Positions 1 to 56,414 of a DNA stretch of 56,414 nucleotides are shown here, one piece after another. Position 1 is the first letter of the stretch, and every line of letters begins with the position of its first letter. A model generated the notes under the pieces. That model worked only from the letters and a program-made list of their open reading frames with translations. It searched no databases and was not told where the DNA came from. Origin of the DNA: Anaerolineae bacterium clx_CAG2 (GTDB taxonomy: Bacteria; Chloroflexota; Anaerolineae; JAAEKA01); assembly GCA_014155705.1 (NCBI GenBank), contig JAAEKA010000039.1, positions 1 to 56,414 of the forward strand. Reading direction: 5' to 3'. Made by a program: the position numbers and the translations under genes.

Positions 1-2577
1 AGCGGCGTTGACGGTGGTGACGGCGATGTTGGCCGTCGCCGTGACGAAGACCGATGCGCCAGGCGCCAGCGCGTAGTTGAGGCCGCTGAAGATGTTGCCC
101 AACTCGCTGTCGTCCAGGTCATGCAGGTTCAGCGTCACGTCGCCACTGTTGGTCACCTCGTAGCAGTAGGTCACGTCGGTGTTGGCCGGCACGGTGATCT
201 CATCGGTCGTCGCGCAGGTCAGCGGGTCAGTGCCTACCGTCTTATCCAGCGTGATCGCCGGGTTGGAGGGGATCAGCTCACAGGCGGTCAGGAAGGCGTC
301 GTCCACCTCCCACCACCAGTCGTAGGTGCCCTGGGCATAGTGCCAGCGCACCTGGACGTTGTTCTCGCCGGCCGCGCCTGTCAGCCCCTGCTCGATCAGC
401 AGCGGGCCGCGGTGATCTTCGTCCCAGGTGAACAGGTTGGTCCAGGTGGCGCCGCCGTCGGTGCTGACGTCCAACAATCCCAGGTCGGTGGCGGCTCCGG
501 TGGTCAGGTCGTTGTAATCGGTGTTGAACGAGACCGTCGGGCTGATCAGGCCGGTGAAGTCCAGCAGGCCGGTGGTCATGATGGTGTCCAGCGTGCTGCC
601 GGTGCCGCAGCGGTCGCTGTCGGCGATGGCGAAGGGCCCCACGCCGCCTGTCAGGTTGGCGCGCAGGCCGGGGTTGGTGTTGGTCCACTCCGGCACACCA
701 GGCGGGGTGCAGCTTGCACTGGTGTTAGTGACGGTCCAACCTGTTGGCGGGAAGGCGCCATCAAAGAAGGAGTAATCCAGGGTGACGTCTCGGTAGCCGG
801 CCGGGCACCCTAGCAATCGCACGTTGACTGTGGCCGTGTCGCTGTCCGAAACCGTGTTCGCACCGCTGCTGGCGGTCCAGGTGGCCGTGTTGGTCACGGT
901 GTCGTAGATGGTAGCCTGCTGAATGTGCGAGTAGGTTGCGCCAGGCGCCAGGGCGTAGTTCACGCCGGTGAAAACCGTGCCCAGCTCGCTGTCCACCAGG
1001 TCATGGACGTCAAGCGCGTTCAGCCCGGTGTTGCGCACGGTATAGCAGTAGTACACGTCGAAGCCGCCCGGCGGCACCATAACAGAATCCGTCGTGGCGC
1101 AGACAGCGGGCTCCGTGCCGACGGTCTTGTTCAGTTCGATGCCGTAGGCCGGCGGCGGGTCGCCGCAGATCTCCAGGCTCCAGCTATGCAGGACGCCGCC
1201 GTTGGCAGCCAGGTCGTCGGCAAGCTGCAGAGTCCACGTGCCGCTCGCGGGCGCACCGTTGAAGGTCGTCAGCCGGCCGGGCTGCTCCGGCTGATAGACA
1301 ATGTCCTTGACCACGGTGTAAGAGCCGATTGGTAGGGCGGCCTGGTCGTCCAGACCCATGTCCATCGTTACCTGGGTGCTGGCGCCGATGTCGGTGAACA
1401 GGGCCGTGCTGGTCGCACCGGGACCCAGCAGTGTCACGTCCAGGTCTGGCATGTTGGTGTGGGTCAAGACCAGCGTGACGTTGATATCGTCGACGGATGA
1501 GGTCAGCGTGGGTGGCACCACGATGGTCGACGTGATCGTGCCGGCGGCCGGGCCGATGACCTTGGGCACGTCGGTGCTGCTGATGGTGGTGCAGTAGTTC
1601 TGGACCTGCCTGGGGTAAACGCTGACGCTCAGATGGTATCTGGCATTAGGCCCCAAGCCGGTCGAGCTCGTGCTATCGACGTAGGCGTAGTAGGTGCCGG
1701 CCTCCTGCACCGTCATGAAGAAAGCCTCGGCGTGGGGCTTGACCGTGCCGCCGTCATTGGCAATCAAGAAGAAATTGTTGAACACGCCCATGCCCACGCG
1801 GCCGTTCCAGTTGGTATTGCTGGGGAGGCGGTCGGGATCCATATCCAGGCCGATAAACACGGAATCCCCGGCATTGAGACTGAAGGAGAAGATGTCGGGG
1901 TCGGTGGTGGCGCTGATGGTGCCGCTCATCCAACCGGAGGCGGCCAGCGGAGTAGCCGTGCCAAGGTCGTTGTTGGGCTCGACCTCAGGCGTGGGTGTCC
2001 CGCTCTGCACCCGGACATGCAGATGATAGGGCGTGATGGTCGACGTGGTGCTGGCGCCGTCAACCAGGATGTAATAGGTGCCGGAGGCCGGGAGTATCGT
2101 GCCGCCGATCGCCGACGAAAGAGAACTGAATGAACCGTTGTCGTCGTCGAATTCTAACACGGTCGTTCCATCGGAGTCGATGATGCTGACTTCCGTGTCG
2201 GTCGAGCCGCCGCTGGAGAATTGGGTCATGGTGGCTGCGTAGACGCGGTCGCCGGCGTTGGCGGTAAATGAGAAGTAATCGACGTCGACCGCAGGGCTGA
2301 TGGTCCCGTAGACAACAACCGGGGTGCCAATCAGGACATTGGCCGTGGCGGTGGTGTCGTTGGGCTCGGTCTCGTCGAAGAAGTTCATGCCTTCAGGCGC
2401 GAAGAGGGGAGCCTCTCCTGCCATCCCTGACCCGTCGAGGGACTTATTATCGGATGGCGCGTACTCTTCGATGTTGAATGGAGCAGGAGGCCCCTCTTGC
2501 GCCGCGACGCTGAGCGGCAACATGGATACCAGCAAGGCCACAATGGCCAGCAGGTAGAGGATTTGCTTGCGTTGCAT
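1..2577 (-). CDS. Large secreted multidomain protein, 3' end outside window (PPC-like, proprotein-convertase P-domain-like, DUF11-like repeat domains); paralog of 3098..7723
   Basis: Minus-strand frame is open from ATG 2575-2577 (AAGGAG 8 nt upstream) to position 1. It is absent from the ORF track because it has no stop in the window. N-terminus MQRKQILYLLAIVALLVSMLPLSVAAQ is a signal peptide nearly identical to the neighbour's. The last translated residues (APGASVFVTATANIAVTTVNAA) match the DUF11-like repeat of the paralog. Confidence 0.8.
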   Translation of the reverse strand, partial: MQRKQILYLLAIVALLVSMLPLSVAAQEGPPAPFNIEEYAPSDNKSLDGSGMAGEAPLFAPEGMNFFDETEPNDTTATANVLIGTPVVVYGTISPAVDVDYFSFTANAGDRVYAATMTQFSSGGSTDTEVSIIDSDGTTVLEFDDDNGSFSSLSSAIGGTILPASGTYYILVDGASTTSTITPYHLHVRVQSGTPTPEVEPNNDLGTATPLAASGWMSGTISATTDPDIFSFSLNAGDSVFIGLDMDPDRLPSNTNWNGRVGMGVFNNFFLIANDGGTVKPHAEAFFMTVQEAGTYYAYVDSTSSTGLGPNARYHLSVSVYPRQVQNYCTTISSTDVPKVIGPAAGTITSTIVVPPTLTSSVDDINVTLVLTHTNMPDLDVTLLGPGATSTALFTDIGASTQVTMDMGLDDQAALPIGSYTVVKDIVYQPEQPGRLTTFNGAPASGTWTLQLADDLAANGGVLHSWSLEICGDPPPAYGIELNKTVGTEPAVCATTDSVMVPPGGFDVYYCYTVRNTGLNALDVHDLVDSELGTVFTGVNYALAPGATYSHIQQATIYDTVTNTATWTASSGANTVSDSDTATVNVRLLGCPAGYRDVTLDYSFFDGAFPPTGWTVTNTSASCTPPGVPEWTNTNPGLRANLTGGVGPFAIADSDRCGTGSTLDTIMTTGLLDFTGLISPTVSFNTDYNDLTTGAATDLGLLDVSTDGGATWTNLFTWDEDHRGPLLIEQGLTGAAGENNVQVRWHYAQGTYDWWWEVDDAFLTACELIPSNPAITLDKTVGTDPLTCATTDEITVPANTDVTYCYEVTNSGDVTLNLHDLDDSELGNIFSGLNYALAPGASVFVTATANIAVTTVNAA

Positions 2578-2935
2578 GGTGAGATACTCCTTGTGGTTCC
2601 TGGAGTCGGGCGTTGCGGGGACGCGCCCAGGCTCACATTGCGGGGATGGGTATCGAGGTCGGACGGGCTGCGGGAAGATCAATTGTTCGTGCCTGCGCCA
2701 CCTCCTCTTCTGAGGGTCAAAGAACACTGCAGGTTGCTTCGACGGTTGCACGCGTACGCTTGTGTAGTCACACGGGGCTGTGTGACGAAACTGGCCTGGG
2801 CAGCGCCATACCCCAAGCTCAGGGCGCTGTGGCCAAAACCACCAAGGACTGGAGCAAATTTGCTCGGCGTCGTCTTGTCTTGGGGGAAACACGCTCGCTG
2901 GGCGGGTCTGCGCGCGAAACACCCGCTTGTGACAT

Positions 2936-2964
2936 ATTGTACCAGAAGTTGCGCAGTTGGTCAA
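2936..2964 (-). promoter_or_regulatory. Sigma70-like promoter (TTGACC-17-TACAAT) for the partial secreted-protein gene
   Basis: Minus-strand TTGACC (2959-2964), 17-nt spacer, TACAAT (2936-2941). This implies a roughly 350-nt 5' UTR before ATG 2577. Confidence 0.45.
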
Positions 2965-3000
2965 GCGTTTCGGGGGTCAAGTTCTCCCACACAAAGAAAC

Positions 3001-3088
3001 ATCCAGGCTGCGCATCCGCGTTGATGCACAGCCTGGATGTTCATAACGGTACAGACCTTCGAGGTTTTGCGAAACATCGAAGGTCTGT
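3001..3088 (-). terminator. Two hairpins downstream of the 3098..7723 gene (candidate intrinsic terminator)
   Basis: Perfect 12-bp inverted repeat acagaccttcga/tcgaaggtctgt (3051-3062 / 3077-3088). A 10-bp inverted repeat atccaggctg/cagcctggat (3001-3010 / 3029-3038) is followed on the minus strand by a T-rich GTTTCTTTGTG. Confidence 0.45.
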
Positions 3089-3097
3089 GTCAGGCCG

Positions 3098-6000
3098 TCA
3101 GTCCTGGCGACGGCGCAGCGCGTAGGCCGCGCCCAGCGCCAGACCTACCACAGCCGGCAAAGCCGCCAGTGGCAGTCCGGCCAGCGGCAGCGGCGCTTGG
3201 GTCGGAGCTGTTTCGCTGGCAGCAGCCAGACCGCTGAGAGTAACAGCCGTGGGCGCCGTCACCGTCAGGGTCACCGGCACAACGACCAGGTTGGTCTCGT
3301 TGCCGGGGCCGTTGTCAGGGTCATTGCTGCGGATGCACAGTTGGCCTGTGTACACACCCGCAGGCAGTCCGGTCGAGTCAAAGGTCACATCCACCGGGGT
3401 CGCAGCAGCAGGCGCCGTTGTGCCGGTGATCGGAGTGAGGCTCAACCAGCCATAATCTGAGGGAACGCACGTGCCCAGAGTCTGGGTGGCGCCTTCGAAC
3501 TCGCCCAGCGGGTTGTCGGTGGCCAGCGGCGTCACTACGCCCGTGGCCAGATTGACCGTGCCATAGCGGTTGGCGCCCGTGCCGATGTACAGCCAGATGT
3601 ACAGTGTGCCGTCTTCGTTGTCGAAGTCCAGGCCCTGGGCGAAGTTGGCTGCAAAGCCAGTAGCGCCAACCAGCGTCGCCGCGCCCGTGCTGGTATCGAT
3701 GGTGTAGATCGAATCGGTGAAGATGTCATGGCCATACATCACGCCAGCGGAGCCGATAGCGATGTCGATCATGATGCCGCCGGTAACGCCAAACGGCCCG
3801 ATCAGCGTGGGCGAGCAGGTCGCCGGGTCAAGCGTGTACAGATTGGCTGCCGTCGATGCGTAGAAGATGTTGGTCACCGGGTCGATGCTCAGCCCGGTCC
3901 AGGTTCCGGCTGCTGGCGCCGGGCAATCTACGATGGACGTAAACACGCCGGTGGCCGTGTCGACGGTGCCCAGTTGGTCGATGGTGGCATCATTCAGGGC
4001 ATACAGGGTGGTTGCGGTTGAGTCGAAGTCCAAGCCATAGAGATTGCCGGTCTGCGGACCAACAAGCACCTGACCAGGGAAGTTGTTCAGGGCGAACCTG
4101 ACAATACGATCGTTGCGCAGATCGACCGAATAGCCATTGCTGGTCGGGCCCAGCGGACTGCTGGCCGGCGCCTCTGCCGGCTGGCCGCAGAACTCGGCCC
4201 AGCCCAGGGGCTCTCTGCCGGGGTAGTTCTCGAAGGCTGCGCAGTCCGCCTTGGAGCTCACGGACGCCGGGACGTTAAAGACCGGCTCAGGCGCAGCCTG
4301 GATCGCGCTGCGCGGCGCGGCGTCAGGCTCGGTCTCAGCGATCTCCCAGGTCAGCGGGGCCTGGCCCGTGTTGCCGATGTTCAGCGGCTGGTTGGTGGTA
4401 GTGTTGGTGGCCTGGTTGCTGCTCAGGCTCAGCGGAGCGACGTCGATGTTGGGGAATAGAGCCGTGACCGTGGCGCTGTCGGTAGCGCTGGCCGTCGGCG
4501 CCATTGTGACCACCGGCGTGTAGGCCGGAGAATCGAAGCGGATCGTCATGCTGTTCAGCAGCACCGCCTGATTGAAGGAGTACTGCACTGCGCTGGACGT
4601 GCTCTCCTGCAAGCCCGAGGTGGCTGATGCGCCGAAGTCATACGTTGGGTTGCCGAAGTCGGTATCCAGATAGAGGAACTCGATCGCGTTGCTGGTCTCG
4701 TAGAGTATCACCTCAAACGTGGCTGCGCCGACGCCGTTGAAATGCGGCCGGTTGTGCCATTGCACGATCAGCTTGCGGTTGGGCGCTGCGCCCTGAACTT
4801 CCCAGTAGACGTTGCCGGTTTCGTCGTCCAGGTCATCCCAGAAGGGCAGGATCGCCGGAGCCGGCAGGCCGCTGGCCGCGGGCAGGGCAGCATTGCTCAG
4901 GCCCAGATCGCCGGTGGTCACGCCGAAGAGGATGCCGCCGTTGTTGCCGACGCGCAGGTCGCTCGACGTAGCGCCGAAGAAGGTGAAGGGGAACGGCGAT
5001 GTGATATTGGCCTCGCCATCGTCGGTCAGATTGAGCGCCGTACCCGTCGCGCTGATGTCGATGAAGTTCATCGTGGTGGCGGTCCAGGTTGCTACATTGG
5101 TTGCGTCGATGTTGATTGTCTCAGGCACGATCACCTCAGGCGAGAAAGCGCCTGGAGCCAGTATGTAGGGCAGGTTGCTGACCAGCGCGCCCAGCTCACT
5201 GTCTACCAGATCATGGAAGTTGAGCGTTACGTCGCCGGTGTTTTCCACCTGATAACAGTAGTAGACTGTTGTGCCGGCGGGCACGCTGATGTTGTCCGTC
5301 GCCGCGCAGACGCCGGGCGTGGTGCCCACGGTCTTGACCAGGCTGATGGCAGGCTGGCTAGGTGTTTGCACCGTCACTGTCGCCACGTCACTGGCGCTTG
5401 CCGGCGGCGGGCCGCCGTCGAAGGTGTTGTACGCCTCCCAGGTAGCGGTGTTGACCGTGGTGACGCCGATATAGGTGGTCTCAGTGATGAAGGCCGAGGC
5501 GCCGGGCGCCAGGGTGTAAGAGAAGTTATTGAGCAGCACGCCCAACTCACTGTCCACCAGGTCGTGTGTGTTGAAGCTCACGTCGCCGGTGTTGGTCACC
5601 TCGAAGCAGTAGGTGACGTCGCCGCCTCCGTAGGGCAGGGTGATCTCGTCGGTGGTGGCGCAAACGGCAGGGTCAGTGCCGACGGTCTTGTCCAGCGAGA
5701 TAGACGGGTTGGTCGGAACCGCCTGACAGGCCGTCACAGAGACGTCGTCGATGGCCAGACCCGCAAGCTGCACGGTGGTGTCGCTGCTTAGTTTGAACAG
5801 CAGGTCGATGTTCTGACCCAGGTAGCTGCTGATGTCGGCGCGGTGCACCCCCCAGCCGGCGCTTTGGGCGATCGTGGTTGATGGACTGCCCACGGTGCTG
5901 TTCATGGTGGCGTCCAGCCAGGTCCACAGTGTACTCGGGTTGGCGCCGCCCGCCTCCCGCACCTGCACATAGGCGTTGTCGAAGGTGGCCGACTCGATAT

Positions 6001-7723
6001 GATAGCGCTGCGACCAGGTCGCTGTGACCGGGCCGGCCAGATCAGCCGCCGTCAGATCGATGGCTGGCGACACCAGATCCTGGTTGCTGCTGGCGTTGTA
6101 GGTATCGTCCAGGTCGGTGACCCAACAGTTGCTGCCGCTGGCGCAGGTCGTGAGAGGCGTGAAGCTGGGCGTCCCCCGCTCCCACTCGTCCTGGACCCCG
6201 CTATGTGTGAAGCCGCCATCGTCGGCTTCGAAGTCGCTGCTGTAGAGGGTGACCGGTTCGTACCCGACCGGGCAGGCCGGCGGCGGGGGCGGCTCGCAGA
6301 CGGTAATACTCCAGCTTTGCAGCACGCCGCCGTCGCCGGTGGCGTCGTCATACAACTTGAGCGTCCAGACGCCGCCCGCGTCCGTGCCGTCAAACCAGGA
6401 GAGGCGGTAGGCCAGCTCCGGCGCGTAGTTCATGCCCGAAACGATGGTGTAGGCGCCAATGGGAATGCCGGCCTCGTCGTCCAGCGTAGTGTTCATCTGA
6501 ATGTTGGGCGACCCTACGGTGGTGTTGCCGACATCGGTGAACAGCCCGTTGTCGTTGCCGGCCGGGGACATCAGATGCGCATCCAGGTCCGCCATGAAGG
6601 TGTGGGTCAGCTCGATGCTGACGTCGATGTCGGCGATGCGCGGGTTGCCCGGCACCGTCAAGGTTGACTGCACCATACCGGGACCAGTGGGAATGATCAC
6701 CGGCACGTCGGTGCTGGTGTAGGTGGTGCAGGTGGCCGCTGCGGCCGCAGGATAGACGGCGACGCTGAGCGTGTAAGTGCCGAAGGTCGTGCCGCCGCTG
6801 GGCACGGCCACGAAGGGGTAGTACGTGCCGGCATCCTTGACCGTCATGAAGAAAGCCTCGGAGTCAGGCCCTGTCGTCCCGGCGTCGTTGACTGTCAGAA
6901 TGTTGTTGTTGAACACGCCCAGGCCGAGCTGTCCGTTCCACTCGGTGGCATCGCGTTCCGGATCCAGGTCCAGGCTCAGGAAGACTGTGTCGCCGGCGTT
7001 GAGGCTCAGCGAGTAAAAATCGAGATCGGTGGTCGCGCTGGTGCTGCCCGACACCCAGCCCGAAGGCGGCAGCGGGTTGGCTGTCGCCGGGGTGTCATTG
7101 GGCTCCGTTTCGGCCCCCGGCGCCCCGCTCTGGACTTTCAGGTGCAGGCGATAGGGCCGCAGTTGGCCGGTGGCCGAGTTGTGCCTGACCTGAAGATAGT
7201 ACGTGCCGTTGCCAGGTAGCGTCGCCCCGGCGATGCTGGACGCTGTAGAACCGAAGGTGCCGTTGTCGTTGTCGTCCTCAATTACTGTGACGCCGTCGCT
7301 GTCGAAGAGGGTCAGATAGCTGTCGACGCTGCCGCTGGCCGAGAAGCTGGTCATGGTAGCGGCATAGACCTTGTCGCCGGCGCTGCCTGTGAACGAGAAG
7401 TAGTCCAAATCGCCGTTGGGAAAAATGGTGCCCACGGCGGCGATGCCGGTGGCGGGCAGGGCCGTTGCGGTCGCTGCGGTGCCATTGGGCTCGATTTCGC
7501 TGAACAAGGTCATGCCGTCCGGCGCCACCATCGCCTCCGGCAACACGCCTGCGGCTGCCGGCTTGCCGCTCTCGGCTGCGTCGAGCTGCGACTGGGCGAC
7601 CTCGATCTGGAGGGAAGCCTCCGGAGCGACCGGCGCTTCACCCTGCGCCGTTGCACCCATCGGCAGCATTGCCGCCAACAGGGCCAGGATTGACATCAGG
7701 TAAAGAATTCGCTTGCGTTGCAT
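3098..7723 (-). CDS. Very large secreted protein: signal peptide, PPC (pre-peptidase C-terminal)-like domains, proprotein convertase P-domain-like, two DUF11-like repeats, beta-propeller-like region, C-terminal hydrophobic anchor + RRRQD
   Basis: ORF track 3098..7795. The likely true start is ATG 7721-7723 (MQRKRILYLMSILALLAAMLPMGATAQ) with AAGGAG upstream. Visible motifs: GDLDYFSF...YYLQV (PPC-like), WTLKLYDDATGDGGVLQSWSITVC (P-domain-like), and a duplicated KTVGT..CATTD..YCxxVxNTGDV..HDLVDSELG module. The tail is LPLAGLPLAALPAVVGLALGAAYALRRRQD. Confidence 0.8.
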   Translation of the reverse strand: MQRKRILYLMSILALLAAMLPMGATAQGEAPVAPEASLQIEVAQSQLDAAESGKPAAAGVLPEAMVAPDGMTLFSEIEPNGTAATATALPATGIAAVGTIFPNGDLDYFSFTGSAGDKVYAATMTSFSASGSVDSYLTLFDSDGVTVIEDDNDNGTFGSTASSIAGATLPGNGTYYLQVRHNSATGQLRPYRLHLKVQSGAPGAETEPNDTPATANPLPPSGWVSGSTSATTDLDFYSLSLNAGDTVFLSLDLDPERDATEWNGQLGLGVFNNNILTVNDAGTTGPDSEAFFMTVKDAGTYYPFVAVPSGGTTFGTYTLSVAVYPAAAAATCTTYTSTDVPVIIPTGPGMVQSTLTVPGNPRIADIDVSIELTHTFMADLDAHLMSPAGNDNGLFTDVGNTTVGSPNIQMNTTLDDEAGIPIGAYTIVSGMNYAPELAYRLSWFDGTDAGGVWTLKLYDDATGDGGVLQSWSITVCEPPPPPACPVGYEPVTLYSSDFEADDGGFTHSGVQDEWERGTPSFTPLTTCASGSNCWVTDLDDTYNASSNQDLVSPAIDLTAADLAGPVTATWSQRYHIESATFDNAYVQVREAGGANPSTLWTWLDATMNSTVGSPSTTIAQSAGWGVHRADISSYLGQNIDLLFKLSSDTTVQLAGLAIDDVSVTACQAVPTNPSISLDKTVGTDPAVCATTDEITLPYGGGDVTYCFEVTNTGDVSFNTHDLVDSELGVLLNNFSYTLAPGASAFITETTYIGVTTVNTATWEAYNTFDGGPPPASASDVATVTVQTPSQPAISLVKTVGTTPGVCAATDNISVPAGTTVYYCYQVENTGDVTLNFHDLVDSELGALVSNLPYILAPGAFSPEVIVPETINIDATNVATWTATTMNFIDISATGTALNLTDDGEANITSPFPFTFFGATSSDLRVGNNGGILFGVTTGDLGLSNAALPAASGLPAPAILPFWDDLDDETGNVYWEVQGAAPNRKLIVQWHNRPHFNGVGAATFEVILYETSNAIEFLYLDTDFGNPTYDFGASATSGLQESTSSAVQYSFNQAVLLNSMTIRFDSPAYTPVVTMAPTASATDSATVTALFPNIDVAPLSLSSNQATNTTTNQPLNIGNTGQAPLTWEIAETEPDAAPRSAIQAAPEPVFNVPASVSSKADCAAFENYPGREPLGWAEFCGQPAEAPASSPLGPTSNGYSVDLRNDRIVRFALNNFPGQVLVGPQTGNLYGLDFDSTATTLYALNDATIDQLGTVDTATGVFTSIVDCPAPAAGTWTGLSIDPVTNIFYASTAANLYTLDPATCSPTLIGPFGVTGGIMIDIAIGSAGVMYGHDIFTDSIYTIDTSTGAATLVGATGFAANFAQGLDFDNEDGTLYIWLYIGTGANRYGTVNLATGVVTPLATDNPLGEFEGATQTLGTCVPSDYGWLSLTPITGTTAPAAATPVDVTFDSTGLPAGVYTGQLCIRSNDPDNGPGNETNLVVVPVTLTVTAPTAVTLSGLAAASETAPTQAPLPLAGLPLAALPAVVGLALGAAYALRRRQD

Positions 7724-8065
7724 CTTGTGATACTCCTTGAAATTCCTGGAGCCGCACGCCGGGCAGGCGTGCCTTGGCTCACTGCTTGCGGGCACACAAC
7801 AGGGACTGGGACAAACTCATCTCGTCGATGGGATCTTGATTTTGACTACCTCCTCACCGGACAATCAATGCCCCTGAAGGTTTACCTTCAAGGGTCCAAC
7901 GTGTGCGACATGATTACCAGGCGCACCGGCAAGATGCGCCTGACAGCGATACGACGGCGCTGTCGTGCAACGAATAAGGATGAGGGTGATCCACGGCGCT
8001 GCCGGCTCCATAGAGAGACAACAGCGGGGCTGAGCGGATCGAGGCGGGGTAAGACAACGGCTTGC

Positions 8066-8094
8066 ATTTTACATGATATCAGTTTGCCCGTCAA
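8066..8094 (-). promoter_or_regulatory. Sigma70-like promoter (TTGACG-17-TAAAAT) for 3098..7723
   Basis: Minus-strand TTGACG (8089-8094), 17-nt spacer, TAAAAT (8066-8071). This implies a roughly 335-nt 5' UTR. Confidence 0.45.
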
Positions 8095-8245
8095 ATGAGT
8101 GGATTTAGTTCTCTCCGTCTGGTGAATATCGTGGGCGCGGAACCTGGCCTTGAGACAGATCAGTGTATCAGGCGCAGGGCTGTGAAGTCTGGCTGGAGCT
8201 GAGACTCTGTGCGCCAACTGCAATCCTGGCATCGTAAGCCAGCCC

Positions 8246-8275
8246 TTGGACGAAGACGCCGCTTCGTGGTAGAAT
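8246..8275 (+). promoter_or_regulatory. Sigma70-like promoter (TTGGAC-18-TAGAAT) placed for a leaderless or near-leaderless kinase mRNA
   Basis: TTGGAC 8246-8251, 18-nt spacer, TAGAAT 8270-8275. ATG 8284 lies 8 nt after the -10 element, and no Shine-Dalgarno sequence lies between them. Confidence 0.4.
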
Positions 8276-8283
8276 TCATCGCG

Positions 8284-10161
8284 ATGGCAGCAAGCACTGA
8301 AAGCTCATCTTCTCCTAACAGCATCAATCGGGTCACCCGGCGTCTGGCCGAGTTGCGCTGGCCCATCGTGATCATTGTCGTGGGCGCGGCTGCGGTGCAT
8401 CAGGCGCTGCTTTTTGCCCTGCTGCGCTTCTTTCCCGCGGCCCCACAGGAGTGGATTCACCTGGCCGTTTACAGCGTTACGGGCGTGATCGTGGTCTGGC
8501 TGGGGCTGCGCGCCCTGCTGCGCACAGCCGAGCGCCAGGAGCAGGCTGAGGCCAGCCTGCACGCGGCTTACGCCGACCTGGAGCAGACCCACCGTCAGCT
8601 TCAGACCATCCACGAGGTGGGCCGGCGCGTTACCAACTCCAGCGACGTGCAGGAACTGCTGGAGATCGCCGCCCGCATCCCCGTCGAATTGCTGGGCGCG
8701 GCCAGCGCCTCGGTCATCACCTTCGACGCCGAGCGCGACCGCAGCACACTGGAGATGACCTATGGGCTGGACGCTGGCGCAGTGCAGGCGCTGCGCCAGC
8801 AAACCCAGACCGTCCACTCCGCCCGGCAGTGTGTCAACTGCCAGCCGCTGACGGCTCACGTCAACGCTGAGTGCCATTTGTTGGCCTCGGTGCAGACGAC
8901 CGGCAACGGCGCCGGTCTGGACCGCATCGTCTGCATGCCGTTGGGCCGAGGCGACCAGCGCAGCGGCGTGGTCTCGGCCTATCTACAACCCGGCGTGCAG
9001 CCCTCGCAGGAGCAGATCCATCTGGTCAGCATCCTGGCCACCGAGGTGACAGGTGCGCTGGAATCAGCCCGCCTGCGCGCCCGCCAGATGGCTACCCTCT
9101 ACGCCGTAGACCAGGCTACCCAGGAGCGGCGCAGCCTGGATACGCTGTTGAGCCGCGTGTTGGACACCACCATCGATGGCTGGGGCGTGCAGGCCGGCGC
9201 GATCCTGCTATCTGCGGGCGATTCGTGGGACATCCGTACCCAGCGCGGCTTGGGCCACGACCTGGGAGCGCCAGCCTTTGGCCTGGCCTTGCGCCTGGCC
9301 GAGCGGGCGCGCCGCACCGGCCAAGCGGTCGTCTTCCAGGAACAGGCCAGCGGCGGAATCTTCCCGTCAGCGGCTGTGCTGCTCTTACAGGCTGAAGGCG
9401 ACACGCTGGGCGCGCTCTTCCTGGGCGCAGCCCAGCCGGGCGCGTTCAAGCAGGCCCAGGTTGAGTTGATGAAGGCCATCGCCAGCCAGATCGCCCTGGC
9501 CGTGCGCAACGCCCAGCTCTACACGCAACTGCGCCAGACGGCCGTGCTGGAGGAGCGCTATCGTCTGTCGCGCGAGATGCACGACGGCCTGGCCCAGACC
9601 CTGGGCTACCTGGGCATGCAGGCTGAGCGTATCGAGGGCATGATGGATCGGGGTGAGACCAACGGGCTGCCGGCTGAGTTGAAGGAGCTGCGCCAGGTGA
9701 TCGCCGAGGCCTACCTGGACCTGCGCGAGACCATTGACGGCCTGCGGCTGACAGTAGACCAGCCGGGCGGCTTTGCCGGCGCTCTGCAATCCCACGTCGA
9801 GGATTTTACCCGCCGCTCCGGTCTGCCGGTGGACTGCTCCTGCGTCGAGGCCCCACCCGATCTGCCGCCCGATGTGGCGTTACATTTGTTGCGCATTACC
9901 CAGGAGGCGCTGGCCAATGTGCGCCGCCACGCCCAGGCTAGCCGGGTGTGGGTCAGCTTGGCGCGTGAGAACGGCGCTCTGGAATTGACTGTTTCGGACG
10001 ACGGCCAGGGCTTCGACGCAGGCAGCCCACTGGAGCGCAGTCATGTGGGTCTGGCCAGCATGCGCGAGCGGGTGCGCAGCCTGGACGGCCAGTTGACTTT
10101 TGCTACCAGTCCCGGCCAGGGCACGCGGGTCACTGCGCGGGTGCCGCTGGGGCACGGCTAG
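8284..10161 (+). CDS. Sensor histidine kinase, NarL/DegS-type (TM segments, GAF-like regions, HisKA_3, HATPase_c)
   Basis: ORF 8209..10161; ATG at 8284 is preferred because of the promoter position. H-box ERYRLSREMHDGLAQTLGYL and C-terminal ATPase motifs (DDGQGFD, GLASMRERV..GQGTRV). Confidence 0.8.
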   Translation: MAASTESSSSPNSINRVTRRLAELRWPIVIIVVGAAAVHQALLFALLRFFPAAPQEWIHLAVYSVTGVIVVWLGLRALLRTAERQEQAEASLHAAYADLEQTHRQLQTIHEVGRRVTNSSDVQELLEIAARIPVELLGAASASVITFDAERDRSTLEMTYGLDAGAVQALRQQTQTVHSARQCVNCQPLTAHVNAECHLLASVQTTGNGAGLDRIVCMPLGRGDQRSGVVSAYLQPGVQPSQEQIHLVSILATEVTGALESARLRARQMATLYAVDQATQERRSLDTLLSRVLDTTIDGWGVQAGAILLSAGDSWDIRTQRGLGHDLGAPAFGLALRLAERARRTGQAVVFQEQASGGIFPSAAVLLLQAEGDTLGALFLGAAQPGAFKQAQVELMKAIASQIALAVRNAQLYTQLRQTAVLEERYRLSREMHDGLAQTLGYLGMQAERIEGMMDRGETNGLPAELKELRQVIAEAYLDLRETIDGLRLTVDQPGGFAGALQSHVEDFTRRSGLPVDCSCVEAPPDLPPDVALHLLRITQEALANVRRHAQASRVWVSLARENGALELTVSDDGQGFDAGSPLERSHVGLASMRERVRSLDGQLTFATSPGQGTRVTARVPLGHG

Positions 10162-10231
10162 GCCCTGTGAATCGAATTCACCGGCTGAACCTGAGAAGCC
10201 GCCTCAGCGGCTGAGAAGGCAGACTTTTCCA

Positions 10232-10915
10232 ATGACAAGCTTCCCCACTCGCCTTCTGATCGTCGACGACCATAACCTCTTCCGCCAGGGTCTGATTCGC
10301 ATTCTGGGCGACTATGAGCAGTTGCAGATCGTGGGTCAGGCGGCCAATGGTCAGGACGCGCTTGCGTTGGTTGGGCAACTCCAGCCTGACGTGGTGCTGA
10401 TGGATGTCAACATGCCGGTACTGTCTGGCCCCGACGCGGTGCGACAGATGCGGGCGCGCTTCCCCAGCCTGCCGGTGGTGATGCTGACCGTCTCCGAGCG
10501 CGACGACGACCTGTTCGACGCCATCCGCGCCGGCGCGCAGGGCTATCTGCTCAAGAACGTCGGCGCGGCCGAGCTAATCGACGCGCTGCAGCGCGTGCGG
10601 GATGGCGAGGCAATCATCGCGCCGTCGATGGCGGCGCGGCTGCTGGTCGAGTTTCGCGCTCTGGCCGAACAAGCGCCCCAGGAGCCACAGCAGGCGCAGG
10701 CAGGCGAATTAAGCGAACGGGAGTTGGACGTATTGCGCCTGGTGGCTCAAGGCATGAGCAACAAAGAAATCGCCGACGCGCTGGGCCTGTCCGAGCACAC
10801 GGTCAAGACGCACCTGGCCAACATTCTGGACAAGCTCCATCTGCGCAGCCGCGCCCACGCCGCCGCTTATGCGGTGCAGGCCGGATTGGTACGCGATATC
10901 CAGACCAAGCGCTAA
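10232..10915 (+). CDS. Response regulator, NarL/FixJ family (REC + LuxR-type HTH)
   Basis: Internal ATG 10232 gives MTSFPTRLLIVDDHNLFRQG...DVVLMDVNMP. The C-terminal part LSERELDVLRLVAQGMSNKEIADALGLSEHTVKTHLANIL is a LuxR-type HTH. Confidence 0.85.
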   Translation: MTSFPTRLLIVDDHNLFRQGLIRILGDYEQLQIVGQAANGQDALALVGQLQPDVVLMDVNMPVLSGPDAVRQMRARFPSLPVVMLTVSERDDDLFDAIRAGAQGYLLKNVGAAELIDALQRVRDGEAIIAPSMAARLLVEFRALAEQAPQEPQQAQAGELSERELDVLRLVAQGMSNKEIADALGLSEHTVKTHLANILDKLHLRSRAHAAAYAVQAGLVRDIQTKR

Positions 10916-10943
10916 ACCGTCATCTGATCGCCAGGTTGTCTCT

Positions 10944-12260
10944 ATGAGCGTTCTTCTGCTTGAATTCAGCATAATCTTTCTCCTGATCCTTTTCAATGGC
11001 CTGTTTTCCATGTCGGAGACAGCTATTGTCTCGGCTCGTAAGGCGCGCTTGCAGCAGATGGCCGACGAAGGCAACGGTCGCGCGGCGGCTGCGCTGGCGC
11101 TGGCCAACAATCCCAACCGCTTTCTGGCTACGGTTCAGATCGGCATCACGCTGATCGGCATCCTCACCGGTGTGTTTGGCGGCGCCACGATCACCGAAGA
11201 ACTGGTCACAGCATTGAGCGGTTTTCCCGCGCTCGCTCCCTACAGCAGCGCCATCGCTGGTGTGGTGGTAGTGTCACTGCTGACTTACTTCACCCTGATC
11301 ATGGGCGAACTGGTGCCCAAGCGGTTGGCGTTGAACAACGGCGAGCGGATAGCGTCCACTGTGGCCAGGCCGATGGCTCTCCTGTCAACGATCACCTGGC
11401 CAGTGGTGCGCTTGCTGGGCATCTCCACTGACTTTGTGCTGCGCCTGTTGCGGGTCAAGCCATCCAGCGAGCCGCTGGTCACCGCCGAGGAAATTATGGT
11501 CATGGTCGAGCAAGGGGCTGAAGTCGGCCTGTTCGAGCGCAGTGAGCAGGACCTGATCGAGCGTGTGCTGGCCCTGGATGAGCGGCGCATCGAGAGTTTC
11601 ATGACCCCGCGCGGCAAGATCATTGCTCTGGACATTGCAGCCACCACCGATGAGGTGCGGCGTAAGCTGCTGGACAGCCAGCACTCGCGCTTTCCGGTGA
11701 TCGATAGCAATCTGGACGACGTGCTGGGCGTCGTGCGAGCCAAGGATATTCTGAGTCAAAACCTGGCCGGCCAGTCCTTCGACTTGGGCAGCCTGGTGCG
11801 TCCCGCCTTGTTTTTGCCTGAGATCACGACCGCATTGCAGGCGCTGGAGCGCTTCAGGCAAGCGGGCACCCACGTGGCCTTGGTATTGGATGAATATGGC
11901 GGCATCCAAGGCATGATCACTCACAACGACGTGCTGGAGGCGATCGTCGGCTACGATCCTTCACAAGACACGCCCGATGAGCCGCGCATCGTGCGGCGTG
12001 CCGACGGCTCATGGCTGGTGGATGGCCTGACGGCGATCGGGGATTTCGAGGACGCGCTGGATCTCGATGCGCTGCGCGAAGACGCCAGCCGGCGTTACCA
12101 GACCGTCGGAGGTCTGGTGATGAACGAGGTAGCGGGCGTGCCCAGCACGGGACAGAGCTTCATCTGGCGCGGCTTGCGCTTCGAGGTGGTCGACATGGAC
12201 GGCCGGCGGGTAGACAAGGTGCTGGTGACGCTGCCAGACGCAGAAGCAGACAACCCCTAG
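10944..12260 (+). CDS. Hemolysin-family / CNNM-type transporter (DUF21 TM domain, CBS pair, CorC_HlyC)
   Basis: ATG 10944: MSVLLLEFSIIFLLILFNGLFSMSETAIVSARKARL (DUF21 signature). This is followed by a CBS-like region and a C-terminal CorC/HlyC-like GLRFEVVDMDGRRVDKVLV. Confidence 0.8.
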   Translation: MSVLLLEFSIIFLLILFNGLFSMSETAIVSARKARLQQMADEGNGRAAAALALANNPNRFLATVQIGITLIGILTGVFGGATITEELVTALSGFPALAPYSSAIAGVVVVSLLTYFTLIMGELVPKRLALNNGERIASTVARPMALLSTITWPVVRLLGISTDFVLRLLRVKPSSEPLVTAEEIMVMVEQGAEVGLFERSEQDLIERVLALDERRIESFMTPRGKIIALDIAATTDEVRRKLLDSQHSRFPVIDSNLDDVLGVVRAKDILSQNLAGQSFDLGSLVRPALFLPEITTALQALERFRQAGTHVALVLDEYGGIQGMITHNDVLEAIVGYDPSQDTPDEPRIVRRADGSWLVDGLTAIGDFEDALDLDALREDASRRYQTVGGLVMNEVAGVPSTGQSFIWRGLRFEVVDMDGRRVDKVLVTLPDAEADNP

Positions 12261-13099
12261 CCCGCCGCAAAGAAACCCACTCCCAACATCCCCGGCCCCG
12301 CGTGGGTGACGATAGCTGGCGTCAGGTCCATGATCATCACATCGGTCACGTCAAGCTGGCGGCCCAGGTCAGCGGCCAGGGATTTGGCGGCATCAGGGGC
12401 GCCAGCGTGCAGCACCGACAGGCGCGAGTCGGCCCCACGCGCCGCTTGTGCCAGCACCAACTCCTTCAACCGGGTCAGCGCCTTGCGTTGGGTGCGCTCC
12501 CGCTCCAGCGGTTCCACCCGGCCATCGCGCAGCTCCAGGATGGGCTTGACCTGTAAGACGCTGCCGATCAGCGCGGCTGCGCCGCCGATCCGTCCCCCTT
12601 TTTGCAGGAACTCCAGCGTGTCGACCAGGAAATAGATGTGGGAGCGGGGAATGAGCGCTTGAAGACGGGTCATGATCGCGTCGGCGTCGTCGCCTTGCGC
12701 GGCCCACTGCGCAGCCAGTAGCACCAGCGCGGCCAGAGGGCCGGCAATGGTGCGGGTGTCCAGCACGCGGATGTCCATGTCGGGAAAGTCCGCTGCCGCG
12801 GTCAGGGCCGAACGCACGGTGCCGCTGAGCTCGGCCGAAGGGTGGATACAGAACACTGTGTCGCCCGGACCAACCGGTCGCTGGAACTGCTCTACGAACA
12901 AACCGGGCGGCGGAGCGGCCGTCTTAGGCAGCTCTTTGGCCGCGCGCAGTCGGTGCAGGAAGGTGGCATGGTCCATTTCCACGCCCTCCAGGTAAGACTC
13001 ATCGCCAAACATAATCACCTGCGGGATCACAGGAATGTGGTGCTGCTGCGCCACGGCCTCGGGCAAACCGGATGTGCTGTCAGTGATGATGTGGATCAT
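12257..13099 (-). CDS. DegV family fatty-acid-binding protein
   Basis: ATG 13097-13099 with AAGGAG upstream. MIHIITDSTSGLPEAVAQQHHIPVIPQVIMFGDESYLEG is typical of DegV. The 281-aa length fits the family. Its stop overlaps the convergent gene's stop in CTAG. Confidence 0.8.
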   Translation of the reverse strand: MIHIITDSTSGLPEAVAQQHHIPVIPQVIMFGDESYLEGVEMDHATFLHRLRAAKELPKTAAPPPGLFVEQFQRPVGPGDTVFCIHPSAELSGTVRSALTAAADFPDMDIRVLDTRTIAGPLAALVLLAAQWAAQGDDADAIMTRLQALIPRSHIYFLVDTLEFLQKGGRIGGAAALIGSVLQVKPILELRDGRVEPLERERTQRKALTRLKELVLAQAARGADSRLSVLHAGAPDAAKSLAADLGRQLDVTDVMIMDLTPAIVTHAGPGMLGVGFFAAG

Positions 13100-13186
13100 G
13101 GTATGCCACTCCTTGTGGAAAAACAAGACGAAGGTAGACGGGCGATCAGGGGTGCAATCGCCGGGCAGCGACGAATTGCGACTGGG

Positions 13187-13195
13187 ATTATAGCA
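13187..13195 (-). promoter_or_regulatory. Extended -10 promoter (TGCTATAAT) for degV-like gene
   Basis: Minus strand reads TGcTATAAT. The -35 element is poor. The implied 5' UTR is about 80 nt. Confidence 0.35.
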
Positions 13196-13343
13196 TACCC
13201 TGCAGCAGCGCTGCGAACGGACTCCGCACGGCTCCGCGTCACCGCCGGATGTCCTACTCATTGGAAGCATCCCGGTCGTGCACTGCTGAATCTGGCAAGT
13301 CATGTTACGCTGCGGCAGCCATGCGCACCCTGCGCGCGGAGTG

Positions 13344-13352
13344 TGGTATAAT
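13344..13352 (+). promoter_or_regulatory. Extended -10 promoter (TGGTATAAT) for the GYD / kinase operon
   Basis: TGgTATAAT at 13344-13352, about 80 nt upstream of ATG 13434. Confidence 0.35.
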
Positions 13353-13433
13353 GTGTTATGAACCGAAGAGTTCACATGCGCTGCGGATCGGCGCATGCAT
13401 GACGCGCATCACGTCGCTTCTGGGAGACCGCCC

Positions 13434-13718
13434 ATGCCAACCTACATTTTACTCAGCACCCTCACCGATGAGGGCGCAGCCACGTTGAAGTACAAGCCTG
13501 ACCGGCTCAAAGAGGTCAATGAAGAGATCAAGACGCTGGGCGCTGAGGTTGTGGCGCAGTATGCCACACTGGGGCCCTACGACTTCCTCAACATTGTCGA
13601 AGCGCCTGACAATGCGACTATTGCCCGCGTTTCCATCGAGCTTGCCTCGCGCGGCAGCGTGCGCATGTTGACCCTGCCGGCTGTGCCCATCGACGACTTT
13701 ATTGAAAGCCTGAAATAG
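13434..13718 (+). CDS. GYD domain-containing protein
   Basis: ATG 13434 preceded by GGGAGA. MPTYILLSTLTDEGAATLK...YATLGPYDFLNIVEAPDNATIARVSIELASRGSV matches the GYD family pattern. Confidence 0.7.
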   Translation: MPTYILLSTLTDEGAATLKYKPDRLKEVNEEIKTLGAEVVAQYATLGPYDFLNIVEAPDNATIARVSIELASRGSVRMLTLPAVPIDDFIESLK

Positions 13719-13724
13719 CGCCTT

Positions 13725-15563
13725 ATGTCTGTACGACTCGCCAACGGCGGCGCTGTGGCGGCGCCTGTTACAGATGGATGGCTTTTAGCCGATGCTGGCC
13801 GGATAGCCACGATCCGGCCGGTGCAGCCGCGCGCCGATGTCCAGGTGCGTTTTCCCGACGGCCGCATCCTGCAAGGGCCGCCAGGCACAACGCTGGAGGA
13901 ATTCGCCTGCGTGGCCATCCCCAACCCCAGCGTGCCCATCGTCGCAGCCTTGGTCGAAGGGGAACTGCGGGAGTTGGCCCTGCCGGTCCACCGTGACCTG
14001 GACGTAGCCTGGATCGACATGGCATCGCAGGATGGCATGCGCATCTACCGCCGCTCGCTGACTCTCCTGCTGGTCGCTGCGGTCAGTGAGCTTTTTCCAG
14101 GGACGCGCCTGCACATCGACTACTCTATGACCTACGGCGGCTTGTTCTGCCATATGGCGATGCGTGCGCCCTTCACCCCGGCTGAGCTGCACGCCCTCGA
14201 GGATCGTATGCGCCAGTTGGCGGCCGCCAACCTGCCCATCCAGCGTATCGAGCTGCCCATTGAGCAGGCCATCGACGAGTTCCGGGTCAGGGGCGATGAG
14301 GAAAAGGCCAGTCTGTTGGCCGCGGCCGCGGCCAGCGGCAAGCGTGAGGTGGCCATCTACCAGCTCGGTCCCTACCGCAACCACTTCCACGGCTACATGG
14401 CGCCCAGCACCGGCTACCTGCGCTGGTTTGACCTGATTCATTATCCACCTGGTTTTGTGCTGCACTATCCTCGCCGCCAGGAGCCGACCCTGCTCAGCCC
14501 CTTCCAGGACGTGCCGCGGCTGGGCCAGGTCTTCCAGGAATACCGCGACTGGCTGCGCCGCATTGGCGTAGACAACCTGCCAGCGCTCAACCGCACCATC
14601 GAGGACGGCCGCATCCGCGAGGTGGTGCTGGTGGCCGAGGCGCTGCACGAACAACGTATCGCCGCCATCGCCAGCGCCATCGCCATGCACAGCGACCAGA
14701 TCGGCGTGGTGCTGATCGCCGGACCGTCATCGTCGGGCAAGACCACCTTTGCGCGCCGGTTGGCCGTGCAGTTGCTGGCCAACGGTGTGCATCCGGTGGC
14801 GCTGGGGCTGGACAATTGGTTTGTGGAGCGCCGCCACACCCCGCTGGACGAGGACGGTAATCCAGACTTCGAGGCGCTGGAGGCCATCGACCGGGATCTG
14901 TTCAACCAGCAACTCAATCAACTCATGGCCGGTCAGACGGTGACATTGCCCCATTTCAACTTCTTCACCGGCCGGCGCGAGCCAGGTGAGACCCTGCGCG
15001 TCACTCCGCAGCACGTGATCCTGATCGAAGGCATCCACGGTCTGAACCCAGATCTGGCGCCGCAGGTACGGAGCGAAAACATCTTTCGCATCTATGTCTC
15101 GGCCCTGACACAGCTTAACCTGGATCGCCACAACCGCGTCTCTACCACCGACACGCGCATCATCCGGCGCATCGTGCGCGACGCGGCGCGACGCGGCTAT
15201 TCGGCGGCCGACACCATCGGCCGCTGGCCCAGCGTGCAGCGCGGCGAGTGGCGCTGGATCTTCCCCTACCAGGAGCACGCCGACGTGATGTTCAACTCAG
15301 CCCTGGCCTACGAACTGGCGATGCTGCGGCCGCTGGCCGAGCCGCTGTTGCTGAGGGTGGAGCCCAACACCCCCGAACGCATCGAGGCTGATCGGCTGCT
15401 GAGCATGCTGCGCTGGTTTACGCCCATTTCGGCTGACCTGGTGCCAGACAATTCGATCCTGCGCGAGTTTATCGGCGGATCGATCATGGAGGACTTCATG
15501 CCATGGAAGCGGCGGGACGAGAACAACGCCGCCGTGGAACCTGACAGAGCCGGGCAACGTTAG
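13725..15563 (+). CDS. Uridine kinase/phosphoribulokinase-family nucleoside kinase with N-terminal ThrRS-like TGS/SAD region
   Basis: 612-aa ORF with P-loop VLIAGPSSSGKTTFARRLAVQL and a downstream PRK/uridine-kinase-like region (ILIEGIHGLNP, RIIRRIVRDAARRGY). The N-terminal 300 aa resembles TGS plus the second additional domain of ThrRS. Confidence 0.6.
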   Translation: MSVRLANGGAVAAPVTDGWLLADAGRIATIRPVQPRADVQVRFPDGRILQGPPGTTLEEFACVAIPNPSVPIVAALVEGELRELALPVHRDLDVAWIDMASQDGMRIYRRSLTLLLVAAVSELFPGTRLHIDYSMTYGGLFCHMAMRAPFTPAELHALEDRMRQLAAANLPIQRIELPIEQAIDEFRVRGDEEKASLLAAAAASGKREVAIYQLGPYRNHFHGYMAPSTGYLRWFDLIHYPPGFVLHYPRRQEPTLLSPFQDVPRLGQVFQEYRDWLRRIGVDNLPALNRTIEDGRIREVVLVAEALHEQRIAAIASAIAMHSDQIGVVLIAGPSSSGKTTFARRLAVQLLANGVHPVALGLDNWFVERRHTPLDEDGNPDFEALEAIDRDLFNQQLNQLMAGQTVTLPHFNFFTGRREPGETLRVTPQHVILIEGIHGLNPDLAPQVRSENIFRIYVSALTQLNLDRHNRVSTTDTRIIRRIVRDAARRGYSAADTIGRWPSVQRGEWRWIFPYQEHADVMFNSALAYELAMLRPLAEPLLLRVEPNTPERIEADRLLSMLRWFTPISADLVPDNSILREFIGGSIMEDFMPWKRRDENNAAVEPDRAGQR

Positions 15564-15807
15564 ACGCGAAGAACGCTGCCGGCAGCTATATACTGCTTTG
15601 GCCGGTCTCCTGACCGAGCCAATTCGTGATCAATACGCGACGCGTCCTAAGCCGTCAGTCTTGCTATTTCCGCTGCCTTGGGCTACAATCATCCACCTGC
15701 CAGGCCGACTGATCCTGGCAATTGTCTTGCAGCGCGTAGTCGTTGGCGATGATTGCCCGGAGCTGGCGCCGGCAAGGCCGGTGAAAAGTTGGAGGGCAGT
15801 GCCACCC

Positions 15808-16533
15808 ATGGATCAAAAACACGTTCGAACACGAAACCGTGCCGTGAAACTGGTTATCATCTCGGCCCTACTTCTGTTGGCGTTGGTAGCCTGCACGACG
15901 GCGCCTTCTGGCCCGCCGCCTGCGCCAACCACTTCGCCGCCTGCTGCGCTGCCAGCGCCAGGGGTGGACGCGCCGGCAACGCCTGGCACGGAAACGCCAG
16001 CGCAGCCAGCCGTCACGGCGCCGGCCGCCAGCCAGTCAGCGACTGTCCCAGGCATCGCGCCTCCTCCGCAAGGAGAGCCTGACCGCCTGGTTATACCGGC
16101 TATCGAGTTGGACACCGCCATTGTCGATGTCGGTTGGGAAGTGGTTGAGCGCGGCGACCAGCGCACCACTGAATGGCAGACGGCGGATAACGCCGCCGGA
16201 CGCCACCTGAACAGCGCCCGGCCCGGCGAACCAGGCAACGTGGTGCTCTCCGGGCATCACAACACCAAGGGCGAGGTGTTCCGCCGCATCAGCGAGCAGG
16301 AACTGGCTGTCGGCGACACGATCTATCTGTACGACGAACAGGGACAGCGCCACACCTATCAGGTGAGCGAGGTCACCGAACCGCTGTTGGAAGTGGGCGC
16401 CGGCGAGGCGCAGCGCCTGGCCAATGCCCGCTACATCCAGCCCACCAACGACGCGCGCGTGACATTGGTGACCTGCTGGCCCTATTGGACAAACACCCAC
16501 CGTATTGTGGTGGTAGGCACGCTGGTGCCGTAA
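15808..16533 (+). CDS. Sortase family transpeptidase (class E-like), membrane anchored
   Basis: ATG 15808 after GGAGGG. TM segment VKLVIISALLLLALVAC, Pro/Ala/Thr linker, catalytic His (NVVLSGHHNT), TLVTC Cys motif (VTLVTCWPY) and Arg (HRIVVVG). Confidence 0.75.
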   Translation: MDQKHVRTRNRAVKLVIISALLLLALVACTTAPSGPPPAPTTSPPAALPAPGVDAPATPGTETPAQPAVTAPAASQSATVPGIAPPPQGEPDRLVIPAIELDTAIVDVGWEVVERGDQRTTEWQTADNAAGRHLNSARPGEPGNVVLSGHHNTKGEVFRRISEQELAVGDTIYLYDEQGQRHTYQVSEVTEPLLEVGAGEAQRLANARYIQPTNDARVTLVTCWPYWTNTHRIVVVGTLVP

Positions 16534-16556
16534 AAATAGCCCTGGAAGGCAAAGTA

Positions 16557-18278
16557 ATGGAATTACGCCAGTACGGTCGGACACTTTGGAAATGGTTTTG
16601 GTTGATTCTGCTAGGCGCCGCCATCGCAGGCGGCGTCACCTACCTTGTCAGTAGCCGCAGCACCCCGATCTATCGCGCTTCCTCGCAACTTCTGATCCAG
16701 CAGGCCAACAGCCCCTCCAACCTGCAATGGACCGAGGTGCTGACCAGCGAGCGATTGGCAGCCAACTACGCCCGTTTGCTGACGACGCGCCCGGTTTTGA
16801 ACCAGGTGGCAGCGAATCTGCGATTGCCTGAGATCACTTCGAGCATCATCGTGGACCCTGTGCGCGAGACGCAGATTATCGTGCTGCACGTGGAAGACGC
16901 CAACCCGGCCCTGGCGACAGCCGTGGCTAACGATCTGCCGGCCGTCTTCATCAGCGAGAACGAGAAACAACTGCAGCAGCGCATCAACACGACGTTGGAA
17001 GCCTACCAGACCCAGATTGACGGGGTGGAAGCTGACATCGAACAGGCGCAGACGCAGCTTCAGGTGTTCACGGCGTTGGAGGACGACGGCGAGGAGTTGA
17101 CGCTGGAGCAGACAGCTCAGCGCGCGCGACTGGAGGCCAGTCTGGCCCAGTACCGCAGCTCGCTGGCTGAGTTGTTGCGCAACCGCGACGACGTGAAGCG
17201 GGCCGAGGCCAACCGCGGCGATACCATCACCGTGGTCGAACCAGCCATCGAACCCAACAGTCCCGTCCGACCGCGTGTCCTGATCAACACCCTGATTGCG
17301 GCCGCGCTGGGAGCGCTGCTGCTGACCGCCGTGGCCTTTCTGATTGAGTACCTGGACGACACCATCAAGCTGCCGGAAGACGCCACGCGCGTCACCGGAC
17401 TGCCTGCGCTGGGATCTTTGGTGCAATATCGCAACGGCGACAAGGGGCGGCGCCTGATCGCGGCTACCAACCCCCAATCGCCCTTCACCGAGTCCTACCG
17501 CACCCTGCGCACCAACATCCAGTTCTCCAGCCTGGACAAACCCATCGACCGGTTGATGGTGACCAGCGCCAGCCCAGGCGAAGGCAAGAGCACCACCGCT
17601 GCCAACCTGGCTGTAGTCGTTGCCCAGGGCGGCAAGCGCACGATCCTGATCGATACTGACCTGCGCCGGCCGGTGCTGCACCAGATCTTTGGCCTGCCGA
17701 ACGCCGTTGGTGTGACCAATGCCCTGTTGCTGCCGGAAGGCAGCGACCTGACGCCCTTGCTCCAGCCGACCGAGTTGGAGAATCTGTGGCTGCTGAGCAG
17801 CGGTCCGCAGCCGCCCAACCCGTCGGAGTTGCTTGGCTCGCACCGCATGGGCGAGTTGATCAAAGAGTTGGGGCAATACGCCGACATGCTGGTGTTCGAC
17901 AGTCCGCCAACGCTGGCTGTGACCGATGCGGCAGTGCTGGCGCGACAGATGGATGGCGTGTTGCTGGTGGTCGAGTCGGCCAAGACGCGCGAGGTTGCCG
18001 CCAAGCGCGCCGCCCAGGGTCTGCTCAAGGTCAACGCCAATGTGCTGGGCATCGCCGTCAACCGCATCTCCTACCGGCTGGCAGGATCACACTACTACTA
18101 TTACGATTATTACGAAAACAAAGGCGGCGACGACGATTCTGACCGCGACAGTAACCAGACTAAAAGACGCCGCAAAGGCAAAGAGCGGCCGGCAGAGGCG
18201 CCCAGCCAGCCTGCGACCGCCGGTGGCTTTGTGACCAGCCAGGTGCGCCAGCCGGGCTCATCGGCTCAGGACGTTTAG
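16557..18278 (+). CDS. Polysaccharide co-polymerase / tyrosine autokinase (Wzz domain + CpsD/CapB-type P-loop + C-terminal Tyr cluster)
   Basis: ATG 16557. Wzz-like N-terminus with two TM segments, Walker A SASPGEGKSTTAANLA, ILIDTDLRRP, and a tyrosine-rich tail SHYYYYDYYE. Confidence 0.8.
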   Translation: MELRQYGRTLWKWFWLILLGAAIAGGVTYLVSSRSTPIYRASSQLLIQQANSPSNLQWTEVLTSERLAANYARLLTTRPVLNQVAANLRLPEITSSIIVDPVRETQIIVLHVEDANPALATAVANDLPAVFISENEKQLQQRINTTLEAYQTQIDGVEADIEQAQTQLQVFTALEDDGEELTLEQTAQRARLEASLAQYRSSLAELLRNRDDVKRAEANRGDTITVVEPAIEPNSPVRPRVLINTLIAAALGALLLTAVAFLIEYLDDTIKLPEDATRVTGLPALGSLVQYRNGDKGRRLIAATNPQSPFTESYRTLRTNIQFSSLDKPIDRLMVTSASPGEGKSTTAANLAVVVAQGGKRTILIDTDLRRPVLHQIFGLPNAVGVTNALLLPEGSDLTPLLQPTELENLWLLSSGPQPPNPSELLGSHRMGELIKELGQYADMLVFDSPPTLAVTDAAVLARQMDGVLLVVESAKTREVAAKRAAQGLLKVNANVLGIAVNRISYRLAGSHYYYYDYYENKGGDDDSDRDSNQTKRRRKGKERPAEAPSQPATAGGFVTSQVRQPGSSAQDV

Positions 18279-18291
18279 CGCCCTGGCGCGC

Positions 18292-19446
18292 ATGGTGTGT
18301 CTGGCCAGCGAACCGGCTCAGGGGTCATGGCCCATGTCAAACGAGATAGCACAGGCTGGCCGACAGCCCCGCGCGCGCTGGCGGTCTATGCTCCGCAATC
18401 GCCGCCTGTGGCTGGGGCTGATCTTCAGCGTCGGCTGTCTCGTGTTGGCGATGGTGGACATCGACTTCGGCGAGATGGCAGCGGCGTTGCGCTCGGCAAA
18501 CCTGGCCTGGCTGGCTGCGGCCGCCCTGACGGTCTTGCTCACCAACTCGGCCAAGAGTTGGCGTTGGCGGTTGTTGTTATACGCCAACCCCATACCTGCC
18601 GCAGCCGGCGAAAGCCCGCCCGTCAGGATCGGCCTGGGCCGGCTGACGAACATCTGGACTGCTGGCGCCGGTGTCAACCTGGCCTCGCCTGTGCCGCGTT
18701 CCGGCGACCTGTTGCGTGTCTATTTCGCCAGCATTGCGGGCGGGATCAGTAAATCGCTGGTGCTGGGCACCATTGCGGCCGAGAAGCTACTGGACATAGT
18801 GCTGCTGGCGGCTTGTTTCCTGGGGTTGGTGCTTTTTGTCGCCATACCCCAGGAGTTGGCGCAACGCCAGATCACGACTGTTGGGGTTGCGCTAACGCTG
18901 ACGTTGATCGTGGCAACGCTGCTCTGGCAGCGTGAGCGGCTGCTGGGGTTGTCAGGAAGACTTCTGGGCCGTATTCCGCGCGGCGCTCAGGCCGCTGACA
19001 GCATGGCCAGGGCGCTGCAAGGACTGGAGGCGTTGCGCCGACCGGGCCGGTTGCTGGCTCTGTCTGTGTTGAGCGTCGCCATCGGTTTTTTGTCGGTTTC
19101 GACTGCGTACCTGGTTTTCCTGGCCCTCGATATGCCGCCATCCTGGGTGCAGAGCCTGCTGCTGTGGGTGGTCTTGCAGGTCGGCGGGGTTGTGCCCTCG
19201 ACCCCTGGCAAGATCGGCGTGTTTCAGGTGCTGTGCCGCTGGACGCTGGGTCTGTTTGGCGTTTCAGCGGCGCTGGGACTGGCTTACGGCATTCTGCTCT
19301 ATCTGGTGGCTCCGCTGCTGTTGATGATCCTCGGCGCGCTGGCGCTGGCCGTCGAAGGTTGGCGCATCGGCCGCCTGCCGCCTGACCTGGATTTGACGCT
19401 CGCTCCAGCGTCCAGCCAGGATCCGGCCACAAGCCGAGAGACGTGA
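18292..19446 (+). CDS. Flippase-like / lysylphosphatidylglycerol-synthase-TM-like (UPF0104) membrane protein
   Basis: Polytopic membrane ORF; an alternative start is ATG 18334. Its stop TGA overlaps the next ATG (ATGA at 19444-19448). Confidence 0.45.
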   Translation: MVCLASEPAQGSWPMSNEIAQAGRQPRARWRSMLRNRRLWLGLIFSVGCLVLAMVDIDFGEMAAALRSANLAWLAAAALTVLLTNSAKSWRWRLLLYANPIPAAAGESPPVRIGLGRLTNIWTAGAGVNLASPVPRSGDLLRVYFASIAGGISKSLVLGTIAAEKLLDIVLLAACFLGLVLFVAIPQELAQRQITTVGVALTLTLIVATLLWQRERLLGLSGRLLGRIPRGAQAADSMARALQGLEALRRPGRLLALSVLSVAIGFLSVSTAYLVFLALDMPPSWVQSLLLWVVLQVGGVVPSTPGKIGVFQVLCRWTLGLFGVSAALGLAYGILLYLVAPLLLMILGALALAVEGWRIGRLPPDLDLTLAPASSQDPATSRET

Positions 19447-20264
19447 TGGTCAAGCCGCACGAGCCAGGCGCTCTCAACACTCTGGGCAAGCGCTTCGCGC
19501 CACGTCTGACGCCGCTGCTGACCTACCCAGCCCTGGCCCAGGCTGTCCGTCACCTGGAGACCTATCTGGGCGTCATCCAAGGCAAAGGCAGCGGCACAGG
19601 CTGGGACCTGGATGCCTAGGTGCGGGTGGCGCTGGCTGCAATCCACCGTCCCGACGCAGTCGTTATCGATGTAGGCGGCGGCCGCGGAGACTGGACAGCA
19701 GCGCTGTTACATGCCTTACCCATGGCCCGGGTCCTGATGTTGGAGCCATCGGCGCCAGCGCTGCATCACCTGCGCGAGCGATACCTGGCGCGGACGACGG
19801 TGATTCCTGCTGCAGCGGGCGATCACCCAGGCAGCGCTGTGCTCCATGTCCCGCGTTGGGACGCGGCAATTGCTTCGTTGCACGTCCGGCGCGACAGCTA
19901 TTTCCAGCAGGAGCAGTTCCAACCACAGCCCGTTCAGGTGGTCACTCTGGACCAGGTGATCACAGCCTTTGGTCTGGCCGTGGTTGACTTCGTCAAAATC
20001 GATGTGGAAGGCCATGAGTTGGCCGTGCTGCGGGGCGCGCGCCATGCCCTGCAGGCCGGCCGGATCAAGGCGCTGGCCTTCGAGTTTGGTTCGGGAAATC
20101 TCAATTCCCGCACCTTCTTCCACGACTTCTGGGACGAGCTGCGGCCCTTGGGATTTCATCTGCAGCGCATCTGTCCAGGCGGCGTCTTGTTGCCGGTCGA
20201 CGAATACTACGAAGACCTGGAGCATTTTCGGGGCGTGAGTAATTACCTGGCTGCCCTGAGATAG
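19446..20264 (+). pseudogene. FkbM-family methyltransferase interrupted by one in-frame TAG (19617-19619)
   Basis: ATG 19446 opens a 57-codon frame (…YLGVIQGKGSGTGWDLDA) that ends at TAG 19617-19619. The track ORF 19620..20264 continues in the same frame (VIDVGGGRGDWT ... FVKIDVEGHELAVLRGA, FkbM signature). Confidence 0.6.
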
Positions 20265-20297
20265 CGTGAGTCTGCCACATCCCTCAAGAAACGCTGC

Positions 20298-21926
20298 ATG
20301 TTGATGAAAACCGTCTCGGTGATAGTTCCAGCCTTCAACGCGGCCGGAACCTTAGGCGAATGCCTCGCTGCGCTGCTCAAACAATCCGTGGCGCGCAGCA
20401 GCTACGAGGTCATCGTTGTAGACGACGGTTCATTGGATGCTACCGCTGACGTCGCAGCCCGCTATTGTGGCGAGGGCGTGCAACTGGTTCGGCAGGACAA
20501 CCAGGGCGCGGCCGGCGCTCGCAATACGGGGGTAGCCCACGCTGCGGGTGATCTTCTGTTGTTCACAGACTCTGACTGCGTGCCACAGCCCGATTGGATT
20601 GAGCGCATGGTTGCGGCATTCGCCGATCCCGAGACGGTAGGCGCCAAGGGCACCTATCTGACCTGCCAACGCCGCCTCGTCGCCCGTTTCGTCCAGATCG
20701 AATATGAAGACCGCTACGACCGCATGCGTGACCAGGAGCGCATCGACTTTGTCGATACCTATTCCGCCGGCTATCGTCGCGACATCTTTCAGCAAAACGG
20801 CGGTTTCGACGTATCCGTGCGCTTCGTCGAGGATCAGGAGTTCAGCTTTCGTCTGGCTGAAAAGGGCTACAAGCTGGTGTTTGTGCCTGAGGCCAGGGTC
20901 TCTCATTTGCACGATCAGGACGTGATAGAGTACGTCGAACGCAAGTTCAACATCGGTGTCTGGAAAGCGCGCGTGATGCAGCGCCACCCTGAGCGCCTGG
21001 CCAACGATACGCACACGCCGCCTGTGCTCAAACTACAGATCCTGTTGCTGTTCTTGTCTCTGCCGCTGCTGTTAACCGGCCTGACGATGCAGCAGCTTGG
21101 AGTGGTTTGGTGGCAAGCCGTTGCAGCTCTGGGCGCGGCGAGTGTTTTGGCCTTTCTCGCCAGCGGCCTGCCATTTCTGCTGAAAGCATGGCGCAAAGAT
21201 CGTATGGTAGCGCTGGTGACGCCCGCGATGTTGGCGGTGCGAGCCACGGCTCTGGGTGGCGGATATGCGGTCGGTTTGTTGCGCTTTCTACATCTGGAGC
21301 CGCAAGAGCGGCCTGTGCTGCGTGCCCGTCAGCGCTTTTTGAAGCGACTGGTAGATCTGGTAGGCGCTGCCATCAGCTTGATCGTAACAGCGCCCATTGG
21401 CCTGGCCGTTGCCGTGGCGATCAAGCTGGACTCAGCCGGCCCGGTTCTGTATGCTCAGGACCGCGTCGGGACCAACGGTCGCACGTTTCGACTGTTCAAG
21501 TTTCGCACCATGGTGCAAGGCGCCGACAAGCAGCTTGGTGAGCTGATCGACCTGACCCGCCTGGAAGAGCCCGCGTTCAAGCTGAAAGACGATCCTCGGG
21601 TGACGCGCGTTGGCGGCTTTCTGCGCCGGACCAGCCTGGACGAACTGCCGCAGCTTCTCAACGTGCTGCGCGGTGAGATGAGCCTGGTTGGACCCCGACC
21701 CGAGGAATCGTGGCTTGTCAGACTGTACAACGATCAGCAACGCCGCAGGCTGGCCGTCAAGCCAGGCATGACAGGTCCCATGCAGGTCAATGGCCGCGCC
21801 GATTTGAGCTTTGCTCAGCGGCTTGAGTTGGAGTTGGACTACATCGAGCATTATTCCTTGCGCCGCGACATTGCTATCTTGCTCAAGACGATCCCTGTGG
21901 TGCTAAAAGGCAATGGCGCTTATTGA
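20298..21926 (+). CDS. Fusion protein: family-2 glycosyltransferase (N-terminal), TM region, bacterial sugar transferase / polyprenyl-phosphate glycosylphosphotransferase (C-terminal)
   Basis: N-terminal VSVIVPAFNAAGTLGECL...YEVIVVDDGSLDAT (GT2). C-terminal KRLVDLVGAAISLIV...PVLYAQDRVG.NGRTFRLFKFRTM...SLDELPQLLNVLRGEMSLVGPRPE (Bac_transf). Confidence 0.8.
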   Translation: MLMKTVSVIVPAFNAAGTLGECLAALLKQSVARSSYEVIVVDDGSLDATADVAARYCGEGVQLVRQDNQGAAGARNTGVAHAAGDLLLFTDSDCVPQPDWIERMVAAFADPETVGAKGTYLTCQRRLVARFVQIEYEDRYDRMRDQERIDFVDTYSAGYRRDIFQQNGGFDVSVRFVEDQEFSFRLAEKGYKLVFVPEARVSHLHDQDVIEYVERKFNIGVWKARVMQRHPERLANDTHTPPVLKLQILLLFLSLPLLLTGLTMQQLGVVWWQAVAALGAASVLAFLASGLPFLLKAWRKDRMVALVTPAMLAVRATALGGGYAVGLLRFLHLEPQERPVLRARQRFLKRLVDLVGAAISLIVTAPIGLAVAVAIKLDSAGPVLYAQDRVGTNGRTFRLFKFRTMVQGADKQLGELIDLTRLEEPAFKLKDDPRVTRVGGFLRRTSLDELPQLLNVLRGEMSLVGPRPEESWLVRLYNDQQRRRLAVKPGMTGPMQVNGRADLSFAQRLELELDYIEHYSLRRDIAILLKTIPVVLKGNGAY

Positions 21927-23293
21927 ACCCGACCAGACGAATACGCGCTGCTGCGCAGAACACTATCGTGAACCATTCATCTGATTCAAGTATCCCGCAT
22001 AGAGAAACCGCGGCCAGGACGCGACAACGACGTCGCTCGCTTTTAGTCGCATTCGGCGTACTGTTGGTCGCAGCGCTAATGCTGCCTGCGTGCCGCTCAG
22101 GACAAGGGCCGGACTTATTTGGCGATGGTACGGCAACCGTGGCGCCTTGGCCCACGCCAGCCGATAGGCAGCCAGCGCCTACAGTTAGCGAAGCGCGGGC
22201 GCTGGACCCCCTGGTGCCGACTGTGCCAGCTACTCAACAACTGTCTGCACCCACTGCGCCAGCGACGAGTCAGGCGGTAATCACTCAAACTGTCGCCACG
22301 ACATCCACAGTGGAAGTGATGGCGCCTGCGTTAGCTGTCAGCGCGACGGCGTTGGAACCAGGCAATCTGCGCAGCCGTCTGGGAGTAGGCGTGCCGTTAG
22401 GTGTGGCCGACTTCGACTTCGATGCCGAGATGGCGCAGCAGCTTGGCATGGGTTGGTACCTCGATTGGCATATCAACCCCAGCCCCATCGATGTCGACGG
22501 GTTGGAGTATGCCCAGCTCTATGCCATGCGCGGCAACAATATTCCCTTGCGTCGGGCAACCATTGCAGAGGTGCTGGCAGCCAATCCAGGCGCGCTGTGG
22601 TTGGCTGGCAACGAACCCGACGTCATCTGGCAGGATAACAAGACGCCTGAGGAGTATGCCCAGCTCTATCACCAGTTTTACACCTTCGTCAAAACCCTGG
22701 ATCCCAGCGCCCAGGTGGCCATTGCTGGCGTCGCACAGGTGACTCCACTGCGGCTACAATATCTGGAAGAGGTGATGGCAGTCTATGAGCGCCTCTACGG
22801 ACAGCGGATGCCGGTGGATGTCTGGAATGTTCATGCCTTCATCCTGCGAGAAGATCGCGGTTCATGGGGCGTTTCGATCCCGCCGGGCTTCGAGGTTGAC
22901 CAGGGCATGTTGTGGGAAATCGAAGACCACGACGATTTGGACCTGTTTCGCCAGCAGATCGTCGACTTTCGGCGCTGGATGGCCAGAAACGGCGAGCGTG
23001 ACAAGCCATTGATCGTCAGTGAGTTTGGCATCCTCATGCCAACTGAGTACGGCTTTCCCCCAGAGCGCGTGGCCGAGTTCATGACTGAAACCTTCGACTA
23101 TTTGCTCACCGCCGCCGATCCGGACATCGGCTATCCCGCTGACGACAATCGCCTGGTGCAGCGACTGACCTGGTACAGCCTGAGCGATACAGTCTATCCG
23201 ACCGGCAACCTGGTCGATCCTACAACCGGTAAGTTCACCCTGTTGGGCGAGACTTTTGCCAACTATGCTGAACGTCTCGTTGAGTCGCCGTGA
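21923..23293 (+). CDS. Secreted/lipoprotein glycoside-hydrolase-like protein (clan GH-A, Glyco_hydro_cc-like)
   Basis: Hydrophobic signal with LPAC lipobox-like motif. LWLAGNEPDVIWQDNKTPEEYA and PLIVSEFGI look like acid/base and nucleophile strands. Paralog of the next gene. The start codon (TTG 21923) is uncertain. Confidence 0.45.
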   Translation: MNPTRRIRAAAQNTIVNHSSDSSIPHRETAARTRQRRRSLLVAFGVLLVAALMLPACRSGQGPDLFGDGTATVAPWPTPADRQPAPTVSEARALDPLVPTVPATQQLSAPTAPATSQAVITQTVATTSTVEVMAPALAVSATALEPGNLRSRLGVGVPLGVADFDFDAEMAQQLGMGWYLDWHINPSPIDVDGLEYAQLYAMRGNNIPLRRATIAEVLAANPGALWLAGNEPDVIWQDNKTPEEYAQLYHQFYTFVKTLDPSAQVAIAGVAQVTPLRLQYLEEVMAVYERLYGQRMPVDVWNVHAFILREDRGSWGVSIPPGFEVDQGMLWEIEDHDDLDLFRQQIVDFRRWMARNGERDKPLIVSEFGILMPTEYGFPPERVAEFMTETFDYLLTAADPDIGYPADDNRLVQRLTWYSLSDTVYPTGNLVDPTTGKFTLLGETFANYAERLVESP

Positions 23294-23407
23294 CAGCCCA
23301 GGTTGCTGTTCAGGCACTGACGCCTGAAGCGCCTTTCGGATTCTGCATCAATCTCGCGCACGGGGGTCCGCGCCAGTGTGCGTGAGTGATTTGACCAGAA
23401 ATGGGGA

Positions 23408-25729
23408 ATGATGTCGAGAAGGAGTTTTTTGATGATGCGTAAACTAATTAACCTGGTCACCTTGGCGATAGTACTGGTCTCAATGTTTCTGGTATCGCCT
23501 CGAGACGCTTTTGCCGACCCAGACACCACCAACTGCCTTTATCCGTCCCAGGCAGAACGCTTCGGTGTCACAGTTCATGCCGATCAGCAAATCGGCGACT
23601 TCAACGTAATGCCCCTGCGGTCTGGGCGCTATCTCAACTGGCGGGCCGATATCGTACCAGAACGACCGAACGCCATGAGCTTTTACTTCATGGTGCGTGT
23701 CGGAGAAACGGGGCATCGCCCCTCGGCCAGCGAGCTTCAAACGATTGCGTACAACAATCCCGGAGCGGTCTGGATCATCGGCAATGAGGCCGACGTGATC
23801 TGGCAGGACAACACCAGCCCGGCCGGCTACGTGCGAGCCTTTCACAGCGCTTACACGGCGATCAAGTCAGGCGATCCGACTGCCCGCTTCGTGATGAACG
23901 GCGTTGTCCAGGTGTCACCGCTGCGTCTGGCCTGGCTCGACCAGGTGTGGAACCTGTATCGAGCCAACTATGGCGTGGATATCCCGGTAGACATCTGGAA
24001 CATCCACACCTACGTGGCCAATGAGATGCACCAGGAGTGGGGATTTGAGATTCCACCCGGTATCAACAACGCTGTGGGCTACACCATCCGCGGCGGCAGC
24101 GACTGGGAGCAGGAGAATGCGCCAGCCGCCAGCGGCGGCACGGTCCATCGCAGCCGCACGCCGGGCGCCAGGGCCTATTTCGCCTTCCGCGGCAGTGCGG
24201 TCACGGTCTATCTGCGCACCGGGCCTGATGCAGGCATAGCCGAAATCTACCTGGATCAGGCGGCAGCACCGGTGGCCGAGGTCGATCTCTACACCTCAAC
24301 ACCAGGAACCATCAGCCGCACGTTTTCCAACCTCACGCCGCCGGGCGGCCTGCTGCAAGACCGCCATAATATCCGCATTCAGGTAACGGGCCGGCGCCAT
24401 GGGGCCTCCAGCGATACCTGGATTCGCGTCGATGCCATGGAGGCGTCCTCGACGGCCAGCTTGCCCAGTGGGCGCTTCGAGGACAACGATCCGCTGCGAG
24501 CCATGATTGTGGTTTCGGTCGACGACCACGACAACATCGATCTGATCACGCAGCAGATACGCGATTTCAGACAATGGATGCTCAACCGCGGCCTGCGCAA
24601 CAAGCCGCTGATCAACACCGAGTACGGTATCCTGATGACTGAGGACATCGGTTTCGACTATCCGCGCGTGCGCACCTTCATGCTGAATAGCTTTGATACC
24701 TTCCTCAACCATCTGACCGATCCAACTCTGGGCTACCCGGCTGACGACAACCGGCTGCTACAAGAGTGGTTCTGGTATTCTGTAGCTGTCGACGATTTCG
24801 AGGGGCGTGTCGTTCATACGGGCTTGTTTGATGCAGACACCAGTGCGATCAAACCGCTGGGCACTGATTTCGCCAACTTCGTCCAGCCGCTGCATCAGAA
24901 CTACGTGGATCTGGAGCTTTTCGGGGCTTCGGTGACGCCCTACTGGCCGATCTTTGCTGGCGACGCCGCCCTGTTGCGTATTCAGACCATGCTGCGCAAC
25001 CGCGGTAATGTTGCCAGTGGACCTTTCGACGTCACGTTCAGGGCCGGCAACGGCTCACTGCTCGGCGTTCAACCTGTCAGCGGCCTACCCAAACGCTATG
25101 ATCCCGGCTACTGGACTACCGTCACGCACGACTGGCGCGTGGTCATTTCGACATCGCGCGGCGTCAAGATCATTGCCAATGAGAACGGCCAGGTGGCAGA
25201 GCCCTGCCTGCCTAACAACGAAGCTTACATGCAGGTGACACCGCCGGCTTCCACCGACCTGGCCCTCAGCAACCTGCGCACAGATCCAGCCACGCTGCCG
25301 ACCATCCGTCCTGGCTCCACGATGACCCTTACCCTCCAGGTGGATCTGCTTAATCTGGGCAGCGTGGGTACATCTGCCTCTCAGGTGCAGGTCAAGTTCT
25401 GGAACGGCAATCCCAGCGCAGGCGGCGTCCTGATCGGCGCCCAAACTCTTACTCCCGCCAACGTCGCACTGCCGGCCACGATCAGCCTCCAATGGCCTAA
25501 TCGTGGCATTGGCCAGTACGAGGTCTACGCGCGCGTCGACCCGGTGCCGGAGGAAAGTAACGTACAGAACAACACGCAGCGCATCACCGTGCTGGTGTCT
25601 GGCAGCACGATCCGCCTGCCGCTGGTCACGTACCGCAACCGCTATCCAAGCGGGGCTGAGCTGGCGCTAGAACATCCTCTGTGGCAGCCTGCGCGTACGG
25701 TTGATCATCTGCCTGCTAGTGGACAATAA
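23408..25729 (+). CDS. Secreted glycoside-hydrolase-like protein with C-terminal CARDB/Ig-like domains
   Basis: Signal peptide MMSRRSFLMMRKLINLVTLAIVLVSMFLVSPRDAFA. VWIIGNEADVIWQDNTSPAGYV and PLINTEYGI are paralogous to 21923..23293. C-terminal beta-sandwich-like repeats (LLNLGSVGTSASQVQVKFWNG). Confidence 0.45.
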   Translation: MMSRRSFLMMRKLINLVTLAIVLVSMFLVSPRDAFADPDTTNCLYPSQAERFGVTVHADQQIGDFNVMPLRSGRYLNWRADIVPERPNAMSFYFMVRVGETGHRPSASELQTIAYNNPGAVWIIGNEADVIWQDNTSPAGYVRAFHSAYTAIKSGDPTARFVMNGVVQVSPLRLAWLDQVWNLYRANYGVDIPVDIWNIHTYVANEMHQEWGFEIPPGINNAVGYTIRGGSDWEQENAPAASGGTVHRSRTPGARAYFAFRGSAVTVYLRTGPDAGIAEIYLDQAAAPVAEVDLYTSTPGTISRTFSNLTPPGGLLQDRHNIRIQVTGRRHGASSDTWIRVDAMEASSTASLPSGRFEDNDPLRAMIVVSVDDHDNIDLITQQIRDFRQWMLNRGLRNKPLINTEYGILMTEDIGFDYPRVRTFMLNSFDTFLNHLTDPTLGYPADDNRLLQEWFWYSVAVDDFEGRVVHTGLFDADTSAIKPLGTDFANFVQPLHQNYVDLELFGASVTPYWPIFAGDAALLRIQTMLRNRGNVASGPFDVTFRAGNGSLLGVQPVSGLPKRYDPGYWTTVTHDWRVVISTSRGVKIIANENGQVAEPCLPNNEAYMQVTPPASTDLALSNLRTDPATLPTIRPGSTMTLTLQVDLLNLGSVGTSASQVQVKFWNGNPSAGGVLIGAQTLTPANVALPATISLQWPNRGIGQYEVYARVDPVPEESNVQNNTQRITVLVSGSTIRLPLVTYRNRYPSGAELALEHPLWQPARTVDHLPASGQ

Positions 25730-25731
25730 CC

Positions 25732-26565
25732 ATGCGATCTCCAAGCAACCTTCCACCCAATGAGCGTTTACGCTTACCCCATACCGTGGTCTGGGTCGTT
25801 GTTGGTCTGCTCATCCTGGGTGTGCTGGCCATCATGCCCGGAGCCTGGGCATTGCCCGACCAGGCTCCGGACTTCCAGACTGTGCCCACGTTGACGCCTA
25901 CTCCCACCCGGCCCGGTGGAGGCGCTACAGTGACGCCTGCAGCTACTAACACGCCGTTGCCTGGCGCTACGGCAACAAACACCCCGCCGCCTGGCGCTAC
26001 GGCAACAAACACCCCGCCGCCTGGCGCCACAGCCACCCATACGCCCACACCACAACCAAGCGCCACGCCTTCGCCAACTGGCACGCGCACCGTCTCTGCG
26101 CCAGCCGCACCCGTTGAGCCAGCCGCTGCCTCCTGCTGGACTGTACCCACCCCAGGCTTTGTCCCAGAGCGCACATTGTCGCTGAGGTGGAGTATCGAGA
26201 GTGACCAGGTTCTGGTAGTCCCTGGTCAGGTCATTACACAGCGCTTGCTGGTGGAGAACACAGGCGCCGTTGCCTTGCCTGACGTGCTGATCTGTAATCC
26301 CCTGGACCCGGATCTGGCGCCTGGCCAGCCAACAACCACGCAGGGGATGGCCAGCATGGAATCGGAAGGGCTGCTGGTAGAGCTGGGAGATCTGGCCGCC
26401 GGCCAGACTGCGCAGATCGAATTGAGCATGCGCATCCCGGCCGACTACCCGCTGGGCGGCGTGATCGAGAGCCAGGCATGGCTGTTCGCCGCCGGGCAAC
26501 GCGCCAGCACCGACCTGCTGACGTGGGCGCTGCCGCCTGCCTATCTGCCGCCCACCGGTCGATGA
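25732..26565 (+). CDS. Secreted/membrane-anchored repeat protein (Pro/Thr-rich decapeptide repeats, DUF11-like domain), ends in LPPTGR
   Basis: ORF follows the previous stop by 2 nt. N-terminal TM segment, PGATATNTPP repeats, LLVENTGAVALPDVLICNPLD (DUF11-like), C-terminus YLPPTGR-stop. Confidence 0.5.
   Translation: MRSPSNLPPNERLRLPHTVVWVVVGLLILGVLAIMPGAWALPDQAPDFQTVPTLTPTPTRPGGGATVTPAATNTPLPGATATNTPPPGATATNTPPPGATATHTPTPQPSATPSPTGTRTVSAPAAPVEPAAASCWTVPTPGFVPERTLSLRWSIESDQVLVVPGQVITQRLLVENTGAVALPDVLICNPLDPDLAPGQPTTTQGMASMESEGLLVELGDLAAGQTAQIELSMRIPADYPLGGVIESQAWLFAAGQRASTDLLTWALPPAYLPPTGR
25931..26050 (+). repeat. 30-bp tandem coding repeat (two exact copies flanked by degenerate copies)
   Basis: ctggcgctacggcaacaaacaccccgccgc occurs identically at 25961-25990 and 25991-26020, with diverged copies on both sides. 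It encodes PGATATNTPP units. Confidence 0.85.
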
Positions 26566-26572
26566 CACTGCT

Positions 26573-28168
26573 GTGCGACTGCAAGCCTGGCTGGCGCCTG
26601 GCGTCGTCTTTAGTCTGACGCTGGCAGTCTATGGGCTGACCGCCCCGACTGGCCTGACCTGGGCCCATGCCAGCGCCGACGGCGGTGATCTGATCACAGC
26701 CGCGCGCGTGCTGGGCGTGCCCCACCCCAGCGGCTACCCGACCTGGACGCTGTTGGCGGCGCTGTTCGATCAGGCGCCATTGGGCACGGCCGCATGGCGC
26801 GCCACCCTGTTGTCTATGCTCAGCGGCGCCACGGCCGCCGCGCTGGTGGCGGCTACCGTTCCCTGGCTGGCATCCCGCAACGACCCCGCTAGCACGGCGG
26901 GAGAACCTCGCTCCTTACGATCTTCTCCTGTCGTGCTTTTGTTATCTCTCGCGCCCGCGCTGGTCGCAGGGCTGGCGTTGGCCTTCGCTCCTTTACTTTG
27001 GGGCCAGGCCACCGTGGCCGAAGTCTACGCCTTGCACGCCTGTCTGGCCGCGGCCGCGCTGTGGGCGTTGGTACGCTGGCAGGCTTGCGGCGATGAACGT
27101 TGGGCCGCGGCCGCCGGGCTGTTCCTGGGACTGGGACTGGGCAACCACCTGACCACCGTCTGGCTGCTGCCGGCCGCGGGTATCGTGCTGTGGACGGGAA
27201 ATTCTCGCCGCCGCGGGCGAGCCAGCGCTGCCGTGGCGGCTGGCCTCGCGGCCGGGCTGCTGGTCTACCTCTATCTGCCTTTGGCCGCCGCGGGCGATCC
27301 CCCCGTCAATTGGGGCAATCCACGCACGCCGGATGGGCTGTGGTGGCTGGTATCGGGGCAACTTTACCGGGGCTACATCTTTGCCGTGCCGTGGCCCGAC
27401 GTGCCCGGCCGGCTGAGCGGCTGGGCGGCCGAGCTATGGCGCAGCTTTCTGCCCTGGGGCGTGGCCGCGGCGCTGCTGGGCATGGCGACGCTCTTTCAGC
27501 GCAACCGTCCTCTGGCAGCAGCCTTTTGCACCAGCCTGCTGCTGGGCCTGGTCTGGGCCGTGGGCTACAATACCAGCGATTCACTGCTGAGCTTGCTGCC
27601 CGGCTGGGTGATTCTGGCGCTGGCTCTCGGCGCTGGTGTGAGTACAGCCCTGAAGTGGCTGGCGAGCTGGAAACGCGGCGCGGCGCTGGTCGCTGCCCTG
27701 CTGGGCATTGCCTTGGCTGCAGCGCCGGTGGCCCTCCATTGGCAGGCGCAGAACCTGCACAACGATCAAACAGCCGAACAGTTTTACAGTCATGTGCTGG
27801 AGCACGCGCAGGCCGACGCCGTGGTCCTGACGATCGGCGACCAGGCTACCTTTGCCCTGTGGTACGGGCGCTATGGCCTGGGACTGCGGCCCGACGTGAC
27901 GCCAGTCAGTCGTGACCTGTGGGCGCTATCCAGCTACCGCGCCACCGTGGCCAGCCAGCACCCGGACCTGGCCGGATCAGCGCCGCCCGCTGATTGGGTC
28001 GATTTGGTGCAGGCTGCCGGGCAGCAGCGTCCGCTCTATTTGGCGCAGGCCGGGCTGGCGGATCCTCCCCATGCAGCCGGGGGCCAGCCTGCCCCCGCCC
28101 TTCCCGGCTACCGGCCGGAGTTAGTCTTGCAGGGGAATGGCTGGGCGCTATGGCGGTTGGATCATTGA
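26573..28168 (+). CDS. DUF2723 (TMEM260-like) polytopic membrane glycosyltransferase-like protein
   Basis: GTG start. N-terminal ADGGDLITAARVLGVPHPSGYP matches the DUF2723 signature (D.GEL...LG..HPPGYP), followed by many TM segments. Confidence 0.55.
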   Translation: MRLQAWLAPGVVFSLTLAVYGLTAPTGLTWAHASADGGDLITAARVLGVPHPSGYPTWTLLAALFDQAPLGTAAWRATLLSMLSGATAAALVAATVPWLASRNDPASTAGEPRSLRSSPVVLLLSLAPALVAGLALAFAPLLWGQATVAEVYALHACLAAAALWALVRWQACGDERWAAAAGLFLGLGLGNHLTTVWLLPAAGIVLWTGNSRRRGRASAAVAAGLAAGLLVYLYLPLAAAGDPPVNWGNPRTPDGLWWLVSGQLYRGYIFAVPWPDVPGRLSGWAAELWRSFLPWGVAAALLGMATLFQRNRPLAAAFCTSLLLGLVWAVGYNTSDSLLSLLPGWVILALALGAGVSTALKWLASWKRGAALVAALLGIALAAAPVALHWQAQNLHNDQTAEQFYSHVLEHAQADAVVLTIGDQATFALWYGRYGLGLRPDVTPVSRDLWALSSYRATVASQHPDLAGSAPPADWVDLVQAAGQQRPLYLAQAGLADPPHAAGGQPAPALPGYRPELVLQGNGWALWRLDH

Positions 28169-28234
28169 GGCGACCCGCGGACTGTGGGCTGCGGCACTTG
28201 CCAGAACGATCTCCCTGTGGTAGGTTACGAGACT

Positions 28235-30184
28235 ATGAGTGTAAGTCCTGTGATGGAATCGTCGAAGCAATCTGGCCGCCGGCTCTGGAGGCCGGTGTTG
28301 GCCGCAACGCTGCTGGTAATCGTGGCACTGGTGGCGCTGTGGGCGGTGCAAACCGCTCGCGCAGCCCGATCTGCGCTGGTCGAACTGCAAGGCTTGCAGG
28401 CTGTAGACCTCGTATCGCTGACCAGCCTCGATCCCGCTGACCTGGCCGACATGCAGGGGCGCTTTGCCCGATTGGAGGCCGATCTCACCACCATTGAGAC
28501 CCAGGCTGGTCCTCTGTTGCCCTTGACGCGTTCCCTCGGCTGGCTGCCTCGCTTCGGCGCTGAAGCACAGGCTGCACCTGAGTTGCTGCAACTGGCGCGC
28601 GGCGTGGCCACAGCCGGCCGCGCCAGCATGGACGGCGCCTATGTGGTGGCGCACGCTCTCAAGGGGCAGCCAGCCGACGGCAGCGCCCTGGCCCGGCTGG
28701 TTTCCGCGCTGGAGCAGTCCCAGCCAAGCTGGCAGGAGGCCGAGACGGCGCTGGCCCGGGTGGCGGACGCGCGCAGCCAGTTGGACCTGGACCAGCTCGA
28801 CCCACGCATTGCCGGCCAGTTGGAGCGGCTGGACAGCTACCTGCCCCTCTTACAGACGGGGTCAGCGCTGGCCCGTCTGGCGCCGGCCTTGCTGGGCGCG
28901 GGTGGCGCCAAGACCTATCTATTGCTCGCGCAGAACAGTGACGAGCTGCGCCCCACCGGCGGCTTTATAAGCGGCGTGGGCCTTCTGCCTATCGACCGCG
29001 GACAACTAGGCGAGATCGACTTCAAGGATAGCTACAGCGTTTACAATCCCAACGTGGATCACCCTTTGGCGCCGCCTGACCTGGAACAGACCATGGGCGC
29101 GCAGATGCTGCTCTTCCGTGATGCGAACTGGTCGGCAGACTTCCGAACCTCGGCCCGGGTGGCTCAGTCGCTCTACCAGTTGGACACAGGCGCACCGAGC
29201 GATGGTGTCATTGCCTTCGATCTCGAGGCCACGCGCCGGCTTGTCGCTGCTCTGCAGCCGCTGACTCTGCCCGGCTACCAACAGCCGCTGACCGGCGACA
29301 ACGTGCTGGTTGCCATGCGTGAGGTCTGGGCAGAGCCGCTGACCACTGAGAACACCGTGCGTGAGGCAGGCGGGACCGACTGGTGGCTGCACCGCAAAGA
29401 CTTCATGGGCGATCTGGCTGCTGCGGCCCGGTCCAGGTTGGAAACCGGTCAGGTGGACTTCGGCAAGCTGGCCCAGGCCATCTATAGCAGCCTGCAAGAA
29501 AAGCATGTGCTGGTGATGGTCAATGATCCGGCAACTGCGGCGCTGCTGGCCGAGGCAGGCTGGAGCGGTGTGGTCGATCCGGGCGCGAGCGACTTCCTGC
29601 TGGTGATCGACAGCAATGTCGGTTGGAACAAGGTCAACAGCGTCGTGCAGCGCACCACTAACTACACCGTCACTCCGCGACCCGACGGCAGTGCGCGGGT
29701 CGATCTGGAGCTGGTTTACCGTCATCAGGGCGAGGCTACGGGCGAGCCGTGCGTCCATGAGGCGCGCTACGGCGATACCTACGAGGACATGGCGCGACGC
29801 TGCTATTTCAACTACGTGCGCGTCCTGGCGCCGGCCGGCGCTCATCTTTCCAGCGCTGAAGGTTTCGAGCCGGCTGACGTCGCTACCCGGCCGGGCGAAC
29901 GCGGCGCCACACAGTTTGCCGGCAGCCTGGTGCTGCCTCCGGGCAACACCGCCCGCGTGCATCTGACCTATGACTTGCCGGCCGGTTTGATCGACGACGA
30001 CACGTATAATTTGCGCGTGCAGAAGCAGCCGGGCATTCCCGCCTGGCCGGTCAGGGTGCTGCTGGTCGATCCAGATGGCGTCTGGCAGCCGGTTGCGCCG
30101 GGCGGCCGGCGTACTGACGAGGGTGTGCAGGTGACCTTTGACCTGAGCAGCGACGTGGATGTGATCATGGCGCGGCGGCAGTAG
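28235..30184 (+). CDS. DUF4012 domain-containing membrane-anchored protein
   Basis: ATG 28235 (MSVSPVMESSKQSGRRLWRPVLAATLLVIVALVAL), one TM segment. YLLLAQNSDELRPTGGFISGVGLL is the characteristic DUF4012 motif. Confidence 0.6.
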   Translation: MSVSPVMESSKQSGRRLWRPVLAATLLVIVALVALWAVQTARAARSALVELQGLQAVDLVSLTSLDPADLADMQGRFARLEADLTTIETQAGPLLPLTRSLGWLPRFGAEAQAAPELLQLARGVATAGRASMDGAYVVAHALKGQPADGSALARLVSALEQSQPSWQEAETALARVADARSQLDLDQLDPRIAGQLERLDSYLPLLQTGSALARLAPALLGAGGAKTYLLLAQNSDELRPTGGFISGVGLLPIDRGQLGEIDFKDSYSVYNPNVDHPLAPPDLEQTMGAQMLLFRDANWSADFRTSARVAQSLYQLDTGAPSDGVIAFDLEATRRLVAALQPLTLPGYQQPLTGDNVLVAMREVWAEPLTTENTVREAGGTDWWLHRKDFMGDLAAAARSRLETGQVDFGKLAQAIYSSLQEKHVLVMVNDPATAALLAEAGWSGVVDPGASDFLLVIDSNVGWNKVNSVVQRTTNYTVTPRPDGSARVDLELVYRHQGEATGEPCVHEARYGDTYEDMARRCYFNYVRVLAPAGAHLSSAEGFEPADVATRPGERGATQFAGSLVLPPGNTARVHLTYDLPAGLIDDDTYNLRVQKQPGIPAWPVRVLLVDPDGVWQPVAPGGRRTDEGVQVTFDLSSDVDVIMARRQ

Positions 30185-30206
30185 CCGCATTCGAGGAGAA
30201 CGCAAC

Positions 30207-30722
30207 GTGCGAAGACGACTATCCCTGGCGCTGTTGTTGGCGCTGACCCTGCTGGCGGCGCTGGCATTTACTGTCCATAGCCCGGCCGCTGCCAGTCCAG
30301 CAGATGCCCCGGCGGCCCAGCAGCCCGAAGGGCGCCCTGGACAACCCATCATCATTCGCTGGTCCACAGAGACTGAGGTCAACACCGCGGGTTTCAACGT
30401 CTATCGCGCGCCTGGCGAAGATGGGCCGTGGGAGAAAATCAATCAGCGGCTGATTCCCGGATCCCCCGACCCGCTGCGCGGCGGTAGCTATGTTTTTACC
30501 GACACCAATGTCATCTCTGGCATCGCTTACTGGTATGAGTTGGAGGAAGTGGAGTTGGGCGGCCGCGCTACCCGCCTGGAGCGCACCACGGCCACAGCCA
30601 AAGGGCAAGGGCTGTGGCCATTGGACGGCTTGCAATGCACCGGCGGCCTGTCGATGTTGCTGATTTTCAGCCTGGGCATGGTTGTGGTTGGACGCCGCAA
30701 GAGGTTGTATGAGTCTTCCTGA
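30207..30722 (+). CDS. Small secreted Ig/FN3-like protein with C-terminal TM anchor + RRKR
   Basis: GTG 30207 after GAGGAG. Signal peptide MRRRLSLALLLALTLLAALAF, beta-rich IIIRWSTETEVNTAGFNVYRA...YWYELEEV, tail LQCTGGLSMLLIFSLGMVVVGRRKR. Confidence 0.55.
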   Translation: MRRRLSLALLLALTLLAALAFTVHSPAAASPADAPAAQQPEGRPGQPIIIRWSTETEVNTAGFNVYRAPGEDGPWEKINQRLIPGSPDPLRGGSYVFTDTNVISGIAYWYELEEVELGGRATRLERTTATAKGQGLWPLDGLQCTGGLSMLLIFSLGMVVVGRRKRLYESS

Positions 30723-32373
30723 GCTATTATTGATCAGTCCTCCGGACTACGAAACGCGCGAGTTCCGCGGCGCTCAACCGCTGGGCATCGCCTACCTGGC
30801 GGGCATGCTGCGCGCCATAGGCATCACAACCGAGCTGCTGGACGCCAATGTCGGCGGCCCTATGCCTTTTGAGCAGTTTGCGGCTCGGGTCGAGAACTTC
30901 GTGGCTACTGTCAGACAGCATGGCGGCCGGCCGGTGGTAGGCGTATCGGTGGTATCGCAGGTCATCGCCACAGCGGCTGCCTTGGCCGCGCGCATCAAGA
31001 CCGTCGCCCCCGACGCGTTGGTGGTTATCGGCGGCTACCACCCTACCTTTGCCGACCGCGAGATTCTGGAGGACTTTGCAGATATCGACTTATGCGTGCG
31101 CGGCGAGGGCGAGCAGACGATCGTTGAGTTGATGAAGCACTGGCGGGCGGCCGGAACTGCGGACCCGCCGTTGCAGCCCGGTCGGATCGACTGGGGACAC
31201 ATCCTGGGCCTCACCTGGCGGCAAGGGGAGCAAATTATCGCTAACCCCAGCCGGCCCAACAACGTCAACCTGGACGCGTTGCCCTTTCCAGCGCGTGACC
31301 TGTTGCCGCCGCTCCACGCCTACGCGCCCTACGCCGACACCGTGGACGGCAAAATGCGCCTCAAGGCGTCGATGATCTCCAGTCGCGGCTGCCCCTTTCA
31401 CTGCAACTTCTGCTCGATCATTGCCTTCTACGGCGACGCAGGCGGGAAGCCCTGGCGCGGCCGTAGCGTCGAGAACGTAGTGGCCGAGATGGTCGAGTTG
31501 GCCGACCGGGATGGCGCCAGCCACTTCGAGTTCCAGGACGATAACTTCTTCGTGCGAGCCGACCGCGCCCTGGCCATCGTGGAGCAGTATGCCCAGACTG
31601 GGCGCGACTTCTCCTTTGCCTTCCTGACCCGCGCCGATCAGGTGGTCAAGGGAGAACGCTACTTCCCTGCCCTGCGCAAAGCCGGGCTGCGCTACGTCAG
31701 TGTAGGCATCGAGAGCGGCAGCGAAGCCTCGCTGGAGCGCATGGTCAAGCAGACGGGCGTCGAGATCAATCGCCGCGCTCTGCAAATCCTGCACGACAAC
31801 GATGTAGCTGCCCAGGTCGAGTTTATCATGTTCGAACCAGGCAGCACCCTGGACGACCTGCGTGATAACCTGCGCTTCATCGAGCAGCAAGGGCTGTTCG
31901 GCTATTTCCCGCCGTTGATCTTCGGCAAGCTGCTCTTGATGCCTGGTACGCCCGCGCGCGAGCAGTATCAGCGTGAGCAGGGCGTGAGTGGCAGCATCCA
32001 TCAGTCGCTATCCTATGACTTTGGCGATCCCCGTGTGAGCGAAGTTTACGAGCTGTTGGGTGACTTTCAGCGCCGCCTGGGCAATCCATGGTTTGAGCTG
32101 GCCTTCAACCTGCTGGACGGCATACCGGCCCTGGAGATCGACCTACAGCGCAATCAGAGCGGCGACGCGACCAACGGCAAGCTCAACGTGCGCCAACTGG
32201 CTCAACTCAAACTGGAGTTCTTTGCCCTGACCCGCATCCCCTATCAGTTGATGCGTGAGGGGCTGGCGGCGGCAGCGCAGGAGACGACAGCGGCCAGCCA
32301 TGCAAGCTTGCTGGCCAAGGCCGAGGCCGAGTTGGCCAACGTCAGTCAAAGGGTGCGGCAACTCCGACCGTAA
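30709..32373 (+). CDS. B12-binding domain radical SAM protein
   Basis: ATG 30709 overlaps the upstream gene by 14 nt. N-terminal Rossmann-like B12-binding region (LLISPPDY...GIAYLAGMLR...VVIGGYHPT) and radical-SAM cluster motif SSRGCPFHCNFCS. Confidence 0.75.
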   Translation: MSLPELLLISPPDYETREFRGAQPLGIAYLAGMLRAIGITTELLDANVGGPMPFEQFAARVENFVATVRQHGGRPVVGVSVVSQVIATAAALAARIKTVAPDALVVIGGYHPTFADREILEDFADIDLCVRGEGEQTIVELMKHWRAAGTADPPLQPGRIDWGHILGLTWRQGEQIIANPSRPNNVNLDALPFPARDLLPPLHAYAPYADTVDGKMRLKASMISSRGCPFHCNFCSIIAFYGDAGGKPWRGRSVENVVAEMVELADRDGASHFEFQDDNFFVRADRALAIVEQYAQTGRDFSFAFLTRADQVVKGERYFPALRKAGLRYVSVGIESGSEASLERMVKQTGVEINRRALQILHDNDVAAQVEFIMFEPGSTLDDLRDNLRFIEQQGLFGYFPPLIFGKLLLMPGTPAREQYQREQGVSGSIHQSLSYDFGDPRVSEVYELLGDFQRRLGNPWFELAFNLLDGIPALEIDLQRNQSGDATNGKLNVRQLAQLKLEFFALTRIPYQLMREGLAAAAQETTAASHASLLAKAEAELANVSQRVRQLRP

Positions 32374-32424
32374 TTATCAACGTGACAAGCCCCCTACCCC
32401 TGTCTGTCCGGGTTCTGGCCGGAC

Positions 32425-33504
32425 CTACGGTTGAAGAATTTCTGCGATGACTTGAGGGATCTGTTGCCGATCGCTGCCCAGCAGCAGACGGTAGACCGGT
32501 ATCTGCTCCACGGCCTGGGCCAGGAATTCCAGATGTTGCCGGGCCAACGCCACGTCTTGCAGATCGACGCTGTAAAACAGAAGATCGCTGAGCAGGGAGG
32601 CTTTGTTGGCCGGCGCGAGAGTGGTGTGCGCCTGATCAGTGATCTCCGGAGCGAGAATGGCGCTCACCTGCCCGCGCAAGGCTACACTGTTGGGGTAGGC
32701 CTCGGAGAGGATGACTTGACGCTTGCCGGTGTGGCTGCGCAGAGGGGAGAGGTATGGCGCCAGTTCTGGAAACCAGGCTGCTGTCTTGTCGGTCACATCC
32801 AGGGTGCTGAGCAGGGCGATTACATCGACGGTTCCAGGCTGCGCGCGCTGCAGCAAGGTGGTATCGTCGCCCAGAAATTGGAGCCCCGCGGCCACACAGG
32901 TCAGCATGGTGGTGGTTTTGCCCGCGCCTGACTGGCCGGCGATCAGTACAGCCCGGCCGGCGTGTCCGATAGCCGAGGCATGAATCAAATGTAGCCCCCG
33001 GCGGCGCAGATGCTGGTAGAGGGTAATGAAGATCGACTGTTTGTAGTGGCGCAGGGGCCAGTGAACAGGCGCATGCACCCATCCTAACGAGCGCCCCTCG
33101 TTCTGGTTGAGAACAGTTAACAGCACATCCCCGTGGCGCGTAAAGAGATACGGCCCCTCCTGGTACTCACTGGTCTCCTGCTCGGACGATGTGTGCTGGG
33201 GCAACCAGGGTAGGTCAGGCAGCAGCTGCTCTCCCAGATCGACCAGATCGACGGTGAAATCCGCAGCAAAGCTTGCCCCACCGATCGGACAGGCCAGCGG
33301 GCGCACCATCTGCCGGCGCAAGGTCTGCGTCGTCGTGCGCAACCTGACCAGGCTGTCTCCGATCTGAAGCGTTGCCTCCTCGACGGAGGAACTGGTATAA
33401 ATTTGTTCGAAGGTCGCCGCCAGTCTGTCATAGATCTGTGCAGCATGTGGCGGCAAGGGATCCATCTGGGAGGATAAACGCAACGAAGGAAAGCTGGAGA
33501 CCAA
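32425..33504 (-). CDS. HPr kinase/phosphorylase C-domain-like P-loop protein (HprK-related, RiPP-associated type)
   Basis: HLIHASAIGHAGRAVLIAGQSGAGKTTTMLTCVAAGLQFLGDDTTLL matches the HprK C-terminal domain Walker region. TTG start 33504 with GAAGGAAAG just upstream (start uncertain). Confidence 0.65.
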   Translation of the reverse strand: MVSSFPSLRLSSQMDPLPPHAAQIYDRLAATFEQIYTSSSVEEATLQIGDSLVRLRTTTQTLRRQMVRPLACPIGGASFAADFTVDLVDLGEQLLPDLPWLPQHTSSEQETSEYQEGPYLFTRHGDVLLTVLNQNEGRSLGWVHAPVHWPLRHYKQSIFITLYQHLRRRGLHLIHASAIGHAGRAVLIAGQSGAGKTTTMLTCVAAGLQFLGDDTTLLQRAQPGTVDVIALLSTLDVTDKTAAWFPELAPYLSPLRSHTGKRQVILSEAYPNSVALRGQVSAILAPEITDQAHTTLAPANKASLLSDLLFYSVDLQDVALARQHLEFLAQAVEQIPVYRLLLGSDRQQIPQVIAEILQP

Positions 33505-33605
33505 CTTTCCTTCTTACGAGCAAGGTAACTTGCACTTTTGCCGGCAAAAAAAACCGGGCTATAGGTTTCGGTCCCTATTGGGGCCAAGCGATGGTACAGG
33601 CGTAC

Positions 33606-33731
33606 TTAGTTGCCCGGCATCAGCCAGTTGGCCCCATTGGAAACAGTGCCCAACGTAACCTTCTGGAGTCGCTGATATTTGGTCAAGGTCGGTGTCTGGT
33701 AGGTCTTCTTGACAGTGGTGTTCTGATTCAC
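33606..33731 (-). CDS. Unannotated 41-aa precursor-like peptide with lasso-type leader motif: MNQNTTVKKTYQTPTLTKYQRLQKVTLGTVSNGANWLMPGN
   Basis: GTG 33729-33731 lies 7 nt downstream of GGAGG; TAA stop at 33606-33608. Same frame as the tail of track ORF 33606..33917. Relative to the Gly after Thr-Leu, the leader has Tyr-17, Pro-14, Leu-12 and Thr-2. It lies between the PqqD-like and HprK-like genes. Confidence 0.6.
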   Translation of the reverse strand: MNQNTTVKKTYQTPTLTKYQRLQKVTLGTVSNGANWLMPGN

Positions 33732-33822
33732 GATGATACCTCCGTGTTGGGTTTGTTGCGCTTGGAGCGCTGCTGACAGAACGACGGTTACACACAGTAG
33801 CCGTGTAGCGGTTCCGAACGAA

Positions 33823-34107
33823 TTATCGAGTGACAACCAGCCCTTCATCGGCCAATTTCTTGACCAAACGGAGGACATCAGCGCCAGCCTGTTCACTGTC
33901 CACATTGTACTCTTCAAGGACCAAATCTACCAAGTCCTGAATTGTCTTTGACCCGTCAATACTCTCCCAGATGCAGGTACCTACGCTGTCCAAGCTGAAG
34001 TAATCACCGCTAGACAGATGAATCAGTAAAGCTTCACTATCCACCACGCGATCTATAATCTGATCACTGTTCTTGGCAACCAATGTATCCAGAGAGAGAC
34101 GGGACAT
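33823..34107 (-). CDS. PqqD-family protein (RiPP recognition element)
   Basis: 94 aa. ALLIHLSSGDYFSLDSVGTCIWESIDGSKTIQDLVDLVLEEYNVDSEQAGADVLRLVKKLADEGLV follows the PqqD pattern (G.yy.Ln..g..iW..idG..t..ei...l...y.v....a..Dv..f...L...gl). Confidence 0.75.
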   Translation of the reverse strand: MSRLSLDTLVAKNSDQIIDRVVDSEALLIHLSSGDYFSLDSVGTCIWESIDGSKTIQDLVDLVLEEYNVDSEQAGADVLRLVKKLADEGLVVTR

Positions 34108-34152
34108 TTGAGTAATGGGACGAGAAGAAACCTCAATTTACAAGCAAGTGAG

Positions 34153-34182
34153 ATTATAGCACAGGCCGCAAACATTTGTCAA
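34153..34182 (-). promoter_or_regulatory. Near-consensus sigma70 promoter (TTGACA-18-TATAAT) driving the PqqD / peptide / kinase operon
   Basis: Minus-strand TTGACA (34177-34182), 18-nt spacer, TATAAT (34153-34158). It lies about 45 nt upstream of ATG 34107. Confidence 0.55.
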
Positions 34183-34244
34183 GCCTTCTGCAAAGCCGGG
34201 AATTGGCCCACTCCTGCCAGTAGATCCCCTGGCCGAACGCTTGC

Positions 34245-34973
34245 TCAGATGCCAAACGGCCCCAGGTACTTATCGGGCGTCCATTCCTGCGGCGGCGGGC
34301 TGAGATGACCGTTGCCGTTGGCATGGAAGCCGCGCAGTTCCATGATCTCTGCCTCCAGCGCCATCATCCGGTCGGAAAAGGCCTTGAGCGCCTCGGCTGT
34401 GGCGTCGGGCATGACATTGTGCTGCAGATCGCGCTCAGGATCTGACGCCTGCAGCCAGCCATCACGATGGCGCACGCGGCCGGGTACGCCAACCACCACC
34501 GACTCCGCCGGTGTGTCTTTGACCACTACCGAGTTGGCGCCGATGCGGCTGTGGTCGCCGACGCTGATCGGGCCCAGTACCTTCGCGCCCGCCCCCAGCA
34601 CCACCGAGTCGCCGATGGTGGGATGACGCTTGCCCTTCTGCCAACTCACACCGCCCAGAGTGACGCCGTGATACATGGTCACGTTGGCGCCGACCTCCGC
34701 CGTCTCCCCGATTACCACACCCATGCCGTGATCGATGAAGAATCCCGGACCGATGCGCGCACCCGGATGGATCTCGATGCCGGTCACAAAGCGGCTGGTC
34801 TGGGAGATCAGCCGGCCCAGCAGCTTGAAGTCACGTTGCCACAGCCAATGGGCCAGGCGGTGCAGCCAGATGGCCTGCAGCCCCGGATAGGCTAGAAGCA
34901 CTTCCAGCTTGCTGCGCGCCGCCGGGTCGCGGTCAAAGACAGCGCGCATGTCATGACGTAGGGTGGTGAACAT
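34245..34973 (-). CDS. cysE: Serine O-acetyltransferase
   Basis: [32 protein letters not shown] and hexapeptide repeats [28 protein letters not shown]. It lies 14 nt downstream of cysK. Confidence 0.85.
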
Positions 34974-34987
34974 GGCAGGCTCTTTCG

Positions 34988-35926
34988 CTAGGCCAGGTCG
35001 GCATACAGCACGGTGCTGAGGTAGCGCTCGCCGTTGGACGGGATGATGACCACGATGCGTTTGCCCGCGCTCTCCGGCCGGCGTCCGACTTGCAGCGCGG
35101 CCCAGACGGCTGCGCCTGAGGAGATTCCTACCAGAATACCCTCGTCACGGCCAACCTGGCGCGCTGTGGCAATGGCGTCGTCGTTGCTGACACGAATGAC
35201 CTCGTCGATGATGTCCGTGTTGAGCACGCCAGGCACGAAACCCGCACCGATGCCCTGGATCTTGTGGGGGCCTGGTTGGCCACCGCTGAGCACTGGCGAG
35301 TCGGCCGGCTCCACCGCGACAGCTTTGAAGTCAGGGTTGCGAGCCTTGAGCACCTCGGCCACGCCAGTGATGGTGCCGCCCGTGCCAACGCCGCTAACCA
35401 GGATGTCCACCTGGCCATCGGTGTCGCCCCATATCTCTTCGGCCGTGGTACGGCGATGGATCGCAGGATTGGCGGGATTCTCGAACTGCTGGGGGATGAA
35501 GTAGCGTGGATCGGCGGCGGCCATTTCAGCCGCCGCGGCGATAGCTCCGCGCATGCCCTGTGCGCCGGGCGTCAGCACCAGGTCGGCGCCGTAGGCCCGC
35601 AGCAGTTTGCGCCGCTCCATGCTCATGGTGTCAGGCATGACCAGCACGCAGCGGTAGCCCTTGGCCGCGGCAACGAAAGCCAGGCCGATGCCCGTGTTGC
35701 CGCTGGTTGGCTCCAGAATGATCGTCTCAGGTCCGATCTTGCCGGCCGCCTCAGCCGCCTCGATCATGCTCAGGCCAATGCGGTCCTTAACGCTGCTGGC
35801 CGGGTTGAAGAACTCCAGCTTGAGCAGGATTTCGGCCACCGTGCCGGCCTCTTGGGCGATGCGGTTGAGCCGCACCAGCGGTGTGCTGCCGACCAGCTCG
35901 GCGATGTTGTTGTAGATGCGTGACAT
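34988..35926 (-). CDS. cysK: Cysteine synthase A (O-acetylserine sulfhydrylase)
   Basis: ATG 35924-35926 after [35 protein letters not shown]-lysine motif [19 protein letters not shown]. Confidence 0.85.
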
Positions 35927-36026
35927 GATGGTTTTCCTTCCAAAGATGACAGGTTTGCGCATACGTGCGTAACGAGTGATGCGTAACTCGTCACCCGAGC
36001 CTTGCGTCCTTGCGCAGATGCCTCCG

Positions 36027-36461
36027 TTACGGCTTACTGTTTACGTTCGCTTGACCAACTTGCGCCAGCAAGCGCTCGGTCGTCGCCAGCCCGTGATTGA
36101 TGGCCACCGGCCGGCGTTGGCTGTCCAGCACCACCGTAGTGGGCACGGTCATGACGTGGTAGTAGTCGGCCAGGCGCTGGTGCTCGACTGCATCCAGCTT
36201 CAGCACCTGCAAGCCGCTGAGTTGTTGCTGTACCTGCGCCAGAGCGGGCGTCTGCTGGAAGCGGCACTGCGCGCAGGATGGTGTGGTGAAGTAGAGCACG
36301 GCCGGCGCGGCGGACAGCAATAAAACCGCCAGCTCGGCTGGACCGTGTGGGTCGGCCAGAGCCAGACGCTGCGTTTGTTGCTGCAAGCGCAGCCGCCAGA
36401 CGGCATAAGCCGTAGCCAGCAGCAGTGCAAACGCAGCAAGGATGATCAATCGGTCAAACAT
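36027..36461 (-). CDS. Membrane-anchored thioredoxin-fold protein (CxxC)
   Basis: ATG 36459-36461 with GGAG 6 nt upstream. N-terminal TM segment, then [12 protein letters not shown] (CxxC). Confidence 0.65.
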
Positions 36462-36569
36462 GGTAGTCTCCAAAAGCCCATCGCTTAGGCCGGGTTTTGC
36501 TCAGCACCCCGGAGCTTTACCGGAGTGGATCTGACCGAGGCCCCCAGCGACCGGACACAGCGCCAGCGG

Positions 36570-37040
36570 CTACGCTCCCTGCGGCGTCTGCCACCAGGGT
36601 AAGTTGGCGGCAATGCCCCGCCGGGCCAGTTGATAATACAGGAAGCAGCCCATGCAGAAGCCCAGGAACAGGTTGACGGCGGCCAACGCCACCACAATGC
36701 CTGTCAAGGCCCAGCCCAACAGCGGCAGGCTGGCCCACAGCGCGGCGCTGGCCAGGGTCAGCATCAGAGCGCCGACGCCTTGGGCGAACAGGTGCGGTCG
36801 CAGGTCGTCGGCCTTAGGCGCAGGCCGCACGATACCCAACGGCTTGAGCACATGCTGATAGACCCGCTTGAACAGCCCGGCCTGCGGCGCAAAGGTTCCG
36901 ATCCACATCACAGCAGCCACGAAGACCACCAGCCAGGGCTGATTCAGCACAAAGGCCAATGCCAGCAGGGCGATAATCGATGCCTGATTGAAGCGCAAAG
37001 CGCTGTAGTCGACCCTATTCGCAGTGTTGTCCATCGTCAT
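36570..37040 (-). CDS. DUF4395 domain-containing membrane protein
   Basis: 156 aa, four hydrophobic segments. NRVDYSALRFNQASIIALLALAFV... resembles DUF4395, which is often adjacent to sulfur/redox genes. Confidence 0.45.
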   Translation of the reverse strand: MTMDNTANRVDYSALRFNQASIIALLALAFVLNQPWLVVFVAAVMWIGTFAPQAGLFKRVYQHVLKPLGIVRPAPKADDLRPHLFAQGVGALMLTLASAALWASLPLLGWALTGIVVALAAVNLFLGFCMGCFLYYQLARRGIAANLPWWQTPQGA

Positions 37041-37066
37041 ATCCTTCTTTCAATCTCAGAGTCAAG

Positions 37067-37393
37067 TCATCCAGTGAACAGATAGTTGCCATCATCGTCG
37101 CGAGCCAGGGCCACAATGTCCATAATCGCTTCCCGGTCCAACGGCCCATAGAGGTGGGGAAAGCGACCATCGGGCGTCTCGTCCCATTGCACCGGCGCCC
37201 CCAACAGCGCCTCATCGATCGCCAGTGCGACCAGGTCCACGATATCCGCATAGAATGCGTTGGCCACCCACGTGACCTGATCCGGCGTGGCCGAGAGATG
37301 AATGAAGCCTTCCTCAAACAGACTGGCCGGCGCGTAAGGCTCATCGGCGGGCTGGCCTTGGAAGTGGAATTGAGAAACCAGGTGATAGAGCAT
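37067..37393 (-). CDS. DUF952 domain-containing protein
   Basis: ATG 37391-37393. EEGFIHLSATPDQV...LVALAIDEALLGAPVQWDETPDGRFPHLYGPLDREAI matches the DUF952 signature (FIH.S...ID...L....W......FPHLYGPL). Confidence 0.7.
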   Translation of the reverse strand: MLYHLVSQFHFQGQPADEPYAPASLFEEGFIHLSATPDQVTWVANAFYADIVDLVALAIDEALLGAPVQWDETPDGRFPHLYGPLDREAIMDIVALARDDDGNYLFTG

Positions 37394-37486
37394 AGTTAGT
37401 GGTACACAAAGGAAAGAAGGGAAAGGAAGGAAACAAGGGCCGCTGGGGAGGGCGCTTCTGGCCTTGTCTACTCGTCTACCCATCTT

Positions 37487-38449
37487 CTACTCGAATAGTC
37501 CTAAACTCAAGTACTTCGCGCCGCCGTCGGGCAATAAGGTGACGACCACCCCGCTGTCCAGTCTGTTGGCGACTTGCAGCGCGCCATGGACGGCAGCGCC
37601 GGCGCTGAAGCCGACCAGCAGGCCAGCCTCGCGGGCCAGCCGGCGAGTCATCTCCCATGCGTCGCCAGCCTCGATGGGTAAGCTGCGATCGACCAGGGAC
37701 GGGTCGAAGATGCCGGGCACGAGGGAACTCTCCAGGTGCTTGAGGCCCTCGATGACCTGCAACTCATCGGCTGGCTGCAGGGCGACCAGTTGGATGGCAG
37801 GAGAAGTCTCCTTCAGTCGCCGGCCCACGCCCATGAAGGTGCCGGTGGTGCCCAGGCCGGCCACGAAGTGCGTGACGCGGCTGTTGGTCTGGCACAGAAT
37901 CTCGGGACCTGTCGTATCGTAGTGGGCGCGCCAATTGCTGTCGTTGTTGTACTGGTCAGGGTAGAAGTAGCCGCCAGGTTGGGCGGCCACGATCTCGCGT
38001 GCCAGACGGATAGCGCCGTCGCTGCCCTCAAGCGGATCGCTCTCGATGATCTGCGCGCCATAGGCTCGGGCCAACGCCTTGCGTTCCACCGTCACATTGG
38101 CCGGCATGACCAGATGCACGGCGTAGCCCTTGGCCGCGCCGATCAGCGCGTAGCCGATGCCCGTGTTGCCGCTGGTGGCGTCGATGATCGTCTGGCCGGG
38201 CGTCAACCGGCCGGTTTGCTCTGCATCCTCAATCATGCGCAGCGCGGCCCGATCCTTGACCGAGCCGCCGGGGTTGAACCACTCGGCCTTGGCGTACAGT
38301 TCAACGCCCGGCCGGTCCACCAGGAAGCTCAGGTCCAGCAATGGCGTGTTGCCAATCTGCTCCAGGATGGACGCCGGCCGGTAAGGCTGCTCTGGCGCCA
38401 CGGCCCAGACAATGTTTTCGCTGCGTGTCAATACAAGAGGTAAGGTCAT
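37487..38449 (-). CDS. cysM: Cysteine synthase B-like PLP enzyme (CysM-type, candidate thiocarboxylate-dependent)
   Basis: ATG 38447-38449 with GGAG about 10 nt upstream. [35 protein letters not shown]. Operon context with ThiF-rhodanese and MoaD-like genes. Confidence 0.65.
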   Translation of the reverse strand: MTLPLVLTRSENIVWAVAPEQPYRPASILEQIGNTPLLDLSFLVDRPGVELYAKAEWFNPGGSVKDRAALRMIEDAEQTGRLTPGQTIIDATSGNTGIGYALIGAAKGYAVHLVMPANVTVERKALARAYGAQIIESDPLEGSDGAIRLAREIVAAQPGGYFYPDQYNNDSNWRAHYDTTGPEILCQTNSRVTHFVAGLGTTGTFMGVGRRLKETSPAIQLVALQPADELQVIEGLKHLESSLVPGIFDPSLVDRSLPIEAGDAWEMTRRLAREAGLLVGFSAGAAVHGALQVANRLDSGVVVTLLPDGGAKYLSLGLFE

Positions 38450-38565
38450 AGTGCCATCTCCGTTGCTACCGGGGGACTGGGAGGACCTGGAGGAACTGCG
38501 AAGAACTTGCATCAAGATCTTCGTGAGTTTCCCTCAGCTTCCTCGTTCCCTTCATTTCCCTTCTG

Positions 38566-39762
38566 TCATTCCCTCGCCGGCATGCCGCAGAACTGCTCGT
38601 AGTCGATCAGCTCGGTGAGGCTTGGCGCGTCGCCGCAGACCGGGCAAGCCGGGTTGCGACGGATGTTGAGGGTGCGGAAGCTCATCTCCAGGGCGTCAAA
38701 GGTCAGCAGGCGGCCGATCAATGGCTCACCCTTGCCCAATATCAGCTTGATGGCCTCGACAGCCTGGATCGAGCCCACGATGCCCGGCAGCACGCCCAGC
38801 ACACCAGCCTCAGCGCAGCTTGGCACCTCGCCCGGCGGCGGCGGGTCGGGATAGAGGCAACGATAGCACGGCCCCTGGCTAATCCCCTCCTCCGGCGCGC
38901 CGGGGTGGTAGATCGTCACCTGGCCCTCGAACATGAAGATGCTGGCGTCCACCAGCGGCTTGCGCAGGAAGTGGCAGGCGTCATTGACAAGGTAGCGGGT
39001 CGGGAAGTTGTCGGAGCCGTTGAGCACGATATCGTAGTCCTGGATGATCTGCAAGGCGTTGGCGCTGGTGATCGGCTCGCGATGGGGCACGACGGTGACA
39101 TCAGGGTTGATCTCGGCGAGCCGGGCTTTGGCCGACTCGACCTTGGGCTTGCCGATCCAGCTTTCGCCGTGCAGGATCTGTCGCTGCAGGTTGCTCAAAT
39201 CAACGGTGTCGTAGTCCACGATGCCCAGCGTTCCTACACCGGCGGCGGCCAGGTAAAGCGCGGCGGGCGAACCCAGCCCGCCTGCGCCGATGAGCAGCAC
39301 CTTGGCGTCCAACAGCTTGCCTTGCCCTTCTTCACCCACGTCAGGCAGGAGCGTGTGGCGGCTATAGCGGATCTTCTGCTCGGCAGTCAGTTTACGCGGC
39401 ACGGTAACCGGCAGACCGGCGCTGCGCCAGCCGCCGAAGCCGCCGATCAGCGACTCCACACGGCTGTAGCCCATCTCCTGCAGGTTGCGCGCGGCCAGCG
39501 CCGAGCGCACACCGCCCGCGCAGTACAGCACGATGGGTGTGGCGGGGTCGTAGGCGTGTTGCTCGATGCGCAGCTCCAGAAAGCCGCGCGGGATGAAGAC
39601 CGCGCCCGGCACGTGGCCTTGCTCGAATTCGTCTCGCTCGCGGATGTCGATCACCAGCGGGCTGGATCCGTTGCCCAGGCGTTGCTCGAGCGCTTGCGGT
39701 GTGATTTCGATGATTTGGCTTTTGGCCAGGGCGATCAGTTGATCGCGGTTGATTCTTGTCAT
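38566..39762 (-). CDS. Rhodanese-ThiF/MoeB-type adenylyltransferase/sulfurtransferase (MoeZ-like, but rhodanese domain is N-terminal)
   Basis: N-terminal LVIDIRERDEFEQGHVPGAVFIP...VLYCAGGVRS (rhodanese active-site Cys). Then RYSRHTLLPDVGEEGQGKLLDAKVLLIGAGGLGSPAALYLAAAGVG (ThiF Rossmann fold), with CYRC and CPVCG zinc motifs. Confidence 0.75.
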   Translation of the reverse strand: MTRINRDQLIALAKSQIIEITPQALEQRLGNGSSPLVIDIRERDEFEQGHVPGAVFIPRGFLELRIEQHAYDPATPIVLYCAGGVRSALAARNLQEMGYSRVESLIGGFGGWRSAGLPVTVPRKLTAEQKIRYSRHTLLPDVGEEGQGKLLDAKVLLIGAGGLGSPAALYLAAAGVGTLGIVDYDTVDLSNLQRQILHGESWIGKPKVESAKARLAEINPDVTVVPHREPITSANALQIIQDYDIVLNGSDNFPTRYLVNDACHFLRKPLVDASIFMFEGQVTIYHPGAPEEGISQGPCYRCLYPDPPPPGEVPSCAEAGVLGVLPGIVGSIQAVEAIKLILGKGEPLIGRLLTFDALEMSFRTLNIRRNPACPVCGDAPSLTELIDYEQFCGMPARE

Positions 39763-39788
39763 GGTTGGTGTGCTCCGATATCTCTCGC

Positions 39789-39832
39789 AACCCGTAACCC
39801 GGAGACTCTTGCCGCAATTCCGGTTACGGGTT
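39789..39832 (-). promoter_or_regulatory. Intercistronic hairpin between the MoaD-like and ThiF-like genes
   Basis: aacccgtaacccgg (39789-39802) pairs with ccggttacgggtt (39820-39832): 13 bp with one bulge and a 17-nt loop, inside a 75-nt spacer. Confidence 0.4.
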
Positions 39833-39837
39833 ACGGA

Positions 39838-40113
39838 TCACGCTCCGCCCGCCATAGCCGGCACAATCGACACCCTGTCACCGGCCGCCAGCGGCGTGTC
39901 CGCGCCCTGCAGCGTGCGGATCTCGTCCTCATTGACGAAGACGTTGATAAAGCGCTTGATCTTACCGTCAGCGTCCAGCAGGCGCTCGCCGATGCCGGGA
40001 TAGCCGGCCTCCAGGTTGTGCAGCAGCACATCGACGGTATCGCCGGCTACCTCGACTTTGGCTTGATTGGCGGTCAGGCGGCGCAGAGGCGTCGGAATCA
40101 GTACAGTTGGCAT
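39838..40113 (-). CDS. MoaD/ThiS/CysO-family sulfur-carrier protein ending in Gly-Gly-Ala
   Basis: ATG 40111-40113 after AGAAAGGA. 91 aa: MPTVLIPTPLRRLTANQAKVEVAGDTV...GDRVSIVPAMAGGA-stop (beta-grasp carrier pattern with one residue after GG). Confidence 0.7.
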   Translation of the reverse strand: MPTVLIPTPLRRLTANQAKVEVAGDTVDVLLHNLEAGYPGIGERLLDADGKIKRFINVFVNEDEIRTLQGADTPLAAGDRVSIVPAMAGGA

Positions 40114-40217
40114 GAAACGGGTCCTTTCTTGGAACTCAAACTTCGGAGGCAGCCAGTTCAAGCGAATACCGGGTCGGCTACGGCGGCTTCCAGAATTTCG
40201 GGCGATTGGGTTGGCCG

Positions 40218-40260
40218 CAAACAAAAAAGCCCATCCACGGTTCTTGAACCGTGCGATGAG
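40218..40260 (-). terminator. Rho-independent terminator/attenuator upstream of the sulfur-carrier operon
   Basis: Minus strand reads CTCATCGCACGGTTCAAGAACCGTGGATGGGC followed by TTTTTTGTTTG. The GC-rich stem has about 14 bp with one bulge. Confidence 0.6.
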
Positions 40261-40500
40261 CTATCGCGCTAACGCTTCACAAGTTGGACGCACAACCTGC
40301 TGAGCATGTTGACGCCAAACTACTATGAAGTTATCGATCGAAGGATCGCTTTCTGCTGCCTCACCGCACGCGTGTCGACGGGCGAGAGCCGCTGGCACGC
40401 ATGGCCAGCGCTCCCGCTAACGACAGGAGCAAGTGAATTGGGCAGTGCAGAGAAGCGATGCAATCATGTTACCGGTGTTTATTTGATCCTATTGACGAAC
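40261..40500 (-). promoter_or_regulatory. Structured roughly 270-nt leader (or sRNA) containing a 16-codon Cys-containing uORF (40417..40467)
   Basis: Lies between the candidate promoter (40509-40537) and the terminator (40218-40260). Strong hairpin GCGGGAGCGCTGGC-CATGCGT-GCCAGCGGCTCTCGC. uORF ATG ATT GCA TCG CTT CTC TGC ACT GCC CAA TTC ACT TGC TCC TGT CGT TAG encodes MIASLLCTAQFTCSCR. No Shine-Dalgarno sequence is seen. Confidence 0.35.
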
Positions 40501-40508
40501 TTGTCCTG

Positions 40509-40537
40509 AGTGTATCCAAGAATGCGCGGCCTGTCAA
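40509..40537 (-). promoter_or_regulatory. Candidate promoter (TTGACA-17-TACACT) for the leader / cysO-like operon
   Basis: Minus-strand TTGACA (40532-40537), 17-nt spacer, TACACT (40509-14). The -10 element overlaps a GTCCTGAGTG REP-like motif, so the match could be fortuitous. Confidence 0.35.
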
Positions 40538-40606
40538 GTAAGTGTGCATCCCGTCGCTCCTGAGCGGGACATATCGGCTGGCACGACCCTGCAGTTCGTC
40601 GGGCCT

Positions 40607-40635
40607 TTGGCAAGAGAGCCTGCGCCAGGTATAAT
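40607..40635 (+). promoter_or_regulatory. Sigma70-like promoter (TTGGCA-17-TATAAT) for the carboxylase operon
   Basis: TTGGCA 40607-40612, 17-nt spacer, TATAAT 40630-40635, about 75 nt upstream of ATG 40711. Confidence 0.55.
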
Positions 40636-40710
40636 CCATGACTGGATTGTTCATCCGTAACCTGGCCTCATCTGCCACCCGGAACCAGGCCTGAACCGAC
40701 CGAAACCCTC

Positions 40711-42225
40711 ATGTTCAACAAAATCCTGATCGCCAACCGCGGCGAGGTCGCCGTTCGCATCATTCGAGCCTGCCAGGAACTGGGCATCCGCACCGTAGCG
40801 GTTTACTCCGACGCAGACGCCGATGCGCTGCACACCATGCTGGCCGACGAGTCGGTGCGCATCGGCCCGCCGCCGCCCAGCCAAAGCTACCTGTGCGGCG
40901 ACTGTATCCTGGAGGTCGCGCGACGGCTGGGCTGCGACGCGCTCCACCCCGGCTATGGCTTCCTCTCAGAGAACGCAGGCTTCGCTGAGAGCGTGCTGGG
41001 GGCCGGGCTGGCGTGGATCGGCCCCAGCCCTGCGGCCATGCGCACCATGGGGTCGAAGACATCCGCCCGCGCGACCATGCAGGCGGCTGGCGTCCCCATC
41101 GTGCCCGGCTACCAGGAGAGCCAGGACGACGCCGACCTGCTGGTTGCGGCCGGGCGCATTGGCTTTCCCGTCCTGGTCAAGGCCACGGCCGGCGGCGGCG
41201 GCAAGGGCATGCGCATTGTCGATGCCCCGGCCGAGCTGCCGGCCGCGCTCCAATCAGCCCGCCGCGAGGCCCGGAACGCTTTCGGCGACGCCCGCATCTA
41301 CCTGGAGAAGCTGATCCGCAGCCCGCGCCACATCGAGTTCCAGGTCTTCGGCGACGCCCACGGCAACGCCATCCACCTCTTCGAGCGCGAGTGCTCCATC
41401 CAGCGCCGCCATCAGAAGATCGTGGAGGAAACGCCGTCGCCCCTGCTGGACGCCGACTTGCGCCGGCGCATGGGCGAGGCTGCGCTGGCAGCCGTGCGCG
41501 CCGTGGGCTACGTCAACGCCGGCACGCTGGAGTTCCTGGTCGACCCGGCCGACCGCAGCTTCTACTTCCTGGAGATGAACACCCGCCTGCAGGTCGAGCA
41601 CCCCATCACTGAACAGGTGACGGGCGTCGATCTGGTCAAGCTGCAGATTCAGGTCGCGGCCGGCCAACCGATCCCCTTCACACAGGCGCAGGTGGGCCAG
41701 CGCCGCCACGCCATCGAGTGCCGCATCTATGCCGAAGACCCGGCCAACGGCTTCATGCCCAGCGTGGGCAAGGTGTTGCGGGCCGTAGAGCCGGTGGGGC
41801 CGGGCGTGCGCGTCGACGCAGGCGTGACCACCGGCGACGAGGTGACGGTCCACTACGACCCGATGATTGCTAAGCTGATCGTGCTGGGCGAGGACAGGGC
41901 CGACGCCATGCGCAAGATGGACTGGGCGCTGAGCCATTACGTGTTGCTGGGCCTGGTTACCAACATCTCCTTCCTGCGTGCGGTGATCAACCACGAAGTT
42001 TTCCGCCGCGGCGAGGCCGCCACCGATTTCGTGGATCGCTTTTTCGCCGATTGGCTGCCGCCCGCGAACGAGCCGCCCGACCTGGTGTTGGCGGCGGCGG
42101 CGTTGTCGGAGCTGCTGGAGGGCGCGGCTGTGGGCGCTACCCCGGTGGCTGTCGGCGGCAAGGCGCAGGGCGACCCGTATAGCCCGTGGCAGCATTTAGG
42201 CGGGTATCGTGTCGGTCAGGACTGA
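40711..42225 (+). CDS. accC: Biotin carboxylase subunit (acetyl-/acyl-CoA carboxylase)
   Basis: MFNKILIANRGEVAVRIIRACQELGIRTVAVYSDAD..., ATP-grasp region GFPVLVKATAGGGGKGMR, EMNTRLQVEHPITE. Confidence 0.9.
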   Translation: MFNKILIANRGEVAVRIIRACQELGIRTVAVYSDADADALHTMLADESVRIGPPPPSQSYLCGDCILEVARRLGCDALHPGYGFLSENAGFAESVLGAGLAWIGPSPAAMRTMGSKTSARATMQAAGVPIVPGYQESQDDADLLVAAGRIGFPVLVKATAGGGGKGMRIVDAPAELPAALQSARREARNAFGDARIYLEKLIRSPRHIEFQVFGDAHGNAIHLFERECSIQRRHQKIVEETPSPLLDADLRRRMGEAALAAVRAVGYVNAGTLEFLVDPADRSFYFLEMNTRLQVEHPITEQVTGVDLVKLQIQVAAGQPIPFTQAQVGQRRHAIECRIYAEDPANGFMPSVGKVLRAVEPVGPGVRVDAGVTTGDEVTVHYDPMIAKLIVLGEDRADAMRKMDWALSHYVLLGLVTNISFLRAVINHEVFRRGEAATDFVDRFFADWLPPANEPPDLVLAAAALSELLEGAAVGATPVAVGGKAQGDPYSPWQHLGGYRVGQD

Positions 42226-42268
42226 CAGTGCTGACTACCCGGCACGACGACCAGCACTGTCAGTCCTG
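42217..42268. repeat. Perfect 17-bp inverted repeat spanning the accC stop codon
   Basis: caggactgacagtgctg (42217-42233) and cagcactgtcagtcctg (42252-42268) with an 18-nt loop. Stop TGA 42223-42225 lies in the left arm. GGAG and ATG 42280 follow. Confidence 0.85.
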
Positions 42269-42279
42269 CGGAGCGGACG

Positions 42280-42795
42280 ATGAAGACCGAATTCACCTAT
42301 CAAATCGGCGACGAGACCAGAACCGTCACGGTCGAGCGCGAGGGCGATTGTTTCCAGGTGACGGTGGGCGACAACGCCTACCAGATCCGCGCCCAGCGGC
42401 CGGAGCATGGCCGGCTCAACTTGCAGGTGGGCGACCGGCGGCTGCGCGCCTACGTGGCCCACGATGGGCTGCGCCGCTATGTGGCCATGGCTGGCCAGAC
42501 GTGGACCCTGGAGCGACCCCAACCTCAACAGAAACGCCGCCGCGTAGGCGCGGGCGGGCCGGGCGCGGGCAGCCTGGAGGCGGCCATGCCCGGTCTGGTG
42601 CTGGATGTGCTGGTGGCCGAGGGCGACGAGGTGCAGCAAGGCCAGCCGTTGGTGCTGCTCTCGGCTATGAAGATGGAACTGCGCATCGCCGCGCCGGCCG
42701 CGGGACGTGTGACAAAAGTCCATTGTCAGGCCGGGCAAGTAGTGGAGCGGGGGCAGGTGTTGGTGGAGATTGCTCGAAAGGAAGATGGGATCTGA
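42280..42795 (+). CDS. Biotin/lipoyl-attachment (BCCP-like) protein, resembles the C-terminal BT+BCCP part of fused acyl-CoA carboxylase alpha subunits
   Basis: C-terminal EAAMPGLVLDVLVAEGDEVQQGQPLVLLSAMKMELRIAAPAAGRV carries the AMKM biotinylation motif. Confidence 0.8.
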   Translation: MKTEFTYQIGDETRTVTVEREGDCFQVTVGDNAYQIRAQRPEHGRLNLQVGDRRLRAYVAHDGLRRYVAMAGQTWTLERPQPQQKRRRVGAGGPGAGSLEAAMPGLVLDVLVAEGDEVQQGQPLVLLSAMKMELRIAAPAAGRVTKVHCQAGQVVERGQVLVEIARKEDGI

Positions 42796-42868
42796 AAGGA
42801 ACCGGAGGATCCAGAAGAACTCCTGCGAAATCGAAGGACCTCGCGCGTCATGCTGAACATCCGTGCGT

Positions 42869-42981
42869 GTCGTCCTGAGTGCTTTGTAAGGATGGTCTTT
42901 GTGAGCGTCATCCTGAGGCTCGGCGAAGGATCCGCGGCTGGCACACTGGGGATGCTTCGGCGGCCCTCAGCATGACACGAC
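42869..42981. repeat. Cluster of three REP-like hairpin elements (GTC(A/G)TCCTGAG...GAAGGAT type), one inverted
   Basis: gtcgtcctgagtgctttgtaaggatgg (42869-42895), cgtcatcctgaggctcggcgaaggatcc (42906-42933), and inverted ggggatgcttcggcggccctcagcatgacacgac (42948-42981). Related copies occur at 55047-55080 and, partially, at 40503-40530. Confidence 0.7.
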
Positions 42982-43070
42982 ACAAACTTCAGACTTACAG
43001 GGCACTGAGCAGGTCTGGCACACGATTTCCGCCGCCGCGAGAAACGAGCGCAAGCACCCCCTATCCGAAC

Positions 43071-44372
43071 TCAAGATGGGGCAGCCTCGGCCGTCAGGCT
43101 GCGCTCATACTCGGCGCGCTCCTGCATCTCGCCGCGCAAGGTGGCGATGTCCCTGGGCACCAGGAAGATGACCGCGATGTAGATCACGCCGCAGATCAGC
43201 CAGGCCGTAGTGTTGATGCCCAGAATCGCCGTGCCCAGCGATGTGCGGTCGGCGATGAAGCCGGCCAGCAGGGGCGCCATGGCCGCGCCGGCCGATTCGA
43301 TCAGGTACTGGATGGAGATAGCTGTGCTGCGCACCTCGGGTAGGGTCACATCCGAGACGATGGAGACCACATTCGGCGAGGAGAAGGGAATGAAGAAGGC
43401 GGTGGCGGCCAACAAAATCAGGAATAGCGTCTGGTTCTCTGCTGGCACGCTCAGAGTCAGCGCCATCAGCACCGCGCCGGTCAGCACACCGATGGTGGAG
43501 ACGATAGCCCGGCCGCTGGGCGTGCGCTTGAAGAGCGCATCACCCAGCGCGCCGCCCACAGGATAGCCCAGGGCCAGCACGAGCACAGCCGCAGCCATGG
43601 TGACGAGCAGCGCCGTGCCCTCGTAGCCCCGTTCCTTCTCCAGGTAGGTGAAGAACCAAAAGGAGATCACGTTCCAGGGGAAGACGCCAAAGAAGCCTTG
43701 CAGGAAGAGCAGGCGTAGGGTGCGCTTCTTGAACAGCCCGCGCGCCACCGGCCAGCTAAAGCGGTAGGTGGTGCTCATCTCCACGCCGGCCAGCTCCGGC
43801 TCGCTGCCGCCGCGCTTGGGCTCCTTGACGCCAAAGAAGATCACCACGGCCAGCAGCACGCCCAGCGTGCCGGTGATGTAGAACACTGCCCGCCAGCCGA
43901 TGGTATCCCGCAGCGCCAGGGCCAGGATCATGCCGGTCAGAAAACCCAACGGCATGGAAAGTTGCAAGAGGCCATAGACCCGGCCGCGCTTGTTGGGGCT
44001 GAAATAGTCGGCGATCAGGCTATAGATGCCAGGGTAGCTGGAATCGTCGATGCCGGTGCTGGCGCGGGTGACCAGGAAGGCGCGGTAGGTGGGGGCGATG
44101 GCGTTGAGCCAGGTAGTGGCGCCCCACAGCAGCGAGGCCAACGCCAGCAGCTTGGCACGCGCAAAGCGATCATAGAGGTAGCCCCAGAGCGGATAGAACA
44201 GCGCGCCCACGATCAACGCCCCCGTGCTGACCGCGCCCATCTGCGTCATGCTGATGCCAAACGTGGCCATGATGTTGGGCGTCAACGTGCCGATCAGCAG
44301 CTTGTCCGACTGATGCAGCAGCATGAAGAAGAAGAACGTGCCGACGACGAACCAACGATAGCGGGATTTCAT
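43071..44372 (-). CDS. MFS transporter
   Basis: 433 aa with about 12 TM segments. MFS motifs GYLYDRFARAKLL and SPNKRGRVYGLLQ. Confidence 0.8.
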   Translation of the reverse strand: MKSRYRWFVVGTFFFFMLLHQSDKLLIGTLTPNIMATFGISMTQMGAVSTGALIVGALFYPLWGYLYDRFARAKLLALASLLWGATTWLNAIAPTYRAFLVTRASTGIDDSSYPGIYSLIADYFSPNKRGRVYGLLQLSMPLGFLTGMILALALRDTIGWRAVFYITGTLGVLLAVVIFFGVKEPKRGGSEPELAGVEMSTTYRFSWPVARGLFKKRTLRLLFLQGFFGVFPWNVISFWFFTYLEKERGYEGTALLVTMAAAVLVLALGYPVGGALGDALFKRTPSGRAIVSTIGVLTGAVLMALTLSVPAENQTLFLILLAATAFFIPFSSPNVVSIVSDVTLPEVRSTAISIQYLIESAGAAMAPLLAGFIADRTSLGTAILGINTTAWLICGVIYIAVIFLVPRDIATLRGEMQERAEYERSLTAEAAPS

Positions 44373-44418
44373 GCGTCACCTCGTTCGAATGCTCTGGCCG
44401 GTTCCGTGAACCGGCGGA

Positions 44419-44825
44419 TCATAGCACCTGGCAGATGCTCAGGTACTCGTCGCCGTCGCCACCGGGAGACAGCGCGCAGCAGGCCGCGTACGGGCTGAAG
44501 GGGTCGCGCTGTTTAGCCTGTCGGTCAGCGGCTTGGCGGTCGGCACGTAGACCAGCAGCCCCTCCAGCGGCACGTCGGCCTGGCCCGGCACATGCAAGAC
44601 CGCCAAGGCCGCGGTGCGGCTCTTGATGCTGCTCTCGCTGGCGTCCACTGCCACGCAGTGCTCGCTGGCTAGTTCCAGGCACAGGTCACGGTAGCGCCGG
44701 TCTGGATCGTAGACCACCAGGACGCCGGTCTGACGCAGGCGGGGGAGGAGCATGTCCTGTTGGATGAATGCTTTGATGCTCATCGTTTCCGGATTCAGGT
44801 GATAGAGAATGTCATCTGGGTGCAT
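44419..44825 (-). pseudogene. Frameshifted, truncated N-terminal stub resembling BREX PglZ (TIGR02687-like N-terminus)
   Basis: Frame 1 (44439..44825) reads ...GVLVVYDPDRRYRDLCLELASEHCVAVDASESSIKSRTAALAVL...LLVYVPTAKPLTD and then turns to junk. A second frame (44419..44682) continues QAKQRDPFSPYAACCALSPGGDGDEYLSICQVL-stop. The family assignment is from memory of the PglZ N-terminal pattern only. Confidence 0.35.
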
Positions 44826-44953
44826 TCAAAATGGGTTGGTGTAGGGGACGGGGGTGCCCCCGCCCCTACGGTGCATCTCAACCAGTCTTGAACACACCTA
44901 TGTCATTTGGCTTCGCCATTCAGGTTCGCCCGATTCGGGGGTTTGTCCTCCAA

Positions 44954-46456
44954 TCAGACTTGTTGGTCAGACGATTGACTAATGACGGTCAAGATTTCCT
45001 TGCAGTACCCCTCTGCCAATTGGCGTTCGTATTCTTGAAGCATCCAATCCCTATTGTGAGCAAGCGGATTCCTAAATTTGGCAAGCAACGTCGAACGTTG
45101 ATCCCAGTAATTCTTGTCTTTTCCGAAGAAGGGTTGGTAGATGTTCCAGGCAGCAAAGATGATTGCGAAAAGATCCCGCGGGTAGGTGAAATCGAGGAGA
45201 TTCCTTGATGCACGACTTCCGAAGGCTATCTCCTCTTTCTGCTGTGCTTGCCGACAACTGTCAAATGTTGCCCGTAGATTGGGATGGGCCTTTTCCATCT
45301 TCGAAACCCACTGATCACCATGCTGTTTGTTCATGGTGTTGGTGATTAGCCGCCTCAACGCGAGTTCAGTCTCTTTCCAGAGAGGCCATAGGTCGACCTG
45401 TCGCTCAATCAGCCTAAGATACGTCTGAAAATGGGGTGAAAATGCTGCATATGTATCTCCCGTTGTTGGATGTATTAGTCCGTAGCGCTGGAATTCTTCG
45501 ACTTCACTTTGCTTCACGTCATAAACAGGTCCGAAGAGAATCTGAAGTAGCTTCTCAAGAGTATAGTCTTCCCTTAGCAAATCAACCATTCGGTCATACT
45601 GGTCCAGGAATGAGTGTTCTAAATCCTCAGCCACACTATCCATCTGTATGCGTCCAGTCAAGCGATACTGTTCAACCATCTCGTAGCCAAGCATCTCAAG
45701 GAGAAAGGGATGACCACCCGCATAGAATCGCATCATGGCTCTTGTTTCATCGTTAAGAGCAATACCAATCGACCCGAGACGAGAAATTAGAAGATCAACG
45801 TCTGACTCCGTGAACATGCCAAGGTAGTGCTTGTGAAAAATACCGTCCAGCGTAGAAATCGCTTGCGTCTGAAGTTCAATATCACGGATTGAGCGACGAG
45901 ATGCTGTGATCAACGTCACTCGCCATTCTGGACGGTACGAAAGTTCGCGCAGACCTTGAAATCCTGAAATATCACCTTTGAACAGATGACGAGCATGGTC
46001 AAATTCGTCCAGAATAAACCAGACTCTTATGCCATCTAGTCGAACTTTCTCAAAGAATCGCTCTATACGAGCATACCCTCCGCTCCAAGATGCATCATCC
46101 TTTAGAGCGCGATCGGCAACCCGCTGGATTGGTGTAGATAGGCGATCAAGGTCCTCTAGCTCATCGGTACAGCGAACAACCATGGATTGAAAGAATTGTG
46201 CCGAGGAGTCATATTTCGCTAAGTTGATCCAGATGGGAACGATACTCCGTTGGTGCAGGTCGTGCTTGCGTTCCATTATGGATTTGTAAAGCAAACTGCT
46301 CTTGCCTATACGAGGCTCTCCGATGATTGCCAGATTGCCAGCTTCGATTGGACGAATCACTCTGTTTTCCACCACTCGCAGGTCTGATTCGCGGCCAATG
46401 AAGCGATCTTGGTGAACAATGATGCCGTAGTCTGAAAAAGGATTCTCGATATTCAT
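44954..46456 (-). CDS. P-loop NTPase (AAA_16/ATPase_2, STAND-like) with C-terminal HEPN-like (Swt1-type Rx4H) domain
   Basis: ATG 46454-46456 lies 11 nt after the upstream stop, with AGGAAG between. FIGRESDL...IIGEPRIGKSSLL (Walker A), VWFILDEFDH (Walker B), C-terminal LLAKFRNPLAHNRDW (Rx4H). Confidence 0.7.
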   Translation of the reverse strand: MNIENPFSDYGIIVHQDRFIGRESDLRVVENRVIRPIEAGNLAIIGEPRIGKSSLLYKSIMERKHDLHQRSIVPIWINLAKYDSSAQFFQSMVVRCTDELEDLDRLSTPIQRVADRALKDDASWSGGYARIERFFEKVRLDGIRVWFILDEFDHARHLFKGDISGFQGLRELSYRPEWRVTLITASRRSIRDIELQTQAISTLDGIFHKHYLGMFTESDVDLLISRLGSIGIALNDETRAMMRFYAGGHPFLLEMLGYEMVEQYRLTGRIQMDSVAEDLEHSFLDQYDRMVDLLREDYTLEKLLQILFGPVYDVKQSEVEEFQRYGLIHPTTGDTYAAFSPHFQTYLRLIERQVDLWPLWKETELALRRLITNTMNKQHGDQWVSKMEKAHPNLRATFDSCRQAQQKEEIAFGSRASRNLLDFTYPRDLFAIIFAAWNIYQPFFGKDKNYWDQRSTLLAKFRNPLAHNRDWMLQEYERQLAEGYCKEILTVISQSSDQQV

Positions 46457-46467
46457 GTTCGCTTCCT

Positions 46468-49400
46468 TTACTGGTGAGCTACCAGCCATTCCTTAAAGAT
46501 GCCCACCCTCACGCGGTAGTATTGACCTCGCTCCCGGTCGACGACCTCTCGCTTTACTAGATCATCAAGGATAAGGTCAATGGGCGTGTGGGTCTCGCAG
46601 ACCAAACTGCTACGACTGCAGGGGCCAACCTGACTATTCGCTGCCATAGCTGTTAGAACCTTGATGACATCATCATCGCCTATGGCGTCTCTAGAAGTGT
46701 CCCCAGAACTTATCAGATTGTCGAACTTGTCTAGGCTAAGCGCATTCACACCTGATATGAGATCACTTTTCAACTGATCCACATCTGCATCGGTTATCAC
46801 GCGAGCCCGCTTTCGATTCATGTACTCGACCAATCGATTACACACGATTTGAATGTAAAAGGGACTCCCTGCAGTCAAATCAAGAATCCTCTCAATTGCT
46901 CGCTCTCGATATCGGCTTTCGTCTTGTTTACCTGCAATCCGTATCGGCTCATCGATCAATCGGGTCGCGTCCTCAGGTCTTAAGTAGCTGACCCGTTCAT
47001 CTTGTGTGGTACCGAATTCATTGGGGAACTTCTGCTTGAACTTTGGCATTACGTCCTGCCCGGCTAGAACTGCGCTGAAGTATCCCTCTTGCAGAAGAGC
47101 TTTCCAGTTCTTCATGAACGATTCCGGTAGGGTCCCTTGGACTATTTGACTGTAGATGTACGAAAACTCATCAATCAAAAGCACAACCCGCGTGTTCTGC
47201 CAAGCCGTACTTCTTGCAGTCTCACGCTTAAAACGATCGAACACATCCTTGAAGAGCATTAGTGGGCTTGGATGTCCGTAAAACTCCTGGTCTTTTGGAA
47301 TCAAAATATCTAGCTCAGGACGGCCAGACTCCACAGCATCCTCAATGGCATACGTGAGTTTTGAGAGAATGCTTTTCAGTATTTGATAGAGTAACGGTGT
47401 CGAGGAGTGTTCATCAAGGATCGATCCAATGTTACCGACGTCGAGAATGAGCATGAAAGGATCTGACTGCAGCCGGATTTTGAGATGATGGAGAATTGAC
47501 GATTTTCCTGCCCGCTTTTGGCCGAAGATGACCACACATTTGCTTTGACTAGATGATTTCTGAATAGCGCTAGACACATTTTCAATTAACTCATCTCGTC
47601 CAAAGAACATCAGAGGGTCGCCCACAACTCCACCTTCGGCGTAAGCTGCATACGGATTCTCGATTTCCTCAAAGTCTGCTTCTGAGTAAAGCCTAATTGA
47701 GAAGTTGCTCATAGAAGATTGCGCTATGCGATCGGAACGCGTGCTATATTGAGCGTAAACCGGCATCGAGAAAGCCTGGGCTTCAAATGCTGCTTCAGTC
47801 ACACGCAAAGGTACGCGAAGAATCTGTTGATCACCTCCGCGTAAGGAGCGATTCAGTTGGATCTCAGGAATATCGACGTAGAACAAATCTGCGTCTTCCT
47901 GTATCACAAGTTCGAGCGACTCTGCTGGACTGCAGCCCAGTCGATTGCTGGCAACAATTTGAACCTCAATGTGTTGACTGGAATCTGGAATATAAGACTC
48001 GACCGCTAATCTTAAGGAGACTTGTGGAGTACTTCGCTCATATAGCTCCCGTAACCATGTTTCCGTTTTTCCTTGCACGACTTGAACAACTGGATGTAGT
48101 TCCTCGATTGAGAGTTTGGTTGGGTTATCCGCAATCTCTTTCAGCATATCTTGGCACCGACTGGCAATCTGAATACACAGACGTTCCTGCTCTTCAAATG
48201 AAATCTGCTTGCATAGATCAAGATTCATCTCCAAGACTTGAAGTATCTGGCGAGTACGCTGCTGATCTAGGTCGAGAAAAAGCCTTGGAATCAGTCCTGT
48301 CAGTCGCTTGATGGCGTCCTCGAGATAGGCAGTTGTCAGTTCCATGTGGTTTTGGAGAAAGCGAATCTCGCTTTGTACGCTGCGAAGTTCATCGATATTC
48401 CTTCGCACCAATTCATTCCAAAGACTCACGAAATCTTCAAGGCGTTTGAGTGGTGTCCGAGGCACCACACCATAGGACTTTAGATACTCCATAGCTAGCG
48501 CCTGAATAGTGTCTTTACTGTAGAGCCGGCTAAGGACTTTGTCAGCAGCGTAACGGCTTCGGGACACTAGATGCGCAATTGCGCCAAAAGCAAGATCACG
48601 TTGAGGGTGTTGCATCACGATTCGTTCGATGGCATGGTCGATGGTGGGAATCGTAGGGGTCATTGGAACAGAAGCTGGCCCTAATGCCACAAACAAATAT
48701 CTAACTAACGCGTTCACGGCGTCTTGTTCATCCCCCTTACTTCGACTTTGAACCGTATCATATCGATCATAGGACGTCAAAGCCTCACAGTAAAACTCAC
48801 GTGCTACATCAGGATGTCGTCCCACAATCACAGATGCATCGCCTCTGGAGGCAAAAGCACGACACAGGTATTTGTAGAATTCCCCGGATTGCTCTCCCTC
48901 TTCGGTCATTAGGGATATGAGCTTGGCAGCAGAGAGATAGTAGCCGGCTCGTTCAAGCGGTACCTTGGTACCAAGTTTCGTAGCTAGGTCTTCCAACTGC
49001 TGAACATGACTGCGCCTGAACTGGCCTCTTTGGACTATTTCAGGTGGAACGCCCTTGAAATCGCATTGATCTAGATAAAAGCGAACGAACCTACTGACTT
49101 CGCTCGAAAAACCTAGCAACGTTGACTGAATTATGATGTCGATTTGGGACGACTGACCAGTTGCCTGTGCTTGGCCAATTGCCTCCAAAACGCGAGCGGC
49201 TTGGTCGTCAGGGGATTGGTCCAGAACTCTTCGGAGACGCTTTTCAGCTTCGCCATATCGTCCCTGTTTGAAGAGGCAAATGGCGATGTTGGTTTGCACA
49301 TTGACGTTAGAAGGGTCAAGCTTCTGCAATTGCGTCAGAATCTTCTCAGCTTCAAGATATTGCTCAAGTTGCATGTAGCAATATCCGATTTGCCACATAA

Positions 49401-51330
49401 TGGGTCCCTTTTGAGCGGCAGTCTGAAGGGAACTGAGTTTCTGATTCAATAGATTGATAGCTTCAGCATGCTGACCAGAACTCTGATAGAAGGTGATCAA
49501 CAGGTTGTTAACTTTTTGTGGTTCTGATATCTTGCTCCGATGCCTGAGCAAGATATTGATAGCATCCTGAGGGCGGCCCTGTTGAGCATATACGTTTGCG
49601 AGATCCTTGACTGCGCTCGCGACGTTGTCACCTTGCTGGATTGCCTGTTCAAAGAGATGAGACGCTCGTTCCAGATCTCGCTCTATGAGTTGCACTCGCT
49701 TGGCACGTGCATAAGGATTGGAGCCTTTGGGAACACCAACTATTCTTGCATTCTCGCGCCAAGTCGCATACAGGCTTTGAGCATTTGGATAGTCGGGTTC
49801 GAGAGCTAGTACCTGTCGAATGTTGGCGATGGCTACTGGGTATTCACCTTCGCTGGCGGATTTCACGGCTAACTCGAACCGTTCTTGGACGGACCGGTTG
49901 ATTGAGACATCGACTGCCAACATGCCTCTTGGCGACTGCGCTTTTCTGAACACTATCGGGATGCTATCGCCGGGTTTCATATTAGACAACTTGGCGAGAA
50001 GGTCACTGTCAGTTATTGCACTCCTATGAAAAAAGTAGTTCCCCTCAACCTGATCACGAAGAAACCCATAGTTGCGATCTGGAAGGTATTTGTACACATA
50101 CCCCGATATTAGCTTTGACTGCGGAGTAGGCTCAGGGTTGGGTGGGTTTTTCAGAGATTGTGTCTCGTTCTCCGCTCTTAGAAAATCTTCGGATGGCGAA
50201 ATCTGTAGTCCACGTATACCATCTTGAGCCAGTACTGTCGCTGGCTTACCTTGTAGTGCCAGCTCCGCGATTCTGCGAGCATCCTCATCATGTTTCTGTC
50301 TTAGCAATAGATAGATGGTCGTATCTCTCAGAAGCTGAGCTTCGTTCTCTGAGAATTCTATCTGAGGCTTTTTTAGCCAATCGAACACCCGTGACTGAAT
50401 CTGGTGGCGGTCAATCAAGCGAACGAAGACATACCAACAGTCTTCATCATTAATTGCGGCTCCCGAAGTGTAATACCGCAACAGCGAAACGCAGGCTAGA
50501 GGCTCCAACTGCCTTTGCATTGAAGCAGATGCCAGATTGTACCAATCATCCGAGGTATCAGAAATGAGTGCTGCGCTGCGGTACTCATACAAGGCCTTGT
50601 CAAGATTACCATTCAGCCAGTAGGCATACCCCAAGACGCGATGGACCGGTGCAGATTCGGGATGTAGTTCCTCAAGGGCTTCAAGCTCAGTGATAATCGG
50701 TTGAATCCTCCCAAACTTGGGATGAGTCTCGTTCACTCTCGATGCGTAGGCAAACTTCTCCCTGGCGCGGTTCCATATCTTCTCTGCATCATGCCTATGA
50801 CTGCCTTGGAACTCACTTGATGGCATGACGAAGTCAACAGGCTTCACGTTGATGCCCGCTGATTGTGTTCTGGCATCGAACCGCGCCTCAATGCCAAGCA
50901 GCATTCTGAGAACATCTGGGTTGGGCACGGGTTGGATTTCTGAAGATGGGGTCAATTGCGTAACCCGCCCTGGGACAGGCACCAAGCTCTTAGCAGGTCC
51001 GTTTCCAGCAAGTTTGCTCTCAGCAGGTTCGTCTTCGACAGGTCCGCTTTCAGCAGATTTCTCTTTGACAGGTCTGCTTTCAGCAGGTTCCTCATGATTC
51101 GTCTCAGTAGGCAATAACTCTTGAGCGCCTTCAGTGACCGGGTGTCGTATAATCTCCCATGCACCAATCATCGTCGTGATGATAGTGGTGGGTGAGCCAT
51201 TACGCTCTAGTGTGACGTGTTCACGTCCAATTTCAACCAGGGTACCGCTGATTTCTCGACCATTTGTCAGAGTGAAAACGACTTCGCTCTCCAACGGTAC
51301 TTGGCGCTGAATTGTACTGCTGATGCTCAT
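46468..51330 (-). CDS. 1620-aa multidomain protein: beta-rich N-terminus, acidic decapeptide repeats, TPR-like repeats, cold-shock domain, TPR repeats, long helical region, C-terminal P-loop NTPase + wHTH-like end
   Basis: Single uninterrupted ORF. CSD: ISGYVYKYLPDRNYGFLRDQVEGNYFFHRSAI. TPR-like A/Y/L periodicity (e.g. AINILLRHR...AEAINLLNQ...YLEAEKILTQLQKLDP). NTPase: FFGRDELIENV...VVIFGQKRAGKSSILHHL and VVLLIDEFSYI. Confidence 0.75.
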   Translation of the reverse strand: MSISSTIQRQVPLESEVVFTLTNGREISGTLVEIGREHVTLERNGSPTTIITTMIGAWEIIRHPVTEGAQELLPTETNHEEPAESRPVKEKSAESGPVEDEPAESKLAGNGPAKSLVPVPGRVTQLTPSSEIQPVPNPDVLRMLLGIEARFDARTQSAGINVKPVDFVMPSSEFQGSHRHDAEKIWNRAREKFAYASRVNETHPKFGRIQPIITELEALEELHPESAPVHRVLGYAYWLNGNLDKALYEYRSAALISDTSDDWYNLASASMQRQLEPLACVSLLRYYTSGAAINDEDCWYVFVRLIDRHQIQSRVFDWLKKPQIEFSENEAQLLRDTTIYLLLRQKHDEDARRIAELALQGKPATVLAQDGIRGLQISPSEDFLRAENETQSLKNPPNPEPTPQSKLISGYVYKYLPDRNYGFLRDQVEGNYFFHRSAITDSDLLAKLSNMKPGDSIPIVFRKAQSPRGMLAVDVSINRSVQERFELAVKSASEGEYPVAIANIRQVLALEPDYPNAQSLYATWRENARIVGVPKGSNPYARAKRVQLIERDLERASHLFEQAIQQGDNVASAVKDLANVYAQQGRPQDAINILLRHRSKISEPQKVNNLLITFYQSSGQHAEAINLLNQKLSSLQTAAQKGPIMWQIGYCYMQLEQYLEAEKILTQLQKLDPSNVNVQTNIAICLFKQGRYGEAEKRLRRVLDQSPDDQAARVLEAIGQAQATGQSSQIDIIIQSTLLGFSSEVSRFVRFYLDQCDFKGVPPEIVQRGQFRRSHVQQLEDLATKLGTKVPLERAGYYLSAAKLISLMTEEGEQSGEFYKYLCRAFASRGDASVIVGRHPDVAREFYCEALTSYDRYDTVQSRSKGDEQDAVNALVRYLFVALGPASVPMTPTIPTIDHAIERIVMQHPQRDLAFGAIAHLVSRSRYAADKVLSRLYSKDTIQALAMEYLKSYGVVPRTPLKRLEDFVSLWNELVRRNIDELRSVQSEIRFLQNHMELTTAYLEDAIKRLTGLIPRLFLDLDQQRTRQILQVLEMNLDLCKQISFEEQERLCIQIASRCQDMLKEIADNPTKLSIEELHPVVQVVQGKTETWLRELYERSTPQVSLRLAVESYIPDSSQHIEVQIVASNRLGCSPAESLELVIQEDADLFYVDIPEIQLNRSLRGGDQQILRVPLRVTEAAFEAQAFSMPVYAQYSTRSDRIAQSSMSNFSIRLYSEADFEEIENPYAAYAEGGVVGDPLMFFGRDELIENVSSAIQKSSSQSKCVVIFGQKRAGKSSILHHLKIRLQSDPFMLILDVGNIGSILDEHSSTPLLYQILKSILSKLTYAIEDAVESGRPELDILIPKDQEFYGHPSPLMLFKDVFDRFKRETARSTAWQNTRVVLLIDEFSYIYSQIVQGTLPESFMKNWKALLQEGYFSAVLAGQDVMPKFKQKFPNEFGTTQDERVSYLRPEDATRLIDEPIRIAGKQDESRYRERAIERILDLTAGSPFYIQIVCNRLVEYMNRKRARVITDADVDQLKSDLISGVNALSLDKFDNLISSGDTSRDAIGDDDVIKVLTAMAANSQVGPCSRSSLVCETHTPIDLILDDLVKREVVDRERGQYYRVRVGIFKEWLVAHQ
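49736..49785 (+). repeat. Internal copy of the 50-bp sequence that also forms the last 50 bp of the window
   Basis: ccaactattcttgcattctcgcgccaagtcgcatacaggctttgagcatt is identical at 49736-49785 and 56365-56414, in the same orientation. Confidence 0.9.
51007..51096 (-). repeat. Three degenerate 30-bp tandem repeats encoding xxxPAESxPV-like decapeptides
   Basis: Units 51007-51036, 51037-51066 and 51067-51096 translate on the minus strand to HEEPAESRPV / KEKSAESGPV / EDEPAESKLA. Confidence 0.75.
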
Positions 51331-51333
51331 TGC

Positions 51334-51684
51334 TCATGTTCCTTTCATTTGTGTGCGAGCAATCGCATGTTCGATTTCATCTTGAGGAGTTTTGCGTCTT
51401 CGCCACACACCCTCCCCACCGCGCACCCACAAGAACCGCCGCACTTTATGCCGCGCGGCCAGTTCCACATCGACCGCGCACTTCTCGACGACGCGCGCCG
51501 GCCACAGGGCCAACGCCAGGCTCAGGTGATCGTAGTCGCCACGCGCCAGCTCGGACCAGCGGCCGCCCCCCAGGTCCATGCCGTACTCGTGCTGCAACTG
51601 GCGCGTGAACTCCTCGCTCAGCGGCGAGCGCGCGTCAGCCACAAAACGAGCCAAGCGGTTGCGGGTGGGTTGATCGAAGGGCAT
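51334..51684 (-). pseudogene. Truncated/chimeric ORF; N-terminus resembles the helical N-terminus of type IIG / BREX PglX-like methyltransferases
   Basis: MPFDQPTRNRLARFVADARSPLSEEFTRQLQHEYGMD... is GC-rich. The last ~23 codons (KTPQDEIEHAIARTQMKGT) are encoded by the A/T-rich cassette edge, so the ORF crosses a composition junction near 51390-51405. The family resemblance is from memory only. Confidence 0.3.
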
Positions 51685-51783
51685 GGGAAATGGTTAATGG
51701 TGAATCGGTAACGGTTAATGGTTAATTGGGTGAATGGCTGACTTGGTGATTGGCGCTTGTGATCCTCTACCTGCTGCAACTGC

Positions 51784-52615
51784 TCACGCTTCACGCTTCA
51801 CTGCCCTCTGCCTACTGCCCGTCAGGATAATATCACCAGCCACGCTGTACTGCAAGGTCGGGATCTGGCTGAGGTTGCGCTGGCTGGCCCAGAGCTTGAC
51901 GGCGTTGGCGACGTGGCGGTTGGCGTCCTGGACGGTGATGAAGCCCTTGCTGTCGCGGTCGGCCGCGCTGGCCAGGGCCTCCAGCAGGTAGTGGGTGAGA
52001 ACGCTGCGCTCGCGCGGGCGCCATTCGTAGCTGACCCGGCCCTGCTTGCACGAGGCCAGGATGGCCATGCCCTCGGCCTGCTCGAAGACGCGCTGGATGA
52101 ACTCCGGCGTCATGGGCTGCGGCCCCTTCTGGCCGATGTCCGCGCCCGAGTGGCAGGCGTCCAGCAGCAGCACCTTGGCCCGGGCCGGCGCAGCCTCCAT
52201 GATCTGCTTGACGCGCGTCACGAAGACGGCCGTGTCGCCCAGCACCAGATGTCGGCCATCGCGCGCCACCAGCTAGCTCTCGCCGCCGGCCGCATCGCCG
52301 TGGCCGCTGTAATAGACCAGCAGCAGGTCATCCCGCTCCGTGGCACCGGCGATGGCTTGCAGCGCGGCCAGGATGTTGGCGCGTGTCGGCTTCTCCTCCG
52401 TGTTGTCAGTGACAAGGCGGATACGCGCCGGGTCGAAGCCGCCCGCGATCATGCCCTCGCGCGTCGCTTCCACGTCCTGGACGCAGACCTGGAGGGGGCT
52501 GAGCGCTGGCAGCCTTGTATTCCTCCAGCATGGCTTGGCGCTGGTCTTCCAGCGTTTGGCGCTTGATCTGGGCGAAGGATGAACTGGCGGGTGCGTTATT
52601 CACGGCTGGCGTCAA
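51784..52615 (-). pseudogene. Caspase-like (peptidase C14) gene disrupted by an in-frame TAG and an upstream frameshift
   Basis: 52273..52473 (…DDLLLVYYSGHGDAAGGES) and 51784..52269 (LVARDGRHL…VLLLDACHSGAD…) are in the same frame, separated only by TAG 52270-52272. His (YSGHG) and Cys (DACHSG) dyad motifs are present. The N-terminal coiled-coil-like ORF 52406..52615 is in another frame. Confidence 0.65.
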
Positions 52616-52675
52616 TCCTGGCTGGCTATAATACCACTTGGTGCGGGAGATGCAACCGCTGCCAAATGGGGCGCG

Positions 52676-55012
52676 CTACTCGTGAATGACCTGGATGCGG
52701 TCTTTCTCAGCGATTCCTGCAGGCAGATCGATGGTGTGCAAGCCGAGCCACCTAAAGTCTGGCGTAGCGGTTGCCTGCGCGCACAACTCCCGCTGCTTCT
52801 GGTCAAAGAAGTCGCTAGCCTCGGGATCGGCCACGACGGCGACCACGTCGAAGGGCTCGTCGTTGGTGTTTGTCTGGAAGCTGCTGGCAACCCGCCATTG
52901 GCCGTTTTCTATGATGGTGTGTTCCCCTGCGCAGGCATTGGATGACTGGGGAAGCCACTTGCCCCAGATGGTGTAGACCAGGACCCAGATGGCATGGTCG
53001 GGCGGCACGTTGCTATAAATGCCGCTGGCGGTCTGCGAATCGGTGACCGTCTGGCCATCGCGCGGGCTCGTAATGCGCAGTGCGCCCGGCAGTTGAACGC
53101 CTGAAAGATCGGGCGCGCGCAAGATCTCATCGGACCGGATCACCATGATGCGCTCTACCTCGTCGACTCCATCAGGCAGCTCGGCGAAGCCTGGCCACTT
53201 CTTCTCTGGATCGTCGCACCAGCGCTGGATTTCGGCCACGACCGCGGCATTGCCCTCGGCTGTGGCCGTGGTCACGACAATCTCGAAGGGCTGGCCCACG
53301 TCCTGTTCGATGGGCAAGCCCACCTGGATGTGCTGCTCCCAGCGCCCGCCCTGCATCGCGGCGCCGTCGTTGCCCTCGCAGTGGTTGTAGGACTGCGGGT
53401 AGAGCCTGGCAGAGCTGCCGCCGGCCACGGGCGGCGGCACGACGAAGACCCGGATGACCTCCTCCTGGTTCTCAGGGTACGTGCCCAACAGTGAGCTGGC
53501 ATAGGGCGCCAGATCGCCGTCCGCCAGGTTCAGAACGGTGAGCACTGCGGCTGTTGCAGTCGGTGTAGGGGTTGCACTTGGCGTTGCTGTGGCGCTGGGA
53601 GTGCTGGCAAGCACAGGCGACACAACACTTCCTGTCCCAATAGCCGATGCTGTATGAGTTTGCGTTTCCTCGGCTGATAAAGTTGACGCAGATGTCGAAG
53701 TTGCCATCGCTACCGCAGTTACCACCGATGGATTGAGCCAAGCAACCAAATCACGTCGAACATTCGACTTTCCCAATACAATCAGAGCGCCGATCACCAA
53801 CATCGTAGCTACTGAAGCACCGACTCTTCTGAGCCAATTGACTGGCCTAGGCTCTACTTCAACTTGAAAAGGAATGGAGGCAATTCTGTACTTCTGCTGC
53901 ACGAAGGCAGAGGCAGGAATACCCTCCATCTCAACATTCGTGTGCAACACTCCCGTGCCGACAAAGATCCCTCCTTCATGTAACTCCACATGTACCGTCA
54001 GTTTCCCCTGCTTCCGCGGAGTAAGCTGAAAGGTAACAATCCCGGAGTCACCGTCGGTTGGGATGACAATCTTTTTCTCCTGCATTGGCGGCATGAAATC
54101 ATTGGCAACCACTCTCACAAGTAACCTGGCCGCACGTACTGTCCCTTGCTTGTCGATGGGAAAGTTAACCTCGAATGACCGAGTCCTGACATCGTCAGGA
54201 GTGGACATGTAGTCATCTTCAACTTCAAGCCTTACCCGCAGTCCGCCGGAGATCGGACGCCGGACCATTGCAAGCAACTCTGTTGCCCGGCCGACCTGCG
54301 CACTGCTGGGCATCGCGGCGTCCAGCATCCTTTGCCGTCTATCCTCTCTTGGCGGGAAGAGCGAAGCTAGCGGGGGCAAATCCCCCGTGTCTCGCCGCAT
54401 TGCAGCGAAGACCACCTGACGCGGGTCGCCATACCAGGCCAGCAGCTTGGGCTTACTAGATTCGTCCAGGGCCTGTAGGTCTATCCGATTACTCCCTAGA
54501 TCGAATGCAGTTTGCATGTCGCGACCGTAAGCCAGGGCCTGGTAGAAAGATGCCGCAAAGTTGCGCGATGCTATGTCGCCGATTACCTCTGGTATTCCAA
54601 CAACGCAGTCAATGTGCGCAGCAATAGCCTTGGCTTGCCGCTCAGAGTAGCAGGCATTGAGCACCACACAGCGCAGATTGTCGCGCAGAATGGAGAAGAG
54701 CTGGCTAAGGGCCTCCGGTGGCACGGCATACTCGCGGCCGCGGTCGTCCTCCAAGAGCAGTTGGCCGGCCTGGCTGCCGTGGCCGCTGAAGTGAACAATC
54801 TGCGGCTTATGGCGCAACAGCAGTTCCTGCAGATCTGCAACACGCACTGCCCAGTGTTGGCGCAGGTCGAACTCGTCGCGGTAGTCGGCCTGGCGCAGCA
54901 CTTGATCGATTGCGCGGACTTCCTCATCCAAGCGCAGGCGAGTCGTAGTAGACGGGTTTGCGGCCAGAAAGAGGATGACGATCTTTTCAGAGGTTGAGTG
55001 CGTAGTGGCCAT
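52676..55012 (-). CDS. CHAT-like (minimal caspase-fold) domain - beta-sandwich region - single TM - Thr/Ala/Ser/Pro linker - extracytoplasmic domain protein
   Basis: N-terminal ILFLAANPSTTTRLRLDEEVRAIDQVL...IVHFSGHGSQAGQLLLED...CVVLNACYSERQA (His/Cys dyad pattern of CHAT). TM segment VGASVATMLVIGALIVLG. Then an ATSTSASTLSAEETQTHTAS...TPSATATPSATPTPTATA linker. Confidence 0.6.
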   Translation of the reverse strand: MATTHSTSEKIVILFLAANPSTTTRLRLDEEVRAIDQVLRQADYRDEFDLRQHWAVRVADLQELLLRHKPQIVHFSGHGSQAGQLLLEDDRGREYAVPPEALSQLFSILRDNLRCVVLNACYSERQAKAIAAHIDCVVGIPEVIGDIASRNFAASFYQALAYGRDMQTAFDLGSNRIDLQALDESSKPKLLAWYGDPRQVVFAAMRRDTGDLPPLASLFPPREDRRQRMLDAAMPSSAQVGRATELLAMVRRPISGGLRVRLEVEDDYMSTPDDVRTRSFEVNFPIDKQGTVRAARLLVRVVANDFMPPMQEKKIVIPTDGDSGIVTFQLTPRKQGKLTVHVELHEGGIFVGTGVLHTNVEMEGIPASAFVQQKYRIASIPFQVEVEPRPVNWLRRVGASVATMLVIGALIVLGKSNVRRDLVAWLNPSVVTAVAMATSTSASTLSAEETQTHTASAIGTGSVVSPVLASTPSATATPSATPTPTATAAVLTVLNLADGDLAPYASSLLGTYPENQEEVIRVFVVPPPVAGGSSARLYPQSYNHCEGNDGAAMQGGRWEQHIQVGLPIEQDVGQPFEIVVTTATAEGNAAVVAEIQRWCDDPEKKWPGFAELPDGVDEVERIMVIRSDEILRAPDLSGVQLPGALRITSPRDGQTVTDSQTASGIYSNVPPDHAIWVLVYTIWGKWLPQSSNACAGEHTIIENGQWRVASSFQTNTNDEPFDVVAVVADPEASDFFDQKQRELCAQATATPDFRWLGLHTIDLPAGIAEKDRIQVIHE

Positions 55013-55046
55013 AATCCGCTGACTCTCTACCTATGAACTCCCACGC

Positions 55047-55080
55047 GGGGATGCTTCGGCGGACCGCAACATGACACGAC
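55047..55080. repeat. REP-like element copy
   Basis: ggggatgcttcggcggaccgcaacatgacacgac shares 16 + 11 identical flanking nt with 42948-42981. It is bracketed by the 8-bp inverted repeat gaactccc/gggagttc. Confidence 0.65.
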
Positions 55081-55727
55081 GGGAGTTCGTTGCCAAGGCG
55101 CATCCCGCCGCGGCAGGATGCAAAACTCGTAGTGACTGGCTAAACTGGCAAACCGGTGATTGGCGGCGTTGATGCTGCGATCAGTTTTCTAGAGAGGAGT
55201 CGATCGCTAACTCGATCACGGCAGCTTCGCCAAACTGAGTGCATAGGGCTTCCAACGACCTCAGCAGCGCCTCGAGCTGTACCACGCTGGTCAGACGAGC
55301 CGGCAGGGTGGCGGTGCGCCCGGCGCGGCAATGACGATGCGGCGCTCGCGGCCGTGACGCTCCATGGAGCGCTTCAGTCAGCACGTACAGATATCGGCCA
55401 ATGCATCTTGCACAGCAGGTTCTCGAGTTGCGGTCCAGCAAACATCCATGAGGATCGCCGTCACCAGGTTGCGTGGTGCTGGCGTCAAGAAAGGCCACGC
55501 CCCTGATGCACGTATTGTACATGACATTTGGCCTGCGAACAATGATCTAGCTCATATTACAGCGCCGAATTCCCCGATAAGGCAACTGCATCGCCGTCCT
55601 CGCCGGTCACAGAAGGATCGAACCCGCTGCGACAGGAGGCATGCCAGTCTGACCCGACGTGATCGGTCGTTCCTAACCGGCCTGCCGGGGGAGACAGGTC
55701 AGTTTTGCTTCGCTCCCCCACTGCGTT

Positions 55728-55756
55728 TAGACACGCCTCCCAAAATCAGCTATAAT
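55728..55756 (+). promoter_or_regulatory. Sigma70-like promoter (TAGACA-17-TATAAT) for hisS
   Basis: TAGACA 55728-55733, 17-nt spacer, TATAAT 55751-55756, about 115 nt upstream of ATG 55872. Confidence 0.45.
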
Positions 55757-55871
55757 CAGCGACGATTGTATTCAGATGGCGGGCACTTGCCTGTATGACT
55801 GCGGCATGTCTCCAGGTACCAATGCCCGGCATCTAGTGTTGACGACTTTTCGACCACAAAGGCATCATCCC

Positions 55872-56364
55872 ATGTACCAAGCACCCAAAGGCACCCACGA
55901 CATCCTGCCCGAGGACTGGCCCTACTGGCGCCATGTGATGGCTACGGCCGAGCGCATGGCCGGGCTGTACGGCTTCGAGCGTATCGACGTGCCCATCTTC
56001 GAGGCCACAGAGTTGTTCGAGCGCGGGGTGGGCGAGGGCGCAGCCGTGATGGTGGACAAGGAGATGTACACCTTCAGCGACAAAGGCAACACCAGCCTGA
56101 CCCTGCGGCCGGAGTTCACGGCGGGCATCATGCGCGCCTATCTGGAGCACGGCATGCGGGTGCGCCCCCAGCCGGTCAAGCTCTACACGATCGGCCCCAT
56201 CTTTCGCCAGGAGCGCCCCCAGGCCGGCCGCTTTCGCCAGCACACCCAGTGGAACGTCGAGGTGGTCGGTGAGATCGACCCGGCGGTCGACTTCGAGGTG
56301 ATGTCCATCGCCTGGAGCCTGTTCAGCGAGCTGGGCTTCCGCGGCCTCTCCTTCCAGGTCAACT
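55872..56364 (+). CDS. hisS: Histidine--tRNA ligase, 5' part only
   Basis: ATG 55872. MYQAPKGTHDILPEDWPYWRHV...DKEMYTFSDKGNTSLTLRPEFTAG...PVKLYTIGPIFRQERPQAGRFRQHTQ (class II motifs 1 and 2). The frame stays open to the window end, but HisRS-like sequence stops at 56364. Confidence 0.85.
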
Positions 56365-56414
56365 CCAACTATTCTTGCATTCTCGCGCCAAGTCGCATAC
56401 AGGCTTTGAGCATT
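56365..56414 (+). repeat. Terminal 50 bp identical to 49736-49785 (inside the 1620-aa gene)
   Basis: Exact 50/50 identity in the same orientation. Composition and translation (NYSCILAPSRIQALSI) no longer match hisS. Confidence 0.9.

Follow-up and report, generated by a model that had tools for sequence, protein, structure and literature searches.

The window, a contig of 56,414 nt analysed over its whole length, probably carries a vertically conserved, RRE-dependent, RiPP-like maturation cassette of Anaerolineae/Caldilineales-type Chloroflexota that is not a lasso cluster. Its parts are a discrete PqqD-family protein, a small precursor peptide, an HPr-kinase-like P-loop protein of the ScmC family and, convergent on these, a class-B (B12-binding) radical SAM enzyme (rSAM). 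Judged from the comparative data, the peptide gene is probably the marker of a family of modified peptides that is still uncharacterised. The original prediction had offered two interpretations, a decayed or split lasso cluster or an RRE-dependent pathway with different chemistry. All that it had observed, the small ORF with its start signals, the neighbouring PqqD and HprK-like genes, the promoter, the reduced G+C and the convergence on the rSAM gene, is indeed present. As a present function, the lasso alternative does not agree with the purifying selection on the peptide, the constant gene set without B2 and cyclase (C) and the lack of a conserved acidic core residue. The second alternative, a pathway with a kinase-like enzyme and a B12 rSAM, is supported by the comparison of related loci; its phosphorylation and C-methylation are predictions.

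The precursor ORF has 41 codons (33606..33731, minus strand) and encodes MNQNTTVKKTYQTPTLTKYQRLQKVTLGTVSNGANWLMPGN. As predicted, a Shine-Dalgarno sequence, GGAGG (33739..33743, minus strand), lies 7 nt ahead of the GTG start at 33731, and this block is kept in relatives. Translated in frame, Shine-Dalgarno sequence and start read GGIIV(N) in group 1 and GGINM(N) in group 2, a divergent subgroup that has ATG at the codon where the window ORF has GTG; since the block is conserved across both groups, the start assignment is supported. Conservation of the small ORF, on which the original prediction had been made to depend, is evident: it was found again in more than 45 loci of Anaerolineae/Caldilineales-type Chloroflexota. 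Because of a pN/pS of 0.17, the codon-position bias of its variable sites (11/6/20), the conserved start signals and this distribution, the small ORF is a real gene under purifying selection. Databases hold 40 homologues of the precursor. When 1.84 billion proteins were searched exhaustively with a profile, just 11 precursor clusters at 50% identity emerged, and no lasso-precursor-like sequence was among these 11.

By analogy with lasso peptides, residues 1-27, MNQNTTVKKTYQTPTLTKYQRLQKVTL (33651..33731, minus strand), would form the leader and the remainder, GTVSNGANWLMPGN, the core, which together with the stop codon occupies 33606..33650 on the minus strand. Counting back from Gly28, we arrive at the predicted spacing of Y-17, P-14, L-12 and T-2, with Q-8 in place of the Gly of the lasso leader motif; YxxPxL and the Thr at -2 are present. 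The leader block KHQRLQKVTL-GT is strongly conserved, and Y, L and K-QRLQKVTL do not vary among 36 family members. A block of 12 residues is unchanged even across lineages whose PqqD proteins have diverged to 33-40% identity. The match of the leader to NF033528 (lasso_cyano) is weak (17.4 bits, E 0.003). As is generally expected of an RRE-dependent RiPP precursor, the gene is short and adjoins those of an RRE and of modifying enzymes, and its leader is better conserved than its core.

Upstream of the peptide gene lies the gene for the 94-aa protein (33823..34107, minus strand) that had been taken for a member of the PqqD family. This assignment was correct: the match to PF05402 is full-length and over the gathering score (E 7e-20, 71.5 bits). 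The protein, a discrete RRE, was found in every family locus with enough sequence. Its best NCBIfam match is lasso_PqqD_Bac, a lasso B1 family (58.5 bits vs a cut-off of 80), followed by lasso_PqqD_Strm (40.8 vs 70) and ScmD (TIGR04248; 37.9 vs 100). The sigma-70-type promoter upstream of this gene, TTGACA-18-TATAAT with a TG extension (34153..34182, minus strand), had been described as near consensus and matches at 12/12 positions; the region has 4 promoter-like sites vs 1.0 ± 1.0 in shuffles. This strong promoter would drive an operon of the PqqD, precursor and kinase genes. Between the last two lies a conserved, terminator-like RNA hairpin, 12-13 bp long and with a T-rich tract behind it (33485..33513, minus strand), which has a consensus energy of -18.2 kcal/mol and compensatory changes in 2/12 pairs (AU to GC in 5/12 sequences). 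It had no Rfam match, and scans of the window operon and one group-2 intergenic region returned no Rfam family over noise. The hairpin is probably an attenuating terminator or a transcript stabiliser and probably cuts read-through into the kinase gene.

The operon is, as claimed, A/T-richer than its surroundings, with a G+C of 0.48-0.53 over the PqqD and peptide genes vs ~0.62-0.66 in the flanks; the PqqD gene itself has 0.47 vs 0.61 for the contig. Together with the expected partner genes missing from the window, this could speak for a non-functional relic, a degraded cluster with a spurious or decaying small ORF. However, the low G+C is kept in relatives and, by this comparison, is a conserved family trait and not a mark of recent transfer or decay. 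The low pN/pS of the precursor, the invariance of the 12-residue block despite the divergence of PqqD, the intact catalytic motifs and the perfect consensus matches of promoter and Shine-Dalgarno sequence also argue against decay. A relic is thus refuted by the conservation data, and we give this explanation practically no weight.

The gene downstream of the peptide gene (32425..33465, minus strand) probably starts with the ATG at 33465; the longest ORF begins with a TTG at 33504, within the hairpin. The consensus of the homologues begins at M14, and residues 1-10 have a pLDDT < 50 in the AF2 model. The product had been called an HprK C-domain-like P-loop protein. This holds for fold and motifs but not for the profile, since the match to Hpr_kinase_C is weak (22 bits) and under the gathering score of 33.3. 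The protein carries the precomputed Pfam assignment PF27840 'ScmC', and its scores fall under the curated cut-offs of every named family scanned, among them ScmC TIGR04249 (23 bits vs 125) and TIGR04352 (30.9 bits vs 200), where the alignment spans the whole C-terminal domain (residues 172-342). Sequence comparison with solved structures gave weak HprK/PEPCK P-loop matches alone (E >= 1e-3). The AF2 model (pLDDT 90) has a PEPCK-type two-domain fold, and Foldseek matched it to PEPCK (E 4e-10) and HprK (E 3e-7). Invariant residues are H175, SGxGK(T) at 192-197 and D213-D214, which align to the His, the P-loop and the DD motif of HprK. An extra N-terminal PEPCK-like domain is present, and the likeness to ScmC proteins is confined to the surroundings of the P-loop. 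With a full-length PqqD match, a predicted kinase fold and invariant His, P-loop and DD motifs, the enzymes look functional. The nearest outgroup of the kinase (34% identity) adjoins a PqqD gene and a B2 gene that passes the NCBIfam lasso_biosyn_B2 cut-off. Because this outgroup stands beside a bona fide lasso B2 and PqqD, the lasso link of the cassette is, as far as gene neighbourhoods tell, real in an evolutionary sense.

Paeninodin-type lasso clusters consist of A, B1/PqqD, B2, C, an HPr-kinase homologue K and a transporter. The cassette resembles them in the YxxPxL...Tx leader, in the discrete PqqD/RRE nearest to lasso B1 and in the HPr-kinase-fold enzyme beside the precursor. Unlike these clusters, however, the window and 45+ family loci have no B2 or cyclase, and the constant partner is a B12 radical SAM. 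For the window, the absence of both lasso enzymes had been predicted, and it was found by every approach: Pfam scans of essentially all sizeable window ORFs gave neither Asn_synthase (PF00733) nor transglutaminase (Transglut_core3), and a scan of all loci for the PP-loop SGGxDS gave three short matches (60-217 aa), none in a cyclase-sized ORF. Using a bona fide lasso B2 protein as query, tblastn had no match in the window or any family locus. The precomputed Pfam tables of relatives list neither B2 nor C up to ±10 kb away, and by these searches together none of the 45+ loci, contigs of 232-802 kb included, has either gene in that range. All these searches covered the contig and the family loci.

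The core sequences point in the same direction. A lasso macrolactam is closed between the N-terminal amine and an Asp or Glu at one of core positions 7-9; the window core is, as stated originally, free of acidic residues, and none is conserved in the family. The family pattern is GT[VLITA][ST], a Pro/Gly-rich linker of 3-13 residues and W-L-x-P-G-x, so that the distance from the N-terminal motif to Trp varies over a range of ~10 residues between two fixed end motifs. Core length varies accordingly, in a further difference from paeninodin-type precursors. Acidic residues are absent or lie anywhere from core position 5 to 16. At least seven distinct cores are entirely free of Asp and Glu (GTVSNGANWLMPGN, GTVSPGPNWLLPGN, GTVSPGPSWLLPGQ, GTITNGGWLLPGQ, GTLSPSPWLGPGQ, GTVTPPPLSNWLAPGQ and ATTPPPLNFPNALPGQ). 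Some relatives have an Asp before Trp, at core position 8, 9, 10 or later, and the residue ahead of Trp can be N, D, K, S, G, P, T or A. Position 8, for which the original prediction had pointed to the relatives, is not constantly Asp or Glu but simply variable, and Asn8 is nothing special. We considered Asn8 as a stand-in for the ring-forming Asp and rejected it, because K, S, G, P, T and A occur at the same position and the distance from Gly1 varies. The expectation for a degraded lasso locus, that relatives always carry B2 and C genes and cores with Asp or Glu, failed on both counts, N, K, S, G, P and T also occurring before Trp.

A split lasso cluster, with B2 and cyclase elsewhere in the genome and a (phosphorylated) lasso peptide as product, would account for the exact leader spacing with its weak lasso_cyano match, the lasso B1 similarity of PqqD, the lasso genes beside the kinase outgroup and the Asp at core position 8 or 9 in some relatives; moreover, the enzyme search spans this contig and the family loci, and the rest of the genome lies outside it. 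Many cores without any acidic residue, the scatter of acidic residues elsewhere, the variable linker between fixed motifs and the B2- and C-free neighbourhoods of more than 45 loci speak against it. In addition, YxxP-type recognition sequences are common to non-lasso RREs and so are not diagnostic of lasso peptides (PMC12710340). The core sequences largely refute a split lasso cluster, and we regard it as very improbable.

The rSAM gene (30682..32373, plus strand) converges on the kinase gene with the predicted gap of 51 nt between the stops at 32373 and 32425. The database entry of the protein has 554 aa, and therefore the true start is probably at about 30709. A B12-binding domain (PF02310, E 3e-19) and a radical SAM domain (PF04055, E 1e-15) with the CxxxCxxC motif CPFHCNFC define a class-B enzyme. 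No NCBIfam equivalog was reached; the best is BchE (155 bits vs a cut-off of 481), and the best similarities in general are to non-RiPP enzymes (BchE, ArsL, HpnJ/R). The protein has neither a SPASM domain nor a recognisable RRE, with a discrete RRE gene nearby.

On its other side, the rSAM gene follows genes for a TMEM260-like GT-C glycosyltransferase, a DUF4012 protein and p171, a secreted protein of 171 aa whose C terminus forms a hydrophobic/basic tail (26573..30722, plus strand); the membership of these genes in the cassette is uncertain. The p171 gene extends at its end over the start of the longest rSAM ORF. Group 1 has these three genes next to rSAM, and group 2 lacks them. The rSAM gene is convergent with, and not co-transcribed with, the PqqD-precursor-kinase trio, and it closes the TMEM260-DUF4012-p171 string in the window and in group 1; lineage synteny could therefore explain the adjacency in group 1. 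This would fit a pathway in which PqqD and the HprK-like enzyme produce a phosphorylated linear peptide and rSAM belongs to the envelope operon, as would the non-RiPP enzymes among its closest similarities. In group 2, however, where kinase and rSAM are at ~36% and ~50% identity and a GH2 gene on the other strand takes the place of the DUF4012/TMEM260 block, rSAM is still directly convergent on the kinase (gaps of 28-246 nt). The next rSAM relatives (37% identity) sit in clusters with ScmC-like and PqqD genes in differing gene orders, and one at 35% identity lies beside a second rSAM, a Cys-rich 50-aa ORF and ABC transporters. An rSAM without a recognisable RRE but with a discrete RRE gene nearby also argues against such a pathway, which we consider unlikely. 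The original prediction had raised the question of whether an rSAM gene co-varies; rSAM indeed adjoins the kinase in 33/33 loci with enough downstream sequence, including two subgroups with unlike outer flanks. We favour the cassette of four genes as the probable reading.

The SynChlorMet (SCM) cassette comprises ScmC (HprK-like), ScmD (PqqD-like) and two radical SAM/SPASM enzymes, ScmE and ScmF (NCBIfam TIGR04248-04251), and its function is uncharacterised. The window shares with it an ScmC-family P-loop protein, a PqqD-like chaperone and a radical SAM enzyme, and SCM-like clusters also contain the nearest outgroup relatives of the B12 rSAM. In contrast, the window proteins score far under the ScmC and ScmD cut-offs, the only radical SAM enzyme is of the B12-binding class without SPASM and thus unlike ScmE and ScmF, the kinase has the extra N-terminal domain and the precursor is not Cys-rich. 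In the HPr-rel-A system (TIGR04352 HprK-related kinase A, TIGR04353 PqqD-family chaperone) a kinase is likewise paired with a PqqD chaperone, but with 30.9 and 16.9 bits (cut-offs 200 and 35) the window proteins are not members. A precedent for the chemistry comes from the mpc clusters, which contain MpcB, MpcC, a precursor, a peptidase and a transporter. For clavusporin, the B12-rSAM MpcB and its small partner MpcC beta-C-methylate a Val/Ile/Thr/Pro-rich core in a leader-dependent manner (PMC10849626). Compared by features, not by rSAM-MpcB sequence, both systems have a class-B radical SAM, a small separate partner and a linear, Cys-free, Thr/Val/Pro-rich peptide (PMC10849626); the clavusporin partner, however, is DUF5825 and not PqqD, a kinase is absent there, the host phylum is Actinobacteria and the leader differs.

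These comparisons suggest how the cassette may work. The discrete PqqD/RRE would bind the lasso-type leader (Y-17..P-14..L-12) and offer the short core to two enzymes that are themselves RRE-less. Phosphorylation of linear RiPP precursors by HPr-kinase homologues has precedent (PMC8498205). Here, the ScmC-family kinase-fold protein would most likely phosphorylate a hydroxyl in the conserved N-terminal core motif, Thr2 and/or Ser/Thr4. Its scores under the cut-offs of all named families speak against this, as do the family C-termini: characterised lasso precursor kinases need a C-terminal Ser, the phosphorylation site (PMC8498205), whereas these precursors mostly end in PGN or PGQ, with a Ser-ending minority. 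In this they also differ from paeninodin-type precursors. The B12 rSAM would most likely C-methylate or otherwise modify an unactivated carbon, either in the Thr/Val/Pro-rich motif or in the Trp-Leu-x-Pro-Gly motif. Group 2 cores have Phe in place of Trp (F-P-N), which makes an indole-specific reaction unlikely. A triceptide-like W-x-x cyclophane was dropped, as triceptide-forming enzymes are SPASM-type radical SAM enzymes and W-L-M/L/Q does not match the F-P-N of group 2. Most relatives have a pair of Peptidase_C25 genes and an ABC-2 transporter gene upstream, whose products could serve leader removal and export; these genes are not on this contig, and the subclade of the window has none nearby.

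Vertical inheritance, a single copy and a setting among cell-surface genes point to a physiological function of the family (envelope, filament or signalling) more than to an antibiotic one. Going further, the peptide could mainly be a surface substrate or component and no antibiotic-type natural product. It might be exported as a Thr/Pro-rich peptide and either O-glycosylated by a GT-C enzyme or processed by C25 sortase-like peptidases, with the RRE, kinase and rSAM steps preparing it. The locus always lies amid genes for envelope or secreted proteins (Peptidase_C25, ABC-2 transporter, TMEM260-like/PMT_2 glycosyltransferase, DUF4012, CARDB, Glyco_hydro_cc), many cores have Thr/Ser followed by runs of Pro, and the locus is conserved vertically and lineage-wide in single copy. 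An orphan homologue of the peptide in Woesebacteria lies directly downstream of a PMT_2 glycosyltransferase gene and has no PqqD, kinase or rSAM nearby, so the peptide may also act without these enzymes. On the other hand, group 2 loci have no glycosyltransferase, the subclade of the window has no C25 and ABC genes nearby, and the association may be lineage synteny alone; a role mainly at the cell surface is rather improbable, somewhat more so than the separation of rSAM from the trio. A specific GT-C link was rejected, as the Woesebacteria PMT_2 and the TMEM260-like protein of the window have no specific similarity.

Returning to the four-gene maturation cassette, it is tempting to speculate, with slightly less than even expectation, that it represents a previously undescribed RiPP class, mainly of filamentous Chloroflexota (Anaerolineae, Caldilineales, Ca. 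Amarolinea). In its history, leader, RRE and kinase would have formed a module of lasso descent that lost protease and cyclase and joined a B12 rSAM for new chemistry on a bipartite core (G-T-V-S/T ... W-L-x-P-G with a Pro-rich linker of free length). If so, the core could be both phosphorylated and C-methylated, or its two conserved ends could be joined by a radical cross-link. Our literature searches gave nothing describing a gene set of HPr kinase, RiPP, radical SAM and PqqD; 'ScmC' gave unrelated acronyms alone and 'SynChlorMet' no paper. Lasso-type leader motifs and PqqD/HprK gene pairs serve as genome-mining markers, and the family indicates that leader, RRE and kinase are separable from lasso chemistry and kept in a different pathway, which affects both annotation and the study of RiPP evolution by module exchange. 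Among the hosts are abundant filamentous Chloroflexota of activated sludge, Ca. Amarolinea for one, and the biology of their cell surface and filaments is little understood. The triad of ScmC/HprK-like protein, PqqD and radical SAM has been catalogued, with unknown function, since the SCM cassette of TIGRFAMs, and a four-gene version with an identifiable non-Cys precursor would offer a compact, testable route to the function of ScmC.

The predicted 41-codon ORF is indeed present: it lies at 33606..33731 on the minus strand, encodes MNQNTTVKKTYQTPTLTKYQRLQKVTLGTVSNGANWLMPGN and starts with GTG 7 nt after a GGAGG motif (33743..33739). Counted back from Gly28, taken as core position 1, the leader carries Tyr-17, Pro-14, Leu-12 and Thr-2, with Gln at -8, which confirms the lasso-type spacing. 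Relatives came from kinase homologues and their contigs, from GTDB genomes, from metagenomes scanned with the peptide and from a peptide profile search. Pooled over all routes, more than 45 loci were recovered, nearly all from Anaerolineae, Caldilineales, Chloroflexia or Chloroflexota MAGs, Ca. Amarolinea dominans included. Many of them stem from activated sludge, and assemblies with the family include GCA_037045275.1, GCA_041391245.1 and GCA_016707735.1 (Ca. Amarolinea dominans). Each locus has kept the ORF at the same position and behind the same Shine-Dalgarno sequence; one subgroup uses GTG as start codon, the other ATG. The variable sites are distributed 11/6/20 over codon positions 1/2/3 and pN/pS, based on 20 leader codons plus the first four core codons in 27 distinct DNA versions, is 0.17. 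The leader block K-x-QRLQKVTL-x-T is invariant in the 36 peptides compared, and stays so in loci whose PqqD has diverged to 33-40% identity. These patterns argue that the small ORF is a real gene under strong selection. A profile search run exhaustively against 1.84 billion representative proteins returned only 11 clusters, none of which resembled lasso precursors; the family is therefore small and specific. In one relative (L051:7760-8141), the genes for PqqD and kinase are separated by two precursor genes in tandem, encoding 49 and 46 aa.

The upstream gene (33823..34107, minus strand) encodes a 94-aa protein that matches PqqD over its full length (PF05402, E 7e-20). The promoter, TTGACA-18-TATAAT at 34182..34153, had been described as near-consensus; in fact all 12 positions match, and a TG extension is present. 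The proposed A/T-richness of the operon applies to the PqqD and peptide genes (G+C 0.48-0.53 versus 0.62-0.66 in the flanks), but not to the kinase gene. Among the relatives, PqqD has a G+C of 0.47-0.56 versus 0.60-0.67 for each contig, and in L001, L005, L011, L013, L018, L020 and L043 the PqqD and precursor genes are 5-14 points below the contig average; in the same relatives and in the window, the kinase and radical SAM genes are at or slightly above it. Low G+C in the PqqD and peptide genes is shared by the family as a conserved trait and does not point to recent transfer.

In the spacer from the peptide gene to the kinase gene, a conserved hairpin of 12-13 bp (33513..33485, minus strand) is followed by a T-rich tract. 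Across 12 distinct versions, compensatory changes occur at 2 of the 12 pairs (A-U to G-C in five sequences) and no pair is broken; no Rfam family was found for the hairpin. A stem-loop after the precursor gene that reduces read-through into the enzyme genes is a common design of RiPP operons. Two more small hairpins lie just upstream (about 33530-33560), and the TTG start of the longest kinase ORF falls inside the main one (33485-33513). In a divergent subgroup of loci (group 2) the peptide-kinase spacer is about 350-400 nt long (L016:2282-2660, L019, L042, L044, L048) and holds two strongly conserved blocks, roughly GACCCTTCGCCTGCTGGGAACGTTACCA and GAACGAGAGTGCGTGCAACGGGGCTTCGCCAAGTCACG, without an Rfam match; in-frame stops, present in some loci, speak against reading these blocks as an N-terminal extension of the kinase.

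The downstream gene (32425..33465, minus strand) was expected to encode an HprK C-domain-like protein. This holds for the P-loop, the HprK motifs and the fold, but the match to Hpr_kinase_C is weak (22 bits, below the gathering score), and the precomputed annotation is the newer Pfam family PF27840 'ScmC'. H175, S192-G-x-G-K-T197 and D213-D214 are invariant in the family and align to the catalytic His, Walker A and DD motif of HprK. An AF2 model built on 25 homologues (pLDDT 90, pTM 0.86) matches ATP-dependent PEP carboxykinases across both domains (E 4e-10, TM about 0.5) and also HPr kinase (E 3e-7), and the protein is thus predicted to be a two-domain phosphotransferase of the PEPCK/HprK fold. 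It has no close relative among solved structures and contains no RRE-like domain. Translation likely starts at ATG 33465, 13 codons inside the longest ORF, since the homologue consensus begins there and residues 1-10 have a pLDDT below 50.

On the opposite strand a B12-binding radical SAM gene (30682..32373, plus strand) converges on the kinase gene with a gap of 51 nt, as had been noted. Its product comprises a B12-binding domain and a radical SAM core with a CPFHCNFC motif. It reached no equivalog-level NCBIfam model; the best matches, all far below cut-off, were BchE, CUAEP-tail radical SAM, ArsL, a P-methyltransferase and the RiPP enzyme ApyD. Both kinase and radical SAM enzyme look functional. 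In a systematic tblastn table, the order PqqD, peptide, kinase was found in every locus that extends far enough. Being convergent, the radical SAM gene is not co-transcribed with this trio, which speaks against its being part of the pathway. It converges on the kinase gene in 33 of 33 loci with enough downstream sequence (gaps of 23-309 nt in 31 loci; the other two have 745 nt and 2.9 kb). Group 1 loci, with kinases 44-83% identical to that of the window, share its arrangement and have, after the radical SAM gene, genes for a secreted protein of 160-180 aa, a DUF4012 protein and a TMEM260-like GT-C glycosyltransferase. Group 2 (kinase about 36%, radical SAM about 50% identity) lacks these three genes; there, the radical SAM gene is followed by a GH2 gene on the opposite strand. 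Apparently, the radical SAM gene travels with the trio and not with the envelope genes, because group 2 has kept it without them. The next tier of radical SAM homologues (37% identity) is found in clusters with ScmC-family and PqqD genes in differing orders, which also hold SPASM radical SAMs, NTP_transf_5, ABC transporters and a small protease; a homologue at 35% adjoins another radical SAM, a Cys-rich 50-aa ORF and ABC transporters.

Is this a lasso cluster, decayed or split, as was one of the two proposals? The leader is of the lasso type, but YxxP-type recognition sequences serve RREs from several RiPP classes, among them PqqD and a sactipeptide RRE (PMC12710340). Across the family, the core begins with G-T-[V/L/I/T/A]-[S/T], continues with a Pro/Gly-rich linker of 3 to 13 residues and ends with W-L-x-P-G-x; owing to the linker, Trp lies anywhere from core position 8 to about 20. 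Group 2 has ATTP[P/S]PLNFPNALPG[Q/E]. The singled-out Asn8 does precede Trp in the window clade, but this position is variable: it is Asp in many relatives and otherwise K (GTVSESTKW), S (GESW, GDSW, PGPSW), G (GTITNGGW), P (SPSPW, AEPW), T (QDTW) or A (PDAW). At least seven distinct cores have no acidic residue at all; in the others Asp/Glu lies between core positions 5 and 16. Judged by these cores, a macrolactam of the N-terminal amine with a side chain at positions 7-9 cannot be the family's shared modification. As predicted, the window has no lasso cyclase or B2 protease: Pfam scans that covered essentially every sizeable ORF detected no Asn-synthetase-like or transglutaminase-like proteins, and a PP-loop motif scan and tblastn with a bona fide lasso B2 found no lasso enzyme. 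For the host, this search covers a single contig (56,414 bp, in full) from an NCBI metagenome-assembled genome. The surroundings of the locus in the relatives, covered up to ±10 kb and including contigs of 232 kb and 802 kb, likewise contain no B2 or cyclase gene. With variable acidic residues and no B2 or cyclase nearby, we reject the lasso interpretation for the present function; the locus is under selection and its gene set is kept without B2 and cyclase. The other proposal, an RRE-dependent peptide maturation with chemistry other than lasso, is supported by the comparative data.

How might this maturation proceed? In the most likely mechanism, PqqD would bind the leader at Y-17/P-14/L-12 and present the core, and the kinase would phosphorylate a hydroxyl in the invariant N-terminal core motif, where Thr2 never varies and group 1 has Ser or Thr at position 4. 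The HPr-kinase homologues characterised in lasso pathways add phosphate to a C-terminal Ser common to their precursors (PMC8498205), whereas the precursors of this family mostly end with PGN or PGQ. The B12 radical SAM enzyme may C-methylate, or otherwise modify, an unactivated carbon of the core; a precedent for C-methylation is MpcB with its partner MpcC, which performs leader-dependent beta-methylation of a linear Val/Ile/Thr/Pro-rich core (PMC10849626). Alternatively, it could cross-link the two fixed end motifs, which would be compatible with a linker of free length. In most loci of both groups two Peptidase_C25 genes, often with an ABC-2 transporter gene, lie upstream of PqqD and may serve leader removal and export; the invariant Arg-7 and Lys-4 would suit a gingipain-type cleavage specificity. 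No C25 or ABC homologue was found in the window, whose subclade (window, L010, L023-L026) has cysE upstream of PqqD instead. The comparative case for the cassette is solid. Orphan RRE clusters are common. We did not find this gene set described in the searchable literature, and the cassette offers a compact way into the ScmC/PqqD/radical SAM triad, which is uncharacterised.

The kinase has its nearest outgroup (catalytic domain 34% identical, E 1e-30) in a protein encoded beside PqqD and a B2 that scores above the NCBIfam lasso_biosyn_B2 cut-off; the likeness of the kinase itself to the ScmC proteins of SCM-like clusters is confined to the region around the P-loop. The radical SAM enzyme shows the opposite pattern, with outgroups in SCM-like clusters. 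The simplest account would be that a module of leader, RRE and kinase, descended from a lasso cluster, lost B2 and cyclase and was linked with a class-B radical SAM; on that account the idea of a decayed lasso cluster would have some historical truth, and the present locus appears to be a selected, functioning unit of another kind. The outgroup cluster (L008:6690-6770 (+) and L008:6947-12360) also has NTP_transf_5 and contains no Asn-synthetase-like cyclase. A 25-codon ORF upstream, MKKKLYVKPELTDLGLLRLVTKYSF, has the full canonical lasso leader motif (Y..P.L...G.....T) with only 3-4 residues after Thr-2, and a 731-aa protein without Pfam or NCBIfam match is encoded between it and PqqD. This cluster could be another non-lasso use of lasso machinery.

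A 59-aa precursor homologue from Woesebacteria (CPR; L049:3559-3738 and L050:5244-5423) has a nearly identical leader, KKPYSVPSLIKYQRLQKVTLGTVS, and a long, different core. Its gene directly follows that of a PMT_2 GT-C glycosyltransferase, and no PqqD, kinase or radical SAM gene is near it in either locus; the peptide may therefore have a role independent of these enzymes. A specific relationship of this PMT_2 protein to the TMEM260-like protein of the window was ruled out by comparison.

Upstream of the radical SAM gene, a 171-aa protein (30207-30722, plus strand) carries a signal peptide and one beta-rich domain; its C-terminal tail, ...LQCTGGLSMLLIFSLGMVVVGRRKR, resembles a sorting signal. 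Over about 77 aa the protein is about 30% identical to one of 348 aa whose gene, in relatives, lies between the two Peptidase_C25 genes (L001:4892-5938, minus strand). The window has a sortase gene at 15598-16533. Just upstream of the cassette, in place of the Peptidase_C25/ABC genes that family members outside this subclade have, lies a string of sulfur-metabolism genes (34245-40224, minus strand) in which Pfam identifies a cysE-like serine acetyltransferase, a thioredoxin-like protein and a DUF4395 protein; by eye, the translations also look like two CysK/CysM-like proteins, a MoeB/ThiF-rhodanese fusion and a ThiS/MoaD-like carrier ending in GGA. Farther along (44954-55012, minus strand), an AAA_22 + HEPN_Swt1 protein, a 1620-aa TPR + STAND NTPase protein and a CHAT-domain protein are encoded, possibly defence or signalling genes.

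What the first reader, a model, noticed from the sequence alone, without database searches (positions are those of the whole stretch)
44870..51405. Low-GC two-gene cassette: 1620-aa CSD/TPR/NTPase giant plus paralogous NTPase with HEPN-like tail - candidate undescribed conflict/defence module
Between about 44.87 and 51.40 kb, codon usage switches from the GC-rich host style to A/T-rich third positions. Exactly two co-oriented, tightly coupled genes fill the segment (TAA 46468-46470, AGGAAG, ATG 46456).

Gene 1 (46468..51330) contains, in order:
- a small beta-rich N-terminus
- acidic PAES decapeptide repeats
- TPR-like repeats
- a cold-shock domain (GYVYKYLPDRNYGFLRDQVEGNYFFHRSAI)
- more TPR repeats and a long helical region
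- a C-terminal P-loop NTPase (FFGRDE..GQKRAGKSS; VVLLIDEFS)

Gene 2 (44954..46456) carries the same NTPase type at its N-terminus (FIGRESD..GEPRIGKSS; WFILDEFD). It ends in an Rx4H HEPN-type motif (FRNPLAHNRDW).

An NTPase switch, a repeat sensor and an RNase-type effector together follow the logic of STAND/Avs-like immunity. Here, though, the repeats and a nucleic-acid-binding CSD lie N-terminal to the NTPase, and the effector sits on a second, paralogous NTPase. I do not recognise this pair as any named defence system. Its neighbours are decayed BREX-like stubs, a caspase pseudogene and a CHAT protein, which is typical defence-island context.
Basis: partly seen in the sequence, partly recalled or inferred. 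Interest (0 to 1): 0.85.

Follow-up and report, generated by a model that had tools for sequence, protein, structure and literature searches.

The report
Two-gene ATPase–HEPN RNase cassette in BREX
A horizontally acquired, AT-rich pair of genes sits inside the remains of a BREX phage-defence locus: a giant cold-shock-domain/TPR/ATPase protein and a related ATPase ending in a HEPN RNase domain. The pair recurs as a fixed unit in many bacterial and archaeal phyla and is most likely an uncharacterised, ATP-gated RNA-cutting defence module.

Summary
Window 44.87-51.40 kb drops to about 48% GC against flanks of about 63% (GC3 0.48 against 0.87). It holds exactly two co-oriented genes, 11 nt apart.

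- **Gene 1** (1620 aa) contains, in order: an Sm/SH3-like barrel, an acidic repeat linker, TPR, a cold-shock domain, TPR, a family-specific helical domain, an Ig-like sandwich and a STAND/ORC-like ATPase.
- **Gene 2** (500 aa) contains a related ATPase, a winged helix and a Swt1-type HEPN domain with an invariant RNxxxH motif.

The pair is a fixed unit:
- Gene 1 lies directly upstream of gene 2 in all but one of the 40 genome loci that have a full gene-2 homolog and enough upstream DNA. In three of these it is reduced to a remnant.
- These loci span more than 12 phyla, including archaea.
- The median gap is 8 nt, the two gene trees correlate (r = 0.92), and no third gene is conserved.
- The pair is poorer in GC than its host in 30 of 32 genomes.

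In the window the pair lies between a PglX C-terminal stub and a PglZ N-terminal stub. In a relative (L064) the same cassette lies in a type 1 BREX locus between pglX (itself split by a second insert) and intact pglZ-brxL.

No PADLOC or NCBIfam system model covers the pair. The only literature trace I found is one table line from 2013.

Verdict: a real, uncharacterised candidate defence module, and a new variant of NTPase-gated HEPN systems. The function is inferred, not shown.

The parts
44870..51400 (-). Low-GC cassette (about 48% GC in a host of about 63% GC) holding exactly two genes
   Evidence: Composition profile, 100-nt windows, GC3.
46468..51330 (-). Gene 1: 1620-aa sensor/switch protein
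   Evidence: ORF. About 50 full-length homologs at 40-77% identity. Domain map from family HMMs.
51127..51330 (-). Gene 1 residues 1-68: small beta-barrel, Sm/SH3-like. Retained in every form of the protein, including the short ones.
   Evidence: Alignment A4. Weak profile hits to the BirA C-terminal domain, Lsm and the EDC3 LSm domain. 332 representatives in 1.84 billion proteins.
51016..51093 (-). 30-nt tandem repeat, 2.6 copies, encoding the acidic PAES-type decapeptide linker
   Evidence: TRF. This linker region is not conserved in the family.
50131..50943 (-). Gene 1 residues 130-400: TPR-like helical repeats (block A)
   Evidence: Weak TPR/BTAD hits. Conserved family block.
49891..50118 (-). 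Gene 1 residues 405-480: cold-shock (OB-fold) domain with RNP1/RNP2-like YGF and FFH motifs
   Evidence: PF00313 at E = 4.7e-4. PF00313 recorded in many homologs. G422, F423, F433 and F434 are nearly invariant.
49120..49890 (-). Gene 1 residues 481-737: canonical TPR array (block B)
   Evidence: TPR_19 at 4.5e-22, TPR_16 at 5.4e-20.
48034..49092 (-). Gene 1 residues 747-1099: all-alpha domain found only in this family
   Evidence: AF2 mean pLDDT 91.5 for the 506-residue model. No convincing PDB or viral structural match. Sequence homologs are only members of this family.
47689..48021 (-). Gene 1 residues 1104-1214: Ig-like beta-sandwich
   Evidence: AF2 model. Foldseek hits to TRAP-beta, complement C3 MG domains and integrin calf domains.
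46471..47628 (-). Gene 1 residues 1235-1620: STAND/ORC-like P-loop NTPase plus a C-terminal winged-helix-like end. Walker A is GQKRAGKSS (47497-47523). Walker B is LLIDEF (47164-47181).
   Evidence: AAA_16 at 1e-7 and nSTAND1 at 4e-7, 30.4 bits against a cut-off of 27.1. G1275, K1276, S1277, D1387 and E1388 are invariant.
44954..46456 (-). Gene 2: 500-aa NTPase-HEPN effector protein. Its ATG lies 11 nt after the gene-1 stop and follows AGGAAG.
   Evidence: ORF and junction. More than 679 homologs; the top 120 are at least 59% identical.
45857..46456 (-). Gene 2 residues 1-200: STAND/ORC-like NTPase core. Walker A is GEPRIGKSS (46295-46321). Walker B is FILDEFD (45998-46018). A LITASRR motif resembles the hhhToR motif.
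   Evidence: Weak AAA_22, AAA_16, ATPase_2, NACHT and NB-ARC hits. Foldseek top hits are PAB2304 (2qen) and ORC/Cdc6. Invariant residues.
44957..45388 (-). Gene 2 residues 357-500: Swt1-type HEPN domain. The RNPLAH (Rx4H) motif is at 45056-45073.
   Evidence: PF18731 at 2e-5. PDC-M34B at 1.1e-9. R462 and H467 are invariant. The AF2 model shows a helical bundle with the motif just before the last helix.
44841..44869 (-). GC-rich 12-bp hairpin at the downstream composition border. It may be a terminator or a junction element.
   Evidence: RNAfold of the intergenic region. It was not picked up by the consensus terminator scan.
44439..44825 (-). PglZ N-terminal stub (matches model positions 1-96 of 840), GC-rich. 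It marks the BREX side downstream of the cassette.
   Evidence: PADLOC PglZ at 9.7e-29. 65% identical to the intact PglZ of L064.
51334..51684 (-). PglX C-terminal stub (matches model positions 1249-1314 of 1332). It marks the BREX side upstream of the cassette.
   Evidence: PADLOC PglX at 6e-22. Matches the PglX C-terminal half of L064.

Best explanation
The segment is a horizontally mobile, self-contained two-gene module that most likely works as an ATP-gated RNA-cleaving defence or abortive-infection system.

**Roles of the two proteins (inferred)**
- Gene 1 is the sensor and switch. Its cold-shock domain, flanked by TPR arrays, a family-specific helical domain and an Ig-like sandwich, would bind an infection-associated single-stranded nucleic acid or nucleoprotein. 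These domains sit upstream of a catalytically intact STAND/ORC-like ATPase.
- Gene 2 is the effector. It has a related ATPase with a winged helix and one Swt1-type HEPN domain. HEPN RNases need two domains to build an active site.

**Proposed sequence (inferred)**
1. Ligand binding to gene 1 licenses nucleotide-dependent co-assembly of the two related ATPase modules.
2. Co-assembly brings HEPN domains of gene-2 subunits together.
3. RNA cleavage is switched on, stopping translation and phage growth.

**Shown**
- The domain content.
- Intact catalytic motifs.
- Strict pairing of the two genes.
- Foreign base composition.
- Embedding in BREX.

**Inferred**
- The ligand.
- Hetero-oligomerisation.
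- RNase activity.
- The phage phenotype.
For: **Pairing**
- A gene-1 homolog lies directly upstream, on the same strand, in all but one (L037) of the 40 genome loci that have a full-length gene-2 homolog and enough upstream DNA.
- It is complete or sensor-deleted in 36 of these, and a remnant or IS-separated in 3 (L026, L031, L045).
- This includes a clade only about 30% identical.
- No third gene is conserved.
- The median intergenic gap is 8 nt, range -4 to +15.
- Pairwise distances of the two genes correlate, r = 0.92 over 31 loci.

**Catalytic integrity**
- Walker A and B are invariant in both ATPases.
- RNxxxH is invariant in the HEPN domain.
- The cold-shock domain's aromatic binding residues are nearly invariant.

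**Relatedness of the ATPases**
- hhalign gives 94% probability.
- The gene-1 NTPase HMM hits gene-2 homologs.
- The gene-2 model resembles PAB2304 and ORC/Cdc6, proteins that assemble with paralogs.

**Accessory and mobile character**
- The distribution across phyla is patchy.
- GC is lower than the flanks in 30 of 32 genomes, by 0.108 on average.
- Frequent decay: split, IS-interrupted or truncated copies in L026, L028, L031, L039, L041, L045 and L049.
- Integrase, IS or toxin-antitoxin remnants lie next to some copies.

**Defence link**
- The cassette lies between PglX and PglZ stubs in the window.
- In L064 it lies between pglX (split by a second insert) and intact pglZ-brxL.
- Genes embedded in BREX, DISARM or RM loci were validated as defence systems in 7 of 9 tests (bioRxiv 10.1101/2024.01.29.577857). 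HEPN RNases are recurrent auxiliary effectors in BREX loci (PMC12839542).
- The same HEPN type is attached to a DruE/DrmA/BrxH-like SNF2 helicase in L056.
- A stand-alone TPR plus cold-shock-domain gene matching a PADLOC model lies upstream of the pair in L013.
Against: - There is no experimental evidence of any kind.
- Outside this lineage the neighbours are mostly housekeeping genes. Only a minority of 112 flanking ORFs hit PADLOC models.
- There are no copies in 50,697 phage records, 72,556 plasmid records or IMG/VR.
- Both proteins are unusually well conserved across phyla (gene 2 about 60%). That is not what a sensor in an arms race with phage proteins usually shows, although it fits a conserved nucleic-acid cue.
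- Forms of gene 1 lacking the whole TPR/cold-shock/helical region arose repeatedly. The proposed sensor is therefore dispensable for keeping the ORF, and perhaps for function.
- The gene-2 structure model is mediocre (pLDDT 66), and the HEPN fold was not independently matched to a solved structure.
Confidence: 0.5

Rival explanations
1. A selfish toxin-antitoxin-like addiction module. The HEPN RNase of gene 2 is a toxin held in check by gene 1, and the pair persists through post-segregational or linkage effects rather than by protecting against phage.
For: - HEPN domains are classic toxins of type II toxin-antitoxin pairs (PMC3710099).
- The operon is a tight two-gene unit.
- The distribution is patchy and driven by horizontal transfer, with a low-GC offset.
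- Some copies sit next to other toxin-antitoxin genes and IS elements.
- Decayed copies are frequent.
Against: - A 1620-aa multidomain ATPase is far beyond what an antitoxin needs.
- There is no MNT or small labile partner.
- Both ATPases keep intact catalytic motifs.
- The family is absent from plasmids, where addiction modules thrive.
- L037 carries gene 2 without gene 1, and L026 carries it with only a gene-1 stub. A bare toxin should not be tolerated in that state.
- Toxin-antitoxin behaviour and abortive infection are not mutually exclusive.
Confidence: 0.17
2. A cellular RNA-surveillance or stress-response machine, for example cold or starvation-linked RNA turnover. The cold-shock domain/TPR ATPase would recruit the HEPN RNase to host RNAs, with no role in conflict.
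For: - Sequence conservation is very high across phyla.
- Most neighbours are housekeeping genes.
- Cold-shock domains and Sm-like barrels are typical RNA-metabolism modules.
- Eukaryotic Swt1 is an RNA quality-control nuclease (PMC3710099).
Against: - Only 63 matching loci, about 40 with a full gene 2, turned up in a scan of 185,579 species genomes.
- The pair is consistently AT-richer than its host.
- Pseudogenisation and IS disruption are frequent.
- The pair is embedded in BREX.
- Synteny is not conserved.

All of these fit an accessory, mobile gene pair rather than housekeeping.
Confidence: 0.13
3. A dedicated accessory of BREX: a backup effector that only works together with PglX, PglZ and BrxL, for example triggered when BREX is inhibited.
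For: - The cassette sits exactly between pglX and pglZ in two diverged genomes. The cassettes are 70% identical in DNA and the PglZ proteins 65% identical.
- Backup RNase effectors inside BREX loci have been described (PMC12839542).
Against: - BREX genes flank the pair only in the window and in L064, out of about 70 loci examined.
- In the window the BREX genes have decayed to stubs while both cassette genes remain intact. The pair is therefore maintained without BREX.
Confidence: 0.08

Closest known systems
Avs/AVAST and other prokaryotic STAND (NLR-like) antiviral ATPases
   Same: - A P-loop NTPase of the STAND/ORC-Cdc6 class, combined with TPR-type repeats and a nuclease-type effector.
- The expected logic: ligand-induced, nucleotide-dependent oligomerisation activates the effector.
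- Spread by horizontal transfer.
   Different: - Avs proteins are single polypeptides ordered effector-NTPase-sensor, and they sense phage proteins.
- Here the repeats and a cold-shock domain lie N-terminal to the NTPase.
- The effector is C-terminal on a second, related NTPase.
- Two ATPases are obligatorily paired.
- No Avs model in PADLOC matches either protein.
Swt1-like HEPN family with 'STAND-ATPase, TPR, S1' associations (Anantharaman et al. 2013, PMC3710099, Table 1: Npun_F6454, MED222_16016, Desac_1927)
   Same: The same HEPN subfamily (PF18731) linked to a STAND ATPase, TPR repeats and an OB-fold nucleic-acid-binding domain. This is very probably the same family or a sister family.
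   Different: - It is only a table entry: no operon description, mechanism or experiment.
- I could not retrieve those three proteins to test identity with the present family.
PADLOC candidate PDC-M34 (B protein), from the 'embedded genes' screen
   Same: The HEPN domain of gene 2 matches PDC-M34B (E = 1.1e-9, residues 375-489). The system was also predicted from embedding in BREX, DISARM or RM loci.
   Different: - The model is a HEPN protein of 147-192 aa.
- Nothing matches the ATPase part of gene 2 or any part of gene 1 beyond the P-loop.
PADLOC model PDLC01170: 'TPR repeats containing protein fused to cold shock-like domain (OB-fold)'
   Same: The same TPR plus cold-shock domain combination as the sensor half of gene 1. 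A full-length member (E = 6.3e-87) lies directly upstream of the pair in L013.
   Different: - It is a stand-alone protein of about 370-460 aa without an ATPase.
- Gene 1 itself does not hit this model.
- I could not determine which PADLOC system the model belongs to.
CoCoNuT type IV restriction-like systems (PMC11090510)
   Same: They are predicted to target RNA, and they combine cold-shock domain-like OB folds with HEPN and other nucleases and with NTPases.
   Different: CoCoNuTs are built around McrBC-type GTPases with coiled coils. None of those components is present here.
HEPN fused to the DUF499 ATPase in Hma/'BREX-related' systems (PMC12839542; PMC3710099, Ava_2192)
   Same: A Swt1/Abi2-class HEPN joined to an ORC/Cdc6-like AAA+ ATPase within methylation-based defence loci.
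   Different: - There the HEPN is N-terminal on a DUF499/BrxC-like ATPase, with an obligatory methyltransferase and helicase.
- Here the HEPN is C-terminal, and the partner is a cold-shock domain/TPR ATPase.
- No methyltransferase or helicase is conserved.

Membership tests
HEPN superfamily, Swt1-like family (PF18731) | Conserved Rx4-6H motif placed before the last core helix of a four-helix bundle | tested here: met
   RNPLAH at residues 462-467. R462, H467, N468 and R469 are invariant in 31 homologs. The AF2 model shows a helical bundle at 357-499 with the motif just before the last helix, 475-499.
HEPN superfamily, Swt1-like family (PF18731) | Score above the Pfam gathering threshold | tested here: inconclusive
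   The window protein scores 25.3 bits against a cut-off of 27.5, E = 2e-5. PF18731 is recorded for most of the 120 closest homologs, and NCBI names members 'Swt1 family HEPN domain-containing protein'.
HEPN superfamily, Swt1-like family (PF18731) | Metal-independent endoRNase activity | not testable with these tools
   Needs biochemistry.
STAND / ORC-Cdc6-like P-loop NTPases | Walker A (GxxxxGK[ST]) and Walker B (hhhhDE) intact | tested here: met
   Gene 1 has GQKRAGKSS and LLIDEF. Gene 2 has GEPRIGKSS and FILDEFD. All are invariant.
STAND / ORC-Cdc6-like P-loop NTPases | Family-model match, or structural match to the NTPase plus helical plus winged-helix unit | tested here: met
   The gene-1 fragment passes nSTAND1 (30.4 against 27.1 bits) and AAA_16 (33.1 against 32.6). 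Gene 2 has only sub-threshold hits (AAA_22, AAA_16, ATPase_2, NACHT, NB-ARC), but its Foldseek top hits are PAB2304 (2qen) and ORC/Cdc6 at probability 1.0, with low TM-scores.
Avs/AVAST antiviral STAND proteins | Single polypeptide: N-terminal effector, central NTPase, C-terminal TPR sensor | tested here: not met
   In gene 1 the sensor repeats are N-terminal to the NTPase. The effector is C-terminal on a separate protein.
Avs/AVAST antiviral STAND proteins | Match to Avs profile models | tested here: not met
   No Avs model appears among the PADLOC hits for either protein.
PADLOC PDC-M34 candidate system | All component genes match their models over full length | tested here: not met
   Only the HEPN domain of gene 2 matches M34B. 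No M34A hit was found.
BREX (type 1), as a core component | Homology to BrxA, BrxB, BrxC, PglX, PglZ or BrxL | tested here: not met
   Neither protein hits any BREX model. BREX genes accompany the pair in only 2 of about 70 loci.
Defence systems 'embedded' in BREX/DISARM/RM loci (guilt by embedding) | Located between core genes of an otherwise complete multi-gene defence system, on the same strand | tested here: met
   L064 reads PglX (two pieces) - gene 1 - gene 2 - PglZ - BrxL, all on one strand. The window keeps the PglX and PglZ stubs on either side.
HEPN-MNT type II toxin-antitoxin | Adjacent minimal nucleotidyltransferase antitoxin | tested here: not met
   No MNT domain is present in either protein, and no such gene is conserved next to them.
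Cold-shock domain (PF00313) | OB-fold with RNP1 and RNP2 aromatic motifs, and a score above threshold | tested here: inconclusive
   20.4 bits against a cut-off of 27. The motifs Y-G-F and F-F-H are present and nearly invariant. PF00313 is recorded for about 20 homologs. This part was not modelled structurally.

The most novel reading that the evidence does not exclude
The pair is a split and permuted NLR-like immune receptor that senses nucleic acid rather than protein.
- An ORC-like ATPase carrying a cold-shock domain would detect phage single-stranded RNA or DNA (or a nucleoprotein).
- It would then recruit a paralogous ATPase-HEPN subunit into a heteromeric ring, whose assembly dimerises the HEPN domains and releases RNase activity.
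- The universally retained N-terminal Sm/SH3-like barrel would act as the ring-forming or coupling element.

This would be a bacterial and archaeal defence principle distinct from Avs, CBASS, CRISPR type III/VI and toxin-antitoxin systems.
Probability: 0.25. Interest if true: 0.75.

Novelty: new variant of a known kind. Interest (0 to 1): 0.58.

Why it matters
If the pair is a working defence system, three things follow.
- It adds a widespread module, found in Chloroflexota, Cyanobacteria, Latescibacterota, Nitrospirota, Acidobacteriota, Spirochaetes, Bacteroidota and several archaea, to the known repertoire.
- Its layout is unusual: two obligatorily paired, related STAND/ORC-like ATPases divide sensing and killing between them, with a cold-shock domain in the sensor.
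- That layout points to direct nucleic-acid sensing by an NLR-like switch, which is poorly documented in prokaryotes.

The locus also shows an embedded cassette outliving its host BREX system. The constant offset of about 11 GC points across hosts from 37% to 75% GC is a useful signature for finding similar mobile modules.

For annotation, both families currently carry uninformative names ('tetratricopeptide repeat protein', 'ATP-binding protein', 'Swt1 family HEPN domain-containing protein').

Tried and rejected
- **Named-system match.** PADLOC and NCBIfam scans of both proteins and of distant homologs gave only domain-level hits: the HEPN part of PDC-M34B, and P-loop-only hits to mad8, PDC-S01 and DS8.
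- **Third conserved gene.** All-against-all clustering of ORFs from 64 loci found none.
- **BREX as a general context.** tblastn with the L064 PglX, PglZ and BrxL proteins against all loci found nothing beyond L064.
- **General defence-island enrichment.** The 112 nearest neighbours are mostly metabolic. The four mad2 hits probably come from one syntenic Latescibacterota lineage. No background rate was available, so enrichment could not be quantified.
- **Phage or plasmid carriage.** No hits.
- **Solved-structure relatives by sequence.** None for gene 2. Only weak SH3/Lsm hits for the N-terminal barrel.
- **Structural identification of the helical domain at 747-1099.** A high-confidence model found no convincing PDB or viral match.
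- **Independent structural confirmation of HEPN.** Foldseek on the gene-2 model was dominated by ATPase hits, and the model is only moderately confident.
- **Promoter and terminator consensus scans.** Not above chance.
- **Short gene-1 forms as an ancestral 'core' clade.** Rejected: they are scattered in the NTPase tree and are independent internal deletions.
- **Organism identity of the window.** Not recovered.
- **Literature.** Nothing on this pair in Kaur et al. 2020, the 2026 STAND survey, the 2026 BREX survey or DefensePredictor.


Full report
**1. The observation**

The window has two long ORFs on the minus strand: 46468..51330 (1620 aa) and 44954..46489. The second most plausibly starts at the ATG at 46456. 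That ATG lies 11 nt after the TAA of the first gene and follows AGGAAG, which gives 500 aa.

GC is 0.47-0.50 between 45 and 51 kb and 0.55-0.69 everywhere else. In 100-nt steps the switch happens within about 100 nt at each end, near 44.87 kb and 51.38 kb. Third-position GC is 0.48 for both genes, against 0.87 for the adjacent MFS transporter and 0.67 for the CHAT gene.

The 'decapeptide repeats' correspond to a 30-nt tandem repeat of 2.6 copies at 51016-51093.

**2. Anatomy of gene 1**

| Residues | Domain | Evidence |
|---|---|---|
| 1-68 | small beta-barrel | see below |
| about 69-130 | acidic, poorly conserved linker | |
| 130-400 | TPR-like block | weak TPR/BTAD hits |
| 405-480 | cold-shock domain | PF00313 E = 4.7e-4, below threshold |
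| 481-737 | canonical TPR block | E down to 4.5e-22 |
| 747-1099 | all-alpha domain | AF2 model |
| 1104-1214 | Ig-like beta-sandwich | Foldseek |
| 1235-1620 | P-loop NTPase | AAA_16 and nSTAND1, both just above threshold |

HMMs built from the family alignment show that this order is conserved in the long homologs.

- **N-terminal barrel.** Its profile gives only weak hits to solved structures: the BirA C-terminal SH3-like domain (E = 0.004), a designed SH3, Lsm proteins and the EDC3 LSm domain. Its sequence pattern (V-x-F-x-L-K-x-G-x-E-x-S-G-x-L-V-E-I-G-x-D-H-V-x-L) fits an Sm/SH3-like barrel. This is an inference.
- **Cold-shock domain.** The weak score in this protein is backed by PF00313 hits recorded in about 20 homologs and by near-invariance of the YGF and FFH motifs.
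- **Residues 735-1240.** The AlphaFold model of this stretch is very confident (pLDDT 91.5, pTM 0.84).
  - Foldseek recognises only the sandwich: TRAP-beta, complement MG domains and integrin calf domains.
  - The 350-residue helical domain has no convincing match in the PDB or in viral models.
  - At sequence level that helical domain occurs only in this family.

**3. Anatomy of gene 2**

- Residues 1-200 form a P-loop NTPase with sub-threshold hits to AAA_22, AAA_16, ATPase_2, NACHT and NB-ARC.
- Residues 357-500 match HEPN_Swt1 (25.3 bits against a cut-off of 27.5) and the PADLOC model PDC-M34B (E = 1.1e-9).
- In an alignment of 31 homologs, Walker A (G51, K52, S53), Walker B (D150, E151) and R462, H467, N468, R469 of the RNPLAHNR motif are invariant.
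- The AF2 model is only moderate (pLDDT 66).
- Its best structural neighbours are the Pyrococcus Walker-type ATPase PAB2304 (2qen) and archaeal and eukaryotic ORC/Cdc6.
- The HEPN region is a helical bundle with the Rx4H motif just before the last helix.

The two NTPases are related. hhalign aligns the conserved NP[FY]-x-x-Y-x-x-G-x-[IV]-V ... F-x-G-R lead-in and Walker A at 94% probability, and the gene-1 NTPase HMM detects several gene-2 homologs. 'Paralogous' is acceptable in this loose sense.

**4. The pair is a unit**

- **Family sizes.** Gene 2 has at least 679 relatives in the 90%-clustered protein collection, and the top 120 are all at least 59% identical. Gene 1 has about 50 full-length relatives at 40-77% identity. 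Many contig lengths coincide between the two lists.
- **Genome scan.** A scan of one genome per species (185,579 species) returned 63 loci.
- **Adjacency.**
  - All but one (L037) of the 40 loci with a full-length gene-2 homolog and enough upstream DNA carry a gene-1 homolog immediately upstream on the same strand.
  - This includes a divergent clade in which both proteins are only about 30% identical to the window proteins: L040, L042-L045 and L050.
  - In L026 only an N-terminal stub of gene 1 remains.
  - In L031 the pair is frameshifted.
  - In L045 an IS630-type transposase has inserted between the two genes.
- **No third partner.** Clustering all ORFs from the loci shows that no third gene is conserved.
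- **Coupling.** Across 29 loci the gap between the genes has a median of 8 nt, range -4 to +15. Pairwise divergences of the two proteins correlate with r = 0.92.
- **Hosts.** These include many Chloroflexota, filamentous Cyanobacteria, Latescibacterota, Nitrospirota, Desulfobacterota, Acidobacteriota, Spirochaetes, Bacteroidota, Gammaproteobacteria, Binatia and three archaeal lineages.

**5. Accessory and mobile character**

- In 30 of 32 loci with enough flanking DNA the pair is more than 3 GC points poorer than its surroundings, and it is never richer by that margin.
- The mean offset is -0.108.
- The pair's GC still tracks host GC (r = 0.84).
- Split, truncated or IS-disrupted copies are common.
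- Integrase fragments, IS elements or small toxin-antitoxin genes lie next to some copies.
- No copy was found in phage genomes, plasmids or IMG/VR.
- Short gene-1 forms that keep only the N-terminal barrel and the NTPase are scattered through the NTPase tree. They are at least five independent in-frame deletions of the whole sensor region.

**6. Context in the window and in a relative**

In the window:
- The 128-aa ORF downstream (44439-44825) is the first about 96 residues of PglZ (E = 9.7e-29).
- The 116-aa ORF upstream (51334-51684) carries the last about 70 residues of PglX (E = 6e-22).
- Further upstream lie a C-terminal caspase fragment and a CHAT protein.
- The remaining 43 kb of the window is ordinary metabolism, exopolysaccharide synthesis and signalling.

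In the relative L064, a contig carrying the second-closest homologs (cassette 70% identical in DNA):
- The order is PglX - gene 1 - gene 2 - PglZ - BrxL, on one strand.
- The BREX genes are at 0.60-0.64 GC and the cassette at 0.45 GC.
- The '649-aa' gene there is the C-terminal half of PglX, so pglX is itself split by a second low-GC insert.

The cassette was therefore embedded between pglX and pglZ of a type 1 BREX system in the common lineage. In the window the BREX genes have since been reduced to stubs, while both cassette genes stayed intact.

BREX genes accompany the pair in no other locus examined. Elsewhere the neighbours are mainly housekeeping genes. A minority hit PADLOC models: methyltransferases, mad2/3/6, a NERD-UvrD protein and PD-T4-6.

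**7. What it most likely does**

Established knowledge used here:
- HEPN domains are metal-independent RNases that act as dimers with a composite Rx4-6H site. They serve as effectors of abortive infection, toxin-antitoxin and CRISPR systems (PMC3710099).
- STAND/ORC-type ATPases are nucleotide-dependent oligomerisation switches.
- Cold-shock domains bind single-stranded nucleic acids.
- Genes nested inside BREX, DISARM or RM loci were confirmed as defence systems in 7 of 9 tests (bioRxiv 10.1101/2024.01.29.577857).
- HEPN RNases recur as auxiliary effectors in BREX loci (PMC12839542).

Putting this together with the anatomy, the best-supported model has three steps:
1. Gene 1 is a sensor and switch that recognises an infection cue through its cold-shock domain and repeat region.
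2. Nucleotide-dependent co-assembly with gene 2 follows, through the related ATPase modules.
3. Co-assembly juxtaposes the HEPN domains and turns on RNA cleavage.

Every step after 'the domains are present, intact and always paired' is inference.

Points that weaken the model:
- Sequence conservation is high.
- Most contexts are non-defence.
- Sensor-less forms recur.

Rival readings are set out in the rival-explanations section with the results that would refute them:
- a toxin-antitoxin-like selfish module;
- a cellular RNA-surveillance machine;
- a BREX-dependent backup effector.

**8. Comparison with known systems**

- The pair works like an NLR/Avs-type switch but fails the Avs architecture test: the order of effector, NTPase and sensor differs, it is not a single polypeptide, and no Avs model hits it.
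- It belongs to the Swt1-like HEPN family at domain level.
- Anantharaman et al. 2013 list 'STAND-ATPase, TPR, S1' partners for this HEPN family. This is very likely the same or a sister family, but it is only a table entry.
- PADLOC's PDC-M34B covers only the HEPN domain.
- PADLOC's PDLC01170 ('TPR fused to cold shock-like domain') is a separate stand-alone protein. It happens to sit upstream of the pair in L013.
- CoCoNuTs share the cold-shock domain plus HEPN theme but are McrBC-based (PMC11090510).
- The HEPN-DUF499 ATPases of Hma/'BREX-related' systems share the HEPN plus ORC-like ATPase theme. They differ in domain order and in their obligatory partners (PMC12839542).
- I found no description of this two-gene module in the STAND, BREX or machine-learning defence surveys I searched.

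**9. Verdict**

This is a real, conserved and mobile two-gene module, and a credible but untested defence candidate. It is best classed as a new variant of NTPase-gated HEPN systems rather than a categorically new kind.

Its interpretation is reasonable but overstated in three places:
- on the generality of the defence-island context;
- on the module being completely unrecorded;
- on the strength of the HEPN and cold-shock domain calls in this particular sequence.

Noticed in passing
window 44439-44825 and 51334-51684; L064 1-16656: The cassette is bracketed by a PglZ N-terminal stub and a PglX C-terminal stub. In L064 the same cassette sits in a type 1 BREX locus between pglX and pglZ, followed by brxL. 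The embedded cassette has outlived its host BREX system in the window genome.
   Followed up: yes
L064 2000-3500: In L064 pglX is itself split by a second low-GC (0.46) insert of about 1.5 kb carrying a 129-aa ORF with no Pfam family on record. The PglX C-terminal half resumes afterwards.
   Followed up: partly
32 loci (L003-L051) and the window: The pair is about 11 GC points poorer than its flanks in 30 of 32 genomes, across hosts from 37% to 75% GC, while still tracking host GC (r = 0.84). The offset is constant rather than a fixed foreign composition.
   Followed up: yes
L003 8473-9984, L014 8285-9973, L021 8022-9992, L054 8333-9979, L062 8503-9930, L027 6540-9968: Gene-1 forms lacking the whole TPR/cold-shock/helical region arose at least five times independently. 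All are in frame, and all keep the N-terminal barrel and the NTPase. It is unclear whether they are decay products or functional sensor-less variants.
   Followed up: partly
window 44841-44869: A 12-bp GC-rich hairpin lies exactly at the low-GC/high-GC border, between the gene-2 stop and the PglZ-stub start. It may be a terminator or an insertion-junction element.
   Followed up: partly
window 51690-51745 (- strand): Several CCATTAACC-like words are repeated in the AT-rich stretch just upstream of the PglX stub. They may be a regulatory or junction repeat.
   Followed up: no
window 51784-52269 and 52676-55012; L034 2076-2618: The window carries a C-terminal caspase (Peptidase_C14, EACC1-associated type) fragment and a 778-aa CHAT-domain protein with a long uncharacterised C-terminal part. 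A CHAT homolog (39% identity) also lies just upstream of the pair in a Phaeodactylibacter genome.
   Followed up: partly
L013 3780-5174: A stand-alone TPR plus cold-shock-domain protein lies directly upstream of gene 1. It is a full-length match to PADLOC PDLC01170 (E = 6.3e-87).
   Followed up: partly
L045 8956-10053: An IS630-type transposase gene has inserted between gene 1 and gene 2 in a Spirochaetia genome and truncates the start of gene 2.
   Followed up: yes
L056 411-4124: The same Swt1-type HEPN domain (PDC-M34B, E = 5e-12) forms the C-terminus of a 1237-aa SNF2-family helicase with DruE/DrmA/BrxH-like hits. The HEPN module is therefore shared among different NTP-driven defence-type proteins.
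   Followed up: partly
L037 2230-5385: In a Caldilinea aerophila MAG a full gene-2 homolog follows a 530-aa ORF that has no detectable similarity to gene 1 and no PADLOC hit. This ORF may be an alternative partner.
   Followed up: partly
window 30682-32373: A B12-binding radical SAM protein gives a PADLOC PDC-M51A hit (E = 8e-13). Given its housekeeping neighbours, this is probably generic domain similarity.
   Followed up: no
proteins P0247, P0269, P0291, P0315, P0321: The profile of the gene-1 N-terminal barrel also finds unrelated proteins of about 320 aa. These have two tandem copies of a similar SH3-like barrel between helical end domains. Their function is unknown.
   Followed up: no
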